A stretch of DNA of 64,000 nucleotides from a virus. Below, piece by piece: positions 1 to 64,000 of this stretch. A model generated the notes under the pieces. That model was not told where the DNA came from and ran no database searches. It worked only from the letters and a program-made list of their open reading frames with translations. The stretch lies in the IMG/VR virus record IMGVR_UViG_3300035698_025300. One strand, given 5' to 3'. A program made the translations under genes and the position numbers. The stretch's first letter is position 1. Each line of letters starts with the position of its first letter.

Positions 1-498
1 CAACCTTGGCCACATCATGGTTTGCTTCAATATAAGAGAAAGTCCATTGATCTGTTTCCTGTAGATCTTTGCTAATTTTTGAAACGGCTTCACCTGTATA
101 TTCTTTAGACGAGTTTTCGGCTCCATCCGTAAAGACCGTTACAACGAATTTGATTTCTTTGTCTTCCTTCGCTTCGTCATAAAGCTCGCTATACAGACGG
201 TTTACGCCTGTCCCCAAAGCATCATAGAGGGCAGTGCATCCGTTAGGCAAGAAATCTGCATCAGTAAGTTCTTTAAGCTCAGATGGAGATTCTCTCCAAA
301 GTCGTATATCCATTTCTTGATTAAACACAATAAGTGATACTGTATATTTTTGGTCTGGATATTTTTCTTCCAACTGCTTAATGGTTTGAACATTTTCGTT
401 AAACCCCATAATAGTGGAATCTTTAATCGCGCACATAGAACCGCTTTTATCAAGAACTAATAAGTGACCTTTTTATTTTCTTTTGTTAACTTTGCCAT
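1..498 (-). pseudogene. vWA-domain protein, runs off the window edge, -1 frameshift about 10 codons after the start
   Basis: RBS AAGGAG then ATG at 498 (MAKLTKENKK then stop). The -1 frame reads HLLVLDKSGSM...CTALYDALG...VFTDGAENSS (MIDAS motif). One extra A in the A5 run restores a single ORF. Confidence 0.75.
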
Positions 499-580
499 TT
501 TTGTATCTCCTTAGTAAAGCGCATCGACTAAACGCTATGTATTAAAGTCGATTAGTTATATAGTCGGACAAACTCAAGAT

Positions 581-805
581 CTACTTAAAGTATTTCTGCT
601 GTCCGTCTCTCGCACTCATAAAAGTATCGGCGTCTAGAGCGATGACGATGGGCTTTCGACTGACCCATTTCTTCCCATCAAACAATCCTCGACCTTCCCA
701 ATACTTGCCAGATTTATTTTTACGCTTTGCGGTAATCTCACCGATTCTCCCGTTGCAGCAAACCGCGACGGACCCGATAATATCTGATTTGTTTTTAGCC
801 TTCAT
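581..805 (-). CDS. hypothetical protein
   Basis: ORF overlapping the kinase stop (coupled). Start probably at 805. Confidence 0.55.
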   Translation of the reverse strand: MKAKNKSDIIGSVAVCCNGRIGEITAKRKNKSGKYWEGRGLFDGKKWVSRKPIVIALDADTFMSARDGQQKYFK

Positions 806-2468
806 TTTCATTTTTCCTTGTTTTGACAGTATATATTTTATCACCTTTGTACCCACACACAACATTATTCTTTTTGAATAATTTTATTGCTGCGACATCT
901 GGATCTTGAATCGACTTTATGTCGTTTGACGTAGGCTTATGATAAAATAATTCTATTTCATCTTCATTGACATGCACACAAACGCCAGTATCTAAGACTG
1001 CGAAGTTTATGTCAGTTGTCGCTATATTAGTAATTATTCTAACCTTATAGTTCCACTTATTTCCGAATTTAAAAACGAATTTATCGTAAATGCCTTGCTT
1101 TTCGGCTACAACAACCATAACATGGTTGTCATATTTAGCACCTACTATTTTGTATTCGCTTAACTCGTCAATGGCTGATTGGATTGACTTGCCTTTTTCT
1201 GGGAACACCGTAAAATAATAAGACCCTAAAATATCTTGAACAATAACTCCATCAAAAAGATCGGTCGCTTTGTCCAAAACGCTTGCCGCCAAATTGGCAG
1301 AAATGATAACGCTGTTTGGTAATTCAACATATTCTATCTCATAAACCTCATCTTGATTTTTAATATAGATTTCGCCATTATACGACATGATTTTTTCAGC
1401 CTTTATATTAATGGATATAGGCTTACCAGAAAATAAATCATTTGCAGCTAGTTTGCCATCAACTATATCAAATTCAATGGCTTTTTTATTTTTCGCAGTA
1501 ATTACAATATGATTATATTGTTTTGGATATATAGAATTATTAAACATCCAAGAATCTTTAGTGGCGACACATAAAGTTCCTTCTATGTCACAAGCATGCT
1601 GCACATTAGAAGAGTAATCGTGAAGTTCGTTTATATCAAAATTGAGAGTAACGAACTGTGTAGATGGTATATAAAAAACCGTCGCATCAGGCGATATAAC
1701 TGGAGGCTGTATTCTCTCTCCAACCTCGAATATAGCTTCGTACCAATCTCTTAGTTTATTAGGAATAACGCTAAATGGTGAACAAACTTTTGGAACTTTA
1801 ACGTCGTCGCTAAAAACTGAAAGATTATTTAACATTCGATCATTTATATTTTTAAATTGCGTGTGCCTGCCTTTATAGGGGTGTATCCCAATTAGCATCT
1901 GAAAGGTAACAATTCCAAAAGAAAACCAATCCGTCAGTTCTGAGAATTTGGATGCATGTCTATCTCTAACACTTTCCATAATAACTTTCGCCGGGAAATT
2001 TTGTGTTTGATAGCTATCAACATCAATAAAGTAAACTTTGGAAAACTGCTTGTCTATTAAGAAGTTCATCTCATTTAAATCTACAATAATAATGTTATTA
2101 CTATGTATGAAATCTATTTTACTCCTTATGTCCTCAATAAGAGCTAAAGTCTGTTCGTGCGTGATAGAGTTTCTATCGCGGAAAGATTTAGTGAAGAACT
2201 TACATAGAGAATGTGTATTATCTATATACGGCATAGTATAGCCAACATAATCACTACCTTTGTACACCATTTCTTCTGGAGCGATAATGTCACTATGCTT
2301 TAAAACAGAAAGCTCCTGTACTTTAGACTGAGGTATAGGCGAGCTAGAATCGTTATATACTTTTATGGCAGTGTCGCCAAAAGCGTAAATATCTCCTTCG
2401 CCGCCAGATGCAACAAAGTGCTTTTTGGTTAAATTGAAATTTTTCCCGCTCTCAGTCAAAACTTTCAT
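795..2468 (-). CDS. Ser/Thr protein kinase-like protein (TerY-P triad kinase)
   Basis: GGEGDIY glycine loop, AIKVY, IVDLNEMNFL catalytic loop, FIDVDS, DWFSFG, HPYKG. Confidence 0.85.
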   Translation of the reverse strand: MKVLTESGKNFNLTKKHFVASGGEGDIYAFGDTAIKVYNDSSSPIPQSKVQELSVLKHSDIIAPEEMVYKGSDYVGYTMPYIDNTHSLCKFFTKSFRDRNSITHEQTLALIEDIRSKIDFIHSNNIIIVDLNEMNFLIDKQFSKVYFIDVDSYQTQNFPAKVIMESVRDRHASKFSELTDWFSFGIVTFQMLIGIHPYKGRHTQFKNINDRMLNNLSVFSDDVKVPKVCSPFSVIPNKLRDWYEAIFEVGERIQPPVISPDATVFYIPSTQFVTLNFDINELHDYSSNVQHACDIEGTLCVATKDSWMFNNSIYPKQYNHIVITAKNKKAIEFDIVDGKLAANDLFSGKPISINIKAEKIMSYNGEIYIKNQDEVYEIEYVELPNSVIISANLAASVLDKATDLFDGVIVQDILGSYYFTVFPEKGKSIQSAIDELSEYKIVGAKYDNHVMVVVAEKQGIYDKFVFKFGNKWNYKVRIITNIATTDINFAVLDTGVCVHVNEDEIELFYHKPTSNDIKSIQDPDVAAIKLFKKNNVVCGYKGDKIYTVKTRKNENEG

Positions 2469-2472
2469 TCTG

Positions 2473-3282
2473 CTATCCCAGATTTATCGCAGCCATAGAT
2501 ATATCATCATAATTTATTTTTCTGTTTTTGTGATAGTTTTGTAAAAACCTTTTCAGCCTGCGCTGAACAAACTTGCCCTGAAAATTCTTAAAACAAAATA
2601 AATCACGAAAAACTTCCGTCAAAGGAACTTCCTTTTCGTTTGGATGGAGGAAAGAAAAAACTCCATCTGATACTATTGACACCCAATCATATTCATCTCG
2701 TTTATACGACATTGCATATAAGTCCTCATAATCATATGATGGTTCCTTTTTAGTAGACAACTTTGTGCAAATGCCCTTGTCAATTTGATATTCGCTAATA
2801 ACTCTCCCCTTATCCATTGCAGAAAAGCCATCCCTATCCGACAGAGTTAGCCTATATGCTAAATATCTTGGAGCGTTACTTGGGAAATCGATTTTAACTA
2901 TCTTTACTGTCCCGTCTTTTTTGCCTAAAGCTATAGCCCCATCCCCAAAAGCGTGGAATAGTATTCTTTCTTTTGTGACACGAGCCATTAAAAGCGTTGC
3001 GTACAGACAGTCTCTCGTTAAACCTAATTGCCTAGCTACATCTCTAGATTCATATATTACTTCATTAAAATAGTCTTGCAAGCTAATATATTCTTTAGGG
3101 GGTTCCCCCTCAAGATCTATAACATTTTTATATGCTATGCTTGTTAGAATCCTTGAACCAATGTCTGTATTAACTGCCGACGAACACCCATCGCTCAGAA
3201 AAATACTGCTCGGTGATGCAAGAGCGTAATCTTCACACACTTCGTGGGTATCACCTATATAAAATGCACAATCAGAATTCAA
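2473..3282 (-). CDS. PP2C-like protein phosphatase
   Basis: CEDYA, LSDGCSS, FGDG, VSDGV, YDDIS metal-binding motifs. Confidence 0.85.
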   Translation of the reverse strand: MNSDCAFYIGDTHEVCEDYALASPSSIFLSDGCSSAVNTDIGSRILTSIAYKNVIDLEGEPPKEYISLQDYFNEVIYESRDVARQLGLTRDCLYATLLMARVTKERILFHAFGDGAIALGKKDGTVKIVKIDFPSNAPRYLAYRLTLSDRDGFSAMDKGRVISEYQIDKGICTKLSTKKEPSYDYEDLYAMSYKRDEYDWVSIVSDGVFSFLHPNEKEVPLTEVFRDLFCFKNFQGKFVQRRLKRFLQNYHKNRKINYDDISMAAINLG

Positions 3283-3284
3283 TA

Positions 3285-4037
3285 TTAAATCTCCAGGTAG
3301 AATGGTTGTGAAGGCCCCCCGCTTCCAAGTGCTTGCGATTGAGCCGATATGCTTTTTGAAACGAAATCAGCCAGCTTAGACAGCTTCGCTGGTGTTGCTT
3401 TGTCTATCTCAATATACTGATTGAATCCGCCATCTTGTTTAAAGCTATTGAGATATCCACTAATAGTTGAGTATCCACCGACACCTACCCCTACCAGTAT
3501 AGTTACCAGGGACTCCAGCTTTTCCTGTACGTGACAATCATCACAAAGCCCCTTAACGTTGTCTGCACTTTTGATGGAACCTGTGTCCCCACCATCAGTA
3601 ACGACGAACACGATTGCATTAACGTCAAAATCATTTTCATACAAACTGTCTGCGTAATCATTTGTGGCTTCAATTGCATTATATGCGGCATCAAAAAGGT
3701 TTGTAGATCCTTTGATTTTTAATACGCTATTATAATCCGAGACGTTGCAATTTTCCAATAACTTAAAGCCGTGAATCTCTTCAATGTCATCAGAAAAAGT
3801 AACTAGTCTAACCAGTAGGTTATCGGCTCTTGGGCTACACTTACAGGCTTCTATTATAGACGAAATGGACTTTTCCATTTCCAGTTTGTAAGAACGAACA
3901 CTTCCGCTAACATCTACAGCAATAGTTACAAGAGTATATTCGGTAGCTCCTAAATTATCAATCTGGACGGCAGAATATCCGAAATTGGAGCCTTTTAGTG
4001 TTTCAGTATTAATTGTTTCATCATTCAGTTTTGGCAT
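3285..4037 (-). CDS. vWA (TerY-like) protein
   Basis: DVSGSV MIDAS, GST, VVTDGGD. Confidence 0.85.
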   Translation of the reverse strand: MPKLNDETINTETLKGSNFGYSAVQIDNLGATEYTLVTIAVDVSGSVRSYKLEMEKSISSIIEACKCSPRADNLLVRLVTFSDDIEEIHGFKLLENCNVSDYNSVLKIKGSTNLFDAAYNAIEATNDYADSLYENDFDVNAIVFVVTDGGDTGSIKSADNVKGLCDDCHVQEKLESLVTILVGVGVGGYSTISGYLNSFKQDGGFNQYIEIDKATPAKLSKLADFVSKSISAQSQALGSGGPSQPFYLEI

Positions 4038-4054
4038 TTTTAGCTCCTTAACAT

Positions 4055-4852
4055 TTACGCAACAAAATTAGTAGTGCTAGATAGTTGCATTCCTCTAGCA
4101 ACCATATCTTTGATAAAATCTTCCTGTAGGCTCTCAAAGCCTGTAACTGGACTTGTGGCGTCTTCGAGAAGGACAAGGCGAGATATGTAGCTGTCATCAT
4201 TAAATGCCTCAGCGATGTCCCTGACGGAATTTGCCAAACAGTGAGAACCAGCTTCGCCAGCGATCAATACTGTGTTTGCATCCATTAAAGACTGTATTAG
4301 CTTTGTGTTGATATGAGTTGTTGGATCTTGTGGATCGGGAACCTCTGCCTTAATAGCTGAATAGTGTTCAGTAAAGAGATTGCTTCCTTTGGTAACGTAG
4401 TTAACAAAAGCGAATTCTTTCTCCCATTCAATAAAAGCTTCAAACAATTCGGGATAAACAGCATAGCCGATACTTCCAATAAGACAGTGCGGTGGCCAAA
4501 TGCAGAGTGGATATCTGTCACCATCTTCCAAAGATTCAACATAATCAACCATTCGCTCTCTCCAGGAGAGATTAGTTGGATTCCATTTACCGTTTTTTAT
4601 ATCTTCTAAAGAAATAATCGTGAATGGATCTGGATGATTGCCATTACTGTCACGCCAAAATACTGGATGTGCCACATCAACAAAGTGGTGAGAATCAAGA
4701 GTGACGTGAATATCGTTAAGAATATTTTTATTTTTTTTAACGAATTTAGCAAGTCTAGCCATATCATCATTTGCCCCCTGCACAAAAAGATTTCCTTTTG
4801 GATCGCAAAAATCATTTTGAGGGTCAATGCAAAGAAGGTCGATTTTTTTCAT
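4055..4852 (-). CDS. isochorismatase/nicotinamidase-like cysteine hydrolase
   Basis: IDPQNDF, TLDSH, WPPHC, KGSN..TEHYSA, GEAGSHC. Confidence 0.85.
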   Translation of the reverse strand: MKKIDLLCIDPQNDFCDPKGNLFVQGANDDMARLAKFVKKNKNILNDIHVTLDSHHFVDVAHPVFWRDSNGNHPDPFTIISLEDIKNGKWNPTNLSWRERMVDYVESLEDGDRYPLCIWPPHCLIGSIGYAVYPELFEAFIEWEKEFAFVNYVTKGSNLFTEHYSAIKAEVPDPQDPTTHINTKLIQSLMDANTVLIAGEAGSHCLANSVRDIAEAFNDDSYISRLVLLEDATSPVTGFESLQEDFIKDMVARGMQLSSTTNFVA

Positions 4853-4878
4853 TTAAATGCTCCTTATAGTAGCACGTC

Positions 4879-4907
4879 ATTATAGTCTTTTAATATAGGT
4901 TTTGCAA
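4879..4907 (-). promoter_or_regulatory. sigma70-type promoter for the amidase-vWA-PP2C-kinase operon
   Basis: TTGCAA-17 nt-TATAAT. Confidence 0.7.
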
Positions 4908-4913
4908 TTTGTT

Positions 4914-5558
4914 TTATGCTTTAGGCTTAACTGTTTTTAATGGAGTGTCGAGCAAAATATCTACGAATCTCTTAATTGTTTTGTACGTCTTGCCTGTAGT
5001 TTTTAGTGAATATTTATGAATAGCTTCTTTTTTTATCCATTCTCTAAGATTGGATGCAGATTCAGAAGATCTAGCGTACCAGTCGCAAACCATTTCGGCG
5101 ATAGCTTCTTCAGACATGTTTTTAATATTGCCCCAACACTCTGGGTGATGATCATTGGACATTACATGTTGATGTATTGCCATTTTAAGCTTTTCTCCTT
5201 CAAGCTCTTCATGTGGATCTTCTTTGACTAGATATTCCCATTCTATCCCGGCAAACTTGCTTCGATCATGGACCATACTTCTTGAGACAATTTTACGAGC
5301 AAAATATGGATCGCCGCGCTCAATGATTCGCTCGGCCAATAGTTGCATAGAATCCTGAACTTTGCGAATATGCCTTAATAGGCTATTCAGCTTGCGGATC
5401 TCTCGGGTCATAGTCGCGATACGCTCTAGTTTAGCCTGTGCTTCTTGAACCTGCTGCTGTGCGGTCTTGGCCTCTTCTATAACCTCGTCTTTACGCATTT
5501 TCTCTATAGGCTTGCTGGCGGTCTCTCCGTTTGGGCCACCGCAGTTATCTTTAGTCAT
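4914..5558 (-). CDS. HD-like phosphohydrolase (DUF5662-like)
   Basis: HDRSKF...HHPECW...EMVCDW pattern. Confidence 0.6.
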   Translation of the reverse strand: MTKDNCGGPNGETASKPIEKMRKDEVIEEAKTAQQQVQEAQAKLERIATMTREIRKLNSLLRHIRKVQDSMQLLAERIIERGDPYFARKIVSRSMVHDRSKFAGIEWEYLVKEDPHEELEGEKLKMAIHQHVMSNDHHPECWGNIKNMSEEAIAEMVCDWYARSSESASNLREWIKKEAIHKYSLKTTGKTYKTIKRFVDILLDTPLKTVKPKA

Positions 5559-5610
5559 ATCTTAATCCTTAAATAATATCTAAAACGGTTTGTGAGTGTT
5601 AAATACTATT

Positions 5611-6069
5611 CTATGGTTGAATAATAGAACCCTCTCGCTCTTTTAGGGCTTGAGCCATTCCAGCGGGAGCTTGAATGATTCTACTCTGTTCTGCCTCTTG
5701 TTCTGCTAACATTCTGTCTTGTTCCTGCTGCATAATACTATGGATGAAATTCTCTGCGGCTGGGCCAGCGAATTCGTAAAAACGCTTCATACCCTCTTCT
5801 ACGCTTTTAACATCCATTTCAAATTTTACTTCTGAAGACATACCACCAGGCATTCCTATACTGGCTATGCCAATATAGTATTCATCCATTTCGACGAATT
5901 TTAAAGACATAACCTCCTCCTTGGTGGCATTGGGAGGCAGGTCCATATCGACTTCTCCAATCTTCTTAACAACATCGATGCGTCTTCCGTCATCAGTTTG
6001 ATACGTTTCAATTTTCCGAAGAGCAACCTGTTCAACCTGATTATCCGCTGTATTTTTACTGTCTGTCAT
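5611..6069 (-). CDS. hypothetical protein
   Basis: 152-aa ORF with RBS and an upstream TTGCTT-17-TATAAT promoter. Confidence 0.7.
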   Translation of the reverse strand: MTDSKNTADNQVEQVALRKIETYQTDDGRRIDVVKKIGEVDMDLPPNATKEEVMSLKFVEMDEYYIGIASIGMPGGMSSEVKFEMDVKSVEEGMKRFYEFAGPAAENFIHSIMQQEQDRMLAEQEAEQSRIIQAPAGMAQALKEREGSIIQP

Positions 6070-6131
6070 TACGATCTCCTATAAAAGTTATTATATTATA
6101 CAAAAGTATGTTTTTAAAAGCAATTAAATAT

Positions 6132-6446
6132 CTAAGAACTTGTGTTTTTTTTCGCGACATCGGCATCCTTATCTTCTTCCGCGACTTCGGCATCCTTATC
6201 TTCTTCATTATTCTTTTTGGCCTCAATATCGTAGAGATCGATATTATGCATATTTTTAAGATCATCATAAGATTCAAAAGTTGATGACGCCTTTAGGCTT
6301 CCTTCTGCTGGTGCCGGACTTAATAAAAGATTAAATTCTGCCAAAAAAAATGGAAACGATTCACTGTGAAAGGGAGTCTCTATTTTTGACAGATGTATAA
6401 TAGGATAATACTGCCCTAAAAGTATGTCGCTAGCAAATATTTTCAT
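6132..6446 (-). CDS. hypothetical protein, acidic C-terminus with a 27-nt tandem duplication
   Basis: ORF; EEDKDAEVA/EEDKDADVA repeat. Confidence 0.5.
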   Translation of the reverse strand: MKIFASDILLGQYYPIIHLSKIETPFHSESFPFFLAEFNLLLSPAPAEGSLKASSTFESYDDLKNMHNIDLYDIEAKKNNEEDKDAEVAEEDKDADVAKKNTSS

Positions 6447-6511
6447 TTTCTCTGTATTGTTTAAAACAAAACTAGATATAGTATTAATATCTTCTTTAAT
6501 ACTACCAGATT

Positions 6512-6730
6512 CTATACAAAAAACGATATCAGAATCACTTTTTTTTTATTAGCTGCTACTAAACCTTTGGGGGCTAAGGGGTCATTAGTATGAATGGCAA
6601 AAACGCTCTTCTCAAAAATAACTGATCTATAATCTATAATAGATGAGCAGTCGATGGCCAATTCTTTACCTAAGCCGCCATCGCCTGCAACAAAGTGTAA
6701 TATTCTGCCATTAGTAATCAATGTTTTCAT
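6512..6730 (-). CDS. hypothetical protein
   Basis: ORF coupled to the upstream HNH gene. Confidence 0.5.
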   Translation of the reverse strand: MKTLITNGRILHFVAGDGGLGKELAIDCSSIIDYRSVIFEKSVFAIHTNDPLAPKGLVAANKKKVILISFFV

Positions 6731-7857
6731 TAGCCTTTTCCCTCTACGGTCCTGTTGACATCCCAGTATTCTGGTAAATATTTAGGTTTTGCTATTTCGA
6801 CAAAATGTTTACGCCAACGGATAATGAAATCTTCTATAGAGTCTACATTCTCCACAACGTATCTTCCATATTCTTTGTAATTTTTACTTTTTACCAAATA
6901 CTGTATCTTCGAAGCCTTAATTATATCTTTTTGATAAATTTGCTTTTTCTTTAAATGCTCTCTAATGATTTTTCGTAAACCGCTTTTTTTTCTTTTGCTC
7001 ATATTGTTGTCAGTCTGCAATAAAGCCGTTGCAGCATCATGAACTCTATGTAGTTCTTCATCTACAGAAATGCCTGATCCCTGCATAGTAATCCCGAACT
7101 CGTCAGCAAACTCTTCCTTGAGTTTCATGGCTTCTTTTTCATACTCGTCGTGATGATCACGACACAAAAGTAAAACGTCATGGTAAGAGTGTTTCTTAAG
7201 GTTTTCCGGGAAGAACTTCCTAAAACAATATGGTAAAACATGATGTTTTGTTAGACCTTCTGAGCATCCGCAGACAACGCATTTGTCCTCTTTGTCTTGC
7301 AGGTAGAAATCATCATTTCTGTGTCCTCGACCTGCTGGCTCGAATTTAAGCCTAATTGTTGGAGGGTCTTCTTTCTCCAAAACAGCCAAATCTTTTTTAA
7401 GATACCAATCAATTTTGTCCTGGCCGCATCGACTGAGAATCTCTCCGTCTGGAGCCAACATGATACCATTTGTGTATATCTTTTTTGATTTGTTTTGAGA
7501 AGAACTATTGTGCAAAAAAGTCGCAACATGAATTGCAGCTTTCCAGTTGATATCACCTGGAGAGAAAACGGCTACTACGTTTTTGTCTTTAGATGACTCT
7601 CTATGGAAAACTCGTTTCTTTTTTAACTCTTGAATCGTTTTATCTTGATAAATTATATAATAGGTTTGCTTGCTTTTAGTCGAGCGATTTCTCTCAATTA
7701 ATTTCAAGACGACGTAGCTACCATGTCCGGAGTACTTATCAATATAGTATTTTGATTTACTTTTGTTTAAATTGTCGGCGGTGGCGTCAACCACTTCTTC
7801 CAACTTACCCTTAAGGGATTTTAAAAAATCTTCTTTGGAAAAATTGTTTTTACTCAT
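6730..7857 (-). CDS. HNH endonuclease resembling the C-terminal domain of EXD2-type proteins
   Basis: LAPDG..LSRC...WYL; CVVCG, TKHHVLPYCFRKFFP..LK.H..HDVLLLC..HH; start likely MSKNNF at 7857. Confidence 0.7.
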   Translation of the reverse strand: MSKNNFSKEDFLKSLKGKLEEVVDATADNLNKSKSKYYIDKYSGHGSYVVLKLIERNRSTKSKQTYYIIYQDKTIQELKKKRVFHRESSKDKNVVAVFSPGDINWKAAIHVATFLHNSSSQNKSKKIYTNGIMLAPDGEILSRCGQDKIDWYLKKDLAVLEKEDPPTIRLKFEPAGRGHRNDDFYLQDKEDKCVVCGCSEGLTKHHVLPYCFRKFFPENLKKHSYHDVLLLCRDHHDEYEKEAMKLKEEFADEFGITMQGSGISVDEELHRVHDAATALLQTDNNMSKRKKSGLRKIIREHLKKKQIYQKDIIKASKIQYLVKSKNYKEYGRYVVENVDSIEDFIIRWRKHFVEIAKPKYLPEYWDVNRTVEGKG

Positions 7858-7920
7858 ATAAAAGTCCTTTACATATACACAATTATATATCGTATAGATC
7901 TGAATTGCACATAGTATATA

Positions 7921-7945
7921 AAAAAAGACCGGCACAAAGCCGGTC
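7921..7945 (-). terminator. intrinsic terminator ending the large leftward tRNA operon
   Basis: GACCGGC-TTTGT-GCCGGTC followed by T6. Confidence 0.75.
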
Positions 7946-7981
7946 AATCAAAAAATATTGCCGAAAATAAATGGCAATAAA

Positions 7982-8081
7982 CCGCAGGTATAGGATTCGA
8001 ACCCATATTTACCGTTCACAGCTGCCCAGCCCTAACTATGTGGGCGTGTTATTTCACATTTCTGGGGGCTGCTACCCTGCG
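7982..8081 (-). ncRNA. tRNA-like RNA with no assignable anticodon
   Basis: Acceptor CGCAGG/CCTGCG and T-arm ATGGG-TTCGAAT-CCTAT present; interior does not fold as a cloverleaf. Confidence 0.5.
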
Positions 8082-8082
8082 T

Positions 8083-9090
8083 TTAAAAATCATTCTCATT
8101 TACTAAATACCATTTTATATGCTGTTTAGGCTTATCTTGTCTAACATAATTCACGATAAAAATATTACCATTTGGCAATTGTGCCCAGCCAGTATACCCA
8201 CCATCTGACAATTTGTTTTTATCGTGATCTAAAGGCAAAATAGTAAATGTATTTATGTCTTTTCCGTCTGTTAATGCTGCAAATGTATTTTTGGACCAAA
8301 AGCCTTTTTTAAATTTCGACATCTGCTCACGGTATGTTAATAAATAGTTGCCAGATTTTAGCTTTCCAAATGTGGGCCTATGACATCCACCAAATCTTGT
8401 TGACCTTACTGCACTCCAAACGCCTTTTTCATTTAAGATAGAACAACAAGCGGGAAAACCTAAATCAGAGTTTTCTCTCATCATGCAAATTAACCCGTCT
8501 TCGTATTTAGACAAACTACCCTCAACTAAATTGTAATCATCTTCATTTTGATAAAACCTATAAACAGGCATCCAATCAGATAGTATTTTTTTGATCCCCA
8601 AAGACAACAAAACTGACGATTATGTTTTTTGTCATAGGAATGTGTAACCATTTTATAGTGTTCTAAGTGGTAGACTATTTGACTGGGAACGATTCTCCAA
8701 ACGCCTTTCAATCTTGTTGGTTTGGACCATACTACTCCATCATCTGTATATGATATAAATATTTTTGTTTTAGCCTTGTCGTTTTCGCTTTCAAAAAAAA
8801 CATTCACAATTTTCCTGTTTGACAAAATCGCATACAGCGAATAAACGACCATTTTCTGCAAACAGCCTGGGACAGTTCCATCTGCCACGACCCTTTTCAA
8901 AAATACAAATATGATTTTGGAAATTAATATTATCAATACCTGAAGATATGACGTTAATAGAAGTGCCATCAGTATTTTTGTGACTTTTTGCTGATTTATA
9001 AACTGTATAAAGCTTACCTTTAAAAACCGTAACATTTGGAAAACCTAAAAATTTACTATCATCTTGTGCAATGATGCCACTATCTATCAT
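8083..9090 (-). pseudogene. BNR/Asp-box sialidase-like beta-propeller split by two homopolymer frameshifts
   Basis: Three ORF-track frames join: FPNV..., SYTDDGVVWSKP (Asp-box), EGSL...MMRENS...HRP. Breaks at the T8 run (~8793-8800) and A7 run (~8586-8592). Confidence 0.7.
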
Positions 9091-9119
9091 TTTTGTTGCC
9101 TTTTTAAATGAACAAAAAA

Positions 9120-9191
9120 TGGCAGAATCGGGAGTTGAACCCGCTTGCACGGCTTATGAAACCGCCGCGGAAGCCCTTCCGCCCTACTGCC
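9120..9191 (-). tRNA. tRNA-Met/Ile2 (CAT)
   Basis: Cloverleaf, loop TTCATAA, G1-C72, some stem mismatches. Confidence 0.75.
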
Positions 9192-9499
9192 ATAGATATA
9201 AGCCTAGCTGCCTACCGTTTGCTTTTCATCGGCACAGGTATTGTATCTCTACAAATTTCGTTTGACCTTTCACTTCTTGATAGTTGGTTGGTCTATCTCG
9301 AAGCTTCGTTATGAATCGCGGCAGTAACAATTGCCCATTCCTCTCATTCTAGTCTGAGCATCCACCTTATTGGAATATGAGGCTGACACAACTTTCCTTT
9401 TGTGCCATTCAAAGAGAATAAATCACCATAAAGCAACTAGATGCTAAACAATTATCTCTTATCTTTCTCACCAAGCTTATATTAAATTATCAAAATCTA

Positions 9500-9670
9500 T
9501 TGCCCTGGCGGGAGTCGAACCCGCAATTACTGGCCCGGATTAGCTGTTTACCCTCTCTGAACGATCTAGAACTTTCAGATACTCTTAAGCCTTTAGTTAT
9601 CCAGTCCCTTTAGTTATCCAGTCATGGGTAACATTCCATGTGCTTTTACCAATTTAAGCGTTACAGGACA
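9500..9670 (-). tRNA. tRNA-like gene (possibly Asn GTT) with a ~95-nt insertion at the variable arm
   Basis: Acceptor TGTCCTG/CAGGGCA, D-arm GCTT/AAGC, stem CATGG/CCATG with 8-nt loop AATGTTAC, insertion closed by ACTGG/CCAGT, canonical T-arm. Confidence 0.6.
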
Positions 9671-9672
9671 AA

Positions 9673-9747
9673 TACTCCCGGCAGGACTCGAACCTGCAAC
9701 TTCCTGTTTCGTAGACAGGCACTCTAATTCCATTGAGCTACGAGAGT
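9673..9747 (-). tRNA. tRNA-Arg(ACG)
   Basis: Cloverleaf, loop CTACGAA. Confidence 0.9.
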
Positions 9748-9788
9748 GTTTTAAATGGTCCACCATGCAAGCTCCGCTTCTTCATACC

Positions 9789-10067
9789 TTATTTTGCGCC
9801 AAGATATGTTGCAATGCCTGTGATCCTTTCTCGACACATGCGAAGCATATTTTTCGCTATTTTTCTTTTTTTATCGTCTTTAACGCGATACTGCTTGCTT
9901 CTATACTTTTTCCAATTACGTTCAGTGTGAGCGTAGGAATAGTAGTCCCACGGATCAATTCCACTGTAAGATTTTGGCTTGCGAGGTTTTACAAAAATCT
10001 TGTGTTCGTCATCCAGATCCGGCCAAGAATCTCTATGAAGCATTTTTAAGTTTCTTTTATACGCCAT
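9789..10067 (-). CDS. hypothetical basic protein
   Basis: 92-aa ORF with RBS between tRNAs. Confidence 0.6.
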   Translation of the reverse strand: MAYKRNLKMLHRDSWPDLDDEHKIFVKPRKPKSYSGIDPWDYYSYAHTERNWKKYRSKQYRVKDDKKRKIAKNMLRMCRERITGIATYLGAK

Positions 10068-10152
10068 TCAAATCTCCCTAGTTAATTCAATAACTAGGGA
10101 AACCAAGACGAATTATTATAAAATTCTTCATTCACATTCTCCAAATATATGA

Positions 10153-10224
10153 TGGCTTTACCAAGACTCGAACTTGGATCAAAGGTTTCGAAGACCCTCA
10201 TGCTATCCTTTACACCATAAAGCC
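10153..10224 (-). tRNA. tRNA-Arg(TCG)
   Basis: Cloverleaf, loop CTTCGAA. Confidence 0.9.
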
Positions 10225-10230
10225 TAGTGA

Positions 10231-10302
10231 TGCGCCATACCGGATTCGAACTGGTACCCACTGACTGGAAATCAGGCATGCTGCCGTTAACACCAATGGC
10301 GC
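10231..10302 (-). tRNA. tRNA-Gly(TCC)
   Basis: Cloverleaf, loop TTTCCAG; directly preceded by TTGCAT-17-TATAAT. Confidence 0.9.
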
Positions 10303-10354
10303 TCATGTGTTATTATATGATTGCTTTCTGAACTATGCAATCATTTTTAAAAAA

Positions 10355-10427
10355 TAGGCGATCCCGGATTCGGACCGGGGACCATCGCGGTGTAAACACG
10401 ACACTCTAGCCACTGAGTTAATCGCCT
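10355..10427 (-). tRNA. tRNA-Val(TAC)
   Basis: Cloverleaf, loop TTTACAC. Confidence 0.9.
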
Positions 10428-10625
10428 GTAAAGGATCATCGCATGACCTGCGGACCGAACGGCCGGCGGTAGTCGGTCATCTTAGCACAATCACGTTCTG
10501 CTAGGGAAATATCTCTATTTTTTGGCCAAAAGTAAAAGACATAATCACGGCAATAACTCCCATCATAGCAGTTACCTCATTGTAGCGACAATCGCTGTTG
10601 CCGAATACCCACTAAGCGTGGGCAG

Positions 10626-10699
10626 TGATCCTTGCTGGACTCGAACCAGCGGCCTTCTGTGCGTCGAGCAGATGCTCTTGCCATCTGAGCTAAAGGACC
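10626..10699 (-). tRNA. tRNA-Val(GAC)
   Basis: Cloverleaf, loop TCGACGC (C33, atypical). Confidence 0.8.
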
Positions 10700-10764
10700 A
10701 GTAATACTTACTATTTCATTATAGCAGACTGTTTGAGATTCTGCAAGTAAAAACAATTTCATAA

Positions 10765-10839
10765 TACCCCCAATAGGACTCGAACCTACATATGTCACAG
10801 GGTGTAGACCTGCCGCTAGACCAATTCAGCTATGGGAGT
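10765..10839 (-). tRNA. tRNA-Val(TAC), atypical
   Basis: Stem GCAGG/CCTGT, loop TCTACAC. Confidence 0.65.
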
Positions 10840-10876
10840 GTAATTAAATCTTACTGTATTTAAACCAGAAATAAAA

Positions 10877-10959
10877 TCCGGGCAGCAGGAATCGAACCTG
10901 CGTCAGAGCTATGCTCCCACGGTTATCAGCCGTGTGCCTAACCATTCGGCCACACCCGG
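10877..10959 (-). tRNA. tRNA-Ile(GAT) with long variable arm
   Basis: Loop CTGATAA; variable arm GGAGCATAGCTCTGAC. Confidence 0.8.
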
Positions 10960-11190
10960 TTATTCTTCTACATTAGAAAACATACAAGAGCTAAAAATAT
11001 ATCCAGAATGCTCTTCTAATTCAACTGAAGTATAAGAACAGTCAACTTCTATATTCTTAATAGTATATTCTCGACCTAAAACTAAAATTCTTTTAGCTAT
11101 TCTAATATTACCACTCCAATCTGCTGATGGATGAGTAAACCTGATCCTACTTCTTCTAGGAGTATAAATATCCATATACTGATCTTCCAT
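10960..11190 (-). CDS. hypothetical protein
   Basis: ORF with RBS. Confidence 0.6.
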   Translation of the reverse strand: MEDQYMDIYTPRRSRIRFTHPSADWSGNIRIAKRILVLGREYTIKNIEVDCSYTSVELEEHSGYIFSSCMFSNVEE

Positions 11191-11232
11191 ATTAATCTCC
11201 GAAAAGATTGTTGAACAAGTCTTTAGTTTCTT

Positions 11233-11394
11233 TTACCTTTCTTCAAATTCTGGAGGAGTTTGCTCTTTTTGCATTTTGTATGCTTCAGAACAATATTCGC
11301 ATCCCCTCCCTCCATTGCAGCAATTATTTCCACAATTACCCCATTTCACAAAAGGCTCTCTACAATGACCACAATAATCCCATTCATGTTTCAT
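11233..11394 (-). CDS. small Cys-rich hypothetical protein
   Basis: MKHEWDYCGHC...CC..C..C. Confidence 0.5.
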   Translation of the reverse strand: MKHEWDYCGHCREPFVKWGNCGNNCCNGGRGCEYCSEAYKMQKEQTPPEFEER

Positions 11395-11416
11395 GTTATT
11401 CCTCATCATAATCTTC

Positions 11417-11725
11417 TCATTTATCATAGTCATCGTAATAAAAATCAAGATTATATAAATCTATCAAAATTTCGCATGCTTCTTTTGGACCAAATTGGCA
11501 CAAAAGATACCTGTCAGGGCCGACTATATTAACCCCTGTTGATGGCCCGTCCATAGACAGCATGAATTTGCACCCGTCTTCCAGTTTTACAGGTTCCGAC
11601 TCCCTGTTTGGTCCATACACGGCAAATTTGCTACTTATCTCATATTCTTTTGTGCCGGTCAGCTTAGTAACAGTTGTCCCGTCTGGAATATCTTTAACCT
11701 TCAGCAATATTTTAACTTTTTCCAT
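11417..11725 (-). CDS. hypothetical protein
   Basis: ORF with RBS. Confidence 0.6.
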   Translation of the reverse strand: MEKVKILLKVKDIPDGTTVTKLTGTKEYEISSKFAVYGPNRESEPVKLEDGCKFMLSMDGPSTGVNIVGPDRYLLCQFGPKEACEILIDLYNLDFYYDDYDK

Positions 11726-11749
11726 CTTATACTCCTCATTTTTATTTCA

Positions 11750-11944
11750 TCATACTAGATCATTAAGGTCAACATGAAGTATTGAGCGAAGGTCATCTGG
11801 TAGCGTAACAATCGCGTAACTGTCCGTTTTTATTGCAGTTACATGAACACGACTTTGACTGTCATCAACTTTATCGCTCGGAACAAAGAACGAGTATTCC
11901 CCGGCTTGAGCTTTAACAATTACAGTAAGCTCATCGCTAAACAT
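11750..11944 (-). CDS. hypothetical protein
   Basis: ORF with RBS. Confidence 0.5.
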   Translation of the reverse strand: MFSDELTVIVKAQAGEYSFFVPSDKVDDSQSRVHVTAIKTDSYAIVTLPDDLRSILHVDLNDLV

Positions 11945-12028
11945 TCCTTTTTTTTACAGCACATTTAAGCCACTGTTTCATACTACTTCTCCAATATAAT
12001 TTTAAATTCCTTATGAGACTCTTATGTA

Positions 12029-12327
12029 TTACTGGCTATTTTCTTTTTTAAGCCGGTCTCTTAAATCCATAAGGAAAAATCCAAGGTAATTTTTACCGTT
12101 TCCAGAATTGGCTGGTGATACTCCCCAATATGTATCTCCCCACCAGTTTCCTTCTTCTAAAACTAAATCTCCGGTCGATAACAATTTCTTCCTTATGATT
12201 TAGCTGCCTGATAAGCATGTTCTGTGCTTGGGTGTTCAATTCCATCAAATTCTACAACAGTTGTTTCGCCCATCCAAAAGTTTGACAGAAAGCGGTACTC
12301 GCCCTCAAACTCTGATATTTTCTTCAT
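12029..12327 (-). pseudogene. NADAR (YbiA-like) family gene with internal deletion and frameshift
   Basis: N-terminal FLSNF...STEHAYQAAK, then in another frame IRKKLLSTGDLVLEEGNWWGDTYWGV...GKNYLGFFLMDLR; the usual central segment is missing. Confidence 0.75.
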
Positions 12328-12353
12328 TATTTTTCTCCTATTTTTCTTATTAA

Positions 12354-12426
12354 TGGAGCTACTGGGGGTCGAACCCAGAATCTCATCCGTGCAAAGGATG
12401 CGTCTTCCCATCAAGACCTTAGCCCC
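12354..12426 (-). tRNA. tRNA-Ala(TGC)
   Basis: G3-U70, loop TTTGCAC. Confidence 0.92.
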
Positions 12427-12429
12427 AAA

Positions 12430-12678
12430 CTATATATCAGAACCTATTCTATGTTTCCTGCTATAAGTCTGCCTTTTTGCCACTTCTTCTTGGCTTATTT
12501 GATCTTCTCCGACAAAAGTAACTTGCCATCCATTTTCCCATTTGTCGTTTTTTTTAATTTCAAGAAACTTATCTTGAATTGCAAACTTGGATGGAACCCA
12601 AGCAACATCGTGTAAAATTGTTCCATCTGCCTTTTTTAACTGCAACTTACATTGTTTGTAATATACTATTTTAGACAT
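12430..12678 (-). CDS. hypothetical protein
   Basis: Probable start MSKIVYY within the longer track ORF. Confidence 0.55.
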   Translation of the reverse strand: MSKIVYYKQCKLQLKKADGTILHDVAWVPSKFAIQDKFLEIKKNDKWENGWQVTFVGEDQISQEEVAKRQTYSRKHRIGSDI

Positions 12679-12877
12679 TTTTTCACCATTTAAAAAGGTT
12701 ATTACATTTTTAGTGATATAATAAATATATGAAAGAACCTTTTTGCCCTTATTTTCATCTATGTCACTTTGGTAACAGAGTTCGCAGTATGGAGCGCCCA
12801 TGCAGCATCTGTAAGCATCTAAAATTGCCAGACTTATTTTCTCCAAAAGGACAAAAAGACATAAAACGCAATGAAAA

Positions 12878-12948
12878 CACGCCCTAGAGGAATCGGACCC
12901 CTGCCTACTGGGTTGGAACCAGCCGCACTGCCACTATACTAAAGGCGT
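12878..12948 (-). tRNA. tRNA-Trp(CCA)
   Basis: Loop TTCCAAC, G73. Confidence 0.88.
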
Positions 12949-12990
12949 AAATTTAATCTTTTTCAAATGTCTGGAACAGAACTTTATAAA

Positions 12991-13062
12991 AGCCAGTATA
13001 GAGACTTGAACTCTACTCTCTTGTCTACCAAACAAGCGCATCGCCATCTATGCTTTACCGGC
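12991..13062 (-). tRNA. tRNA-Thr(GGT)
   Basis: Loop TTGGTAG. Confidence 0.88.
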
Positions 13063-13110
13063 ATTGTTGGTGTAATAGTCCATTATACGAAACCGTCAAA
13101 ACACATTCAA

Positions 13111-13183
13111 TCCGCTTACTAGGAATCGAACCTAGAGCCTTCTGGGTAAGAACCAGACACTCTACCAGTTGAGCTATAAGCGG
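13111..13183 (-). tRNA. tRNA-Lys(CTT)
   Basis: Loop TTCTTAC. Confidence 0.9.
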
Positions 13184-13579
13184 TCAATGCCAATGACTAA
13201 ATACCCACAAAGATATGTCATCAACAGTAATTTCTTTTTTAGATAAAACAGAAATCGATCCGTTAGGACCAAAAGCCAAATCCAGAGCGGCAGCGATACT
13301 CTCTCGAAGAGAGTAAAAATCGTAAACCCTTTCAAAATCAGTAGGTTCGAGGCCGCCAGAAGATTCATTCCATTTCTCTAAGATTTGTCCAGCAAAAACG
13401 TACTGTCCATTCATTCCGTCAAAGATTACGTTAATTCCGTTTTTGCCTTCGATATCTGTGTTATACGCGCTGTCAAAATATTCTTCACATTTCTCATATG
13501 CGTCTTCATTGTCATCTGCCATTTCTGGGTAGGGCAGCTTAACTCCCAGTATGGCATAGTTCATCAATTCTGTGCCCAT
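13184..13579 (-). CDS. hypothetical protein
   Basis: 131-aa ORF with RBS and an upstream TTGCAG-17-TATATT. Confidence 0.7.
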   Translation of the reverse strand: MGTELMNYAILGVKLPYPEMADDNEDAYEKCEEYFDSAYNTDIEGKNGINVIFDGMNGQYVFAGQILEKWNESSGGLEPTDFERVYDFYSLRESIAAALDLAFGPNGSISVLSKKEITVDDISLWVFSHWH

Positions 13580-13865
13580 AAAAATCTCCTCGTTCTGTAT
13601 TCGTATAATATAAAGTTATGCAGATTCACCTGCAAGACAGTCGTTTTTATTCAGCTATTGAGACCTTCTTTTTGTAGAGCCTTAAGAGCAAATTGGTATG
13701 CGGTATCTACCGCTCAGCCTTTTTGGAATAAAAGTCTTTGAGCATCTTTGGGGATTGATTCTCCACTTGTTGTGAATATAGCGAAAATACCAAAATCGTT
13801 CTCAGCAACATCGTAAATGTTATTTTCTTTACTCATTTTTTGCTCCTTATTGATATTTTTATCAA

Positions 13866-13938
13866 TAACCCCGCCGGGAATCGAACCCGGAGTCTTCCGA
13901 TTAAAGGTCGGATGCTTTGCCAATTAAGCTACGGAGTC
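13866..13938 (-). tRNA. tRNA-Lys(TTT)
   Basis: Loop CCTTTAA. Confidence 0.85.
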
Positions 13939-13946
13939 ACAAAATA

Positions 13947-14033
13947 TAGGCCGGACAGGATTCGAACCTGCGATGGTGCTTTCGCAACGCCAGATTAAAA
14001 ATCTGGTCCCTTCAGCCACTCGGACACCGGCCC
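13947..14033 (-). tRNA. tRNA with TTT (Lys) anticodon on a type II, Ser-like body
   Basis: D-arm TGTCCGAGTGGCTGAAGGGA, loop TTTTTAA, 18-nt variable arm, A73. Confidence 0.8.
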
Positions 14034-14256
14034 GTGTTTTAGTGAGTGTTGAAGGTTTACCTTGTTGATGAACATAACTCATCTCGTTTCTCCTTTTGTT
14101 ATTAAAACCTATCCATAAAAATACTCTGCCATTGCAACTTCATATGTTTCTCCATCAACCTCGATGGAATTATCTCGTTCTCTGCCAATTAAAATCATTT
14201 GCAATTTGGCTTGCTCTTTTGCTCTATTTTCTACTTTTTTCATTAATTCGTTTAAT

Positions 14257-14643
14257 TCAATTCTCATCCTTAGCCCCCTCTGGGAATATGTAGTCCATAG
14301 CCACTTTTTCTATGTCTTCTCCATTTCCTATTAAAGTATAATAAATTTCACCATTCTCGTCAAAAGTAGAAGAAATAAGATTATTTTTTTCCATTTCTCT
14401 TAATGCATATCCCATTAGGCGCATTTCTAGTTCTTCTGCCATATCTTCTTCTGTAGCTTCGTGATTTCCGTTATTCCAAAAATATACTAAAATTGAATTT
14501 CCAAAATCAACTACACAATCAGTATATGTTTTAAGGTCTTTAAAATCTTCTTTTTTGATTTCATATTCATAAATTGCTTTTAAGCATTCTTCGTATCTTT
14601 TCAGTGATATCTCTTCGTATGGACATTTTTCAACATTACTCAT
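14257..14643 (-). CDS. hypothetical protein
   Basis: 128-aa ORF, RBS, promoter TTGCAG-17-TATAAT upstream. Confidence 0.7.
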   Translation of the reverse strand: MSNVEKCPYEEISLKRYEECLKAIYEYEIKKEDFKDLKTYTDCVVDFGNSILVYFWNNGNHEATEEDMAEELEMRLMGYALREMEKNNLISSTFDENGEIYYTLIGNGEDIEKVAMDYIFPEGAKDEN

Positions 14644-14722
14644 TTATCAACTCCTATTATGAAAGTGTATTACATTATATAGCGAACATGTAAAAACTGC
14701 AATAATAGGACATACTTTATTA

Positions 14723-14794
14723 AGCCGGCTGCGGGAATCGAACCCGCTTATCTGGCTTACAAGACCAGCACATTACCATTTATGCTTAACCGGC
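14723..14794 (-). tRNA. tRNA-Thr(TGT)
   Basis: Loop CTTGTAA. Confidence 0.92.
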
Positions 14795-14805
14795 GTAAAT
14801 AAAAA

Positions 14806-15054
14806 TATCAATACTATAGCCAGGATTCTGTTATCAGCATACATTTATCTCTTTCTGCGTCAACAAAAAGGCAAGAAAACTTGCCGCCCTCGACCCGCCC
14901 ATTGTAGAACAGCTTACCATCTAGGACTGTTTGAGGTTGCATATCGGGTCAATTCCCTATACGTGGTCCAAGCGACTTACATCTCCCACATTAAAGCTAG
15001 ATATGTCCTGAGCTTCCTCTATCACGATCGTGACAGCGTATGCTCGCATTGATA
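14806..15054 (-). ncRNA. rnpB: compact RNase P RNA
   Basis: P1 TATCAATGC/GTATTGATA, P2 AGCATAC/GTATGCT, P3 hairpin, P4 GAGGAAGCTCAGG paired with 3' ACAGAATCCTGGCTATA, helix ATCTAG/CTAGAT. Confidence 0.85.
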
Positions 15055-15057
15055 CAA

Positions 15058-15132
15058 TGGCTAGAGCCGGATTTGAACCGGCGACACCCGCATTTTCAGT
15101 GCGGTGCTACTACCAGACTGAGCTATCTAGCC
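15058..15132 (-). tRNA. tRNA-Phe(GAA)
   Basis: Loop CTGAAAA. Confidence 0.92.
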
Positions 15133-15173
15133 GAAAAGTAAACAACTATTCTTTAAGAGTTTAGGATAAACAG

Positions 15174-15247
15174 TGGACCGCGCCGGGACTCGAACCCGGA
15201 ACCTTTTCCGTGCAAAGGAAACATTCTCCCAATTGAAATACGCGCCC
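15174..15247 (-). tRNA. tRNA-Ala(TGC)
   Basis: Loop TTTGCAC; one bulged base in the acceptor stem. Confidence 0.85.
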
Positions 15248-15255
15248 ATTTATAA

Positions 15256-15327
15256 TGGAGCCTCCCGGGATCGAACCAGGTCCTGTGGTACTTCGCACCA
15301 CCGCTTAACCTTTTAAGCTAAAGCTCC
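15256..15327 (-). tRNA. tRNA with GAA at the anticodon position (Phe?), atypical loop
   Basis: Stem GTGGT/ACCAC, loop GCGAAGT. Confidence 0.55.
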
Positions 15328-15384
15328 AAAACCTATATTTAATTTTCAATACATTTTTATAAATTTCTATCAAATTTATGCATT

Positions 15385-15419
15385 AAAAAAGCCTACCGAA
15401 CTCATTTGTGCGGTAGGCT
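15385..15419 (-). terminator. attenuator terminator 1
   Basis: AGCCTACCG...CGGTAGGCT followed by a T-run; homologous to the 20487-20521 hairpin. Confidence 0.85.
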
Positions 15420-15458
15420 CATAAAAAATAACGTAAAGCTCTAACGCACTTCCTCCGC

Positions 15459-16833
15459 CAAGCACACTTCGATGGGGCACCCGTAGACGAGAAAGAGGCA
15501 GTGCTTCCATATCGGGGATTTGAGAAATACCAGTACATAGCCTACAAGTTCGGGCGCATTGCCAGAAAGCTGAACTACGTCAACAAATAGGCGCTATGGC
15601 ATTCCGAACAGACCAGGCCTGCTTTGGTCTTTGGTCTTCGGCTTCTGTCCAGCATTCCCGCAATGGTCGATGTCGGCAGGATCGTAGTTTGTCCAAAGGA
15701 CCTCGGTACGCTTGCCTTTCGTGGCGTGGTTGGTGCGTTCAGCGCTCCGAGTCCTATACCACTGGCATTCGGGATACAACTCTTCCATCAGGTCGCAATC
15801 GTAGTTGGAGATGGCAACGTGACCCACCACTGTATTCAGGACTGCTGCAAGCGCCCGGTGTTCGTCATCTGTCATTTCGAAGCCATAGGCCTTCGTGTCG
15901 CCTCGGGTTGCGTGGATATATGGAGGATCACAGTAGAAAAGGGTATCGGGCGAATCATATAGGAGGATAACGTCAATGGCTGGACGGTTCTCTATCTGAA
16001 CACGAATCAAGCGTTCCGCGATCGCAGGCAGTTGGTCAACTCCTCCGAGCCAACGGCTGATTACACCACTCATGCCGCGGCGACTAGTGTTCTTGCAGTT
16101 CGCCCACCTGCCTATCGTGGCTGTCTGTGCCAGGCCTGTTCGGACTTGGCGAGCGCGAATATAGAAGCGCCTGGCTCGTTCCAGAGGAGGTACATCCGGG
16201 TCCAAGACACATGCACTGCCAAATTCCTCTCTCGAAAAGGGCGTGAGAGCGATGGCCTCGATTAGCTTGTCCTTCTCATCTCTGAGTACGCGGAAGAAAT
16301 TGCAGACTTCACCGTCCAAGTCGTTGTATGTTTCGATGCTGGCGGGAGGCCGATTCAGAAGTACGGCGGCCGACCCGGAGAACGGCTCGCAATAGTGATG
16401 GCATGGCGGCAGCAATGGAAGAAGCCAGTCTAAGTGGCTAAACTTCCCCCCATACCAGCCGAATGGGATCAGCTTCCGGCGTCCGAGCCGCTGTACGGGC
16501 GGGGCCAGCTTTCGTCCGTTCTTCTTTCTTTTCATTCCGTCCATGTGCAATTCCAAAAGGCAGTAAGTGATTTTCTAACTGTGCGTTACCGCCATTCCTA
16601 GGTGGTTAGGAAGTCGGTCCAGCAGTATTGATCAACTGTAACCCGTGCCAGCGGAAATTGCGAGGCTTTTCGTTACAGGCCCTACCAGATCGGACATCGG
16701 ACGAGCCCATTCCGCCGGGCGTCACGAGGCCTTGGAAGGCGTCTCCACTGGAGCCGCCGAGGCAACTCGGGATCGAAGGCCTTGGACCACTTCGCGCCAA
16801 CGCCTCTGGAGTTCCGTTTCGATGGAGCTCCGC
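15459..16833. mobile_element. 1375-bp GC-rich captured bacterial DNA segment flanked by a 6-bp direct repeat
   Basis: CTCCGC at 15453-15458 and 16828-16833; abrupt GC shift; truncated gene 3' ends at both sides. Confidence 0.8.
15594..16556 (-). CDS. DNA adenine methyltransferase (Dam/D12-class N6)
   Basis: FGWYGGK, YCEPFSGSAAV, YNDLD, FYCDPPY. Confidence 0.92.
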   Translation of the reverse strand: MELHMDGMKRKKNGRKLAPPVQRLGRRKLIPFGWYGGKFSHLDWLLPLLPPCHHYCEPFSGSAAVLLNRPPASIETYNDLDGEVCNFFRVLRDEKDKLIEAIALTPFSREEFGSACVLDPDVPPLERARRFYIRARQVRTGLAQTATIGRWANCKNTSRRGMSGVISRWLGGVDQLPAIAERLIRVQIENRPAIDVILLYDSPDTLFYCDPPYIHATRGDTKAYGFEMTDDEHRALAAVLNTVVGHVAISNYDCDLMEELYPECQWYRTRSAERTNHATKGKRTEVLWTNYDPADIDHCGNAGQKPKTKDQSRPGLFGMP

Positions 16834-16898
16834 TGTAAAGGCTTTAACCGCCCAAATAGTTTTAAAGAACATGTTGTTACGTGCGTTTTCCATGCTTC

Positions 16899-16927
16899 AT
16901 TATATGATACTCAAAACAGCAGTGCAA
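16899..16927 (-). promoter_or_regulatory. sigma70 promoter of leader 1
   Basis: TTGCAC-17-TATAAT with AT-rich upstream element. Confidence 0.8.
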
Positions 16928-17031
16928 CAACTTTTTTTTAAAAAATATTTCAGCTCAATCATAAAGGTTTTTACCCATATATTAAGTATTTATACTTTAG
17001 GCTACAATATTAATTAAGGGGTTTTCAATAT

Positions 17032-19092
17032 ATGTCCAATTTTAATAATTACAAAGGTTTTAAGATATTAGCAGGAACGCCAACAGGCGATGGTGGAAAA
17101 GCTTTAAATGAAAATTTCACCTACGCAGGAGATACGATAGAAGACGCAGGAGATACGATAGAAGAAAATAGTAATGACATCTTATCTCTAGAAAATAAAA
17201 GCACAATCAATTATTGGAGTTTTGACCTTTTGGGAGACTCAATATCAACTGTTAGCGGGAACCTGTGGTCTGGAACAATCACATATGGTAGCTGGGCAGA
17301 AATGGCTGCAATATTTTCAAACCAAAGGGTGCAGCTTGCTAATAGATTTGCTTCTGGCGGGTATAGCTCTCAAGAGATTATGAACAACTATTTATCTAGT
17401 GCTGTAGCTTCAGATTCTGATATGTGCGTCATCCACTGCGGGATTAATGATTGGGGGGATGGTATAGTTTCAACGACAACACTCCTTAATATTAGGACCA
17501 TGACAGATGCTCTAATAGCCGTTGGAAAAAAGGTCATTCTAACGACATTAATGCCAGATGGCTCGACGGCGGGACTGGACTCCAAGTGGCATGAATGGTA
17601 CCTGATTAACGAAGGAATAAGATCAATGGTACTAGAATATCCCGGTAAAGTTGTTTTAGCTGATTTCGCTAATGTTGTAATCGATATAGATGCAAATGTA
17701 AGTGGGCCGAGAGGAGATTCTATGGGTCATCCGTCCTGGAAGAGTGAATATAGTACCGACCTCGTACATCCAAAAGCTGGCCCAGCTACAAGAGAAATGG
17801 GTCGAGCACTATTAGAAGCCTTTGAGAGATTTTCTATTCCAAACGAGTATTTTTGGCTGGGCTCTACTGGGTCAATTAATGGTGTCCACAACCCGCTTTG
17901 TTTTGGAGAGGACGGGAGCTTGGCTGGAGGGGCGACCGGAACGGCTCCAGACTGGTGGAAATTTGAGGGGAATTCTGATTGGGTTTCGTATGTATCAGCC
18001 AGAACAGGAAACCAAAGCCGAAGCAATTGGTTCTCAGCAACTATGGACGCCACAGTTGCGCCGGCAAGCTTAACACAGCCTTCTATAAGACTCCAGGATG
18101 GCGTGTATAAAGTATACCTCGACATAGAAATACCAATAGGAGCAGAAGCCAATAACTCTGATAGCTATATCCAATTATTTTATCAAGACTCAGATGGAAG
18201 TCCAATTGAAGTTTATAACGCTAGATATTTTCAAAACGAGGCATTAATAGATTCCGAAAATGGATTTTCTGGAACGCTCAAAGGTAATGTAACCATCAAC
18301 AGCGGTGATACTAATGTTAAGTTACTTTTACTCATTTCTGGTATTTCTGATGTTTCTGTTTCTGGACTAAGATTCGAAACCGTCACAGATAGCTCTTCTG
18401 TTAGAAATGTATTAGATTTTGACGGGGCAGGATTCATCGGCACTGACCTGACTGTTCCTATTGTTTCGGGCGTTTTTCCGGCTACTACTGGATGGACGAT
18501 AGAAGCCTGGGTGAATGCGGTAGAAGCTAGAATAGAAAGCGGAATTGTTACAAATAAAATAAGAGGAATATGTAGCGGATGGCAAAATATATGTCCGTTT
18601 TTTGGGATTAATGAAAATAATTATTTTGAACTATCTGCTCACATAAATAATAATATCTTTAAAGACGATAGCTCAGTTCTTGCCCCAGATGGGTCTGGCT
18701 ACGGGTGGCATCATTACGCTGTTACAGTTTCAAATAATGGAGGGAATACTGATATTATATACTATTATGACGGGATAAAAATAGGATCAACTGTCACTAC
18801 GGCGGGAAACCTGACAAACAACTCCGCGTATGAAGGATTAAATTATATTGGGAAATCTGCTGGATCAGTTGGGATATTAGGGTCTATTGCGGGTTTTGGA
18901 ACACGCCCATCTCCAGCGACACCGGCGGAAATAGCTACGGCATACGCAGAAGGGCTAGGGACTTTGACAGATTATGACATGTACCTAAGATGCGATGACG
19001 GATCTGGAACTACTGTCACAGATTCAACGGTAAATGAAAATGATGTAACATTGCCAGCATCTGGAGCTGCTTGGGGAACTGACGTTGTTTGA
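17032..19092 (+). CDS. SGNH/GDSL hydrolase plus LamG-like domain protein, probable virion appendage
   Basis: GDSIS, CGINDW, D.VHP; C-terminal WTIEAWV...WHHYAVT LamG pattern. Confidence 0.75.
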   Translation: MSNFNNYKGFKILAGTPTGDGGKALNENFTYAGDTIEDAGDTIEENSNDILSLENKSTINYWSFDLLGDSISTVSGNLWSGTITYGSWAEMAAIFSNQRVQLANRFASGGYSSQEIMNNYLSSAVASDSDMCVIHCGINDWGDGIVSTTTLLNIRTMTDALIAVGKKVILTTLMPDGSTAGLDSKWHEWYLINEGIRSMVLEYPGKVVLADFANVVIDIDANVSGPRGDSMGHPSWKSEYSTDLVHPKAGPATREMGRALLEAFERFSIPNEYFWLGSTGSINGVHNPLCFGEDGSLAGGATGTAPDWWKFEGNSDWVSYVSARTGNQSRSNWFSATMDATVAPASLTQPSIRLQDGVYKVYLDIEIPIGAEANNSDSYIQLFYQDSDGSPIEVYNARYFQNEALIDSENGFSGTLKGNVTINSGDTNVKLLLLISGISDVSVSGLRFETVTDSSSVRNVLDFDGAGFIGTDLTVPIVSGVFPATTGWTIEAWVNAVEARIESGIVTNKIRGICSGWQNICPFFGINENNYFELSAHINNNIFKDDSSVLAPDGSGYGWHHYAVTVSNNGGNTDIIYYYDGIKIGSTVTTAGNLTNNSAYEGLNYIGKSAGSVGILGSIAGFGTRPSPATPAEIATAYAEGLGTLTDYDMYLRCDDGSGTTVTDSTVNENDVTLPASGAAWGTDVV

Positions 19093-19099
19093 GTTTTTA

Positions 19100-19173
19100 T
19101 ACCCGTACACGGATTCGAACCGAGATTAACAGCTTGAAGGGCTGTCGTCCTAAACCACTTAGACGATACGGGC
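19100..19173 (-). tRNA. tRNA-Glu(TTC)
   Basis: Loop CCTTCAA. Confidence 0.88.
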
Positions 19174-19177
19174 GTAT

Positions 19178-19942
19178 TTAGTATCCAATTTTATTATTAA
19201 ATATAGGTTTCATCCTACATTTAGAATCACCAGTAAAATGTAAAAGATCAAAATCCATAAATAGTTTTTTTGTTTTTTTTGTAGACGGGTAATAGCCAAT
19301 TTTTATATTACATTCTACTCCATCATAAATATTGTTGTATATCATATAATTAAAAGCTGTTTGATCATATGAGTTTGAACTTCTATATCTTTTGCCATTT
19401 TTTATTAAATCAAGCCAAATATCAAACATATGAGACAAATATTTAGAATTTATTGCGAAAAAACCAGCATTTATCCCACGAATACCACTCATTTTATTTA
19501 ACCGTTTTCTACTAAACATCTGATTATGCCAGGAATTGTTTTTCAGAAGACAGTCTTCTAAAACGTATTTAACTTTCCCATTATCTAATCCATTAAATAT
19601 ATTATGAATTTTTTTACAAAATAAAATATCTGCGTCTACAAACATTATGTTTTTATACTTATTTGGGTCTATCATTCTACCACAAGCTATCTTCATATAT
19701 CGATCATCATTTGGAGTTTGCTTAACTTTGAAAATTTTATAGTATCCGCTATTGTCGCACTGGCAATCTGTGAATATTATTATATCTCCATCAAATTTTC
19801 CTTTCTTCCTAGCCGAGATAGCGCACATTTTTGCCATCTCAAAATGTTTTTCTCCAAGACCGACAGTATACATAACACTGTTTTCTTTTGATTTATTTGT
19901 ATAATGCAAAGTGACTCTTTCCATCATTTTATCATGCCACAT
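19178..19942 (-). CDS. GT-A glycosyltransferase (GT8-like)
   Basis: FVDADIL, INAGFF, DQTAFN, HFTG. Confidence 0.75.
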   Translation of the reverse strand: MWHDKMMERVTLHYTNKSKENSVMYTVGLGEKHFEMAKMCAISARKKGKFDGDIIIFTDCQCDNSGYYKIFKVKQTPNDDRYMKIACGRMIDPNKYKNIMFVDADILFCKKIHNIFNGLDNGKVKYVLEDCLLKNNSWHNQMFSRKRLNKMSGIRGINAGFFAINSKYLSHMFDIWLDLIKNGKRYRSSNSYDQTAFNYMIYNNIYDGVECNIKIGYYPSTKKTKKLFMDFDLLHFTGDSKCRMKPIFNNKIGY

Positions 19943-19980
19943 AATCAGCGTTTATCCTTTACGAAACTACAAATAAAGAA

Positions 19981-20055
19981 CACCCCTAATCGGATTCGAA
20001 CCGATGTTAACAGACTGAGAATCTGTCGTCCTAAACCTAACTAGACGATAAGGGC
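19981..20055 (-). tRNA. tRNA-Glu(CTC)
   Basis: Loop TTCTCAG. Confidence 0.9.
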
Positions 20056-20074
20056 ATTACGCGAAAAATGTCAA

Positions 20075-20169
20075 CTCCCTAGCTAGGACTCGAACCTAGA
20101 ACCTGCTGGTTATTTATTGCGCTATTTAACGCATACAGCCAGCCGCTCTACCAATTAAGATACTAGGGA
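20075..20169 (-). tRNA. tRNA-Asn(GTT) with a 22-nt intron in the anticodon loop
   Basis: U1-A72, G73; removing 20113-20134 gives loop CTGTTAA. Confidence 0.75.
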
Positions 20170-20175
20170 ATAAGA

Positions 20176-20266
20176 CTCCAGGGGGAGGACTCGAACCTCC
20201 ATACCGTTCTAGACGGATTACGTCTGATTAACAATCAGGTCACTTACCCAATTAGTGTACCCCAGA
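20176..20266 (-). tRNA. tRNA-Asn(GTT) with long variable arm
   Basis: Loop TTGTTAA, 22-nt variable region, U1-A72, G73. Confidence 0.8.
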
Positions 20267-20345
20267 ATATGTAATATTTACTTGTCATTATTTCGCACTG
20301 ATGTTTCTTTTAAACATCTTTCCAGTTTATATCCATCAAAAAAAG

Positions 20346-20418
20346 GGCGACTAACCAGATTCGAACTGGCCCCCACAGATTCACAGTCTATTATGCTAAC
20401 CACTACACCATAGCCACC
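20346..20418 (-). tRNA. tRNA-His(GTG)
   Basis: G-1:C73, loop CTGTGAA. Confidence 0.92.
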
Positions 20419-20440
20419 GTATCAATATTTAATTTTCAAA

Positions 20441-20477
20441 ACAACGCGGCGCCTTAACCAATTGGGCCACGCTCACC
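20441..20477 (-). pseudogene. 5' half of a tRNA (His-like), truncated at the anticodon loop
   Basis: GGTGAGCGTGGCCCAATTGGTTAAGGCGCCGCGTTG with no 3' half. Confidence 0.6.
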
Positions 20478-20486
20478 ATGTATATT

Positions 20487-20521
20487 AAAAAAGCCTACCG
20501 AACGTTTCTGCTCGGTAGGCT
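20487..20521 (-). terminator. attenuator terminator 2
   Basis: AGCCTACCGA...TCGGTAGGCT followed by a T-run. Confidence 0.88.
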
Positions 20522-20543
20522 CATAAAAATCTATGCTTATGAC

Positions 20544-20621
20544 TTAACGCACGAATACCTCTTCAGCGGTTTCTTCCGCTTCGTTATGATTAAATTCATT
20601 ATGGTTTCGTGCAAAAGTCAT
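20544..20621 (-). CDS. leader peptide 2, MTFARNHNEFNHNEAEETAEEVFVR
   Basis: RBS AAGGA; 25 codons between promoter and terminator. Confidence 0.8.
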   Translation of the reverse strand: MTFARNHNEFNHNEAEETAEEVFVR

Positions 20622-20641
20622 AGTAATTTTCCTTATGTCTT

Positions 20642-20670
20642 ATTATATGATACTGAACATCAGCAAGCAA
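20642..20670 (-). promoter_or_regulatory. sigma70 promoter of leader 2
   Basis: TTGCTT-17-TATAAT. Confidence 0.8.
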
Positions 20671-20716
20671 CTTCTTTCTTAAAAAATCTTTGTTCGTTCT
20701 CTATTTATAAAAATTA

Positions 20717-20787
20717 AGCTCTCGGAGGGGGTCGAACCCTCATCTCTGGTGTACGAGACCAGTATGCTCCCCTTGCACCACAAGAGC
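20717..20787 (-). tRNA. tRNA-Thr(CGT)
   Basis: Loop CTCGTAC. Confidence 0.88.
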
Positions 20788-20830
20788 GTCAAACAACATT
20801 ATATTATAGTATATTATTTTTTATATGCAA

Positions 20831-21895
20831 TTATTTTCTATTAAAAACAACAGAGGCATAACATCTTGACGGTCGATCTCTTTTTATCCTATACTTGGAG
20901 ATACTTTTAGTGTCTTTGCTTAAGTGTTCCCAAAAATCGTATAAATTGTTTCTATAATTTTCATTATATATAAGATGAATTAATAGGGATGAAATTCCTT
21001 TTGGGCTAAGATACTTTTCCCATGTTTCTTTTGATTTTTTTGCAAAAGGTTCTGGGTCTATTTCTTTTAAGACCAAAAGATCTGATGGAGAGTTAATATA
21101 TACATAATGTTCATTGGGGTAAAATGGGAACGGATAGCATGGTATATAGTTAAAAGCCAAAGGCATGCCGAGTGACATATATTCCGTTTCCCTGTAGCAT
21201 TTTCCATCATATTTAGTACTTGAACCGCGAAGGGAAAACCCCCATTTACATTTTTCTAAACTGTCTACATATTCGGATTTATTTTTATGGAATTTAGGGT
21301 AAAATAGTCCAGATTTTTTAGCGTGATCAACCCAAGGTCTTCTGTGGCCTCTATTTCTATCCACAGTAAAAGCAGAGCTTCCTAAATATTTGTGATTTTC
21401 GTTCTTCCATAAAAATCTCCCAACAGGAAAATTTTTACTAACCCCATAAGCAAAAGGTAAAATCTTAAATCCATATTTTTCTTCAATAGACGTAAACAGA
21501 TCTTTATGTTTAAGTGTATATTGCAATATGAAATAAAATTTGATACCTCTAAATAGTTCTTCATAATTCTCAACAAAACTGTGAGATATGTGTGGTACGT
21601 CGTGGCCGTCTAATATACAGTTTATATTATTTATTCTTATTTTATATAAATGATCACCAATATATTTCATTTTTCTAACGCTTCTCTTCAACAACTGCGA
21701 AACGGTTACGTTTTTGAAAATTCCACTATTCCGAAAACAGTCATTAAAATAACGAAAATTATAGTTGCGACCAGGGTTTGACACAGTTAAACTGTGTTGA
21801 GTTTTTTCAAAATGACTAAAATCATATTTGCTAAACACTCTATTATTAAAATGATATTTTAGATTAGACCGTCTAGACATAAAACCTCTTCGCAC
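20831..21895 (-). CDS. putative glycosyltransferase (GT-B-like C-terminus)
   Basis: EYVDSLEKCKWGFSLRG...CYRETEYMSLGMP pattern; gene context. Confidence 0.55.
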   Translation of the reverse strand: MRRGFMSRRSNLKYHFNNRVFSKYDFSHFEKTQHSLTVSNPGRNYNFRYFNDCFRNSGIFKNVTVSQLLKRSVRKMKYIGDHLYKIRINNINCILDGHDVPHISHSFVENYEELFRGIKFYFILQYTLKHKDLFTSIEEKYGFKILPFAYGVSKNFPVGRFLWKNENHKYLGSSAFTVDRNRGHRRPWVDHAKKSGLFYPKFHKNKSEYVDSLEKCKWGFSLRGSSTKYDGKCYRETEYMSLGMPLAFNYIPCYPFPFYPNEHYVYINSPSDLLVLKEIDPEPFAKKSKETWEKYLSPKGISSLLIHLIYNENYRNNLYDFWEHLSKDTKSISKYRIKRDRPSRCYASVVFNRK

Positions 21896-22254
21896 TTAAT
21901 ATCAAAACTCTCTAACTCGTCAGATATAATTTGTCTATGACAAGTATTAATATCTGAGCACACGCACATTATTACGACATTGTGATCTTTTATCATGGAC
22001 AATAGTTTCGACATACCCTTTTCAATATCATTAATTTTAAATTCACTTTCATCCCTGTAGTTTACATTACCCAATTCTTTAAGATGAATATAATTTTTGC
22101 TGAAAGTGGTTTGTAGAAACTTTTTTCGCCAATATATAGAATAACTTGTTGGGCTATATCTAACATCCACCAACATTATATCGTTATCGAAAATGAATTT
22201 TTTAAGATTAGATATAAAAACATTATCATATCCCAGGCTATATACTTTATTCAT
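21859..22254 (-). CDS. DUF488-like protein
   Basis: YSLGY...LVDVRYSP...ELGN...MC...CHR. Confidence 0.7.
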   Translation of the reverse strand: MNKVYSLGYDNVFISNLKKFIFDNDIMLVDVRYSPTSYSIYWRKKFLQTTFSKNYIHLKELGNVNYRDESEFKINDIEKGMSKLLSMIKDHNVVIMCVCSDINTCHRQIISDELESFDIKCEEVLCLDGLI

Positions 22255-22262
22255 GTTCTTAA

Positions 22263-22835
22263 CTATCCGAACTGCTCTAAAACGTCTATTCTAACGATCT
22301 TCATCCTTGCGACGTTTTTATTATTCTGCATGATACATACTTTGTGATTGCTAAAAGATTTAGCCGCCCAGACAACATAATCTTCTACGGCGATAGACTG
22401 ATTATGTGATTTTTTATTAATGTCTATTATAGTTTGAGCAGACCTATGTATTATATCTTCAGACTCACTGCTTCCTGCAAGTCTTTTTTCTAAACCATCT
22501 GCTCTAACCTTAATGAACAAATTCCTTGTTTTAGACGCATATTTATCATAATAATTTTTTAAAGAATGACAATCAAGGGAAGATTGCGTGCAAAAAGTTC
22601 CAGCTATGTCTTTTAGATTCATGTCTAAATATTGGAATTGCTCGCCCGGTTCAGAGGCAACCACGACAGCAAATGGCTGTAAAAACCTAGCCATTAACGC
22701 AAAGTAGCCATTATCCGCTCCTATATCAAAAACAGTTCCCAAATAATCGCGAGGAAATTTATATATATCATACATATCTTTTCTAGATATATTTTTCCTA
22801 TCAGTGCGAGCCTTATGCTTGTTGGAGCCTAACAT
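22263..22835 (-). CDS. FkbM-like SAM-dependent methyltransferase
   Basis: VFDIGADNGYF...ASEP. Confidence 0.65.
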   Translation of the reverse strand: MLGSNKHKARTDRKNISRKDMYDIYKFPRDYLGTVFDIGADNGYFALMARFLQPFAVVVASEPGEQFQYLDMNLKDIAGTFCTQSSLDCHSLKNYYDKYASKTRNLFIKVRADGLEKRLAGSSESEDIIHRSAQTIIDINKKSHNQSIAVEDYVVWAAKSFSNHKVCIMQNNKNVARMKIVRIDVLEQFG

Positions 22836-23590
22836 TTAAATTCCTTTATAACTGGCACGTCTTTTATGATAGTATAATTGTCATTATTATCTGGACTCAA
22901 TCTGGTCTTTTTGCCTTCGTGCCAAAAACCTCTTTCGGTCGTCTCTGGTATAAAGATTTTTTGGGCGTCTGAAAGAAACGCTCCCCACCAACCAAAAGTG
23001 CTAGCTGACAAAATTATGTTATTGAATCCCATTATAAATTGTAACATTTGTGTATCTGTGCCATTACAAATAATAGGATTAAATTTTTTGAATAATTTAA
23101 TAAATTTATGATCTGCCATACCGTCCGTACATATAAAACAATTATCCCATTCTAATAAATTACATAAAATCTTTTCATAGTATTCAAATACTAACATTCT
23201 ATTTCTATGACGACAATAATCACCCAATCTAACATGTATAATAACATCATGGGGTGATTGTTTGTAAAGGCGTGGAAGCTGTAGCCATTTCTTCATTTTA
23301 TCTCTAAACGGGAAATAGTATGACTGTTTTTGAAACCATCCATCCAGCAAAATACTCTGCTTGTTCCTGAATGCTTCGCCTGCCGCAGACCAGATGTCTT
23401 CTGTTTCTTCGGTTATACGAAAAAGCTCTTCTTTTCCGTTGTGAATCCCGCCTACATGGTCAAAAGTACCTGGTATCCCATTGATAGTAGGAGCATCCAA
23501 AAAATAATTCATCCTATGGGCAATTAACCTTCCCAAGGAATATTGGAAAAGATTATTACCAAGACGGCCTCTATATTTAACTCTAATCAT
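22829..23590 (-). CDS. alpha-1,2-fucosyltransferase (GT11)
   Basis: GRLGNNLFQY, HVRLGDY, STFGWWGAFLS. Confidence 0.85.
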   Translation of the reverse strand: MIRVKYRGRLGNNLFQYSLGRLIAHRMNYFLDAPTINGIPGTFDHVGGIHNGKEELFRITEETEDIWSAAGEAFRNKQSILLDGWFQKQSYYFPFRDKMKKWLQLPRLYKQSPHDVIIHVRLGDYCRHRNRMLVFEYYEKILCNLLEWDNCFICTDGMADHKFIKLFKKFNPIICNGTDTQMLQFIMGFNNIILSASTFGWWGAFLSDAQKIFIPETTERGFWHEGKKTRLSPDNNDNYTIIKDVPVIKEFKC

Positions 23591-24563
23591 TATGAAAAAT
23601 CTCTTTAACTTTTGACTCTAGATTTTCTGCAAAATTAGAAAATTTGTAATTTTTATGAGCCTCTTCACGACTTTTTTGAGTTTTAGATATGATTGTCTCT
23701 TTATCAGTCAAAAACGCCTCTAGAGAGCTAATGATATAATCATTGTCCCAAATGGGATCTATATGAAAATAGTTATCGTGAAACGCTTGAGGAGCCTCTG
23801 GTGGCATGGTCCCGCACATGCACGAAGAACAGGAGGCAACTTCAATATATTTAAGAAACAGGTTCTGTCTTTTTCCACAATCCAAGAAAGTCAGCCAAGA
23901 TTGATTGATAGCTTCTGTGAGTTTTTTCCCTATTACTATGTCATCATAGTTAGGCTCTTTTTCGACATTACGACTATAACCTGGATGCTCTATTATCCTA
24001 ATTTTCATGTCTCCATTATAGCTTTTTAGAAGTTTATACATTCTATTTCTAAAAGGAAAATTTCTTCTAGATTCTGCTCCGTAAAACAGTATATCTATAT
24101 TTTTTTTCAAGCCCATATCAAAATTAACATTCGGATCGACGGTATGGCTTACGTTAAAAAAGTGACAAGATTCTATATCTTTGTATAATTCTATATCATT
24201 AGTATATCTGCAACAGGCCGCTTTGATTTTATATTTTTGTATCAAATCTGCATGAACGTTCGCATGCATAAAAAAATCCCCATCAAGCCAAATGGTAGGG
24301 ATAAAACAATTTTCTATATTACTGATACATCTAAAGTCTGACCCTTTGGCTCTAAATTGAAGCAACAAAACGTTTAAACAATCTTTTTTATAATATCTTT
24401 CGACTATACTATTTACATCTTCACCAATACTGAAATCTCTTCCTGGCACAGCCAGCGAAAAGTTTTCGAGTGAGCTTAGGAACACGCTTCGATGAAATAC
24501 ATTTTTGTCCATCCTGTCTCTAAAAAGATTATAAGGATTTACTATAAGAGTAAAATTAATCAT
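23583..24563 (-). CDS. glycosyltransferase (CgeB/GT1-like)
   Basis: DILFYG, KYIEVAS C-terminal pattern; context. Confidence 0.6.
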   Translation of the reverse strand: MINFTLIVNPYNLFRDRMDKNVFHRSVFLSSLENFSLAVPGRDFSIGEDVNSIVERYYKKDCLNVLLLQFRAKGSDFRCISNIENCFIPTIWLDGDFFMHANVHADLIQKYKIKAACCRYTNDIELYKDIESCHFFNVSHTVDPNVNFDMGLKKNIDILFYGAESRRNFPFRNRMYKLLKSYNGDMKIRIIEHPGYSRNVEKEPNYDDIVIGKKLTEAINQSWLTFLDCGKRQNLFLKYIEVASCSSCMCGTMPPEAPQAFHDNYFHIDPIWDNDYIISSLEAFLTDKETIISKTQKSREEAHKNYKFSNFAENLESKVKEIFHND

Positions 24564-25450
24564 ATTAAATTTTGGTGATAATAGTGAATATATGAGTCTA
24601 CTAGATTTTTGACATGTTTGTTTTTTCGCAAAGAGGGTCTAAAACAAAAAAAGAGTGCCCTTTTGCTACTTTCGTTAAATCTGTTGCTACGAGTCATAAG
24701 GAATAAATCATTACCTGGCAAATAAGAAATTTGATTATCATTTTTATGCATAGCCTTACTAATGAAATACTGGTCCATGTAGTCGAATAGGCTGCATGAG
24801 TTAATATAATCAGCCACATCATTAAAGAACTTTCTAGTTTTTTCATTATTCTTAGTTAGAATAACTCCTGCCAAGTACTTTAATTTTTCATCGTTTGTTG
24901 ATCTTCTATTCATGCATATATCGCAACGAGACAGACGACGGCGAACTTTTGAAGAGATATCATTCTGCAAAATAGCATCAGCGTCTAAGAAAACAAATAT
25001 CTCATTATCGTTTTTATGTCTATTCATAATTCCAGAAAAGGCAACAAAACGATAAGCTTGAGAATATACCTTTTGCTCAAAAGCAGAAACAAATTTTTTA
25101 GCTTCAAAAATAGATTCTTTTAGTGTTTTTAGAGTTTTTATTTCCTGTTTTTGCTGTTTGGTTAAATTGATACCGTAGAAGTAAATTTTCCAATTAGGGT
25201 CTTTCTGGTGGATAGACGCAATAAGAGCCTTAGCATAATGAAAATATTTTGTATCACAACCGATGAAAGCCGTAATGGGTGATTTAATAATATCGCTAGA
25301 TACATCAACCAAGACATCATCAGCAGACATAGTTTCCTTATTGGTAAAAATATTCTTATTTTTTGAAGTGTCCACTTTGGCTATGTCACTATCTATAGAA
25401 GATTTCCCATTATATTTTATTTTAGCTATTTTTTCATCTGCACACATCAA
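24560..25450 (-). CDS. nucleotide-diphospho-sugar transferase
   Basis: FLDADA DxD, AGV, DQ. Confidence 0.65.
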   Translation of the reverse strand: MMCADEKIAKIKYNGKSSIDSDIAKVDTSKNKNIFTNKETMSADDVLVDVSSDIIKSPITAFIGCDTKYFHYAKALIASIHQKDPNWKIYFYGINLTKQQKQEIKTLKTLKESIFEAKKFVSAFEQKVYSQAYRFVAFSGIMNRHKNDNEIFVFLDADAILQNDISSKVRRRLSRCDICMNRRSTNDEKLKYLAGVILTKNNEKTRKFFNDVADYINSCSLFDYMDQYFISKAMHKNDNQISYLPGNDLFLMTRSNRFNESSKRALFFCFRPSLRKNKHVKNLVDSYIHYYHQNLI

Positions 25451-26228
25451 TCCACTCTTTATTCCTTTTACGCCAATGATTTAGATGAATTATTGGGGGT
25501 AAAATATCAATATTTTTATATTTCCTTCTAGGTCTAGCTATTTTTACTACTTTACTAAATTGCTCTCTAAACCTCATATCGGATGAAAACTTATTTCCAC
25601 GACAGTTAAATAAAGACCTTTCTGAATTAGAGCTAGGATATTCTATATTATTTTGTTTCATATATTCTGTTTCAACATACTGAAAATAGCCAGCGCCGGG
25701 GGCTCTACCGTTACCAGAATATCCTGTAATGATAGAATTAGATTTATCGAATGTGTTTTCAACTATAGAGTCTAAATAAGCTTCCTGATCGACTAGTTCA
25801 TAAGACTTCTGTGGATCAGTGGTCCACCTTGGGGCCGTTAGTAAAACGCCTTCTCCTCTCCATTTGTCTGTATGATTTTGCCATAGATCTGCGAAAAAGT
25901 GCGGATGAAATATCATATCTGCATCAGAAAAAAATACCCAAGAAGCCTCTGTGCTAGATATGGTATCGTTACGTACGAAACCTCGCTTGCCAAAACTTTT
26001 GCTATCGTATGTTTTAATTCTTATATTTAGTAAACTGCCAAAAGTCCTGATCATTCTATCTCGAATCGGAGTCCATCTGTCTAAATTGTGTATATCTATT
26101 TTTACAACTATAGAAGGAACAGTCTTACCATTTAGGGGTTTCTGCTCAAAAATGGATGACAGCATCCACCAAAAGCGTTTATGAAATTCATACTCCTGTA
26201 CGGAGATTTCTATGTCATATCTGCTCAT
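25434..26228 (-). CDS. GT2-like glycosyltransferase
   Basis: RN....WVFFSDADMIF; GAGYFQ. Confidence 0.65.
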   Translation of the reverse strand: MSRYDIEISVQEYEFHKRFWWMLSSIFEQKPLNGKTVPSIVVKIDIHNLDRWTPIRDRMIRTFGSLLNIRIKTYDSKSFGKRGFVRNDTISSTEASWVFFSDADMIFHPHFFADLWQNHTDKWRGEGVLLTAPRWTTDPQKSYELVDQEAYLDSIVENTFDKSNSIITGYSGNGRAPGAGYFQYVETEYMKQNNIEYPSSNSERSLFNCRGNKFSSDMRFREQFSKVVKIARPRRKYKNIDILPPIIHLNHWRKRNKEWIDVCR

Positions 26229-26973
26229 TACGTGTTACCTCTTTATATTTATTCTTTAATCTTCTAAAATTTGATATATGGTCCCAGCCAAACTTTTTGA
26301 ATTTAACTCTTTTAAATGACCTGCCTGTCCTGGCGGCTATATAGTATAAATAAGTATCTTGAGAAGGGATAGGAAGAATCTTTTTACCATAATATTTCTC
26401 AGATAGTGTAGCAGCCTCCTGAGCCCATCCGGTTTTACAGAAGAACAGCCAGGAAATAATCCTTGAATGACATACTCTTTTTGAGTCTGGATCGTAGTTA
26501 AAATCAAGACGAGGGCTGTATTTTAGACTATCTACATCATCTCCCCAGTTGTCTAATGTTTGTATTGCATTAGCGGGCTTAGTGTATCCCCATGGGTTAG
26601 ATATAAAAACATGCCCCCCAGTAAACCAATCATCAAAAATCCATTTACGAGAGTCTGTAGCTAATGTGTCTGTGTCTATCTTTAAATACCATTCAGTTTC
26701 TACGTGTTGAGGGGCATAGACTAAAGATGTTAGCATTCCAGATCTCTGATCAGGAAAATCGATATTGTCCCAGGGTACCAACTTCACATCGTGTCCCCTC
26801 AAAAAATCTAGCCTGTCATCATTTTCGTTAATTTGTTTTTTGTCAAACATAATAACAATCTTTTTAAACTGGTTAAATTCTTTACCCTTCAGCCCAAACC
26901 ATGTTTTCCAAGAGAGTTTCAATTCGTCTAGGTGGTGATCGTCTATAGCTGTTACTAGTGTTATATTTTTCAT
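26215..26973 (-). CDS. putative GT-A glycosyltransferase
   Basis: WYLKIDTDT DxD; context. Confidence 0.55.
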   Translation of the reverse strand: MKNITLVTAIDDHHLDELKLSWKTWFGLKGKEFNQFKKIVIMFDKKQINENDDRLDFLRGHDVKLVPWDNIDFPDQRSGMLTSLVYAPQHVETEWYLKIDTDTLATDSRKWIFDDWFTGGHVFISNPWGYTKPANAIQTLDNWGDDVDSLKYSPRLDFNYDPDSKRVCHSRIISWLFFCKTGWAQEAATLSEKYYGKKILPIPSQDTYLYYIAARTGRSFKRVKFKKFGWDHISNFRRLKNKYKEVTRNEQI

Positions 26974-28283
26974 TTATTTTTAGGGGCCTTCTCTTGTCCA
27001 TACCATATTATGTTTTTCTCTTTTTCTTTGGCTCTAAACAATTTTCTGGCTTCGTCAACATTTTCTTCTAGATCTTTTAGTTTAGACTGTACATCTAATT
27101 CCGATAAGCCGGTCACACCATTGTTGACATCTGCCTCAAAACTAGATCTCTCCATTTTAGCCAAGTCTAGATTTTTTCGTAGTCTATCTAGTTCTGCTTT
27201 CACTTTGTCTTTATCGCCTTGATTTTTATTTTTTGCTTTTTTCTTTTTCTTTTCATTTGCTTGACGATCATAAAGCCCTACAGTTCTTTCTTCGTCTATA
27301 TTTGGCATATTTTGAGTTGCTATTTGAATTGCTTCTTCAAAATCAATAAAAGGGAAAACTTTCAATTCTGAATCAGGATTGCAGTTAAATATATTAAATT
27401 GATGCTTTTCGAATACAGGCTTTAGTTCAGTAAGGCGTTCTTTGAGCTTTTCGTATGTGGCATTATTGCCTTTTACTGAACTCGGAGACCTACCCTGATT
27501 AAAATGGTATGTATACTTTTCGCTCATATTGAAGTCAACACCTAACATAAAGACCTTGCGAATTCCTAAAAAGAATAGTAATCTCATAGTTGGAAGAAAA
27601 ACAGATCTTCCTCCGCCCCACTTGGAATGGTCTCCCCAATTAATAGTATCTTCAAACAAGAATTGACTAGCATCGAACTTTTCGTTTCTTCGATAATAAA
27701 AAACGTTTGGACAGTCGCCAACTTTAATGTCCATTTCTTTCCATCTATCGTTGTCAAATAAATTTTTATCGGCGTGTGCAAAAGGAACTATTTTAGTGAT
27801 TTTCGGATCTAACCAAATAGATTTCATAAAATGGGTAGGATTATCTACGCAGCACCACAAGTTAGGACGAAAGCTTTTTGGCGAATTGTTCATACCAATT
27901 GTGATAAATCCTGGACGATTGAGAAGCTCTTTGTTTTCAATTTTTGCGAAGCTGGGGCCGCTAGCTACTAAGAATGCCGATGTTCCCCTATAGATATCGC
28001 CTAGCCACACAGGATGGCCATCTCTAGTAAATAGTATGGGGGGAGACTGTATGTACTGCCCCACGTTAAAGCCCACATGACGCTCTCTCCCGTGTCTTAG
28101 AGAAGTGTGATCGGAAGCATCTCTCCCGTTGCCGCCAGGAGCCTGATGTATAATCCCATCAACTATCTTCCCATCTGGGGTTTGCCTACCAATTTTATGA
28201 TCATTATCTCCTATCTGTTTCTCTTTGGAGACATCAATTTTTCTTACCTCATCCGTCATTATTACTCCCAATAATCTTCCCAA
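26970..28283 (-). CDS. Maf/DUF115-like glycosylation-associated protein with coiled-coil tail
   Basis: FLVASGPSF, IGMNN, LGVDF..HF, FNCNP.S.L..FP. Confidence 0.65.
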   Translation of the reverse strand: MGRLLGVIMTDEVRKIDVSKEKQIGDNDHKIGRQTPDGKIVDGIIHQAPGGNGRDASDHTSLRHGRERHVGFNVGQYIQSPPILFTRDGHPVWLGDIYRGTSAFLVASGPSFAKIENKELLNRPGFITIGMNNSPKSFRPNLWCCVDNPTHFMKSIWLDPKITKIVPFAHADKNLFDNDRWKEMDIKVGDCPNVFYYRRNEKFDASQFLFEDTINWGDHSKWGGGRSVFLPTMRLLFFLGIRKVFMLGVDFNMSEKYTYHFNQGRSPSSVKGNNATYEKLKERLTELKPVFEKHQFNIFNCNPDSELKVFPFIDFEEAIQIATQNMPNIDEERTVGLYDRQANEKKKKKAKNKNQGDKDKVKAELDRLRKNLDLAKMERSSFEADVNNGVTGLSELDVQSKLKDLEENVDEARKLFRAKEKEKNIIWYGQEKAPKNK

Positions 28284-28909
28284 TCATTATTGTATACCTC
28301 TTTAAGCTTGGCCAAATATTGATTTGTTTTAATTTTGCACATCCACAGGTCTCTTCCTGACCCTCCTTTGCAAACTACTCCTTCAAATATATCAAAATCT
28401 CTTCCACTGCGCGTACCATCATATTTTCCTTGACGCACATCATCTGCGAATTTACCATTAAGTTTCCCTTCGTATACAACTCTGGCTATATCTACAACTG
28501 GTTTAAAGATTTTTACAAATTTTTTTGGACTCAAAAGGCCATTTTTATATACCCAGATATCAAACAATATAACATCTTTGGTCTTATCATTTGGTTTGTG
28601 TAATCCCGCGAAAGAATCTCGACCAACGAACTCAGTAAAAGCTGTTATGTTTTCAACCCCCCCCCTAAGTTCTTTATGTTTTTTAAATAAAACATCTAGG
28701 TCTTTAGAATATTTATTCATGAATATAGGTATAGCTTCAGAGAATACTGTATCGGTATGATCGAACAGCCTTCGCCTTGTGCCGAATTTATAAAATCCTC
28801 TTTTCTTGCTCCACTCCCATCTAAGGTTAGAACCATCGTATTTCTCAAAAGCAATACAATGATCGCTGGGGCAGTTTTTGGATCCTGGTATTTTGGGGTA
28901 GGCTTTCAT
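28262..28909 (-). CDS. ATP-dependent RNA ligase-like nucleotidyltransferase
   Basis: YPKI, motif I EKYDGSN, EFVG, LFDIW, EGVVCK, KIK. Confidence 0.7.
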   Translation of the reverse strand: MKAYPKIPGSKNCPSDHCIAFEKYDGSNLRWEWSKKRGFYKFGTRRRLFDHTDTVFSEAIPIFMNKYSKDLDVLFKKHKELRGGVENITAFTEFVGRDSFAGLHKPNDKTKDVILFDIWVYKNGLLSPKKFVKIFKPVVDIARVVYEGKLNGKFADDVRQGKYDGTRSGRDFDIFEGVVCKGGSGRDLWMCKIKTNQYLAKLKEVYNNDWEDYWE

Positions 28910-28987
28910 GCTTATTTCTTCCTAAAAAATATCCGCGCTATTTTGCATATATTACAATTATAGCGCGGATATTAAATAAAACAATTA

Positions 28988-29797
28988 TTAGCCATCAGAT
29001 TTTTGACCAGTGAAATCCTTCCAGTTAGGAAGAACGGCCTCCAGCTTCTCCATGGCTTCAATTTGAGGAGGAGGAGAATAGTCTACAAATAGTCCGATAT
29101 ATGCTTCACTTTCATAGTATTTTTTAACGACTTCAGTGACGTATCCATAGGCTTTATCACCTTCTTCTTTCTTCCTAAGAACTATGTCGTTAAAGGGTTC
29201 TCCTGTTTCCATATTTATTTGTATAAGCTCTTGAGCGATGGAACGGTTTGATGTATACCCCTTCGGTGAGTTCCTCTTTACGGTAATTGTATATCCACCA
29301 TCCTCTAAAGGATTAAAAGCCAAATTAAGCTCAAAACTCTTAATTTGAACTATACTAAGAGGAACATAGATATTTTTGATTTGTGACTGAACATCAACTG
29401 AAAAACAGTTGGTGTCTAGAGGAATAATAGTCCTGATTTTATTCCTAAAAGCATCCGCATTGTTCGTAAGTTGCTTTTTGACCTTGTTCTCGAATTTGTC
29501 AATTGATTTAACTAGTTCTTCTGTGGCCTCAATATCGTTCATTAATAATGACATTTGATGTATTAGGTCATTTTCCTGAGAATTGAATCTAAACTCGGTA
29601 TTTATCGGCCCACTATGCATTTTCCCATCCTGTAAAATATAATCAACATCAATGTTTTCAACATGACCATATTCGATAAAATTATTAATGACCTCTGAAG
29701 CCACTTTTTGCACGCTGTCTTCATCTGAGAAAATCTCTAACAGCTTGTTATACGATTCTATATTTTCTTGCTTGATTTCAACCTGTTCGTTTTCCAT
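28988..29797 (-). CDS. hypothetical protein
   Basis: 269-aa ORF. Confidence 0.75.
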   Translation of the reverse strand: MENEQVEIKQENIESYNKLLEIFSDEDSVQKVASEVINNFIEYGHVENIDVDYILQDGKMHSGPINTEFRFNSQENDLIHQMSLLMNDIEATEELVKSIDKFENKVKKQLTNNADAFRNKIRTIIPLDTNCFSVDVQSQIKNIYVPLSIVQIKSFELNLAFNPLEDGGYTITVKRNSPKGYTSNRSIAQELIQINMETGEPFNDIVLRKKEEGDKAYGYVTEVVKKYYESEAYIGLFVDYSPPPQIEAMEKLEAVLPNWKDFTGQKSDG

Positions 29798-29889
29798 AAA
29801 AAATCTCCATATATGTGATATTTTTATATCGTCATATATGGAGATTAATTATAAGTTTTCGAGCTTAGAATAAAACTAAATTTTAAAAC

Positions 29890-29962
29890 TGTTGGTGCGG
29901 GGAATCGAACCCCGATCTCCGACATGGCAAGCCAGTATAATTATCCGTTATACGACACCAAC
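29890..29962 (-). tRNA. tRNA-Gly(GCC)
   Basis: Loop TTGCCAT; directly preceded by TTGCTT-17-TATAAT. Confidence 0.85.
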
Positions 29963-30006
29963 TTTTTGTAATATATTATACAATACATTTTATCATAAAG
30001 CAATCA

Positions 30007-30400
30007 TCATTCGTGCAATTCGTTAATATTTATTCCTAGTTTCTTCATTGCTTTTGACTTGTTTTTAGAGCATTCATAGCATCTAAATTCTGGCTGATGA
30101 TCCCATCTGTCGTAATTCTTTGTCTGGACGAGCCGATATCCTTTTGCTATTTTACCACAATCAGAACAGGCTATACTGTCTTCGACTTGCCAGCATGAAC
30201 CTTCTAGTTTTTTGTTAAAAATTAAAGAGTCTACCCAGAAAAAAATAAGACCGCCAACAAGGTTAGCTATAACAGTGGTTAGTGTAGCTCCGATGTGATC
30301 AGTCAGAAGCCAAACAAATACAGCTAAAATTGGAGTACTTAGCTGCCATCTAACTAAATACCAAAAATATCTCTTCCAGTTAATTCTCTTCACATGCCGC
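30007..30400 (-). CDS. small membrane protein with a C-terminal Cys-pair (Zn ribbon) domain
   Basis: Two hydrophobic segments, CSDC...CYEC; start approximate because the track ORF start overlaps the tmRNA. Confidence 0.6.
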
Positions 30401-30435
30401 CCTTTCAGTATCTTTTTTAATTTTATTCCACAAAA

Positions 30436-30785
30436 TGGAGCCGAGGGGAGTCGAACCCCTGTCCAGTGCATACTTCACAATTAGCATCTACGTTCATAGG
30501 TATTTTATTTATATAATCGCATCAAAGGCATAAAATAACAAAAACCCATATCAACGATGACAACTTATTGTTCGGAAGCTATCGCTGTCATGTCACTTCC
30601 TAAGCTCTACTATTGGCATCTTGTCCAGACCATAGAGCAAACCCGGCAAGATGTGCTACTTAAATTTAAGCAGCGGCTTTTGCGTTGTTGGCATTTAAGT
30701 GCCTTGGATCTGTTTAACGACTCCTTTATCCAAAGTCGGAACGCAACTAATAGCTCTTCATACCTGTCGAAACCAAAGCGGCCCC
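30436..30785 (-). ncRNA. ssrA: tmRNA, tag (A)NNAKAAA
   Basis: 5' GGGGCCGCTTTGGTTTCGAC, acceptor GGGGCCG/CGGCTCC with G3-U70, T-arm GGGTTCGACTCCC, tag frame at 30692-30666. Confidence 0.92.
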
Positions 30786-30792
30786 GGTTGTA

Positions 30793-31023
30793 TTAAAAAC
30801 CAGCTATATCTTTTTTCCATTCACAACATTTTTTATACTTTTTTCCACTTCCGCATAAACATGGACCATTTCGTTTAGGCTTTACTTTACCTGATTCCGC
30901 TTTTATAAAAGCTGGCGGTTCGTATGAGCCCGGAATCATATTTTTTCTGTTCTTCCGAAACTTAACTACTTCCTTTTTTAGTCTTTCCAGTTCTTGACTG
31001 TTGAGTTCTAAATTCTCTTTCAT
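30793..31023 (-). CDS. SEC-C motif protein
   Basis: RNGPCLCGSGKKYKKCC. Confidence 0.85.
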   Translation of the reverse strand: MKENLELNSQELERLKKEVVKFRKNRKNMIPGSYEPPAFIKAESGKVKPKRNGPCLCGSGKKYKKCCEWKKDIAGF

Positions 31024-31286
31024 TTTATCTTCCTATTCCATTTTATTTTCATTAATTACAGATTGCTTATTATTATGTCCAAGTCACCAAATGGGACTTT
31101 TGATGGGCCGTGGCTATTCCTCTCTTTGCCTCGCATTACCTTTTGCAGTTCAGCCAAAAGCTGCTCTGCTTCTTCTTCTGAGATTACTATACTTTTTACT
31201 GTGACAACTTTCTTCTCGTCTATGCGAACTTGCATATACTTCTCCTTGATAGCAAATTATAGCTTTCTATGTGTTTAACAGCAATT

Positions 31287-31835
31287 TTAATCTATAGGAT
31301 TTTTTTCATCGTACACAGTGGTCATTAATTCAATTCCCTCAGAATAAGGAAATTTCATCCAAGATTTTTTATTGTCAATGATTTTTTGATAATTCATAAC
31401 GATAAAATCAGATACAATCGAAAAGTCTTTAGAGCTTTCATCTACAGCTTCTAGAATATGTCCACGAAGCCTTTTTTCAATATGTTCTTTTTCGTACTTA
31501 ACTAATGTTTTATTAAATGCAAACTCTTCTGGAACGTCTTCTAATTTGAAAAAATACTCTTCATCTTCCATAATTTTAATACGAATTTCTCTCAACGCAG
31601 CCGCAGCGTCAGTATTGTCAAGATAAAGAAAAGCATTTTCTAATACGGCCAGATGACCGATAGCAAACCATAAATGATGATCGTAGTCGCCAGTTGCGAA
31701 CTCATCCATAAGAAGCTGTGCTTGCCCAATCTCGTTAGATGGGACTATTTCACATCGTAAGAATTCAAGCCTATTAGAAAGTATAAAGGCTTGTGCTAAA
31801 TGCTTTCTAACACAATCTGCACAACTATCACGCAT
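31287..31835 (-). CDS. hypothetical protein
   Basis: Likely start MRDSCADC. Confidence 0.65.
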   Translation of the reverse strand: MRDSCADCVRKHLAQAFILSNRLEFLRCEIVPSNEIGQAQLLMDEFATGDYDHHLWFAIGHLAVLENAFLYLDNTDAAAALREIRIKIMEDEEYFFKLEDVPEEFAFNKTLVKYEKEHIEKRLRGHILEAVDESSKDFSIVSDFIVMNYQKIIDNKKSWMKFPYSEGIELMTTVYDEKNPID

Positions 31836-31836
31836 T

Positions 31837-32391
31837 TTAAGTCTCCTCTGGATATGGATTTTCTGAAAATATATCAATATAAAATATAAAACTGTCAACT
31901 CTTACTTCATGAAGCGGCCAGGGATCGGTCCTGGACCACTCTATATCATAACTTAATTCAGTTTCACCATCTATCTCTACTAAGTACTCTTTGCCGAGCA
32001 GTTCGGAATCATACCAAACCAAATTTAAATCATCACCACAAGAGTGTAATTCGTAAATTTCAGATGAAGATCCCAATTTAATATTAGTGACGCTTAAAGA
32101 CATATCACTTAATAAATGTTTGTTAACAACAATACCAAACGATAAATATTTTTCACTAAAAGCGTCAAATTCCATACTACATTTTATTTCGTTATCTTGT
32201 TTTATAATTAAATCATTTTCCCATTTAGTAATCATTGAAACCTTTTCGCTATTGGCCCATATTCCCATGTTTTCATCAAATGCTTCGTACTCACTAGTAT
32301 TATGTTCTGATTTGTAGAACGTCTGTATATTAGAGGTAATGATCGGAGCTTTTCGACATCCTAACCTATGATTGCATATGACTTTTTTCAA
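31837..32391 (-). CDS. hypothetical protein
   Basis: 184-aa ORF. Confidence 0.6.
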   Translation of the reverse strand: MKKVICNHRLGCRKAPIITSNIQTFYKSEHNTSEYEAFDENMGIWANSEKVSMITKWENDLIIKQDNEIKCSMEFDAFSEKYLSFGIVVNKHLLSDMSLSVTNIKLGSSSEIYELHSCGDDLNLVWYDSELLGKEYLVEIDGETELSYDIEWSRTDPWPLHEVRVDSFIFYIDIFSENPYPEET

Positions 32392-32757
32392 TTATTCGTC
32401 CTCTGGGAAATGTTCTTCTTGCATACCCAAACACTCTATATAAGCTTCAGAAAAAGAAGATCCAATATGTTCGTAAAGTTTACTAGGAGCAAATTCTGGG
32501 TTCCTAAGCTGTGGGTTGCAACGAACGTTTTTTGTTCTTATTAAGTATCTTTCTGCTTCTAGATGACAATTTTCACATAAAGTTATTCCATTAAGCGTGT
32601 TATAACCACCACATGGCATGTCGTTTCGATTGGTTATATGATGCACGTCAAGCTTCGTATTGTTTTTGCAGATTACACAAGCATTTTTATCTCGCTGCAA
32701 ACAACTTTCCCGAAAACTTTTTCTAAGCAATTTTAAGATTTGTTTTTTATCAGACAC
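32392..32757 (-). CDS. HNH endonuclease
   Basis: RDKNACVIC...DVHHI...NGITLCENCH. Confidence 0.85.
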   Translation of the reverse strand: MSDKKQILKLLRKSFRESCLQRDKNACVICKNNTKLDVHHITNRNDMPCGGYNTLNGITLCENCHLEAERYLIRTKNVRCNPQLRNPEFAPSKLYEHIGSSFSEAYIECLGMQEEHFPEDE

Positions 32758-33220
32758 TGTAGCCCCACGTAGAGATAGAATTTAATTGACTATCATTCAG
32801 CATTATATATCCGTCTCGGCACTGGGACCACAAAAACTCTTTGATACTTTCTTGATAATCAAGCAGCCCGTAATCAGACAGCCTTCCCATATATTTAATA
32901 AAATCTTCAAGAAATTGGTCGGAAAACACAGAGGGGTCAAATGATTGGTCATAAAATATTTCCATAAACTGACCGAATCCCTGCGGCTTTATTTTTAAAT
33001 GAAGACTCCAGAGAAGGGCTGCTAAAGACCTTACTAAATTTCTTTCAACAGCAAAGTCCTTAGTGAAAACGCTCCAATTTGCTTCGGACATATCTTCCTT
33101 TTTAGGAAACAATAAATCTAATCTCGGTGATCCATATTCACCAGATTGTACTTCTTCCCATGTTTGTTTAAGAGTTCGTCCTTCATATGTCTCGCCTAAA
33201 TAGAATGCTAATATACTCAT
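32750..33220 (-). CDS. hypothetical protein (weak OGFr-N-like resemblance)
   Basis: FYLG..EGRTL...LLFP pattern next to a macrodomain gene. Confidence 0.45.
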   Translation of the reverse strand: MSILAFYLGETYEGRTLKQTWEEVQSGEYGSPRLDLLFPKKEDMSEANWSVFTKDFAVERNLVRSLAALLWSLHLKIKPQGFGQFMEIFYDQSFDPSVFSDQFLEDFIKYMGRLSDYGLLDYQESIKEFLWSQCRDGYIMLNDSQLNSISTWGYSV

Positions 33221-33313
33221 TTTTTTACACCAGTGCTAAAGTTTTACACTTGCAGTATCGTCAATATGGCATTCAAGTCAAAACATATAGTTTCAATGAA
33301 TTTCCTATACTTA

Positions 33314-33925
33314 TCAATCCGCAACTACCCAGTCTATTTTACTGCTTTTTCCAATATAACTAAATATTTTTTTATATTCTTCAAAATTCTCATCGTCAAA
33401 ACAGCAGATAGTTACTTCGTCTAAATACGTTCCTTCAGGATGACATATGTGGTGCAGCGCTCTATTTAGTGAATTCATTGCAATATCGGCTGCTATATCT
33501 TTTGGAAAACAGAAAGCCCCTGTACTTATACAAGGAAAAGCTATACTTTTTAACCCCTGCTTACTAGCCAGTGTCAAGCAGTTATTATAACACAATTCTA
33601 AATCACTTAAACACTTTGGTTTTTCTTTTTCAGAAAAAACGGGGCCTACGGTATGTATTACATATTTCGCTTTTAAATCATAACCGCCAGTAATACGAGC
33701 CTCACCAACGGGACAGCCGTAAAGATTTAAACATTCTCCTAATAGTTTTGGGCCAGCCGCTCGATGAATTGCACCATCCACCCCTCCACCGCCAGTTAGT
33801 TGTTCGTGGGCAGCGTTAACCATGGCATCTACAGAAAGTTCTGTAATATCTCCTCTCGTGAGTAGTATTTTAGCTCCTACTGTTCGCTTATTTACTGACA
33901 TTTCCATATTGATATCTTCGGTCAT
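33314..33925 (-). CDS. macrodomain ADP-ribose hydrolase (YmdB/MacroD-like)
   Basis: GDIT, VNAAH..LTGGGGVDGAIHRAAG, IHTVGP, FPCISTGAF. Confidence 0.92.
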   Translation of the reverse strand: MTEDINMEMSVNKRTVGAKILLTRGDITELSVDAMVNAAHEQLTGGGGVDGAIHRAAGPKLLGECLNLYGCPVGEARITGGYDLKAKYVIHTVGPVFSEKEKPKCLSDLELCYNNCLTLASKQGLKSIAFPCISTGAFCFPKDIAADIAMNSLNRALHHICHPEGTYLDEVTICCFDDENFEEYKKIFSYIGKSSKIDWVVAD

Positions 33926-33988
33926 AAAAAATCTCCTTCATCCAACAAGGATAAAGTAGGTATGAAACACTTATATTGTTTATATTGA

Positions 33989-34061
33989 CAGGCCCACGAG
34001 GACTCGAACCCGCGAATAGAAGGACCAAAACCTTCTGTGTTGCCAATTACACTATGGGCCT
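33989..34061 (-). tRNA. tRNA-Gln(TTG)
   Basis: Loop TTTTGGT. Confidence 0.88.
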
Positions 34062-34071
34062 ATATTAAAAA

Positions 34072-34145
34072 TCGGAACGGCCGGAATCGAACCGGCGTTC
34101 TCCTAGTCCCGAACTAGGCGAATTACCTAACTTTCCTACATTCCG
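34072..34145 (-). tRNA. tRNA-Pro(CGG)
   Basis: Loop TTCGGGA. Confidence 0.9.
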
Positions 34146-34150
34146 TCTAA

Positions 34151-34223
34151 CTGCCTCGACAGGACTCGAACCTGTATAGACTGATTCAAAGTCAGTTATG
34201 TTAACCAATTACATTACAAGGCA
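34151..34223 (-). tRNA. tRNA-Gln(TTG)
   Basis: Loop CTTTGAA. Confidence 0.9.
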
Positions 34224-34230
34224 TCATGAA

Positions 34231-34303
34231 TCGGAGCGAGAGGATTCGAACCTCCGTCTCGGCGCCCCAAACGCCGTACTAAACCAAGCTCAGCTACGCT
34301 CCG
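34231..34303 (-). tRNA. tRNA-Pro(TGG)
   Basis: Loop TTTGGGG. Confidence 0.9.
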
Positions 34304-34383
34304 TAAACATACTTTAATTATAATGATAGCATAAACCGCAAGTGCGAGCCATTTAGTAAAAAGAGAGTGACCCGCTACAGCGA

Positions 34384-34449
34384 TTATTGCTGATCGGGGT
34401 CTGGTTGTGTATCTTGATCGACGGTCTGATTGTAGTTAATCTTTGTCAT
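34384..34449 (-). CDS. leader peptide 4, MTKINYNQTVDQDTQPDPDQQ
   Basis: 21 codons immediately after a consensus promoter and before the Pro/Gln tRNAs. Confidence 0.75.
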   Translation of the reverse strand: MTKINYNQTVDQDTQPDPDQQ

Positions 34450-34468
34450 AATACTCAACCTTTAATTA

Positions 34469-34497
34469 ATTATAGGATACTTAAAGATCCTTGTCAA
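34469..34497 (-). promoter_or_regulatory. consensus sigma70 promoter of leader 4
   Basis: TTGACA-17-TATAAT. Confidence 0.9.
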
Positions 34498-34509
34498 TAA
34501 CTTTTTTTA

Positions 34510-34584
34510 TAGCGGGAGATGGATTCGAACCACCGACCTGGAGCTTATGAGGCTCCCGAGCTAACCTAACTGCTCTATCCCGCG
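34510..34584 (-). tRNA. tRNA-fMet-like (CAT)
   Basis: C1/U72 mismatch, A11-U24, loop CTCATAA; lacks the three consecutive G-C anticodon-stem pairs. Confidence 0.8.
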
Positions 34585-35291
34585 ATGTGGATTATGTATC
34601 TCTACGTGACAATTTCTGCACAAAAGAATACATTTTGATAATTCTTCTAAAACTTTATCCCAGCTACATGTTAATATATTAGATATATTATGCTTTTTAT
34701 CATGAATATGATGAAATTCTAATCCATCTAATATATCGTAGCCGCATATGCTACATTTATTTCCTAAAATTTTTATTGCTCTTATTTTTCTGTTTATATA
34801 ATTACTTCGTCTTTTCTTTTGATTCATATGATATTGGTTATGACATCTGGAACATAAAAGAATACATTTTGATAACTCTCTTTCTATTTTGTTCCAACTA
34901 TGACCTATAATATCATATATATTAAATTCTTTTTCATTTTCATGATGGAATGTTAGTGCTGCATAATTTTTGCAGTATCCACAGAAAGAACATTTAGAAC
35001 CTTTCATTTTTATAGCTTTTACTTTATTCTTATATTTTATATCTTTAATTGCTATATTTAAACATTTTTTGCATTTATTATATTGCCCATTTCGAAATTT
35101 TTCAATATTTGTTTCTCTACAGACTATACATCTATAAAATCTTTTTAAGTTTTTATATTTAGTTGTTAATTTATACTTTTTAATAAACGACAAACCGCGC
35201 TGGCTCTTTTATTTATTTTTTTGCCAATTTCTCTTTGTGAAAAGCCTTTTTCGGTTAAATCCTTCAATTCTAAATATATCTTATTATCCAT
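34561..35291 (-). CDS. free-standing homing endonuclease: HTH plus two HNH repeats, with an A5 frameshift near 35180
   Basis: MDNKIYLELKDLTEKGFSQREIGKKINKRASAVCRLLK then -1 frame; two CS.CGY...FHH...ELSKCILLC..CH repeats. Confidence 0.8.
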
Positions 35292-35413
35292 AAAGACGCC
35301 GCTATGGAAGCCGTTTCACCCTCCCGCTGTTTTATTATACAATCTCAATTGGAGGATGCAGCAACTTTTTTATTTTTGTAGGATTTTTTTATTTTAACTC
35401 GAATAATATATGT

Positions 35414-36025
35414 ATGTCAAATTCTTGGTACAAAAAATCCATGCCAACCATTAAAGTAGTGAAAGCTTTTATTGGCGATATCTGCCAAAAAATTTCGCAG
35501 ATTCAGGGAGTCAAAGACGTATATGTCTGGGGATCTTACGCCAAAAACGTTAATAATGACAAATACCCAATAAGAGACCTAGATATAATTGCGTCTACTT
35601 CGTTTCTTTCAGGAGATTTGCTATCAATATCCGAAAACCCGGTATTACCATTCAATTTAAAGAGTGCGAGTCTGGTAGAGGAAGGATATAACCCAAAAGC
35701 GGTAATATTCAGTAAAGAATTTGTTCGAGTTGCTGATTTCAATATAGACCACTGGGCCATATCTAAAGATAAAAAACTGATGCATTGGGGACCAACGCCA
35801 GAAACTCAAGAAGAATGGGATGACATCAAGAGAGACGCAGAAAATTATGCACAACTCTCGACCGGCCTCACTCGACAAAAACTAAGCAGCGATGTTAAAA
35901 AAAGAAAATGGCAAAATGAGCATGATTACCATATTTCTATGGCATTATCAGAAATGCCGAATGGCTGGTATCAATCTAAATGTCGTATAAAAGACTTGTT
36001 TGATGAAGCACTTAAACTTTCGTAG
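35414..36025 (+). CDS. Pol-beta-type nucleotidyltransferase-fold protein
   Basis: VYVWGSYA...IRDLDII; N-terminal NSWYKKS. Confidence 0.6.
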   Translation: MSNSWYKKSMPTIKVVKAFIGDICQKISQIQGVKDVYVWGSYAKNVNNDKYPIRDLDIIASTSFLSGDLLSISENPVLPFNLKSASLVEEGYNPKAVIFSKEFVRVADFNIDHWAISKDKKLMHWGPTPETQEEWDDIKRDAENYAQLSTGLTRQKLSSDVKKRKWQNEHDYHISMALSEMPNGWYQSKCRIKDLFDEALKLS

Positions 36026-36086
36026 TTTTTATCGCTTAAAAGGATTATCCTCTATAACGCTATAATTATATATTAAGGATAATATT

Positions 36087-36686
36087 ATGGCCCAAATCAA
36101 AAATCTGTCAAATGGTGATAACTATACTGTAGCAGATAGTGATACTCTCGTCTTATCTTTAGACGAAAGCGAAGAGATTTATATAATCATACAATCTAGA
36201 CCCATGATGCTAACCAGAATAAATGATATACTATTTATAGGAATCCGGTCACCAGAGCAGAGAGAATACAAGGCAGAATATCATCTGTCAGAAGTTGTTG
36301 ACGGTTTTAGTGATTCGTTTTCTTACTGGGAATGGCAGATTGAATATATAGAGAATAACCCAGCGGCTAATACGTTTAGGATAAAAATAGATTTTATCTT
36401 TCAGACCTGTGGAGCTGGCCCAAAATTCCCACCAGATTATATTGATTTGCTAGTAGAAAATCTTAATGATGAGAACGCGTCGCCGAATCCGAAAAAATGG
36501 GCCAATTTCAGTTGCTCGCACAAAGCCTGGATTCACCTGACAAGCTTGGCTAAAGACGGCTATATGCTACCAGAAGATGTTCCAGACGAACCAAAAGTAG
36601 AAGACTACACAGATCTTGTTAGTAGCATTGACGACTGTTGGGACTGCTCTATAGCTGAACCTGACTGGCTAAAGGCTCGACAGTGA
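36087..36686 (+). CDS. hypothetical protein
   Basis: 199-aa ORF with RBS. Confidence 0.7.
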   Translation: MAQIKNLSNGDNYTVADSDTLVLSLDESEEIYIIIQSRPMMLTRINDILFIGIRSPEQREYKAEYHLSEVVDGFSDSFSYWEWQIEYIENNPAANTFRIKIDFIFQTCGAGPKFPPDYIDLLVENLNDENASPNPKKWANFSCSHKAWIHLTSLAKDGYMLPEDVPDEPKVEDYTDLVSSIDDCWDCSIAEPDWLKARQ

Positions 36687-37282
36687 GTAATAAGATTTTC
36701 GGTATAGGTCTGCTCAAAACGGGAACTGTCTCTCTATATGAGGCAATGAAGAGGATAGGATTTAAGTCAGTTCATTACCCCAGAAAAATGAATCTGATAA
36801 AAAAACATCAATTCAGTAATGATATTACCGTGTCTGGTAGATTCAGTTCGCTAGACATGGAATTCGAAAATAGTAAATTCATTTTTACGCAAAGAAACAT
36901 AGACGACTGGGTTGAATCTTGCTATAACCACTTTAAAAACTCTAATAGACAAAATATGAATTTTTCTTACTGGATGTCGGAAGCCTACTATTATATTTTT
37001 AATTGTTCCGCAGAAAAAGCTGAGAATCTATCTAAGCAACAATACAAAAAGTGTTATAAAGAATTCGAACAAAAAGTTCGAGATTACTTCGCGAACCGTC
37101 CTAATGACATTTTATATCTAAACATAATGGAAGACAAGAATCCTTGGACCAAGTTAGTGACATTCTTAGAAAAAAATAGCCTTCTTTCTTTTCCTCACAA
37201 AAACAAAGGAAAATATTCAAAAATTGACGTTGACAAGAAAAACCACAAAAGTGGAAAGAACTTTCATATTATAGGTCGATAA
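36683..37282 (+). CDS. sulfotransferase-family protein
   Basis: KIFGIGLLKTGTVSL PAPS loop, KFIFTQR...W..S, W..L..FL, FPH.N. Confidence 0.8.
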   Translation: MSNKIFGIGLLKTGTVSLYEAMKRIGFKSVHYPRKMNLIKKHQFSNDITVSGRFSSLDMEFENSKFIFTQRNIDDWVESCYNHFKNSNRQNMNFSYWMSEAYYYIFNCSAEKAENLSKQQYKKCYKEFEQKVRDYFANRPNDILYLNIMEDKNPWTKLVTFLEKNSLLSFPHKNKGKYSKIDVDKKNHKSGKNFHIIGR

Positions 37283-37715
37283 CAGTTGTAGGATTGAAAA
37301 ACAGATTATCACTGTTGGTCGGGTTTACCCGTACTATAAATGCATAGAACTACGATGCATTAAAGGTAAAAATCCGGTTGCCGTACTTATAGCAAATAGC
37401 AGCTAAAAAGGCTATAAGCAAGAATTCATTGCAGGGCGAGTATCCTGCATGGAAAAAGCAAAGTATTAAACAAAAGATACTAGCAACGGCGCTGCTAAGA
37501 CCAGACCAATAAAAGGTAACTTAATTGGGAGTTACTGAATAATTGATCATAAGCATCCTCTTATTATAATTTCTTTATGTACTTTTTCAACACACTACAA
37601 TAGACTTGCGCTAAAAGTACTTAGCAAGTGGTCGTACTGCGAGGTACAAAAAAGGAAGGTAAAAGTAATAATCACTGTCCGAAGGACAGGGATTGCTGCG
37701 AGCGAAGCGAGCTAG

Positions 37716-38084
37716 CTATTTACTATGACCAGATAGAGACCGGCAAAGCTCTTTGTCAGAAAAAACTTGAGAACTATGCGTATTGTAATCTACGAAAACA
37801 TTTTTATTAGTAGACTCTGAACTGATAAAATCTAATATAACTGTTTTCTGGCGTCTAGTAGCTGGCTTTGTTAACTGGATGCTTATCTCTCTTTCTGTTC
37901 CTACTAGTCTGATAAAACTGTGAAAAAAAGCTATACGGTAATATAAAAAATCATACCCGTATTTGTAATCAATGTTAAATAGATCACAAATTTTCTGAGT
38001 ATGTTTTTGATTAAAGGTTTCTATTATCTCACCGTCTTTTGCCACCCATAAACTTATGTTTTTAGAACAAACTTGTGTAGCCAT
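37716..38084 (-). CDS. hypothetical protein
   Basis: 122-aa ORF. Confidence 0.6.
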   Translation of the reverse strand: MATQVCSKNISLWVAKDGEIIETFNQKHTQKICDLFNIDYKYGYDFLYYRIAFFHSFIRLVGTEREISIQLTKPATRRQKTVILDFISSESTNKNVFVDYNTHSSQVFSDKELCRSLSGHSK

Positions 38085-38183
38085 TATATCTATCCTCTGT
38101 CTATTTAAAAAGACAATATATGTAACATGCGCTTTTTTATATTGGATATTAATAAAGAATATATCCTTTTTTATTTATAGATT

Positions 38184-38660
38184 TTATGGAGTTAAAATTG
38201 AGTTTGGAGAACAAGAAAAATCATTCACTGGTTCTGGATCAAAATCGGGACGCTCATCTCCACCATTATTTCTACGCCAATAATCATTCCAGATATATTC
38301 TTCGACTTTTTTTATAAACGAATAAATATCTTCTTCACAAATACTTGTGATAAAATCTGTATGAAATGTTAATCCTGATCCAACAGTAGATATATGGTTG
38401 ATGAACTCTAAATCTCCAATTAGGTATTCATTATTTTTTGATACTTGAATTGTGTATTTATAGTCTTTTAGGGAGAAAACTAGCCGTACTATTGATGTAT
38501 CTATTGTAAGTCTGCTTAAAACAATGCGCCTCATTAAAGGCTGACAAAGAGACACTTGTATTTCTGAACTATTTTCATTTAGTTCAAAATAAGAGGTTAC
38601 GGCTTTAATAAGATGGATTTCCCAGTCTTGTGACCAGTCTTTTAATTCAGATTCATTCAT
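38184..38660 (-). CDS. hypothetical protein
   Basis: 158-aa ORF. Confidence 0.65.
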   Translation of the reverse strand: MNESELKDWSQDWEIHLIKAVTSYFELNENSSEIQVSLCQPLMRRIVLSRLTIDTSIVRLVFSLKDYKYTIQVSKNNEYLIGDLEFINHISTVGSGLTFHTDFITSICEEDIYSFIKKVEEYIWNDYWRRNNGGDERPDFDPEPVNDFSCSPNSILTP

Positions 38661-38843
38661 GTTAATTCTCGATAATATGTTGTTCTTTTTCCATTATAGT
38701 GAGTGGATGCTTTTAAATCAACGAAAAATGTAAAAATAGTGGATATTATTAAAAACTCTCTTAATTCTTTTTAAATAATAAAGGACAAATTCTGGGTTTA
38801 GTTAATAAAAAATAGAAGTAAACCCAAACAGGGAGAATGAATA

Positions 38844-39104
38844 ATGAAAGCTATAGTAATAATTTTTCTACTGATGATAGCGATAGGTGCTTCTGGTTGT
38901 AGCACGGCTCAATCTCACAATATGTATGAAAACAAGAGTATTGGTCCTTCAACTCATTATGAAGGGCCTGCGGATTATAAAAGGACTAGAATCGAGATTA
39001 GGCGAGGTTCAGGTAATAAGATTGAGATTTACCCGTCCAAGAACAGTCGAAGATTTAGGATAACCAAAACGAATGGACGAATAATAGTGGAGGCTTTGGA
39101 TTAA
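38844..39104 (+). CDS. small lipoprotein-like protein
   Basis: Hydrophobic N-terminus with ASGC lipobox. Confidence 0.6.
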   Translation: MKAIVIIFLLMIAIGASGCSTAQSHNMYENKSIGPSTHYEGPADYKRTRIEIRRGSGNKIEIYPSKNSRRFRITKTNGRIIVEALD

Positions 39105-39105
39105 T

Positions 39106-39858
39106 ATGAAAAATACAAATAGCAATGTAGTAAATAACGGGTGGAGACCAAAATATATAATACTTACCATTTTACTGATGGTCTCAACATTTTGCGTTGG
39201 TTATAGTGTCGCTCTAAGAAAAACACAAACTACTAATGTGAATCAAGTAGTTAATAGTGAGTACGCAAAATTTGCAGAGATTGCTAAGAGTTTAAATGAA
39301 GGTGATTCTGTAATAATAACTATTGATGAGGGAACTACCCCAGGGGTTCGCACAACAAGTGAGGGAAATAAAGACATAGTTATTAAGTCTGACAAGTGGT
39401 ACGGTAGATTCTTGTCTTGGTTTGGTTTAGGAGCAACAGAAGCAGCAGTTAAAGACCAAGGTTTTGATATAGGTTCCGGCGGAGAAGAAGCACAATTTGC
39501 AAAACAGAAAGGTTATGGAATCTTAGAGAGTTTGTGGTCTAAAATTAAGTCGCTTTTCTGGGGAGTCGGTTTCGCCCTCTTACTACTAGGCGTTTTGACC
39601 TTTGTTCCTGTCGTTGGGCCTATTGCCTCTGGAATACTGAGATTCATCGCCAGTTTGATTCCTATGGTCGGAAGCGCTGTAGAACGCATAGTTGCTTATT
39701 TCAAGTCCGAGAAGCCTCTAAAGCAAACTGTGGCAGGCGTACAGAATTATAAGGATAATCTTGAGGCGACAGAAAAAGAGAAGTTAAAAGACGAATTAAT
39801 TAAAGCTCAAGACCAAGGATCTAGAGATGTTATTAAAAAGGTAAAAAATAAGATTTAG
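39106..39858 (+). CDS. membrane protein
   Basis: N-terminal TM segment plus a C-terminal hydrophobic hairpin. Confidence 0.65.
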   Translation: MKNTNSNVVNNGWRPKYIILTILLMVSTFCVGYSVALRKTQTTNVNQVVNSEYAKFAEIAKSLNEGDSVIITIDEGTTPGVRTTSEGNKDIVIKSDKWYGRFLSWFGLGATEAAVKDQGFDIGSGGEEAQFAKQKGYGILESLWSKIKSLFWGVGFALLLLGVLTFVPVVGPIASGILRFIASLIPMVGSAVERIVAYFKSEKPLKQTVAGVQNYKDNLEATEKEKLKDELIKAQDQGSRDVIKKVKNKI

Positions 39859-39879
39859 TATTTTTGAATAGACACAGAG

Positions 39880-39909
39880 AAGGGCGGGATTTATTCCTGC
39901 CCTTTTTTT
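39880..39909 (+). terminator. terminator between convergent genes
   Basis: AAGGGCGGGA...TTCCTGCCCTT followed by a T-run. Confidence 0.75.
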
Positions 39910-40931
39910 ATTGTCAGTGGTATGCAAGAAACATCATAGTTGTTAGTAAGTATATCGGAAACCAGTTTTTGCTTTTCTTTGCTTTCTACTAATATTTGAG
40001 CGGAACCGTCTCCTTGAGAACCTACCCCTTTTGCTCCAAGTATATGATCTGATATTAAATTGGAGTTAATGATTTTGTGTAGTATAGGAGCTTGTAGTTC
40101 TTTACAGGTTGGGGCCAACATATCGTCAAAATCTTTTTGAGACTTAACTAAAGCTTTTCCTAGTCCAGAATTGTCTCCATTTTCTATTAGTTTTTTTGCA
40201 TTAAGCACATTTGCTTTGTTGATTGGACCTAAGCACTTGTGTTTTTCTTTTTCTTGGACGGTTGACGGGAACGGAAAACCGGAGTTTAGACTAGATAATA
40301 TTTTTTTTGTATTTTTGCTGGAATGAAGATCAACGATAATCATATAAAGATCATTTTTTGGATATATTTCTTCTACTTCTATGTTATCTCCATCAAATTC
40401 TATTAGGACAGGATTTGAATAGGCACATGCTTGATCTAATTTTCCACAACGTGAAGGTGTAGTTACCTCTCCTAGATATGCTATTTCCATTTCTCTTTTT
40501 GTGGTCCAGTTTAGATCGCATATGGTATTATAGGCTTTTGCTACCAATACGCATATCGACGCTGAGCTAGATAGCCCCTTCTTTAGGGGCAGGTCTGTTT
40601 TGTAGTTATTTATTACGACGCCTGGTATATTTTCATAAGAACTGAGTATTTGATAGAGAACACCACATATGTAGCTGAAATACCCTCCTTTTTGAGCGGA
40701 AAGTTTTAATTTTTCTACATCATAAGGTATTTCTGTGGTGGTCCCATTTTGCGTAAAAAGCAGGCTAGGCTTGTCGTGTCTTTCGATGGACGCATAGTTC
40801 CCCCGATTGGTTGGGGCAACAATTGCATAACCTTTTTCTATATCAGAGTTTTGGCGCCGGTGGCCAGCAGCCCAATCGCTGTGTTCCCCAAGAACACAGA
40901 GTCTACCAGGAACAAATATATTTTTTGACAT
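39891..40931 (-). CDS. GHMP-family sugar kinase (galactokinase-like)
   Basis: VPGRLCVLGEHSDW, LPLKKGLSSSAS, CGKLDQ, GAKGVGSQGDG. Confidence 0.85.
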   Translation of the reverse strand: MSKNIFVPGRLCVLGEHSDWAAGHRRQNSDIEKGYAIVAPTNRGNYASIERHDKPSLLFTQNGTTTEIPYDVEKLKLSAQKGGYFSYICGVLYQILSSYENIPGVVINNYKTDLPLKKGLSSSASICVLVAKAYNTICDLNWTTKREMEIAYLGEVTTPSRCGKLDQACAYSNPVLIEFDGDNIEVEEIYPKNDLYMIIVDLHSSKNTKKILSSLNSGFPFPSTVQEKEKHKCLGPINKANVLNAKKLIENGDNSGLGKALVKSQKDFDDMLAPTCKELQAPILHKIINSNLISDHILGAKGVGSQGDGSAQILVESKEKQKLVSDILTNNYDVSCIPLTIKKGQE

Positions 40932-41026
40932 TGTTTTTCCTAATTTATTTACTGATTATAAAATCGGCATAATCCGGGTATTTCTTGCTGTGTGGCTGTT
41001 TGTAGTCTATAATAAAATATATTCCA

Positions 41027-41416
41027 TTGTCTGTTTTAAGGATAGATATCATGAATTTGGAAATTGTTTTCGAAGATCCGATACACAAATTTGACGATAT
41101 GCATTTTGTTATGATTGATGTGAAGTCTCTTGATGACGCATGGCAGAGCGACCCTTTTTATATACGCTCGAAAAGTGAGGGTAATTCAAAGTATGCAGAA
41201 GCTTTAGACTACATATGCAATTTAAAATCTTGTGCTTCACCTCACATTGGACTTGACTCTGAAGGGAAGGTTGGGTTTTTTGATGGGCGTCATCGTTTTG
41301 CTGTTTTGCGTGATTTAGGGCTTAAATCAATCAAAGTGGCTGTTAGCAAAGAAGATTATTCAAAAATTAAAAGGCTTTTTGAAGCGTCAGTTGGAGTTTT
41401 TGGAGTCATTATTTAG
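41027..41416 (+). CDS. ParB/Srx-like domain protein
   Basis: VGFFDGRHRFAVLRDLG. Confidence 0.55.
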   Translation: MSVLRIDIMNLEIVFEDPIHKFDDMHFVMIDVKSLDDAWQSDPFYIRSKSEGNSKYAEALDYICNLKSCASPHIGLDSEGKVGFFDGRHRFAVLRDLGLKSIKVAVSKEDYSKIKRLFEASVGVFGVII

Positions 41417-41426
41417 GAGTTTTACT

Positions 41427-42455
41427 ATGCGAAAAGTATTTTTATCTTTGGTTGTTTTATTTATGGTCGTGTTGTCAGGATGCTCGTCAAGTTATGTGCT
41501 TCGAGATGAAAGTGGGAAAATTATCGGAGCGGCAGAGCCTATCACGAAAAAGGCCGCTGATAATTATCGAAAGGCTAGGAACCAGTCTGATAGTCGTAAA
41601 CCGGCACCAAAAACAGCTATTGCCGAGAAGGGGATAAGTTCTCACGTATCGGTTGTAACCAGTGCCGGTCAGGGGTCTGGAATTGTTATAAAAAGAAATA
41701 ATATCACCTATGTTTTGACGACAGCACACGGTTTAATGCGTGCGTCAGAAAAATTTACGCCAAAAAAAGTGGACCATCCAGCTAAGCCGATAAACCCCTT
41801 ACCAACAAAAACTTTAGGACCAGATAATATTGGAGCAGAAGGGTGGGCTAAGAATTCCTTGTCTTTGGACAATTTATATTCTCGCCTTAAGAGCACAGGA
41901 ATAGTTGAAACCGAAGATTTAGATCTCGATCTCGATACAATAGGCTTAGACGTCAGCGCTGGTTACAAGAAGGTTTGCGGAATGTGGTTTCAAACAAATA
42001 ATATTAATGTTGTGAAATATGAATTTCGTCAATCAGGTAAATCTGTTAAATACAGCAAGGCTGTAGCAATAAATATAGATCCATTATATGACATAGCTAT
42101 TTTGAGAATTGAAAACGGACACAAGCTTGCGGTTAAAGGTGCTGATTTTTATGACGGCGTAGATAGAATTGCCATTGGGTCAGATGTTTTCCATTGTGGT
42201 AATATGTTGGGCTTGTTGCCAGAAACACTCACTAAAGGGATCGTTTCTCATAATAACAGAGGAGCCGGTCAGTACCTACAACTTGATTGCTACGCGATTT
42301 ATGGATCATCTGGTGGTGGAGTGTATGAGGCATCTAGCGGCAAGTGCGTTGGAATGGTGAGGAGCATATATTCACCAAATATGACGATGGCCATTTCCAT
42401 TGAGTTCATAAGACTGTGGGCTCATACTCGAAATTTGGATAACCTTTTTGAGTAA
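41427..42455 (+). CDS. trypsin-like serine protease with lipoprotein signal
   Basis: LSGC lipobox; GSG, LTTAH, DIAIL, GSSGGG. Confidence 0.85.
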   Translation: MRKVFLSLVVLFMVVLSGCSSSYVLRDESGKIIGAAEPITKKAADNYRKARNQSDSRKPAPKTAIAEKGISSHVSVVTSAGQGSGIVIKRNNITYVLTTAHGLMRASEKFTPKKVDHPAKPINPLPTKTLGPDNIGAEGWAKNSLSLDNLYSRLKSTGIVETEDLDLDLDTIGLDVSAGYKKVCGMWFQTNNINVVKYEFRQSGKSVKYSKAVAINIDPLYDIAILRIENGHKLAVKGADFYDGVDRIAIGSDVFHCGNMLGLLPETLTKGIVSHNNRGAGQYLQLDCYAIYGSSGGGVYEASSGKCVGMVRSIYSPNMTMAISIEFIRLWAHTRNLDNLFE

Positions 42456-42503
42456 CCCCTGAAACATTGATTAATTTTGTGTAAAAGAAAAAGTATTTTC
42501 TTG

Positions 42504-42532
42504 TTGCTCCCGCGAGCGATAGATTGTATAAT
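42504..42532 (+). promoter_or_regulatory. sigma70 promoter of leader 3
   Basis: TTGCTC-17-TATAAT. Confidence 0.8.
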
Positions 42533-42574
42533 GATATAGTAAGAGATAAATTCTTGCATATAGGATAAATTCAG

Positions 42575-42694
42575 ATGAATACTGCAACACAACAATTTGA
42601 AGGCGTAGCTATAGTCAATAAGACTGTCTCGCAATCTTTGTATTCATCGTTATCCTATCTCTCTAGTAGTTTATCTAGTTATTGTTTGCTGTAA
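42575..42694 (+). CDS. leader peptide 3, MNTATQQFEGVAIVNKTVSQSLYSSLSYLSSSLSSYCLL
   Basis: RBS AGGA; 39 codons before the Leu/Tyr/Cys/Ser tRNA array. Confidence 0.8.
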   Translation: MNTATQQFEGVAIVNKTVSQSLYSSLSYLSSSLSSYCLL

Positions 42695-42701
42695 TCACGC
42701 A

Positions 42702-42751
42702 AACTCGGACGGCTAGAAAACGAATTCTCTGTATTCCCCGTTTGGGTTCTT
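42702..42751 (+). terminator. attenuator hairpin 3
   Basis: AACTCGGACGG/CCGTTTGGGTT with a short U-tract. Confidence 0.6.
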
Positions 42752-42775
42752 GACAAGTAAATAGTGTAAATATGC

Positions 42776-42852
42776 GCCCACGTAGGCAAATTGGTAAAGT
42801 CTGTTGGTTCAAAACCAGCGTAATTTTGGAGGTTCGATTCCTCTCGTGGGTA
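42776..42852 (+). tRNA. tRNA-Leu(CAA), short variable arm
   Basis: Loop TTCAAAA. Confidence 0.85.
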
Positions 42853-42857
42853 GTATC

Positions 42858-42930
42858 GCCTCGGTAGGCCAAAGGCAGAGTCAGCGGATTTAAAATCCGT
42901 ACAGTGTGGGTTCGAATCCCACCCGAGGCA
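42858..42930 (+). tRNA. tRNA-Leu(TAA), 5-nt variable loop
   Basis: Loop TTTAAAA. Confidence 0.85.
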
Positions 42931-42943
42931 TTGTAAAATAGAT

Positions 42944-43019
42944 GCCGCGTAGGCAAATTGGTAAAGTCTGTTGGTTCAAAACCAGCGTAATTTTGGAGGT
43001 TCGATTCCTCTCGCCGGTA
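42944..43019 (+). tRNA. tRNA-Leu(CAA) duplicate with altered acceptor stem
   Basis: Body identical to 42776-42852. Confidence 0.75.
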
Positions 43020-43028
43020 GTTAGATTA

Positions 43029-43117
43029 GGGTTCTGTTCCATACGGCGGTCTGTAAAACCGTTGCCTGAAAAATATGTATGGCGGTCGGGCGAGTGGTTC
43101 AACTCCTCCAGAACTCA
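43029..43117 (+). tRNA. D-armless tRNA-Tyr(GTA)-like RNA
   Basis: 8-bp acceptor, loop CTGTAAA, no D-arm, long variable arm. Confidence 0.65.
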
Positions 43118-43191
43118 TGATTCTATGAAGAGATAAATCGGCCCAGCGAAAGCGATTGTAGGTTCGATTCCTATCTTGCTCAGTAATTTTT

Positions 43192-43276
43192 GGAAGTGTG
43201 ACCGAGTGGATAATTGTAGCAGACTGCAAATCTGCCGAGCGTATGCCCTTCGTAAGTTCGAATCTTACCGCTTCCG
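43192..43276 (+). tRNA. tRNA with GCA (Cys) anticodon, long variable arm and G73
   Basis: Loop CTGCAAA. Confidence 0.8.
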
Positions 43277-43284
43277 TTTCTATT

Positions 43285-43367
43285 GGAAGGTAATGCAGCA
43301 TTGGTAGCTGTGCTGGTCTGCTAAGCCAAGTGTATGAAAATATCAGGTTCGATTCCTGTGCCTTCCG
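43285..43367 (+). tRNA. 8/4 tRNA-Ser(GCT)
   Basis: GGAAGGTA/TGCCTTCC, T-stem CAGG/CCTG, extended D-stem, G73. Confidence 0.85.
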
Positions 43368-43377
43368 TTGATTACCT

Positions 43378-43471
43378 GGAGCGCGTGACAGCTATTGGCA
43401 GGGCTGTGCTGGTTCTGAAAACCAGTTGGCGTCTTGATGGCGTCATGCAGGTTCGATTCCTGTCCGCTCCG
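43378..43471 (+). tRNA. tRNA-Ser(TGA), 8/4-like
   Basis: Loop TCTGAAA, T-stem CAGG/CCTG, G73, one acceptor mismatch. Confidence 0.8.
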
Positions 43472-43493
43472 TTGCTCTTAGAAGTGTGAAGTT

Positions 43494-43577
43494 GGCACGG
43501 TGGCTGAGTGGTTAAAGCGGCGGTCTGCAAAATCGTTACGCCCGCAAGGGGCGTGGGTTCGAATCCCACCCGTGCCT
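43494..43577 (+). tRNA. tRNA-Cys(GCA) with long variable arm, U73
   Basis: Loop CTGCAAA. Confidence 0.85.
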
Positions 43578-43582
43578 TTATT

Positions 43583-43672
43583 GGAAGGTAGCCGGATATT
43601 GGCTAGTCGGGGCTGGCCGGAAACCAGTTGGGCGCGTCTCGCGTCCTGAGAGTTCGATTCTCTTGCCTTCCG
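43583..43672 (+). tRNA. 8/4 tRNA-Ser(GGA)
   Basis: GGAAGGTA/TGCCTTCC, T-stem AGAG/CTCT, loop CCGGAAA. Confidence 0.85.
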
Positions 43673-43677
43673 CTTAT

Positions 43678-43759
43678 GGAGCATAGGTAGAAAGGTTCTT
43701 AACGGGTTTCGAAAGCCCGCCCAGCCTTTGGGCTGAAGGTTCGATTCCTTTATGCTCCG
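43678..43759 (+). tRNA. 8/4 tRNA-Ser(CGA)
   Basis: GGAGCATA/TATGCTCC, T-stem AAGG/CCTT, loop TTCGAAA. Confidence 0.82.
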
Positions 43760-43895
43760 TCTTAATCATCAGACATTGTATTTATTATGCAATTTATATT
43801 CTGCGGTAAAATAGTTTATGTTGCCGAATAAGTAAAAGGAATTTGCCGTTATTGTTACAAATAAAAGATACTTATTAGTTTAACGGGAACATAAT

Positions 43896-45752
43896 ATGGA
43901 TAAATTATCTCAGTCTTCTGTAACATTGGAAAATGCAGTTAAAAGCGATACAGGTCAGCCAATCGTTACCATAAAAGGGAACACTTACCCCATTAGAAAA
44001 GAGCTAGGTCGTAGCGGGTTGGGATTTACTTGGTATCGTGGAGGCAATTTCTGGTGGATGTTTAAAAGTCGGTTCGATGCCAAGAAAGATTTTATACTAC
44101 CTAAAATACAATCTCTTGGTATTGATATTTCTAATTTTAAAGATGTAGACGCTTCTTCAGCAGCATCTGCAACCGACAATAGCAATCAGTCCGCATCTTC
44201 CGAGACAGCTAAAGAGTCCGATTTGACAGACAAGACAACTGTTACTGACAATTATTCGTATACTAATTTTCCCGTTAATGACAATATTTACACAACAACT
44301 ATACCGGCTTTACATCAGGGAAAAAACATTGAGTTGAAGGTTCAGTTCGGTCGTAATAGGGATGAAAAGTATAGAAAAACTATTCCTAGATATATTATAC
44401 AGATTTTTTATAAAGATATTTTGGTACGAAAGAAAGAAGGGGCTCCACCGAAAGGATCTAAGTGGACTAAGGCCGGTCCTAATTATAACGAAGATGATAT
44501 AGTTAGAAGAGTTTTAGAGGCTATCCCGTCTTGGGCAGACAATCCTAAGTCTGCTTTATATGAGCATATAGAGTACGAAGACGTAGCCGAGAATCGTGGA
44601 GCAGATTTACAGGGAGTTTTTGATACTTTATCTGAATCATTTGGAGCAGATGTTTCTGATAAATTTCCTGATAGAAGTATACGCCTAGATGTTCCTCCGT
44701 ATGAGGGGGTGGTCCCTATCAAGCTAGATCCTCAGTACTATAAGACTTTGAGGGGGCTTACTGTAAATCTGTTGACTAATGTGGATCATAGATTGGCTCC
44801 AAGGCCAGGAAAACTCGCTAGAATAGACATACCAGTTACTGAGGGGACTATTTCAGATGTTCTTAGGTATGTAGACGATTATATTTTACAGAACCAGCAG
44901 AAAATAAAAGAATCATATTTAGAATATTTAAAGTCTTTCGCTTATACAAAAGAGCAGGAAGAGCAATTTTCTTCAGAGTTTGGGGAAGTTTTAGACAGAA
45001 TTGTAAATAATAACGTTGATGTATCTTTCTTTAAGAGGCAATTACTTGAGCTTGGTTTTATTCGGCCAAGCAAACGGCAGAAGGCCACTGGTCCAGGCGT
45101 GGCTCCACAGGGAGCTTTTAAACTTATTATAGATGATAAAGCTATCCGTGATGCTTCTTTGAGGTGGAAGAGCGCTGATTTAAACGATCCAAAGTATATA
45201 TATGCTGCTATAGCTTACAATTTGATGCGTATTAAGCATAGGAATATTGGCTACATGCCTATTCTTTTGGACGATGCATACCGCGCTGTGGCTTCTTTGC
45301 TTAAGAGATTTTTTGATGCAAATATAACTAACCAGCAGGTTGCGTCTTTTGTTGATTCGGTTGCTAGGGGCATATTTAAAGATTTAACCGGCAGGAGTTA
45401 TCGCAGTTTTGACGAGGTATACTCTGATTTTTATTCTGGCAATTGGAACTCGGATCAACAATCTACAGAAACTGGGCAGTTTGTGGCAAATGTTAATAAC
45501 GCAGCTTTGACGGCTTTTGCAGATTTTATGACCTCCAATATGAATATAACCATAGAACAGGTGGTCACAAACCCAAAATCGGCTTATCGTAGATTCGCTT
45601 TACAACATCATCCGGACAGGGTTCCAAATGAACAGAAAGCAGAGGCCGAGAGGATCATGGCTGAAGCAAACGCTTTGTATGAGAATCTTCCAAGAGAAGT
45701 ATTTAGCTCGTCTAACTGGTATATAAAATCGAAGAGGTCTAAAAATGGCTAA
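43896..45752 (+). CDS. large protein with a C-terminal J-domain-like HPD motif
   Basis: SAYRRFALQHHPDR...AE..M...N..Y. Confidence 0.7.
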   Translation: MDKLSQSSVTLENAVKSDTGQPIVTIKGNTYPIRKELGRSGLGFTWYRGGNFWWMFKSRFDAKKDFILPKIQSLGIDISNFKDVDASSAASATDNSNQSASSETAKESDLTDKTTVTDNYSYTNFPVNDNIYTTTIPALHQGKNIELKVQFGRNRDEKYRKTIPRYIIQIFYKDILVRKKEGAPPKGSKWTKAGPNYNEDDIVRRVLEAIPSWADNPKSALYEHIEYEDVAENRGADLQGVFDTLSESFGADVSDKFPDRSIRLDVPPYEGVVPIKLDPQYYKTLRGLTVNLLTNVDHRLAPRPGKLARIDIPVTEGTISDVLRYVDDYILQNQQKIKESYLEYLKSFAYTKEQEEQFSSEFGEVLDRIVNNNVDVSFFKRQLLELGFIRPSKRQKATGPGVAPQGAFKLIIDDKAIRDASLRWKSADLNDPKYIYAAIAYNLMRIKHRNIGYMPILLDDAYRAVASLLKRFFDANITNQQVASFVDSVARGIFKDLTGRSYRSFDEVYSDFYSGNWNSDQQSTETGQFVANVNNAALTAFADFMTSNMNITIEQVVTNPKSAYRRFALQHHPDRVPNEQKAEAERIMAEANALYENLPREVFSSSNWYIKSKRSKNG

Positions 45753-46053
45753 AAAAGAATTAGATAAAGAATTATGGGAAAAAGCTTCAAAAGAGGGCGA
45801 GATGTCTTTTTTAAGAATGAGCAGGGCAATGAAAGACCCTCCTTTGGGAATGTCTGATAAAGTCAAGGCTAAATATGAAGAGTTAAAACTTTTCGGCTTT
45901 ATAGAAGCTCTGCCTATAGACTCTGCTCACGCTAAAGACGCATACACTGCGCTGTTCGCACAGTCAGAGTACGATCAACTTTATAAAGATAAGAATGATC
46001 CCACGAAGCTAAGCAAATGGGAAAGGATTACCGGACAGCGCCTTAAGAGTTAA
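45745..46053 (+). CDS. hypothetical protein
   Basis: ORF coupled to the previous gene. Confidence 0.65.
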   Translation: MAKKELDKELWEKASKEGEMSFLRMSRAMKDPPLGMSDKVKAKYEELKLFGFIEALPIDSAHAKDAYTALFAQSEYDQLYKDKNDPTKLSKWERITGQRLKS

Positions 46054-48019
46054 GTATCTGTTCTTTAAGCTCTATAAATTTCTTGCTTAGAACGAATGGT
46101 AGTTGACTTTCTCTGTGGTCATAACCAAAGGCTCTTTTGCTTGTGACGATGATCGGAGGGGCTTGTACTCTTTTGAATACGTTATTGTTCATTTGTTTCA
46201 TGAACCATTCTAAATCAGTAACAAATTCTTTCGGGTCTCCAAGATTCCATCTATCATATAGTTTTTGGCTTATGTTTAGATTTTCGCATATACGGCCTTG
46301 AATATACCATTCCATTACCAATTCTGGAGCGGTGTTTTTATATGTCATGAAGATTTCTAGAAGTTGGTCGTGATAGGCAAATTTCATTGGATCAATTTGC
46401 TCATCTTTAAGCTCCGCTGATGGGGCAACTTCGAAATTAAATAGATCATCAGGTAAGAGGCTCTCTGGAATAATTTCTTCCATGAATATGTCGCTATTTA
46501 GATATCTGGCCATCTCGAAAACTTCCTCTTTGGTGAGATCTCCTAGCGGGCTAATGGCCCCACCGACATCACCGTAGAGGGTTGCATAGCCTAGCGCTGT
46601 TTCAAGTTTGTTTCCGTTGTTTGTAAACAACGCTCCCATTTTTGCGGCTATGCCGGCTAGAATTGATGAGCCTCTGGTTCTGGCGTAAATATTTTCTATA
46701 ACTAGGCTGCTGGCATCTTCGAATTGGGGGTCATAGCCAGGCCCTAATCGTAGGTTAAGTTCACCTGAATCCCATCCTCCAGCTTTATTAACGGCTATAA
46801 GTGTATCGGTTGCTACTGTTGTTATTGGGATTATGCGATATCTTATTCCCAGCTTATCTGCTATATCTTTAGCAATGTTTTTTGTAGCACTTGAGTTATA
46901 TTTGCTAGGCATATTAATTGCCATGACATTTTTTTCTCCAACGGCCTTAACAAGAAGGCACGCGACAACTGAGCTGTCTATCCCACCAGAAAGGCCAATG
47001 ACAAATTTTGGATGGTCTTTTTGTCCAATTATGTCTTTCATGTGCTGAATGCCACGTATCAATGTTAAATACTTCTCAGCTATTTTGTTATTTTTTCTTT
47101 TTCTTTGTGTCGCGCATATTATGTCAATCATTTCGGTAGAAATTACCATTAGTTTTTCTTTATATTGATCTATTACATAGTCTGCCAACTCTCCCTTTCG
47201 GTTATATACACTACTTCCTCCATCGAACGTGATGATATTTTTGCCGTTATTCTGGGCTCCCACACAGTTGACATAATAGAATTGTGGCATGGGTTTATCC
47301 AGAGGGGCTAATTCTTTGTAGAGGAACTTTATAGCGTTGTGGCGAGCTTTATCTTTACCGTAGGTCCAAGGGGATGCTGATAAATTGATGATAATGGTGG
47401 CTCCATTATTAACGGCATTTTTAGTTGGATTTTTAGCTTTTCCTTCTCGCACATAATCTTCACACCATAGATCTTCACAGAGTTCTACTCCAATTAACTC
47501 ATCTTTGAATTTGAAAGGAGCAAAGATATTAAAGCAGCCGTTTTCCCATAATTGATAAGCTGATGTGAAATATCTTTGATCGTCAAAGAATCTGTAATTA
47601 GGAAGTAGGGCTTTTACTTGTAGTCCTTTTGGGACGAATTTGGAATATTTGTCATGGCCTGATTTCTTAACAGGCTCTCCATTGTAATAGAAATAAGCAG
47701 CATTATATTTTCTAGTCCTGCCATCTTCGTTTGGGAACCAAAAGCCGGATTCATCGTGTTCGCTAAGGAAGACGTTACCGAAAATAACCCCGATTCCCAT
47801 GGACGCCTTAGCGATTTGCTCGTTAAAGCTCATAAGCCATCGGCAATATTCGTCATCATTGAATTTATCGCCAAGAAAATATCCACCTACGCACATTTCA
47901 GGGAAAGATATAAGATTTGCTCCGCGAGCTTTCGCTTCATTAATCATGCGAAGCATTTTATATACATTTTGTTGTGGCTGTCCTGAGACGACATCCATTT
48001 GACCTAGAGCAATGTTCAT
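46043..48019 (-). CDS. nadE: glutamine-dependent NAD+ synthetase
   Basis: N-terminal CN-hydrolase (FPEM, ELCEDLW, SASP) plus synthetase IGLSGGIDSS, GNKLE.ALGYATLYGD, PSAEL. Confidence 0.95.
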   Translation of the reverse strand: MNIALGQMDVVSGQPQQNVYKMLRMINEAKARGANLISFPEMCVGGYFLGDKFNDDEYCRWLMSFNEQIAKASMGIGVIFGNVFLSEHDESGFWFPNEDGRTRKYNAAYFYYNGEPVKKSGHDKYSKFVPKGLQVKALLPNYRFFDDQRYFTSAYQLWENGCFNIFAPFKFKDELIGVELCEDLWCEDYVREGKAKNPTKNAVNNGATIIINLSASPWTYGKDKARHNAIKFLYKELAPLDKPMPQFYYVNCVGAQNNGKNIITFDGGSSVYNRKGELADYVIDQYKEKLMVISTEMIDIICATQRKRKNNKIAEKYLTLIRGIQHMKDIIGQKDHPKFVIGLSGGIDSSVVACLLVKAVGEKNVMAINMPSKYNSSATKNIAKDIADKLGIRYRIIPITTVATDTLIAVNKAGGWDSGELNLRLGPGYDPQFEDASSLVIENIYARTRGSSILAGIAAKMGALFTNNGNKLETALGYATLYGDVGGAISPLGDLTKEEVFEMARYLNSDIFMEEIIPESLLPDDLFNFEVAPSAELKDEQIDPMKFAYHDQLLEIFMTYKNTAPELVMEWYIQGRICENLNISQKLYDRWNLGDPKEFVTDLEWFMKQMNNNVFKRVQAPPIIVTSKRAFGYDHRESQLPFVLSKKFIELKEQILNS

Positions 48020-48029
48020 TTTTGTCCTT

Positions 48030-48773
48030 TTATTTTCCTGTGACGGCGGTTATGAAGTCGCAAGCATCTAATACGTTATTTACTGATGGGAAATCGCATG
48101 TGCAGTTTTTCGTGCAGATTACTTGTTTGACTGCATTTTTGTCCAGTTCAGCAGGGGCTGTGTCTACAGCACAGAATCGAACTCCGATCTTCTGCCAGTT
48201 TTTTACGAGATCATCAATAGGCAGACCTGGTAGTTCTTTTACCGCATCTATGACAACTACGACATTGTAACCTCTGTTTGCTAGCCCCACTACCGCATCG
48301 TTAACACAGACATTTGTTGCAACCCCATAAACGAATATGGTTGTTTGTTTTGTTGCAACATCATTAAGGACTTTTTCTGTGAAAGGGTTGCCATCGAATA
48401 CATTAAATGCGTCTTTTAGTAATAGTATGTCGTCGGCTAGCTTAACTTCCTCCGAACTGTAAGATTGATCTTCCCAATCTATTACCAGGGCGTGTTCACC
48501 TGGGAACGTTTCTTCGATTAGGTTTACCCCGTCTGTATTCCTCATGCAGTGTGGGGGGAATTTCGACATAAAATCTGGTTCGTCTGATAGCTCTTCAGAG
48601 TCTTTGTTGTGACAGTCTGCTGTGCTGATGACTGTAATGTCCTGCTTTTTCGATAGTTTCGTTAGAAAAACTAGGTTGGCCTTTATTCCACCCGCTCCGT
48701 CAATTGATAGTTTCCCATCAGAATTCATAAAATCTTTTTGCGTGTCTACGTTCCAGAAAATAGCCTTATTCAT
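48030..48773 (-). CDS. pncA: nicotinamidase
   Basis: VDTQKDFM, DCH, FPPHC, GVATNVCV; operon context. Confidence 0.88.
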   Translation of the reverse strand: MNKAIFWNVDTQKDFMNSDGKLSIDGAGGIKANLVFLTKLSKKQDITVISTADCHNKDSEELSDEPDFMSKFPPHCMRNTDGVNLIEETFPGEHALVIDWEDQSYSSEEVKLADDILLLKDAFNVFDGNPFTEKVLNDVATKQTTIFVYGVATNVCVNDAVVGLANRGYNVVVVIDAVKELPGLPIDDLVKNWQKIGVRFCAVDTAPAELDKNAVKQVICTKNCTCDFPSVNNVLDACDFITAVTGK

Positions 48774-49620
48774 TTATATTCTCCTGTTGTTTAAGTCTAT
48801 AGAGTTTTTTATTTAATCGGTATAAATATGATCTACCGAATTTATTATTTTCAAGTCCATCATATAGCGTTTGAGGAATGTCGTTTTTTATTTCTTTGCA
48901 ATTAACAGAGCAGCCCATAGCTATAGTTGCTACCGTGTCTACATCGCCTTGATATGAGATGCACCGTTTAAGCACACCACTCATGGTATTATAGTCTTTG
49001 ATTGCCGTGATTGCAGCACGAACACCCATAAAAGATGTTGTTCCTACTCTGCCTGCCCATCTTTTGTTCCAATGCCCAGACTTAATTGTATCATCTAAAA
49101 ATACACCTATATCTTTTTTGAGTCCCAAATTGTAAATGAAGTAGTGACTCATGAGGGAGACTGCACAAGATGCACTCAACCCTTTTGGTGTATTGTGCGT
49201 AACTTCTGACTGCAAGGTTGCGTATTCTATTACTCTATTAATGTCTGGAAGTATCCCTATTGGACAGCCCCTCATGCTTGAGCCGTTCTTTGTGCTCTCA
49301 GGTATTATCTTGTCTAGGAATTCTTTTCCGTTTTTAACGGAAACAAGAAATTTTAAGAACCCCCGGGCGTATCCATTCCTGGGGTCACGGCGAAAACAAT
49401 TAACGAAAGAATCGGCTATATTTTCTTTTGTCCATTCTTTTTTAGCTATTAACAATTCTGCTATAGCAATACTCATTTGGGTGTCATCGGTATATGATCC
49501 TGGCATAGAGTCGTGGCTGGGGTGACTAAAGTATTGACTTAAATCATTAGGGCCTGGTTGTTTTCTTGCAAACTCAAAAGCTGCACCATATGCATCGCCA
49601 ATTGCTAATTCTACTAGCAT
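48766..49620 (-). CDS. ADP-ribosylglycohydrolase (DraG/ARH family)
   Basis: AIGDAYG, YTDDTQM, NGSSMR, GDVDTVA. Confidence 0.92.
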   Translation of the reverse strand: MLVELAIGDAYGAAFEFARKQPGPNDLSQYFSHPSHDSMPGSYTDDTQMSIAIAELLIAKKEWTKENIADSFVNCFRRDPRNGYARGFLKFLVSVKNGKEFLDKIIPESTKNGSSMRGCPIGILPDINRVIEYATLQSEVTHNTPKGLSASCAVSLMSHYFIYNLGLKKDIGVFLDDTIKSGHWNKRWAGRVGTTSFMGVRAAITAIKDYNTMSGVLKRCISYQGDVDTVATIAMGCSVNCKEIKNDIPQTLYDGLENNKFGRSYLYRLNKKLYRLKQQENINE

Positions 49621-49622
49621 TT

Positions 49623-50807
49623 TTATTCCACCTCACTGCATAGCGGCTCATTAAAGAATGTCCATTTTGCAACTTTTAGCGCGTCTTCGTCTCCTGTTGC
49701 TTTGCCTGGGTTGTCGCTAAGTTTTATTACTTCTATTCCATTGACAGATCGTAGTTTGATAACCATATTTAGTGGCGTAGTATTGTCAAAGTCATTTGTA
49801 AAGTGTGTTCCAATTCCAAAGGCTACTTTGATTTTATCGGCAAACTCTTTTTGTATTTGTATAGCACTGTCTGTATTCAGTCCGTCGCTGAAAACTATAG
49901 TTTTTGCACTTGGATCGATACCAAGACTCTTATACTTTTCAATAACTTTATTTCCAAATTCTATAGGGTCACCGCTATCATGCCTGACGCCATCGTAAAG
50001 TTTTGCTAGGCGTAGATTAAAGTTTTTGAAAAATACGTTGCTTCCATATGTGTCTGTTAAGGCGATTCCTAGATCGGCGTTATAGACTCGAACCCAGTTC
50101 TGTAGGGCAAAATAGTTTGCATTTCTTAATCCTTCTAGTGCGGAACAGCCCATGATCCATTCGTGGGCCATTGTTCCAATTGGAGTGACATTGTATTTTC
50201 TGGCAAAATATAAATTGCTAGTTCCGATAAAACCCGTTCCTGTTGATAGGATTTTTATGGCTTTATCTTGCGTCTCGAAGCTTAATCGCCTTCTCGTGCC
50301 GAAGTCGGCATATTTACACTTCTCTAGGTCTAGTTTTTCGGTTTTGATTTTTGTTTTTTCTAGGAAGGTCGTGTTGATCTGTTCTTCCCACGAATTGTCG
50401 AAATTGAGAAAGTACCCTTCGCTGATCATAGCCATCAATGGAACTTCCCAGAGGATGGTTTTGTGCCATGGGCCAGTTATCGCGATATTAAGTTCACCGT
50501 CCTCTATTGTTGCTTTGACTTCTTTTGGATCAAATCTGTAGTTTTTGAGGTAATTTAAATACGAGGTTTTAAAATAAGGGCAGTTTTTCTTGAGCCACTC
50601 GATATCCGAGTCGGTAACTTGTAGATTTTTAAAGTCCTGTATTGACCCTTTTAATTGACCAAGAAATTCTTCTGAAAATTTGTGTTCTCCACGATTTGTG
50701 AATTTGTAAGTGGCTTCAGCGTCTGGGAATAGCTCCAATACAGCCTGCTGCATCGTAAATTTGTAAAGATCTGAATCGAGGATGGATGTTGGTTTTGCTG
50801 TTAGCAT
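49623..50807 (-). CDS. pncB: nicotinate phosphoribosyltransferase
   Basis: LDSDLYKFTMQQA, DFGTRRR, GTSN, GTMAHEW, GVRHDSGDP, KLSDNPGK. Confidence 0.95.
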   Translation of the reverse strand: MLTAKPTSILDSDLYKFTMQQAVLELFPDAEATYKFTNRGEHKFSEEFLGQLKGSIQDFKNLQVTDSDIEWLKKNCPYFKTSYLNYLKNYRFDPKEVKATIEDGELNIAITGPWHKTILWEVPLMAMISEGYFLNFDNSWEEQINTTFLEKTKIKTEKLDLEKCKYADFGTRRRLSFETQDKAIKILSTGTGFIGTSNLYFARKYNVTPIGTMAHEWIMGCSALEGLRNANYFALQNWVRVYNADLGIALTDTYGSNVFFKNFNLRLAKLYDGVRHDSGDPIEFGNKVIEKYKSLGIDPSAKTIVFSDGLNTDSAIQIQKEFADKIKVAFGIGTHFTNDFDNTTPLNMVIKLRSVNGIEVIKLSDNPGKATGDEDALKVAKWTFFNEPLCSEVE

Positions 50808-50850
50808 TTTTGGACCCTTTTAGAAAAGAATTTGACTAATCTGTTTTCAA

Positions 50851-50878
50851 ATTATATACTATTGTGGGAGAATCGCAA
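50851..50878 (-). promoter_or_regulatory. sigma70-type promoter of the NAD operon
   Basis: TTGCGA-16-TATAAT. Confidence 0.6.
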
Positions 50879-50931
50879 TTTTTTTTAAAAAAAGTGATTA
50901 ATTCCTGATGCATTATAATCATATGTAACTT

Positions 50932-51771
50932 GTGGAGGAGTTTATGAATAACACTATTGATATTGAAGCAACATGGAAAAGGTATAAAAGCGGGAAGCAC
51001 CCTAAGCTAAAGAATGATATTATCGTTTATTACTATGGGCTTGTAGATAAAATAGCTAAAAAGATGTCTGCAAAAACGAATTACAAAGTTTCATCTGAAG
51101 AGTTGAGGTCTCACGGTGTGGATGGTTTGTATAGAGCTATTGACGCATACGACTTGGACCGTGGAATTAAATTTGAAACGTACGCTTATGCTAGGATACA
51201 TGGTTCCATGATAGATGGATTAAGAACTGAGGATTGGATTCCTAGATCTGTACGTATAAGACATAACAGCATGGAAAAAGCAAAAGAGAAAGCGAGGATT
51301 AAGCTTGGACACGATCCAAATGAGGAAGAAATCTTATCAGAAGCCGGCATAGACGTGATTGATTTTTATAAAAATGACAAGAAATATAAGCCAGTAGGTT
51401 TTGCAAGTATAGATTCTAATTTTGTAAGTAACGGATCTATAGAAGATTCAGACAATAAACAAGATTTTAATCGATATTTAGAGGATGGCCATGTAGCCAG
51501 GCCCGGTTCAGAAATAGAAGATCGGGAATTTTTATGCAAGGTCGTTGGGAGAGATTTAAAGCTTATAGAAAAAAAGATCATTTATTATTATTATTACCAG
51601 AAATTAACTATGCGAGAGATAGCGGATATTATAAGCATGTCTGAATCTCGTATCAGTCAGATACACCATGAGGTACTGAAAAAAATCAAAAGATCCATTA
51701 AAAACAACCCAGAATTGTTTGGAGAAGAAATTTTAGCTCTGTTCGCCAAAAGAGAAAAATCTAAAAAGTAA
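50932..51771 (+). CDS. FliA/WhiG-family sigma factor
   Basis: KFETYAYARIHGSMIDGLRTEDWIPRSVR; region 4 MSESRISQIH. Confidence 0.9.
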   Translation: MEEFMNNTIDIEATWKRYKSGKHPKLKNDIIVYYYGLVDKIAKKMSAKTNYKVSSEELRSHGVDGLYRAIDAYDLDRGIKFETYAYARIHGSMIDGLRTEDWIPRSVRIRHNSMEKAKEKARIKLGHDPNEEEILSEAGIDVIDFYKNDKKYKPVGFASIDSNFVSNGSIEDSDNKQDFNRYLEDGHVARPGSEIEDREFLCKVVGRDLKLIEKKIIYYYYYQKLTMREIADIISMSESRISQIHHEVLKKIKRSIKNNPELFGEEILALFAKREKSKK

Positions 51772-51817
51772 ATTGTTTTCAGCGTTGTTGAACCATATAA
51801 TAAAGTCGAGGATATCT

Positions 51818-52333
51818 ATGATTTATGTAAAAGTTGGAGACATTACTGCCTGCAAGGGGTATGACGCTATCGTGAACGCCGCCAATGGTATAGGAATACT
51901 AGGCAAAGGGGTGGCTGGAGCTATTCGTAATGCTGGTGGGATGGTGATACAAGATGAAGCGCGACAGATTTACAAAGACAAAGGGAAACCTTTTTCTCCT
52001 GGAGAATATTACAGAACAGGAGCGGGTAACCTGAAAAAGCGTGGAATATTGAATGTATATCATGCTGTAACGATGTCTATGCCTGGCTCACTAAGTAGCT
52101 TACATGTGATCCTTGAGGTTATGCCTAGAGTCCTGGAGGGAGCCATAAACGATGATTGTGATTCTATAGCCTTTCCGGGACTAGGCACAGGCATTGGTGG
52201 TATTGATCCTTCAAGCGCCGCGAGTTGCATGTTTGGTATCGCATTGCGATATCACGACAGAATAAACATATATTTTATTGATAAGAATGAAAAATTTATT
52301 AATATGATAAAAGATAAGGCCGGTTTGCTATGA
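51818..52333 (+). CDS. macrodomain protein
   Basis: GDIT, IVNAANG.G.LGKGVAGAI, AFPGLGTGIGG. Confidence 0.9.
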   Translation: MIYVKVGDITACKGYDAIVNAANGIGILGKGVAGAIRNAGGMVIQDEARQIYKDKGKPFSPGEYYRTGAGNLKKRGILNVYHAVTMSMPGSLSSLHVILEVMPRVLEGAINDDCDSIAFPGLGTGIGGIDPSSAASCMFGIALRYHDRINIYFIDKNEKFINMIKDKAGLL

Positions 52334-52962
52334 TTCTTACAAAAAATCCTATTTTGATGTTGAACAAAAGTTGGATACCAGTGCGCGTATCGACGTTCAA
52401 GAAGGCTCTAGGTAAAGTTTGTGCTGAGAGGGCCAGGTTCGTAGACCACGAAAATTATGCACTGTATACTTGGGATGAATGGATTACAGAATTCTCTATG
52501 TCGTATGCGGATTCAGAGCAGTCTAGATGGCCTATGATCAAAGGCGTGAGATTTAGTATCCGGCGGCCTGAAGTTGTAGTGTGTAGCATTTATAACACAA
52601 TTCCCAAGAACGACCTTAAGCTGACTCGGCGCAATTTGTTAGTTAGGGATGGTTTTGCTTGTCTGTATTGTGGAAAAAGGGTCACTTCGGAATCGGCAAC
52701 ACTAGACCATATTATGCCACGTTCGCGGGGCGGAATGAATCGTTGGGATAATTTAGCTATTTGTTGCGTTAAGTGTAATGCCCATAAAGCTAACAGGACT
52801 CCAAGGGAGGCTAATATGGGATTAAGGTCTAAGCCGAAGAAGCCGAATTGGAACCCTTTATACGCACTATTGAATACTAAGAGCCCTAAGTCTTGGGAGA
52901 AGTTCATAAATACCGATAAGTGGAATGAACTCGGTTACTGGGACGTAGAGTTACAGGAGTAG
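52330..52962 (+). CDS. HNH endonuclease (McrA-like)
   Basis: LTRRNLLVRDGFACLYCG...TLDHIMPRSRGG.N.WDNL..CC..CN. Confidence 0.9.
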   Translation: MILTKNPILMLNKSWIPVRVSTFKKALGKVCAERARFVDHENYALYTWDEWITEFSMSYADSEQSRWPMIKGVRFSIRRPEVVVCSIYNTIPKNDLKLTRRNLLVRDGFACLYCGKRVTSESATLDHIMPRSRGGMNRWDNLAICCVKCNAHKANRTPREANMGLRSKPKKPNWNPLYALLNTKSPKSWEKFINTDKWNELGYWDVELQE

Positions 52963-52966
52963 GTAT

Positions 52967-53674
52967 TTGATAAAACACAGAATTAGACACAAAGTTGTTC
53001 AGAAAACAAACAAGGTGCGCCAGTGGAAGGGCAAGCTTCCTGGCGTGCCTTGTTTTATTTTAGGTAATGCTCCTAGCCTGAGTGATCATCCTATTCACAA
53101 GTTGGATGGATATTTTTCTATAGGAGTTAATAGAATATTTAAGCGAATTGAGCCAACGATATTGTTATGGCAAGACATTGCTTTGTATTACACCAGTAGA
53201 AAAGAGTTAGTAAAAGTAAAGTCTATTTTGTTTTCTCGCGATATTGCTGATCCTAGAAGCATCGCTTATCATTTTAAACTCCTTAACGGTATGTATAAGA
53301 TAACGAATAATCCAACGGTACTGGCGGGGCGCGGAAATTCTGCTCCTTTGGCATTTCAGTTGGCGTATTGTTTGGGTTGTAACCCCATAATATTGATAGG
53401 ATGTGATTGTCTTTATCGCGGCGATAAGACTGATTTTTACGGTGTTAATAAGGACCATAACCAAAATACTTTATCTAATTGTTCAGTCGGTTTGAATTGG
53501 ATAAAAGGCTTCTCTGGCGAGCGAGAAGTAGTTTCTTGTTCTGAAAGTGTTACCTTTCCGGATATAATGTCTTTAGACGATTTGTTGCTACGAGATGACA
53601 TAAAAAGAAGTAAAATTGGATTTGATGCATACAGAAATATTTTGTTAAATGGAGAAAAGTATGGAAAATCGTAA
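52967..53674 (+). CDS. Maf/DUF115-like protein
   Basis: CFILGNAPSL, IGVNR, LIGCD. Confidence 0.65.
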   Translation: MIKHRIRHKVVQKTNKVRQWKGKLPGVPCFILGNAPSLSDHPIHKLDGYFSIGVNRIFKRIEPTILLWQDIALYYTSRKELVKVKSILFSRDIADPRSIAYHFKLLNGMYKITNNPTVLAGRGNSAPLAFQLAYCLGCNPIILIGCDCLYRGDKTDFYGVNKDHNQNTLSNCSVGLNWIKGFSGEREVVSCSESVTFPDIMSLDDLLLRDDIKRSKIGFDAYRNILLNGEKYGKS

Positions 53675-55097
53675 TGTGGAAGTTACCGCTAGCAGTAGTC
53701 GCAGTCATAGCGGGTTTGATTTTTTGCCGGAGAGAATTAGAGCGACCATAAGAGACATGGCTTCAAGTTCTTTAACATACAATGAGCGTAACACTTTAAT
53801 GAGTGATGCAACCTTGGGGGAATATCAAAAGGCTAGACGCTACATTGATTTATATGACATGCTATTGGAGGCGTTCTTTGAAGGGGCTCACAGTAAGCAT
53901 CAATACGCATCAGACAATATTGATGGATATATCCATAGTTTGTTACAATTTAATATGAAAAGTTTTTTTAAAGAAAATGGTTTTGAGATTGTGGGGGATT
54001 GTTTTTGCGATGAAGACCACATTTCTCAGGCTAGAAGGATACAGGTTCAATGCGGAGTCGATAAGAGTTTTCCTGTTTACTCAGATTCCGTAATATTTTT
54101 GGAAGGTAAAGACGAAAAGCTTGTTTTCAGAATTTCAAAAGGGTTTTATCAGGGCGGTACGTATTTTTATGAGTTGAACTATTCCGGTGGTCGTGACATT
54201 AATAAGTTTTTTGGAGAATTTCTTAAGGTTAGCCGGAAAAACAATTTTTATAAAAATCAGAAAATTAATGCTGATTGCGAGTTCTTGAAAATTAATAAGA
54301 ATGTTTCCTGGGAAAATGTTATTTTACAGGAGGGCACGAAGTCTATAGTTCAAAACAATGTTTCAGAGTTGTTTAGCCTGACAGAAATTTTGGAGGATAA
54401 TAATATTTCTCTTAAGCGCGGCGTTATTCTTGCAGGCCCTCCAGGAACCGGAAAAACTATGATATGTAAGGTTCTGTGCGGGATGCTTGATGTTACTGTT
54501 CTGTACGTTTTGCCTTCTCATATAAGACAAAAAACAGATGTTTCTCGAATTTGCGACATGGCTAAGGACTTAGCCCCAACACTTCTTATTCTTGAGGATA
54601 TAGATTATGTGGCTGAAGACAGAGATGATGGTGGCGGTTGGCCAGTTATAGATTTGATGAACAAAATGGATGGGTTGGAAGAATTTAATAATGTTATTAC
54701 TCTTGCAACCACCAATCACGTCGATAAGGTTGAAAAGGCTATTAAGAACAGACCTGGTAGATTCGATAGGATTATAAAAGTCCCAGCACCGAATGAGTAT
54801 TGTCGCAAAAGGATGCTGGTCGAGTTCACTAAATCTCTTATAGTTGATGGCGTTAATTTTGACCATCTGGCTTCAAGCTCCAATGGTATGAGCGGAGCGT
54901 ATATAAAAGACGTAGTTCTCACTGCGGCCTATAATGCTATACGCGCTGGCAGTCTTCGAGGGAAGCGGGCGGTCTTGTTGCAGTCTCATTTTGAGGAGGC
55001 AATTAAGGAAATTAAAAATAAGGATTTTACTCAATATTGCGAGGTAGAACCTAAAGGTCATATGGGTTTTGCTCCCCACGTCGCAAGCGACGAATAG
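53661..55097 (+). CDS. AAA+ ATPase
   Basis: GPPGTGKT, LILEDID, ATTNH, RPGRFDR. Confidence 0.92.
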   Translation: MENRNVEVTASSSRSHSGFDFLPERIRATIRDMASSSLTYNERNTLMSDATLGEYQKARRYIDLYDMLLEAFFEGAHSKHQYASDNIDGYIHSLLQFNMKSFFKENGFEIVGDCFCDEDHISQARRIQVQCGVDKSFPVYSDSVIFLEGKDEKLVFRISKGFYQGGTYFYELNYSGGRDINKFFGEFLKVSRKNNFYKNQKINADCEFLKINKNVSWENVILQEGTKSIVQNNVSELFSLTEILEDNNISLKRGVILAGPPGTGKTMICKVLCGMLDVTVLYVLPSHIRQKTDVSRICDMAKDLAPTLLILEDIDYVAEDRDDGGGWPVIDLMNKMDGLEEFNNVITLATTNHVDKVEKAIKNRPGRFDRIIKVPAPNEYCRKRMLVEFTKSLIVDGVNFDHLASSSNGMSGAYIKDVVLTAAYNAIRAGSLRGKRAVLLQSHFEEAIKEIKNKDFTQYCEVEPKGHMGFAPHVASDE

Positions 55098-55241
55098 AAA
55101 AATAAAAGTATAAGGTTTGATTGTATGGGGCTTTGTACAAAAGAGCAGTTTTCGTCACGGAAGAAGAAGAGGATTCATTTCGGCCGATTTGTATGGATTG
55201 TATTGCAGGCCAACTTTTTGAAACAATTAATGGAGAAAAAT

Positions 55242-58142
55242 ATGTCAGGATTTTATTCTTATGAAGAGGCGGTCGAAGCCTCTTTGGAATATTTTAACGG
55301 AGACCGACTAGCAGCAGAGGCTTTTGTGGGGAAGTATGCTTTAAAGGACAAAGAAGAGCAATACTTAGAAAAAGACCCCGATCAAATGCATCGACGGGAA
55401 GCTAGGGAATTTTATAAGATAGAAAAGAAATACCCCAACCCTCTTTCCGAAGAAGAAATTTATTCTTACTTGAGCAATTTCGAATATATTATACCAGGCG
55501 GTTCTCAAATGTCTGGTATTGGTAATGATTTTAAGGTTCAGACTTTAGGGAATTGTTATGTTGTGAAACCCCCATATGATAGTTATGGCGGTTTGATGTA
55601 TTCTGATCAGCAGCTAGCTCAACTAATGAAGCGCCGAGCCGGTGCGGGAATTGATATTTCTCCATTACGCCCAAAGAATATGCTCGTTGCAAACGCTGCT
55701 GGGACCACAGACGGCATTGCTGTTTTTATGGAGAGATACTCCAATACTTGCAGGGAAGTTGCACAGAATGGACGTAGGGGGGCTCTGATGATTACCCTTA
55801 ATGTTCACCACCCAGAAATACTTAATTTTATAAACGTAAAAAGAGATTTAAATAAGGCTACCGGAGCTAATATCTCTGTTCGCTTTACGGACGAGTTTAT
55901 GAATGCTGTTGAGAATGATGAAAAATATAAACTTCGTTGGCCAGTTGACTCGAAAGAGCCAGTGGTTTCTGAGGATATTTCTGCAAAGCTTGTTTGGGAA
56001 GCTTTCGTTGATGCTTCTTGGACTTGCGCTGAGCCTGGGTGTCAATTTATAGATGCTATGAACAATAATTCTCCATCGCATTGTTATGGAGTAGTAGATG
56101 AACGATTTTACAATATAACTACAAATCCTTGCGTAACTGGAGGCACAGAGGTATTAACCGATAGAGGCAATATCCCTATAAGAGAGATCGTTAAAAATGG
56201 ATTTGATAATTATAAAGTTTATACTTATGATATATGTAGTGGCAATATAGAGACCGAAAGCATTGTTTTTGGGGGCTTGACTAAAGAGGAGGCTGATGTT
56301 ATAGAACTGGAACTGGATGATGGCGAAGTTTTGCGATTGACTCCTGATCATAAGGTTTATACTGAGAATCGGGGATACGTTAAGGCTTCAATGTTGGGCG
56401 AAGAAGATGTTATATTAAAAGTTGAGAGAATGGAAACAAAAAAGATTGTTAGAAAAAGAATAAAAAAAAATAGAGTCATTGAAAATGAAGATGTGTACGA
56501 TTTGACCGTAGAGAAAAATCATAATTTCTTCGCGAATGGAATATTGGTTCATAATTGCGGTGAAATTATTATGGGGGTTGACTCTTGCAGGCTGATGTCT
56601 ATTAATCTATATTCTTTCGTTGATAATCCTTTCGCCGAGAACGCTGTATTTGATTTTGAAAAGTTAGAAAAAATTTCAGGGATAGGTCAAAGGCTTATGG
56701 ATGATGTCGTTGATATGGAGATTGTTAAAATACAGAAAATCATAGAAAAAGTAAAATCGGATCCTGAACCAGAACATATTAAACAAATAGAATTAGATAT
56801 GTGGCAAGATTATTTGGACACATGCCAGTTAGGTCGCCGAACAGGTTTGGGGATTATGGGTCTGGCTGATGCTATGGCTGCTGTTAATGTTAAGTTTGGA
56901 TCTGAAGAATCTATAAAGATGACGGGCGAAATTTATAAAGTTTTAAATAGAGGGGCATATAAAGAGTCTATTAAGTTGGCAGAAGAAAGAGGGCCATTCC
57001 CTCTTTACAATAAAAAGATTGAAAAAGATAATGAATATCTAAATAGGGTTTTAGAAGCTCACGGATTGAAAAGTAAACACAATAAGGTTGGCCGTCGAAA
57101 CATCGCCCTACTCACTACTGCCCCAACAGGGACAGGAGCGTTAGAGGCTCAGGTCTCTTCTAGCGGAGAGCCAGTTTTTAGGGTGTCTTATAAGAGGAGG
57201 CGCAAAATCAACCCCTCAGATCGGCAGGCTACGGTAGATTTTGTAGATGACAGAGGGGATAAATGGCAAGAATACGTGGTGTATCATTCAAAGTTCCAAA
57301 TATGGATGGATGTTTCTGGAAAAGAAGAAATAGAAGATTCTCCTTACTTTCAGGCGACAGCCGACGATGTTGATTGGGGGGCTTCTGTAAAGATGCAGGC
57401 TGAAGCTCAAAAATGGATTTGCCATTCAATATCTAAGACGTGTAATCTCCCCAAAGAGGCGAGCAAAGAACTCGTTTCAGATATTTATATGGACGCTTGG
57501 AAGTCTGGCTGCAAGGGGTTTACTATTTATAGAGATGGTTGCAGAGACGGCGTGTTATTAGACCTGGAATCTGCTAATAATGCAGGTGGTATCACTAAAA
57601 ACGATGCTCCAAAACGCCCAAAGAAATTACGTGCAGACGTTTATCACATTAAGATTACTAAAAAATTAGATAAACCACGAACATTTGACTATTTAGTTTT
57701 AGTAGGATTGTTGAATGATGAGCCATATGAGGTTTTTGTGATGGAGAACGGTTCACTTCCGAGACATTACAAAAAAGGCGTAATTATCAAAGTGAAACGT
57801 GGACAATATCGTTTGGAGTTAGATGGGGATACAAAAAATAAATATTCTGTAAATAATATTTTAGATAGTACCACAGAGTTCGAAGACTCGTTAACCAGGT
57901 TAACGTCTACGGCCATTCGTCATGGAGTCGATATGTCATATGTTGTTCAGCAATTAGAAAAAGCAGAAGGTGATATGTGGTCATTTAGCAAGGCTGTGTC
58001 TAGGGCTTTAAAGAAGTATATAAAAGATGGAACCCATGTCACAGGAGATGTTTGCGGAAATCCAGATTGCGGCTCTAACGATTTGGTCCGGACGGAAGGC
58101 TGCGTGACTTGTGTTAGTTGTGGTCATAGTAAATGCTCTTAG
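55242..58142 (+). CDS. nrdJ: class II (B12-dependent) ribonucleotide reductase with mini-intein
   Basis: LGNC, RRGA, TTNP|intein|CGEI, RRTGLG, TAPTG, SISKTCN, C-terminal Zn ribbon; likely start MSGFYS. Confidence 0.92.
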   Translation: MSGFYSYEEAVEASLEYFNGDRLAAEAFVGKYALKDKEEQYLEKDPDQMHRREAREFYKIEKKYPNPLSEEEIYSYLSNFEYIIPGGSQMSGIGNDFKVQTLGNCYVVKPPYDSYGGLMYSDQQLAQLMKRRAGAGIDISPLRPKNMLVANAAGTTDGIAVFMERYSNTCREVAQNGRRGALMITLNVHHPEILNFINVKRDLNKATGANISVRFTDEFMNAVENDEKYKLRWPVDSKEPVVSEDISAKLVWEAFVDASWTCAEPGCQFIDAMNNNSPSHCYGVVDERFYNITTNPCVTGGTEVLTDRGNIPIREIVKNGFDNYKVYTYDICSGNIETESIVFGGLTKEEADVIELELDDGEVLRLTPDHKVYTENRGYVKASMLGEEDVILKVERMETKKIVRKRIKKNRVIENEDVYDLTVEKNHNFFANGILVHNCGEIIMGVDSCRLMSINLYSFVDNPFAENAVFDFEKLEKISGIGQRLMDDVVDMEIVKIQKIIEKVKSDPEPEHIKQIELDMWQDYLDTCQLGRRTGLGIMGLADAMAAVNVKFGSEESIKMTGEIYKVLNRGAYKESIKLAEERGPFPLYNKKIEKDNEYLNRVLEAHGLKSKHNKVGRRNIALLTTAPTGTGALEAQVSSSGEPVFRVSYKRRRKINPSDRQATVDFVDDRGDKWQEYVVYHSKFQIWMDVSGKEEIEDSPYFQATADDVDWGASVKMQAEAQKWICHSISKTCNLPKEASKELVSDIYMDAWKSGCKGFTIYRDGCRDGVLLDLESANNAGGITKNDAPKRPKKLRADVYHIKITKKLDKPRTFDYLVLVGLLNDEPYEVFVMENGSLPRHYKKGVIIKVKRGQYRLELDGDTKNKYSVNNILDSTTEFEDSLTRLTSTAIRHGVDMSYVVQQLEKAEGDMWSFSKAVSRALKKYIKDGTHVTGDVCGNPDCGSNDLVRTEGCVTCVSCGHSKCS
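56130..56555 (+). mobile_element. mini-intein (142 aa, no endonuclease)
   Basis: CVTGGTEVLT...TPDHKV...VYDLTV..NHNFFANGILVHN followed by Cys. Confidence 0.92.
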
Positions 58143-58160
58143 TAAAATGAAAGGTATAAA

Positions 58161-58679
58161 ATGGTTAAATTGAAGTTTAAAAAGCTAAATGGTGATGCAA
58201 TAATTCCTGTATATCAAAAAGAAGGTGATGCTGGATTTGATTTTCATGCTGTTATAGATTGTGATAATCCATATTTTGTTAAATCCGGTGAATACTCTAT
58301 ATATGATAGTTCGTTAATCAGGAAAAGAGTGGTAAATGATTGTTTAATTATTCCTTCTATGTGTCAGTGTGTTGTTAGGACGGGTCTTTCTGTTGAGATA
58401 CCAATAGGTTATGAGTTGCAAGTCCGTCCACGCAGTGGTTTAGCCTTTAAGAAAAGTATTACTGTTACGAATTCTCCAGGTACTATAGATTCTGGATACC
58501 GTGGGGAGATTATGGTTATACTATTTAATCTGGGTACAAGCTCGTTTATCGTTGATAGCAGTGATAGAATTGCTCAGGGCGTTATTTCTGTCGTCCCAAA
58601 GGTTGAAATCGAGGAAGTTGAGGAGCTTAGCGATACGGACAGGGGCTCTGGAGGATTCGGTTCTACTGGCAAGAAATAG
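58161..58679 (+). CDS. dut: trimeric dUTPase
   Basis: AGFD, RPRSG, PGTIDSGYRGE, DRIAQ, RGSGGFGSTG. Confidence 0.95.
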   Translation: MVKLKFKKLNGDAIIPVYQKEGDAGFDFHAVIDCDNPYFVKSGEYSIYDSSLIRKRVVNDCLIIPSMCQCVVRTGLSVEIPIGYELQVRPRSGLAFKKSITVTNSPGTIDSGYRGEIMVILFNLGTSSFIVDSSDRIAQGVISVVPKVEIEEVEELSDTDRGSGGFGSTGKK

Positions 58680-58739
58680 CAACATTAATATATAAAATAC
58701 GTTAAATTTAAGGAGACCCGATAGTGTCGGGGCTTTTTA

Positions 58740-60605
58740 TTGAAGGATAATGGGTTTTTTCGATATAAATATAGGCAAGTACTCGTCGGAGACATATGCT
58801 ATATGAATACAGATTTATCAATAAGGAGAGCGAGTTTCTCTGGCAATATTTTGTTTGTATACCGAAACGGTGACAACGATAGTTTTGAATTGGCTAGATA
58901 TTACAAAAAGGCTCACAATCTATCAGATAATCAATTAGTAGGAATTGATTGTTCAGCCGATGAGGTGTTATCAGATTATGTCACTTTTCAAAGTGAAGTC
59001 GAAACACCTATTAGCAACGCCATATCTGCATCTTCTTTCGATGTTTACATTATCGTTCTTGGGATGAACGTTCCAGGTGGTTTTTTGGATGATATAGATG
59101 TAATTTCTTCAACATCTAGAATATCTAGAATCAATCATGTATACCAGAAAAAAACTAATAATTATTTATACGATAAACAGTCTTCTAATTATATGTCAGA
59201 TGTAGATTTTAGTCATGCAATAATATGTTCTAGGATTGATGCTCCATCACTGACAGAAGCTAAGAAGCTAGTTGGCTATAGCAGGGAGTATATAGACCAG
59301 TATTACGCAAATGGAAGAATATATTTTGACCCCTATTCCGATTTTACCGATAGTGAAGCTTCGGCTTATAGATCGGATATGTTGTCTTTTTATAATGATT
59401 TATTATATAAGTTAAATTTGGAAGTGTCTACAACTGTATTTATTGATGATTATACAGATGTGGTAACTCCTTATCTACAGCATGATTCTTTTTATTGGGG
59501 ATGGTTTGCTGACAGGTCAACGAGTTCTTTCTTTTATAGTAGTGACGCTGCTAGGATATTTTTCTATAATGCGGATTATGATTCTGCCTACACGATGAGG
59601 GATTCTTCCAATGGTAACTTTGCTCCTTTAGCTTTGGGCGCTGGCTATATATCTATGTGTGGGGCTATGTCTGATCCAACTACAGGGGGATTTTTACGAC
59701 CATCTCCATTTTTTAGGGTTTTGAATTCTGGGGGAATGATAGGAGAGGCATATTTGTTTGCTGATCCTTATCTTGATTGGACAAACGCTCTCATCGGAGA
59801 CCCGTTGTCTACTGTGGCCTTTCCTGAAAATAGCGAAGAGTCTGTGATAGGTCTCAGTGATGCGGAGAATACATATTTTAAAACATGGTTGTCTACCGCA
59901 GACAACTTAGCAAGGATTATTGCGAGAATTATCCCAGAGACGGAGGCAGCAAAGGATAATTTGTGTATTATTTTGGAGACATCTGATATCCCTCTTTCTG
60001 TAGATTTATTAGAGTCCGCATCTGGCTACTATAAACCATTGACTTCATCTGATTTTAATGAAAATAGATTTTCTGGAATAATTTATTCATGGATGGATAT
60101 GGCAAACAGCACGGTTATACCAAGTGTAAGAGAGCAGTATGGTTTGGAAATTAATGATATAAAAGACTTACTGACGGAGACATCTTCAAATATAAGTCTG
60201 TTGTTAAAGGACATTAACGCAGATTTGACAGATTCAGTAAGTGCATCTAATTATTATGATTCGGGATTTTGGAAGTTTGAAGATTTAATCCAAAATGAAA
60301 ACGGGGGTTTTACTAACTATCATTTTGAGTTACAGTTATCTGATACAGATGATTTTTCTAGTATCTTGCAAAGTTATGATAGTTCATCTGACGTGACTGG
60401 CTGGTTTGTTCAGGACTACAATGGCAGTTATAATTATATTGATAGCTCAGGTGTTTCGTCTTCATTTGTTGGTATGAACATCAAGTATGAATCTCAGGAT
60501 AGCGGATACCTAACTAGTGGACAGGCTTATTATATAAGAATTAGACAAAAGGATGCTTTAGGGGTTTATAGCTATAGAGAGTTTGAGGATATTATTTACA
60601 CATGA
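58740..60605 (+). CDS. TIGR03790-like domain protein
   Basis: LFVY......S..LA.YY...H; WGW, ADYD, GAMSDP, LIGDPL. Confidence 0.6.
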   Translation: MKDNGFFRYKYRQVLVGDICYMNTDLSIRRASFSGNILFVYRNGDNDSFELARYYKKAHNLSDNQLVGIDCSADEVLSDYVTFQSEVETPISNAISASSFDVYIIVLGMNVPGGFLDDIDVISSTSRISRINHVYQKKTNNYLYDKQSSNYMSDVDFSHAIICSRIDAPSLTEAKKLVGYSREYIDQYYANGRIYFDPYSDFTDSEASAYRSDMLSFYNDLLYKLNLEVSTTVFIDDYTDVVTPYLQHDSFYWGWFADRSTSSFFYSSDAARIFFYNADYDSAYTMRDSSNGNFAPLALGAGYISMCGAMSDPTTGGFLRPSPFFRVLNSGGMIGEAYLFADPYLDWTNALIGDPLSTVAFPENSEESVIGLSDAENTYFKTWLSTADNLARIIARIIPETEAAKDNLCIILETSDIPLSVDLLESASGYYKPLTSSDFNENRFSGIIYSWMDMANSTVIPSVREQYGLEINDIKDLLTETSSNISLLLKDINADLTDSVSASNYYDSGFWKFEDLIQNENGGFTNYHFELQLSDTDDFSSILQSYDSSSDVTGWFVQDYNGSYNYIDSSGVSSSFVGMNIKYESQDSGYLTSGQAYYIRIRQKDALGVYSYREFEDIIYT

Positions 60606-60973
60606 TAAGAACAGAAGATTACAAAACTATATCAGATAATGTTAATTTTATTAATTTGCAAGAACATATTATATGGATGCTGACTGGTGAGATTTACGTT
60701 GATGTTTCTGGAGAGTCTTCTAACACGATATATGACCAGTCTGTAGATGCTTTTTTGTCTTCTTTGAATGGTTTTTACGGGGCCGTGCTGGAAGACTGGA
60801 TAAGAAACGACGACCTGTATGATTTCGTTAAGAGGCTTCAACTGCATGTTGTAGCACACTACAAGCAGGACATTAATACGTTTTTGTCTGATAATGAAAT
60901 AAAGGTTAAGAGCATTTTCGCTGATATTTCCGATGCAGTGGGTTATGAAATAGATTCATCTAACATAGAGTAA
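60602..60973 (+). CDS. hypothetical protein
   Basis: ORF coupled to the previous gene. Confidence 0.7.
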   Translation: MIRTEDYKTISDNVNFINLQEHIIWMLTGEIYVDVSGESSNTIYDQSVDAFLSSLNGFYGAVLEDWIRNDDLYDFVKRLQLHVVAHYKQDINTFLSDNEIKVKSIFADISDAVGYEIDSSNIE

Positions 60974-60986
60974 AGCAGATATAAAA

Positions 60987-62879
60987 ATGGCTAAAAAGAA
61001 AGTAAACATATCTGATATATTAAAAAAAGCGCAAGATGATATTATATTGTCTTCCACGAAGAGCGACAGCTATATACCAGATATTATAACATTTTGTTAT
61101 GATAAGAAGTTTTTAGATTTAAAGAGAAGAAACATTACATTAAGACCATTCCAGAGTATTATTTTGAAGGTCTTTTATCGTGGCAGTAGGGGGAACGAAG
61201 ACTTAAAGTTAGCACCAGAAGAGATAGAGCTTTGCCAGCAGCACGGTTTAGACTCAGACGAGAAGGGTGATGTTTTAACTAAATACGAATCCAATAAGGT
61301 GTTTAGGGAATTGGTTCTTGTCTGGGGGCGTCGATCAGGCAAAGACTTTTTATCTTCTATTATTGCTGCATATGAGGCTATGAGGCTTTTAGAAATAGAG
61401 GGTGGAGATCCATATCAATACTATGGAATATCTTCTGCTTCCCCAATTAGTATTTTAACGGTGGCTACTGCAAAAGAGCAGGCAACGCTGGCTTTCCAAG
61501 AGATTAAAGATAGAATTTTGGGGTCTCAATATTTTAAGGATAGAATCGGTCCTGACGGTGTGGGCTCTGATAAAATTCGACTAATGACCCCACAAGATTT
61601 CGAAGAAAATAAGGATTTAGCAGAGCGTAAACTTCCTTTGAAAAGGGGCTCGGTTGTTGTAGAGGTTGGTCACTCTAACTCTGACTCGCTTTTGGGAAAG
61701 GGTATTTTTGTTTTGATCTTGGATGAAGTCGCCGCATATAAGACTACTGGCTCTTCGTCGTCTGGAGAGCGTATATATACTGCTCTTTCGCCTTCATTGA
61801 ACACTTATAAAAGAGACGAGCCAGTGTTGAATGACGACGGCAAGAAAATGTTTAACGAGAATGGCGAGGTTATAACTAAAGTTGTTTATGATTCTAAAAT
61901 AGTTAGCATTTCTTCGCCTAGAGGTGAAGAAGGTATATTCTATAATATTTTCGTTAATTCCAATAAGGTTCCTGGTCGTCTAGCTTGTAGGCTACCTACT
62001 TGGGTAGTTAGTCCGGGATTAACCGAAGAGTCTTTGCGAGAAACAAACTCTAACATGACGGATGAAGAGTTTATGATGGAATTTGGTGCAGAGTTCTCAG
62101 GTACTGGCGGTGATGCCTTCTTCCCCAGGCGAAATGTGGAGGAGTGTTTTAGTCCAGCATTGTCTATTAGGAAGGTGGGCGAGACTGGTCTTATATATTT
62201 TGGACATTTAGACCCCTCAACATCGAGTCATAATTACGCATTTGTTATTTCTCACAGAGAACTATTTTTTAATAAGGAAACTAATAAGAACGACTTTTTA
62301 GTTAAAGTAGATCATATAAAGTTTTGGCACCCAAGCGCTGAATCTCCTATTAATGTAGACGAGGTTGACCAATATGTTATAGATATGAAGAGGAAATTCC
62401 ATTTTGGGCTGATTACTTATGACCAATGGAATTCTACTGGGAGTATTAATAAGTTAAGGAAACACGGTATCCCAGCTAAGATGACCAGATTCACTGATAG
62501 ATATAAGATGCAGATATATTCTGAATTATATAATTTAGTTGTTTCTGGAAGAATGATAATACCAATGCATTTGTTATTGAAGAATGAAATGTTAAATCTG
62601 AGAAGGCGTTTTACTCCTACGGGATATAGGGTTTACCCGAATCCAGATGGGGATACACATACAGATGATATCGTTGATGCTTTGGCGGGCTCAGTATTTG
62701 CTACATTTGAAAGCGATCAAAAGACTCTGCCCGGAGGTAGGCTAGTTAATTTCGGTGGAACTCCATCGCAGAACGCTAGAATGTGGCAGTCAATGAGTGG
62801 TCCAATGGGTTACGGGACAGGGCAGCAGGTTTCGCATCAGTTAGAGCGTATAAATTCCTGGCCAAATAGAAAAAGGTAA
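60987..62879 (+). CDS. terL: terminase large subunit
   Basis: Walker A WGRRSGK, Walker B LILDE, ISSP, nuclease HLDP...YDQW...DDIVDA. Confidence 0.9.
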   Translation: MAKKKVNISDILKKAQDDIILSSTKSDSYIPDIITFCYDKKFLDLKRRNITLRPFQSIILKVFYRGSRGNEDLKLAPEEIELCQQHGLDSDEKGDVLTKYESNKVFRELVLVWGRRSGKDFLSSIIAAYEAMRLLEIEGGDPYQYYGISSASPISILTVATAKEQATLAFQEIKDRILGSQYFKDRIGPDGVGSDKIRLMTPQDFEENKDLAERKLPLKRGSVVVEVGHSNSDSLLGKGIFVLILDEVAAYKTTGSSSSGERIYTALSPSLNTYKRDEPVLNDDGKKMFNENGEVITKVVYDSKIVSISSPRGEEGIFYNIFVNSNKVPGRLACRLPTWVVSPGLTEESLRETNSNMTDEEFMMEFGAEFSGTGGDAFFPRRNVEECFSPALSIRKVGETGLIYFGHLDPSTSSHNYAFVISHRELFFNKETNKNDFLVKVDHIKFWHPSAESPINVDEVDQYVIDMKRKFHFGLITYDQWNSTGSINKLRKHGIPAKMTRFTDRYKMQIYSELYNLVVSGRMIIPMHLLLKNEMLNLRRRFTPTGYRVYPNPDGDTHTDDIVDALAGSVFATFESDQKTLPGGRLVNFGGTPSQNARMWQSMSGPMGYGTGQQVSHQLERINSWPNRKR

Positions 62880-62938
62880 TTCGATATAATATAGGAAATA
62901 AATAGTACGACTATATAATTTCATAATTGGAGTTGAAA

Positions 62939-63622
62939 ATGGCTAAATTCAATTTAAAACAAGCTAATCAGTCTGTTCCTCAAGTGGAAAATAGACTTAG
63001 AACAAGAAACGACGAGTTAAAAACAGAAGCTATAGATGATTCTGGAAGCTATCAGTACCGGTTAAGGGGTGAGCATTCGGACCCAGCGGGGGATACTCCA
63101 TATCAAAAATTAATGGAAGAAGCCCGTAATGATAATGATGGAGACGAGATCACCGAGGCTGCTATGAACCGAAGCGATGGCAAGACCATTAACGATATGA
63201 AGGTGCGATCAGACGACATGGCTAACACTCCTTTAATGGATTATGCTAAAAAGATGGATAATGAGGATGTCTTGCTTAGTTCTGGTAAAAGAGATACTAA
63301 ATTCTGGGATGAGGTTATTGGACCGGGATCACCTGGCCATGATAGCAAAAGTTTCGAAAGGACTAAGGTTGTTAAGGGGCACGGAGGTAGCCAGTTAGTG
63401 TCTAACTACGATAGCAGAGAAGACTTCGAGAAAGCGAACAAGATGGCTAAGGCCGCTTCTGGGCTTCTGAGGGACGCTGACGCTATCATATTCAGTGTAT
63501 ACCGTAAAGCCGCTCAAGAAGGGCGTTCTGAGTTGACCGGGGAAGAGCAGCAAGTTATTAGCGACATTAACAGTGGCAAGATTAGAATCCTATCTGGAAA
63601 TGTTCCTCAAAACTTAGACTAA
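62939..63622 (+). CDS. hypothetical protein, possibly structural
   Basis: MAKFNLKQA start; follows terL. Confidence 0.7.
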   Translation: MAKFNLKQANQSVPQVENRLRTRNDELKTEAIDDSGSYQYRLRGEHSDPAGDTPYQKLMEEARNDNDGDEITEAAMNRSDGKTINDMKVRSDDMANTPLMDYAKKMDNEDVLLSSGKRDTKFWDEVIGPGSPGHDSKSFERTKVVKGHGGSQLVSNYDSREDFEKANKMAKAASGLLRDADAIIFSVYRKAAQEGRSELTGEEQQVISDINSGKIRILSGNVPQNLD

Positions 63623-64000
63623 ATGGTGAGAATTTTGTCTAATTATTACAAAAAAATGCTTTTGTCCTTTAAGTCAAGATCACTGATCGATCAGACAGAT
63701 GATGCTTTTAGAGATGTGTATAATTTAGACAAAGACAAACCGCCTGGACAGCAGAGTTTAAAAACTCCAGGTGATATTAGTACTACGGGTCTAGGGCCAG
63801 ACTACTTCGAAAAGAACCAGCCTCCTAAGCCTTTCTCCAATGAAATTGAGTACTCAACAGTGCCTAAATGGACTGCCCCTTTTGACGGAAATGACCCAGA
63901 TCTAAATGATGCTAAACCTCCAATGACTGGAGGTGAGGGTTGGTATCCGGACGAAAGCCCTCTAGGATTAATGCAGAGTGAAATGCGCAAGCTGAATCAC
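63623..64000 (+). CDS. hypothetical protein, 3'-truncated by the window edge
   Basis: Open frame from ATG 63623 to the end. Confidence 0.65.
   Translation, partial: MVRILSNYYKKMLLSFKSRSLIDQTDDAFRDVYNLDKDKPPGQQSLKTPGDISTTGLGPDYFEKNQPPKPFSNEIEYSTVPKWTAPFDGNDPDLNDAKPPMTGGEGWYPDESPLGLMQSEMRKLNH

Follow-up and report, generated by a model that had tools for sequence, protein, structure and literature searches.

How could a phage rebuild NAD+ from nicotinamide, and what would it gain from carrying the genes? The locus raising this question lies in a stretch of phage DNA analysed here over its whole length of 64,000 nucleotides (the window). A large terminase gene (TerL), 37 tRNAs, a tmRNA and synteny with huge-phage contigs of IMG/VR identified the window as phage DNA, and its source is a very large uncultured salt-lake phage. 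Judging from the encoded enzymes, we lean towards the reading that this huge-phage operon recycles nicotinamide to NAD+ by the deamidating route, combining salvage I with the Preiss-Handler pathway.

Organization of the operon and its surroundings

Four packed minus-strand genes are arranged in the order pncB-ARH-pncA-nadE (Table 1). The junctions consist of a 2-nt gap (pncB/ARH), an 8-nt overlap (ARH/pncA) and a 10-nt gap (pncA/nadE), in agreement with the open reading frames and the abutting or overlapping stops and starts described in the first-pass annotation. The sole intergenic gap (50808-50931, 124 bp) is located upstream of pncB, with a divergent sigma-factor gene on its other side. 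The operon had also been assigned a single promoter. This gap does hold a TTGCGA-16-TATAAT site, but promoter-like sites in the operon region were not enriched when compared to shuffled sequences (16 found, 16.0 expected), so that position and gene packing, rather than statistics, support the single-promoter claim. Short contigs of salt-lake runs matched the stretch with 99-100% identity and spanned the pncB/ARH (49447-49852) and pncA/nadE (47543-48254) junctions; as the assembly itself may derive from these runs, the matches give no independent support.

Table 1. Features of the window relevant to the NAD+ salvage operon
Feature	Position	Strand	Basis and context
Ser/Thr kinase gene	795-2468	minus	Pfam; downstream of the second nicotinamidase-like gene
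PP2C phosphatase gene	2473-3282	minus	Pfam; downstream of the second nicotinamidase-like gene
vWA gene	3285-4037	minus	Pfam; downstream of the second nicotinamidase-like gene
Second nicotinamidase-like gene, 265 aa (P0005)	4055-4852	minus	Invariant residues, predicted fold; heads the vWA/PP2C/kinase cassette
nadE, glutamine-dependent NAD+ synthetase, 658 aa (P0004)	46043-48019	minus	CN_hydrolase and NAD_synthase domains
pncA, predicted nicotinamidase, 247 aa (P0003)	48030-48773	minus	Residues, predicted fold, phage orthologues
ADP-ribosylglycohydrolase (ARH), ARH3/DraG-like, 284 aa (P0002)	48766-49620	minus	PF03747, ARH3-type motifs
pncB, nicotinate phosphoribosyltransferase, 394 aa (P0001)	49623-50807	minus	Profile scores and alignment to solved 2IM5
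Promoter-like site TTGCGA-16-TATAAT	50851-50878	minus	Consensus match in the 124-bp divergent gap
Sigma-70-family gene	50932-51771	plus	Pfam; divergent neighbour of pncB
Macro-domain gene	51773-52333	plus	Pfam; divergent side, after the sigma-70 gene
RNR gene	55125-58142		Nucleotide metabolism
dUTPase gene	58161-58679		Nucleotide metabolism

The sigma-70 and Macro genes keep their place next to pncB in related phages, and the sigma-Macro-HNH-MptE(-AAA)-RNR block opposite pncB was also found in three other loci (L081, L082 and L089). Genes for nucleotide metabolism, encoding RNR and dUTPase, lie beside the operon.

Enzymes encoded by the operon

Profile scores and aligned catalytic motifs agreed with all four gene identities proposed earlier. 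PncB scored 454 bits against TIGR01514 (cut-off 269.55) and 493 bits against NF003704 (cut-off 379), and has both the NAPRTase_N (PF17767) and the catalytic (PF04095) domains. In the alignment with the solved NAPRTase 2IM5 (286 bits), GTMAHEW is placed opposite GTHPHEW, the conserved histidine of the HEW motif being the autophosphorylation site in enterobacterial nicotinate phosphoribosyltransferase.

NadE is a two-domain protein with CN_hydrolase (PF00795) and NAD_synthase (PF02540), scoring 126.5 bits against TIGR00552 (cut-off 63.65) and 149 bits against the solved glutamine-dependent enzyme 4F4H. The motifs FPEM (E41), VKALLPN (K136), LCEDLW (C181) and the SGGIDS loop stand opposite their 4F4H counterparts, and both the Glu-Lys-Cys glutaminase triad E41/K136/C181 and the SGGxDS-type ATP loop are present. 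The protein is divergent with insertions (658 aa versus a 546-position profile), and its score against the full-length equivalog NF010588 was below the cut-off (303 bits versus 479).

The operon PncA matched Isochorismatase PF00857 with 60.6 bits (cut-off 27), and its top matches among solved sequences were mostly nicotinamidases. The catalytic triad D10, K120 and C156 and the metal-site residues D53, H55 and H75 were invariant in 12 homologues and aligned with D10/K94/C133 and D52/H54/H71 of Pyrococcus horikoshii PncA. In the Foldseek search with the structural model (pLDDT 85), PDB ranks 1-16 were all nicotinamidases, with TM scores by target of up to 0.82. The protein is thus predicted to be a nicotinamidase, nearest in fold to solved nicotinamidases rather than to other isochorismatase-like enzymes. 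It scored only 25.6 bits against NF008623, the E. coli-type PncA equivalog (cut-off 174), and represents a divergent branch rather than the enterobacterial equivalog. A Cys-rich C-terminal tail occurs, among the aligned sequences, only in the phage copies.

The remaining gene product, ARH, scored 104 bits against PF03747 (cut-off 26.2), and its best solved relatives were ARH3 (6G1P, 53.8 bits) and DraG. The motifs GDAYGAAFE, YTDDT and GDVDT are placed opposite the corresponding ARH3 motifs, with YTDDT and GDVDT forming the Asp-rich metal-binding pair. DraG proper (TIGR02662, 50.2 bits versus cut-off 337) and Tri1 (NF041672, 43.1 bits versus cut-off 490) were ruled out as its identity. The window also harbors two Macro-domain genes, counted as two further ADP-ribose hydrolases, of which Macro1 is nearest to TTHA0132-type macrodomains.

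A second nicotinamidase-like gene in a distant cassette

The first-pass annotation had overlooked P0005 and the two Macro-domain genes. Residues D10, D53, H55, H122, K155 and C205 of P0005 were invariant in eight phage homologues, and the top PDB matches of its model (pLDDT 86) were nicotinamidases of A. baumannii, yeast and Leishmania. The nicotinamidase-vWA-PP2C-kinase cassette (795-4852) resembles a TerY-P-like triad. In IMG/VR phage loci, homologues of P0005 sit 2-3 kb upstream of pncB, and homologues of the vWA, PP2C and kinase genes in five loci (L001, L004, L008, L009 and L015) are found on one strand, interleaved with pncB, nadE and/or nadD. Only comparative genomics ties the cassette to the operon, and no account of such a cassette linked to NAD salvage was found in the literature. 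Whereas the cassette lies among pncB, nadE and nadD in the other phages, here it is 41 kb away from the salvage operon, which has its own, shorter nicotinamidase.

Conservation of the operon in related phages

Related huge phages share the genes pncB-pncA-nadE as a conserved core. These genes were found at 74/57/68% identity in L091, with a glutamine-dependent nadE, and at 55/48% identity (PncB/PncA) in L089/L092, next to the same sigma-Macro-HNH-MptE-AAA-RNR block. ARH was missing from the slot between pncB and pncA in all three loci. The earlier view of ARH as an operon member therefore holds for its position in this phage but not for the closest relatives, and ARH is a lineage-specific insertion outside the conserved module, dispensable for the core function. 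Of the roughly 110 phage loci retrieved around pncB or pncA genes, just 2 contained it. ADP-ribose enzymes nevertheless recur in the NAD salvage module: in another phage a NUDIX gene directly follows pncB, in the slot of ARH, and in a 497-kb phage (L118) ARH and NrtR lie inside a nadE-pncA-nadD operon distant from the present one.

Versions containing PncA recur in IMG/VR. Among 28 loci retrieved with the PncA profile, pncB was present within 6 kb in 20 and nadE in 16. Viral pncB loci (n = 80) contained nadE in 65, nadD in 41 and a nicotinamidase-like gene in 18 cases. As the other 62 hold no nicotinamidase, many phage versions would start from nicotinate, not from the NADase product.

The adenylyltransferase step

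The adenylyltransferase (NadD/NadM) had been described as absent from the window, and both searches agreed: the Pfam scan detected no CTP_transf_like/NMNAT protein among the approximately 54 ORFs covered, and tblastn of the window with the NadD of a relative returned nothing. The Preiss-Handler trio is thus represented in the window by pncB and nadE without nadD, and with this step outside the window the pathway is incomplete as seen. In a complete 548-kb relative, a distance of 48 kb separates nadD from pncB. Two near-complete phages with PncA and PncB had no CTP_transf_like gene at all, suggesting that host NadD may suffice. Almost no bacterium can do without NadD, and supply by the host is therefore expected.

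Proposed function and alternative explanations

Nicotinamide is, to our knowledge, the product of every NAD+-cleaving enzyme, be it a NADase defence effector, an ADP-ribosyltransferase or a sirtuin. The operon encodes three of the four enzymes leading from nicotinamide to NAD+, along with an ADP-ribose-removing enzyme. PncA would convert nicotinamide to nicotinate, and PncB would form NaMN from nicotinate and PRPP. NaAD would then be provided by an adenylyltransferase encoded outside the window (either the NadD of the host, where it is essential, or the product of a phage nadD in another part of the genome) and amidated to NAD+ by the glutamine-dependent NadE. This pathway logic, already put forward by the first-pass annotation, was upheld, the enzyme identities fitting each step. 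The ARH3/DraG-like hydrolase would most likely act on ADP-ribosylated targets or on derivatives of ADP-ribose and liberate ADP-ribose, in which case the operon would handle both products of NAD+ consumption. The pathway would run during infection and could maintain NAD+ levels while host defences, or enzymes of the phage itself, use up the cofactor. A counter-defence role is plausible. The route has many steps and consumes much ATP, PRPP and glutamine, and it might not keep pace with rapid NAD+ depletion.

The same genes can also be accounted for by a general metabolic benefit. It is possible, although we favour it less, that the operon is an auxiliary metabolic module of the 'NAD-jumbo phage' kind, supplying NAD+ for the phage's own needs with no specific link to immunity; a long resource-heavy infection would place demands through NAD-dependent ligase, ADP-ribosyltransferases and the redox cost of nucleotide synthesis. 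The adjacent RNR and dUTPase genes agree with this, as do the 174 jumbo phages in which NAD+ synthesis genes are reported together with numerous NAD-consuming enzymes (PMC11662467), and the majority of viral pncB loci have the composition pncB-nadD-nadE and no nicotinamidase, which fits niacin use over recycling of the NADase product. The present lineage, however, adds a nicotinamidase and ADP-ribose enzymes (ARH and two Macro proteins; NUDIX or NrtR in relatives), which points away from plain supply and towards a turnover of the products of NAD+ cleavage. The metabolic and recycling explanations are compatible with each other. A more ambitious proposal, which we regard as doubtful, is a fourth, deamidating phage pathway of NAD+ reconstitution, dependent on host NadD and beating NADase defences whatever the form of ADP-ribose. 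If so, ARH would in this lineage widen the reach of the pathway to include ADP-ribosylating toxins, or immune signals that derive from ADP-ribose and contain ribose-ribose bonds (2'/3' cyclic ADP-ribose), and the distant cassette would control the operon as a phospho-switch.

ARH3 cleaves Ser-ADP-ribose, ribose-ribose bonds and O-acetyl-ADP-ribose. With ARH3 as its nearest relative, intact metal ligands and two further ADP-ribose hydrolases in the window, ARH might together with the neighbouring Macro protein undo marks set on phage proteins or nucleic acids by DarT-, CmdT- or Tre1-like host toxins, or destroy ADP-ribose-derived immune signals, the salvage enzymes merely mopping up nicotinamide. 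A precedent, reversal of the DarT modification by a phage-borne function, is documented (PMC11825919). We consider such a reversal module unlikely, because the closest relatives keep pncB-pncA-nadE without ARH and ARH is rare across the loci, which leaves the salvage pathway as the conserved element. Least probable is an incomplete or repurposed set that rebuilds no NAD+ for want of its own adenylyltransferase and instead clears nicotinamide, which as a reaction product inhibits sirtuins and NADases, or channels it into nicotinate/NaMN, manipulating host NAD metabolism. The lack of NadD or NMNAT in the window and of any CTP_transf_like gene in the two near-complete phages would suit it, but NadE is useless without NaAD and yet is kept with intact catalytic residues in both domains, host NadD is expected to be available, and the complete relative has its own nadD.

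Comparison with known NAD+ synthesis systems

Preiss-Handler clusters (pncB-nadD-nadE) in jumbo phages, plus phage pncA, were reported from sequence in 2024 (PMC11662467). Like the present phage, the 'NAD-jumbo phages' (e.g., Kuafu_71; Microbiome 2024) are large and cluster pncB with nadE, and in both cases the role in NAD+ synthesis is a prediction from sequence alone. The present cluster lacks nadD and adds a nicotinamidase, an ARH-family hydrolase and a glutamine-dependent two-domain NadE; owing to the nicotinamidase, its entry point would be nicotinamide rather than nicotinate.

Bacterial salvage I and universal operons under NrtR place the same three enzymes in one operon (PMC2330246), such as nrtR-nadD<>pncA-pncB-nadE of Pseudomonas and nrtR-pncA-pncB-nadD-nadE of Clostridium, and the former resembles this phage in encoding nadD outside the pncA-pncB-nadE operon. 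In contrast to these, the present operon is phage-borne, has the order pncB-ARH-pncA-nadE and a sigma factor and Macro gene as divergent partner, and NrtR was not found in the window. Jumbo phage PA5oct raises the expression of the host operon pncA-pncB1-nadE (PMC7318152).

NARP2, composed of Nampt and a bifunctional Nmnat in Vibrio phage KVP40 (10.1101/2024.02.11.579819), overcomes NADase defences starting from nicotinamide and PRPP (10.1101/2024.02.11.579819; 10.64898/2026.01.28.702374). The present route would likewise begin with these two compounds and should not depend on the form in which ADP-ribose is left over (e.g., ADPR-1''-phosphate from aRES). NARP2, however, takes two non-deamidating steps with other enzyme families, whereas the four deamidating steps here would need glutamine and more ATP, with the adenylyltransferase not co-encoded in the window; NARP2 has been tested experimentally, while this operon is known as sequence. 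An identity with NARP2 was rejected, as P0001 passes a NAPRTase equivalog cut-off and not a Nampt one, and the window has no CTP_transf_like protein.

NARP1/NARP1-AP (Adps and Namat, with or without the Macro phosphatase Adpp) is also a phage operon joining NAD+ rebuilding to an ADP-ribose-processing accessory enzyme, which is a Poa1p-like Macro phosphatase in NARP1-AP and an ARH-fold hydrolase here. The starting material of NARP1 is ADP-ribose itself. Among the Pfam-scanned ORFs of the window there was neither a Prs-like Adps nor a Namat-like protein, and the phosphoribosyltransferase present is a NAPRTase equivalog. Nor did Pfam sweeps of the window find the PnuC transporter or the NadR-like kinase/adenylyltransferase of NARP3 (PMC13464706), described later than NARP1 and NARP2. 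The claim that the operon is distinct from NARP1 and NARP2 thus held, neither enzyme pair being found in the window, and its gene content lies outside NARP3 as well, whereas its novelty had been overstated in view of the published jumbo-phage clusters and phage pncA (PMC11662467) and of the PncA-containing versions in IMG/VR. Compared with the tested phage systems for rebuilding NAD+, the operon is a different gene set with precedent in phage sequence data.

Organization of the operon and phage origin of the stretch

The genes for PncB, an ADP-ribosylglycohydrolase (ARH), PncA and NadE follow one another in this order: pncB and the ARH gene are 2 nt apart, the ARH gene and pncA overlap by 8 nt, and pncA and nadE are 10 nt apart. 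The ORFs and junction spacing were thus in agreement with the four-gene operon with abutting or overlapping stops and starts described in the first-pass annotation. The sole intergenic space of the operon is common to a divergent sigma-70-family gene and contains a promoter-like site matching the consensus. The single promoter also claimed there fits this layout, but promoter-like matches in the operon region were no commoner than in shuffled sequences and gave it no statistical support, so that it is the layout that argues for one promoter. The only terminator detected was a weak site approximately 200 nt beyond the nadE stop; as the count of such sites was below the shuffle level, it carries no weight as evidence. 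An Rfam scan (E ≤ 1) of positions 45000-52000 detected neither an NAD+ riboswitch nor any other RNA.

Features of the operon and other parts of the window
Feature	Position	Strand	Description
pncB	49623-50807	-	nicotinate phosphoribosyltransferase
ARH gene	48766-49620	-	ADP-ribosylglycohydrolase family
pncA	48030-48773	-	isochorismatase fold
PncA C-terminal tail	48030-48160		about 40 residues
nadE	46043-48019	-	two-domain NAD+ synthetase
Intergenic space	50808-50931		
Promoter-like site	50878-50851	-	TTGCGA-16-TATAAT, within the intergenic space
Terminator-like site	45840-45823	-	weak
Macro gene 1	51773-52333	+	TTHA0132-like
Macro gene 2	33314-33925	-	MacroD type
Second nicotinamidase-like gene	4055-4852	-	P0005, 265 aa
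Cassette headed by P0005	795-4852		vWA, PP2C phosphatase, Ser/Thr kinase; minus strand
tRNA/tmRNA arrays	9673-43761		several arrays
Glycosyltransferase-like run and sulfotransferase	19178-28283 and 36683-37282		GT8, GT11, sialyltransferase-like PHROG

Besides 37 tRNA genes and one tmRNA (tag ANNAKAAA), the window encodes a large terminase (phrog_2, E 6.6e-19), ribonucleotide reductase, dUTPase and several HNH endonucleases. The glycosyltransferase-like run and the sulfotransferase adjoin the tRNA arrays. The terminase, the tRNA array and the synteny with contigs of huge phages led us to reject the possibility that the operon is a misassembled bacterial fragment. Near-identical DNA was present in several salt-lake metagenome runs, which may be the source of the assembly itself. 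The DNA contigs of four salt-lake runs were short and shallow and spanned the pncB/ARH and pncA/nadE junctions; the ARH/pncA junction was bridged by none of them among the matches listed. The sequencing runs listed for the stretch included no RNA run.

Enzyme assignments

The gene identities proposed in the first-pass annotation, including the glutamine dependence of NadE, were upheld by curated profiles, solved relatives and active-site residues. PncB exceeded two curated cut-offs (TIGR01514, 454 bits; NF003704, 493 bits) and matched the solved NAPRTase 2IM5 with 286 bits, the HEW histidine being aligned. The ARH protein (P0002) was assigned to PF03747 (104 bits), with ARH3 as the closest family followed by DraG, and its motifs GDAYGAAFE, YTDDT and GDVDT lined up with those of ARH3; by curated profile scores it was neither a DraG nor a Tri1 equivalog. 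No exact copy of this protein was on record in the contig collection.

The operon PncA (P0003, 247 aa) scored 25.6 bits against the E. coli-type PncA equivalog, below the cut-off of 174 bits. The solved proteins nearest to it by sequence were mostly nicotinamidases. Its residues D10, K120 and C156 and metal ligands D53, H55 and H75 match the catalytic and zinc residues of the P. horikoshii enzyme and were invariant in 12 homologues. The AlphaFold2 model (pLDDT 85) gave nicotinamidases as its 16 best Foldseek PDB matches, and in related phages its orthologues are flanked by pncB and nadE. The solved relatives, residues, model and gene position support P0003 as a predicted nicotinamidase. A Cys-containing C-terminal tail (xNCxCD...FP), with lower pLDDT than the core in P0003, was common to three phage PncA copies (P0003, P0126 and P0127) and absent from nine other aligned homologues, each of about 210 aa.

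NadE (P0004) consists of CN_hydrolase and NAD_synthase domains and aligned from end to end with 4F4H, a solved glutamine-dependent enzyme, with the nitrilase triad E41, K136 and C181 and the SGGIDS ATP loop present. Its score of 303 bits was under the full-length equivalog cut-off of 479; it is a divergent, longer version. The sequence evidence gives good support to the predicted enzymology of the operon.

The adenylyltransferase step

As the first-pass annotation had stated, no NadD/NadM was found in the window: Pfam scans detected no cytidylyltransferase-like protein among approximately 54 ORFs, and tblastn with the NadD of a relative found nothing. A syntenic 548-kb phage contig, rated complete by CheckV, encodes a canonical NadD (GGTFNPIHVGH ... 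SSSDIR) 48 kb from its pncB, and nadD is missing from two near-complete phages (561 kb and 215 kb) that encode PncA and PncB. Because of these two situations, the NaAD step may be supplied either by a phage nadD elsewhere or by host NadD.

Related phage loci

PncB homologues were found on at least 169 IMG/VR contigs. Among 80 fetched pncB loci, nadE lay within 10 kb of pncB in 65, nadD was present in 41, mostly directly 3' of pncB, and a nicotinamidase-like gene was on the same strand in 18. Single-protein scans of IMG/VR gave no relatives of PncA or ARH; a PncA profile scan gave 28 loci. The closest relative, a 2.1-kb contig, has pncB-pncA-nadE(Gln) with identities of 74, 57 and 68% and without ARH between pncB and pncA. 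A second relative (L089/L092, up to 109 kb) places RNR-AAA-MptE-HNH-Macro-sigma opposite pncB-pncA-nadE of the NH3 type. The 548-kb contig keeps the left block and pncB, and small unknown genes precede its NH3-type nadE. As the relatives keep sigma/Macro opposite pncB-(pncA)-nadE, this is the conserved unit of the clade, and ARH is a lineage-specific insertion. NCBI attributes the PncB of the syntenic huge-phage contig of 547,943 bp (L018/L081) to a 'Candidatus Asgardarchaeia archaeon' MAG; given the sigma-70-type factor and the phage synteny of this contig, a binning error is probable.

Among GenBank phages, the sole blastn match of the operon was a 280-bp stretch at 68%, and tblastn with PncA found none. 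PncB was present in 13 GenBank phage records, including the cultured Agrobacterium phage Atu_ph07 and Sinorhizobium phage Phosso. Atu_ph07 has a PncA-like protein (gp236), a cytidylyltransferase (gp237) and a Nudix protein (gp238) all within 5 kb of the NAPRTase gp242.

ADP-ribose enzymes around the module

The nearest ARH homologues (50-57% identity) lie on chromosomes of Nostocales cyanobacteria, where the order HPPK-NUDIX-ARH is conserved and NUDIX and ARH are 8 nt apart (L084/L086:4844-6849), suggesting a cellular ADP-ribose disposal pair. In a phage with a PncB of 59% identity, a NUDIX gene overlaps the pncB stop and is followed by genes for glutamine-dependent NadE and an isochorismatase; a cytidylyltransferase gene lies 7 kb upstream. 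A packed operon of a 497-kb phage (L118:3219-11274) comprises a divergent NAPRTase-like gene, NadE, a PncA-like gene, NadD, a deaminase-like gene, NrtR, ARH (198 bits to PF03747) and a nucleoside 2-deoxyribosyltransferase-like/NUDIX fusion. Its NrtR-type regulator, with Nudix and NrtR wHTH domains, is a phage-borne version of an NAD regulator that senses ADP-ribose, and lies next to ARH.

Two Macro genes bring the predicted ADP-ribose hydrolases in the 64 kb to three. Macro gene 1 directly follows the sigma-factor gene opposite pncB and is kept there in three related phages; Macro gene 2 is a strong MacroD-type match (171 bits to human MACROD2). By default, ARH would remove ADP-ribose from modified macromolecules. 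Cleavage of ribose-ribose-linked cyclic ADP-ribose signals by ARH stays speculative, since the accessible literature searched held no report of an ARH-family enzyme cleaving those of Thoeris.

A second nicotinamidase-like protein in a signalling cassette

P0005, whose gene comes first in an operon that also encodes a vWA protein, a PP2C phosphatase and a Ser/Thr kinase, had a weak Pfam score and was tied to the PncA family by profile comparison (95% probability). Residues D10, D53, H55, H122, K155 and C205 were invariant in eight phage homologues, and the first matches of its model (pLDDT 86) were nicotinamidases of A. baumannii, yeast and Leishmania. This cassette lies 41 kb from the salvage operon in the window. 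Five IMG/VR loci have all four cassette genes on the same strand as pncB, nadE and/or nadD and interleaved with them. In L009/L123 (L009:7554-16662; L123:3192-12300), an operon about 9 kb long has the order nicotinamidase-like protein, vWA, two small genes, PncB, Gln-NadE, small gene, PP2C, NadD and kinase; the 207-kb contig on which it lies also encodes a T4 gp13-like neck protein. The pairing of this cassette with NAD salvage was not found in the literature searched; it suggests a phospho-switch tied to NAD+ salvage.

Discussion

NAD+ depletion is among the commonest bacterial ways to abort phage infection. Of the four steps that recycle nicotinamide into NAD+, the operon would cover the first, second and fourth, with NadD from elsewhere. 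The recycling of nicotinamide via nicotinate and NaMN put forward in the first-pass annotation is accordingly matched by enzymes for three steps, but the NadD step is not in the window. That the operon encodes a nicotinamidase favours recycling of nicotinamide, which is released whenever NAD+ is cleaved, over plain use of niacin. The repeated recruitment of ARH, NUDIX, NrtR and Macro neighbours points in the same direction. This fits NAD+ maintenance and does not tell counter-defence from general metabolic support. We lean slightly towards a combined reading, in which the operon would keep NAD+ up while it is being consumed by defences or by enzymes of the phage itself; pure metabolic support is less likely.

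The deamidating module appears common in huge phages of many habitats. It varied in the presence of nicotinamidase and nadD, in the use of NH3 or glutamine by NadE, and in an accessory slot occupied by ARH, NUDIX or NrtR, and was recurrently linked with the kinase/phosphatase/vWA cassette. The route would draw only on nicotinamide and PRPP and borrow one essential host enzyme. The cultured jumbo phages with related genes, Atu_ph07 and Phosso, make the idea testable.

Three phage NAD+-rebuilding pathways have been demonstrated so far, and the deamidating route, if true, would be a fourth solution. The paper on NARP1 and NARP2 does not mention PncA, PncB or NadE (10.1101/2024.02.11.579819), NARP3 consists of PnuC and NadR (PMC13464706), and a survey of viral NAD+/ADP-ribose systems by the Aravind group covers the NadV/NadM/NadR route only (PMC9503650). 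Bacterial pncA-pncB-nadE operons with nadD outside are classic members of NrtR regulons, and nrtR-draG pairs are also known (PMC2330246); the jumbo phage PA5oct raises the expression of the host pncA-pncB1-nadE operon (PMC7318152). The sequence-level observation is not new, as clusters of this kind have already been described: 174 'NAD-jumbo phages' were reported from sequence alone in 2024 in Microbiome, with a pncB-nadD-nadE cluster among the examples and phage pncA mentioned (PMC11662467). Compared with such phage clusters, the operon here adds a nicotinamidase and an ARH, does not co-encode nadD, and has the signalling cassette detached.
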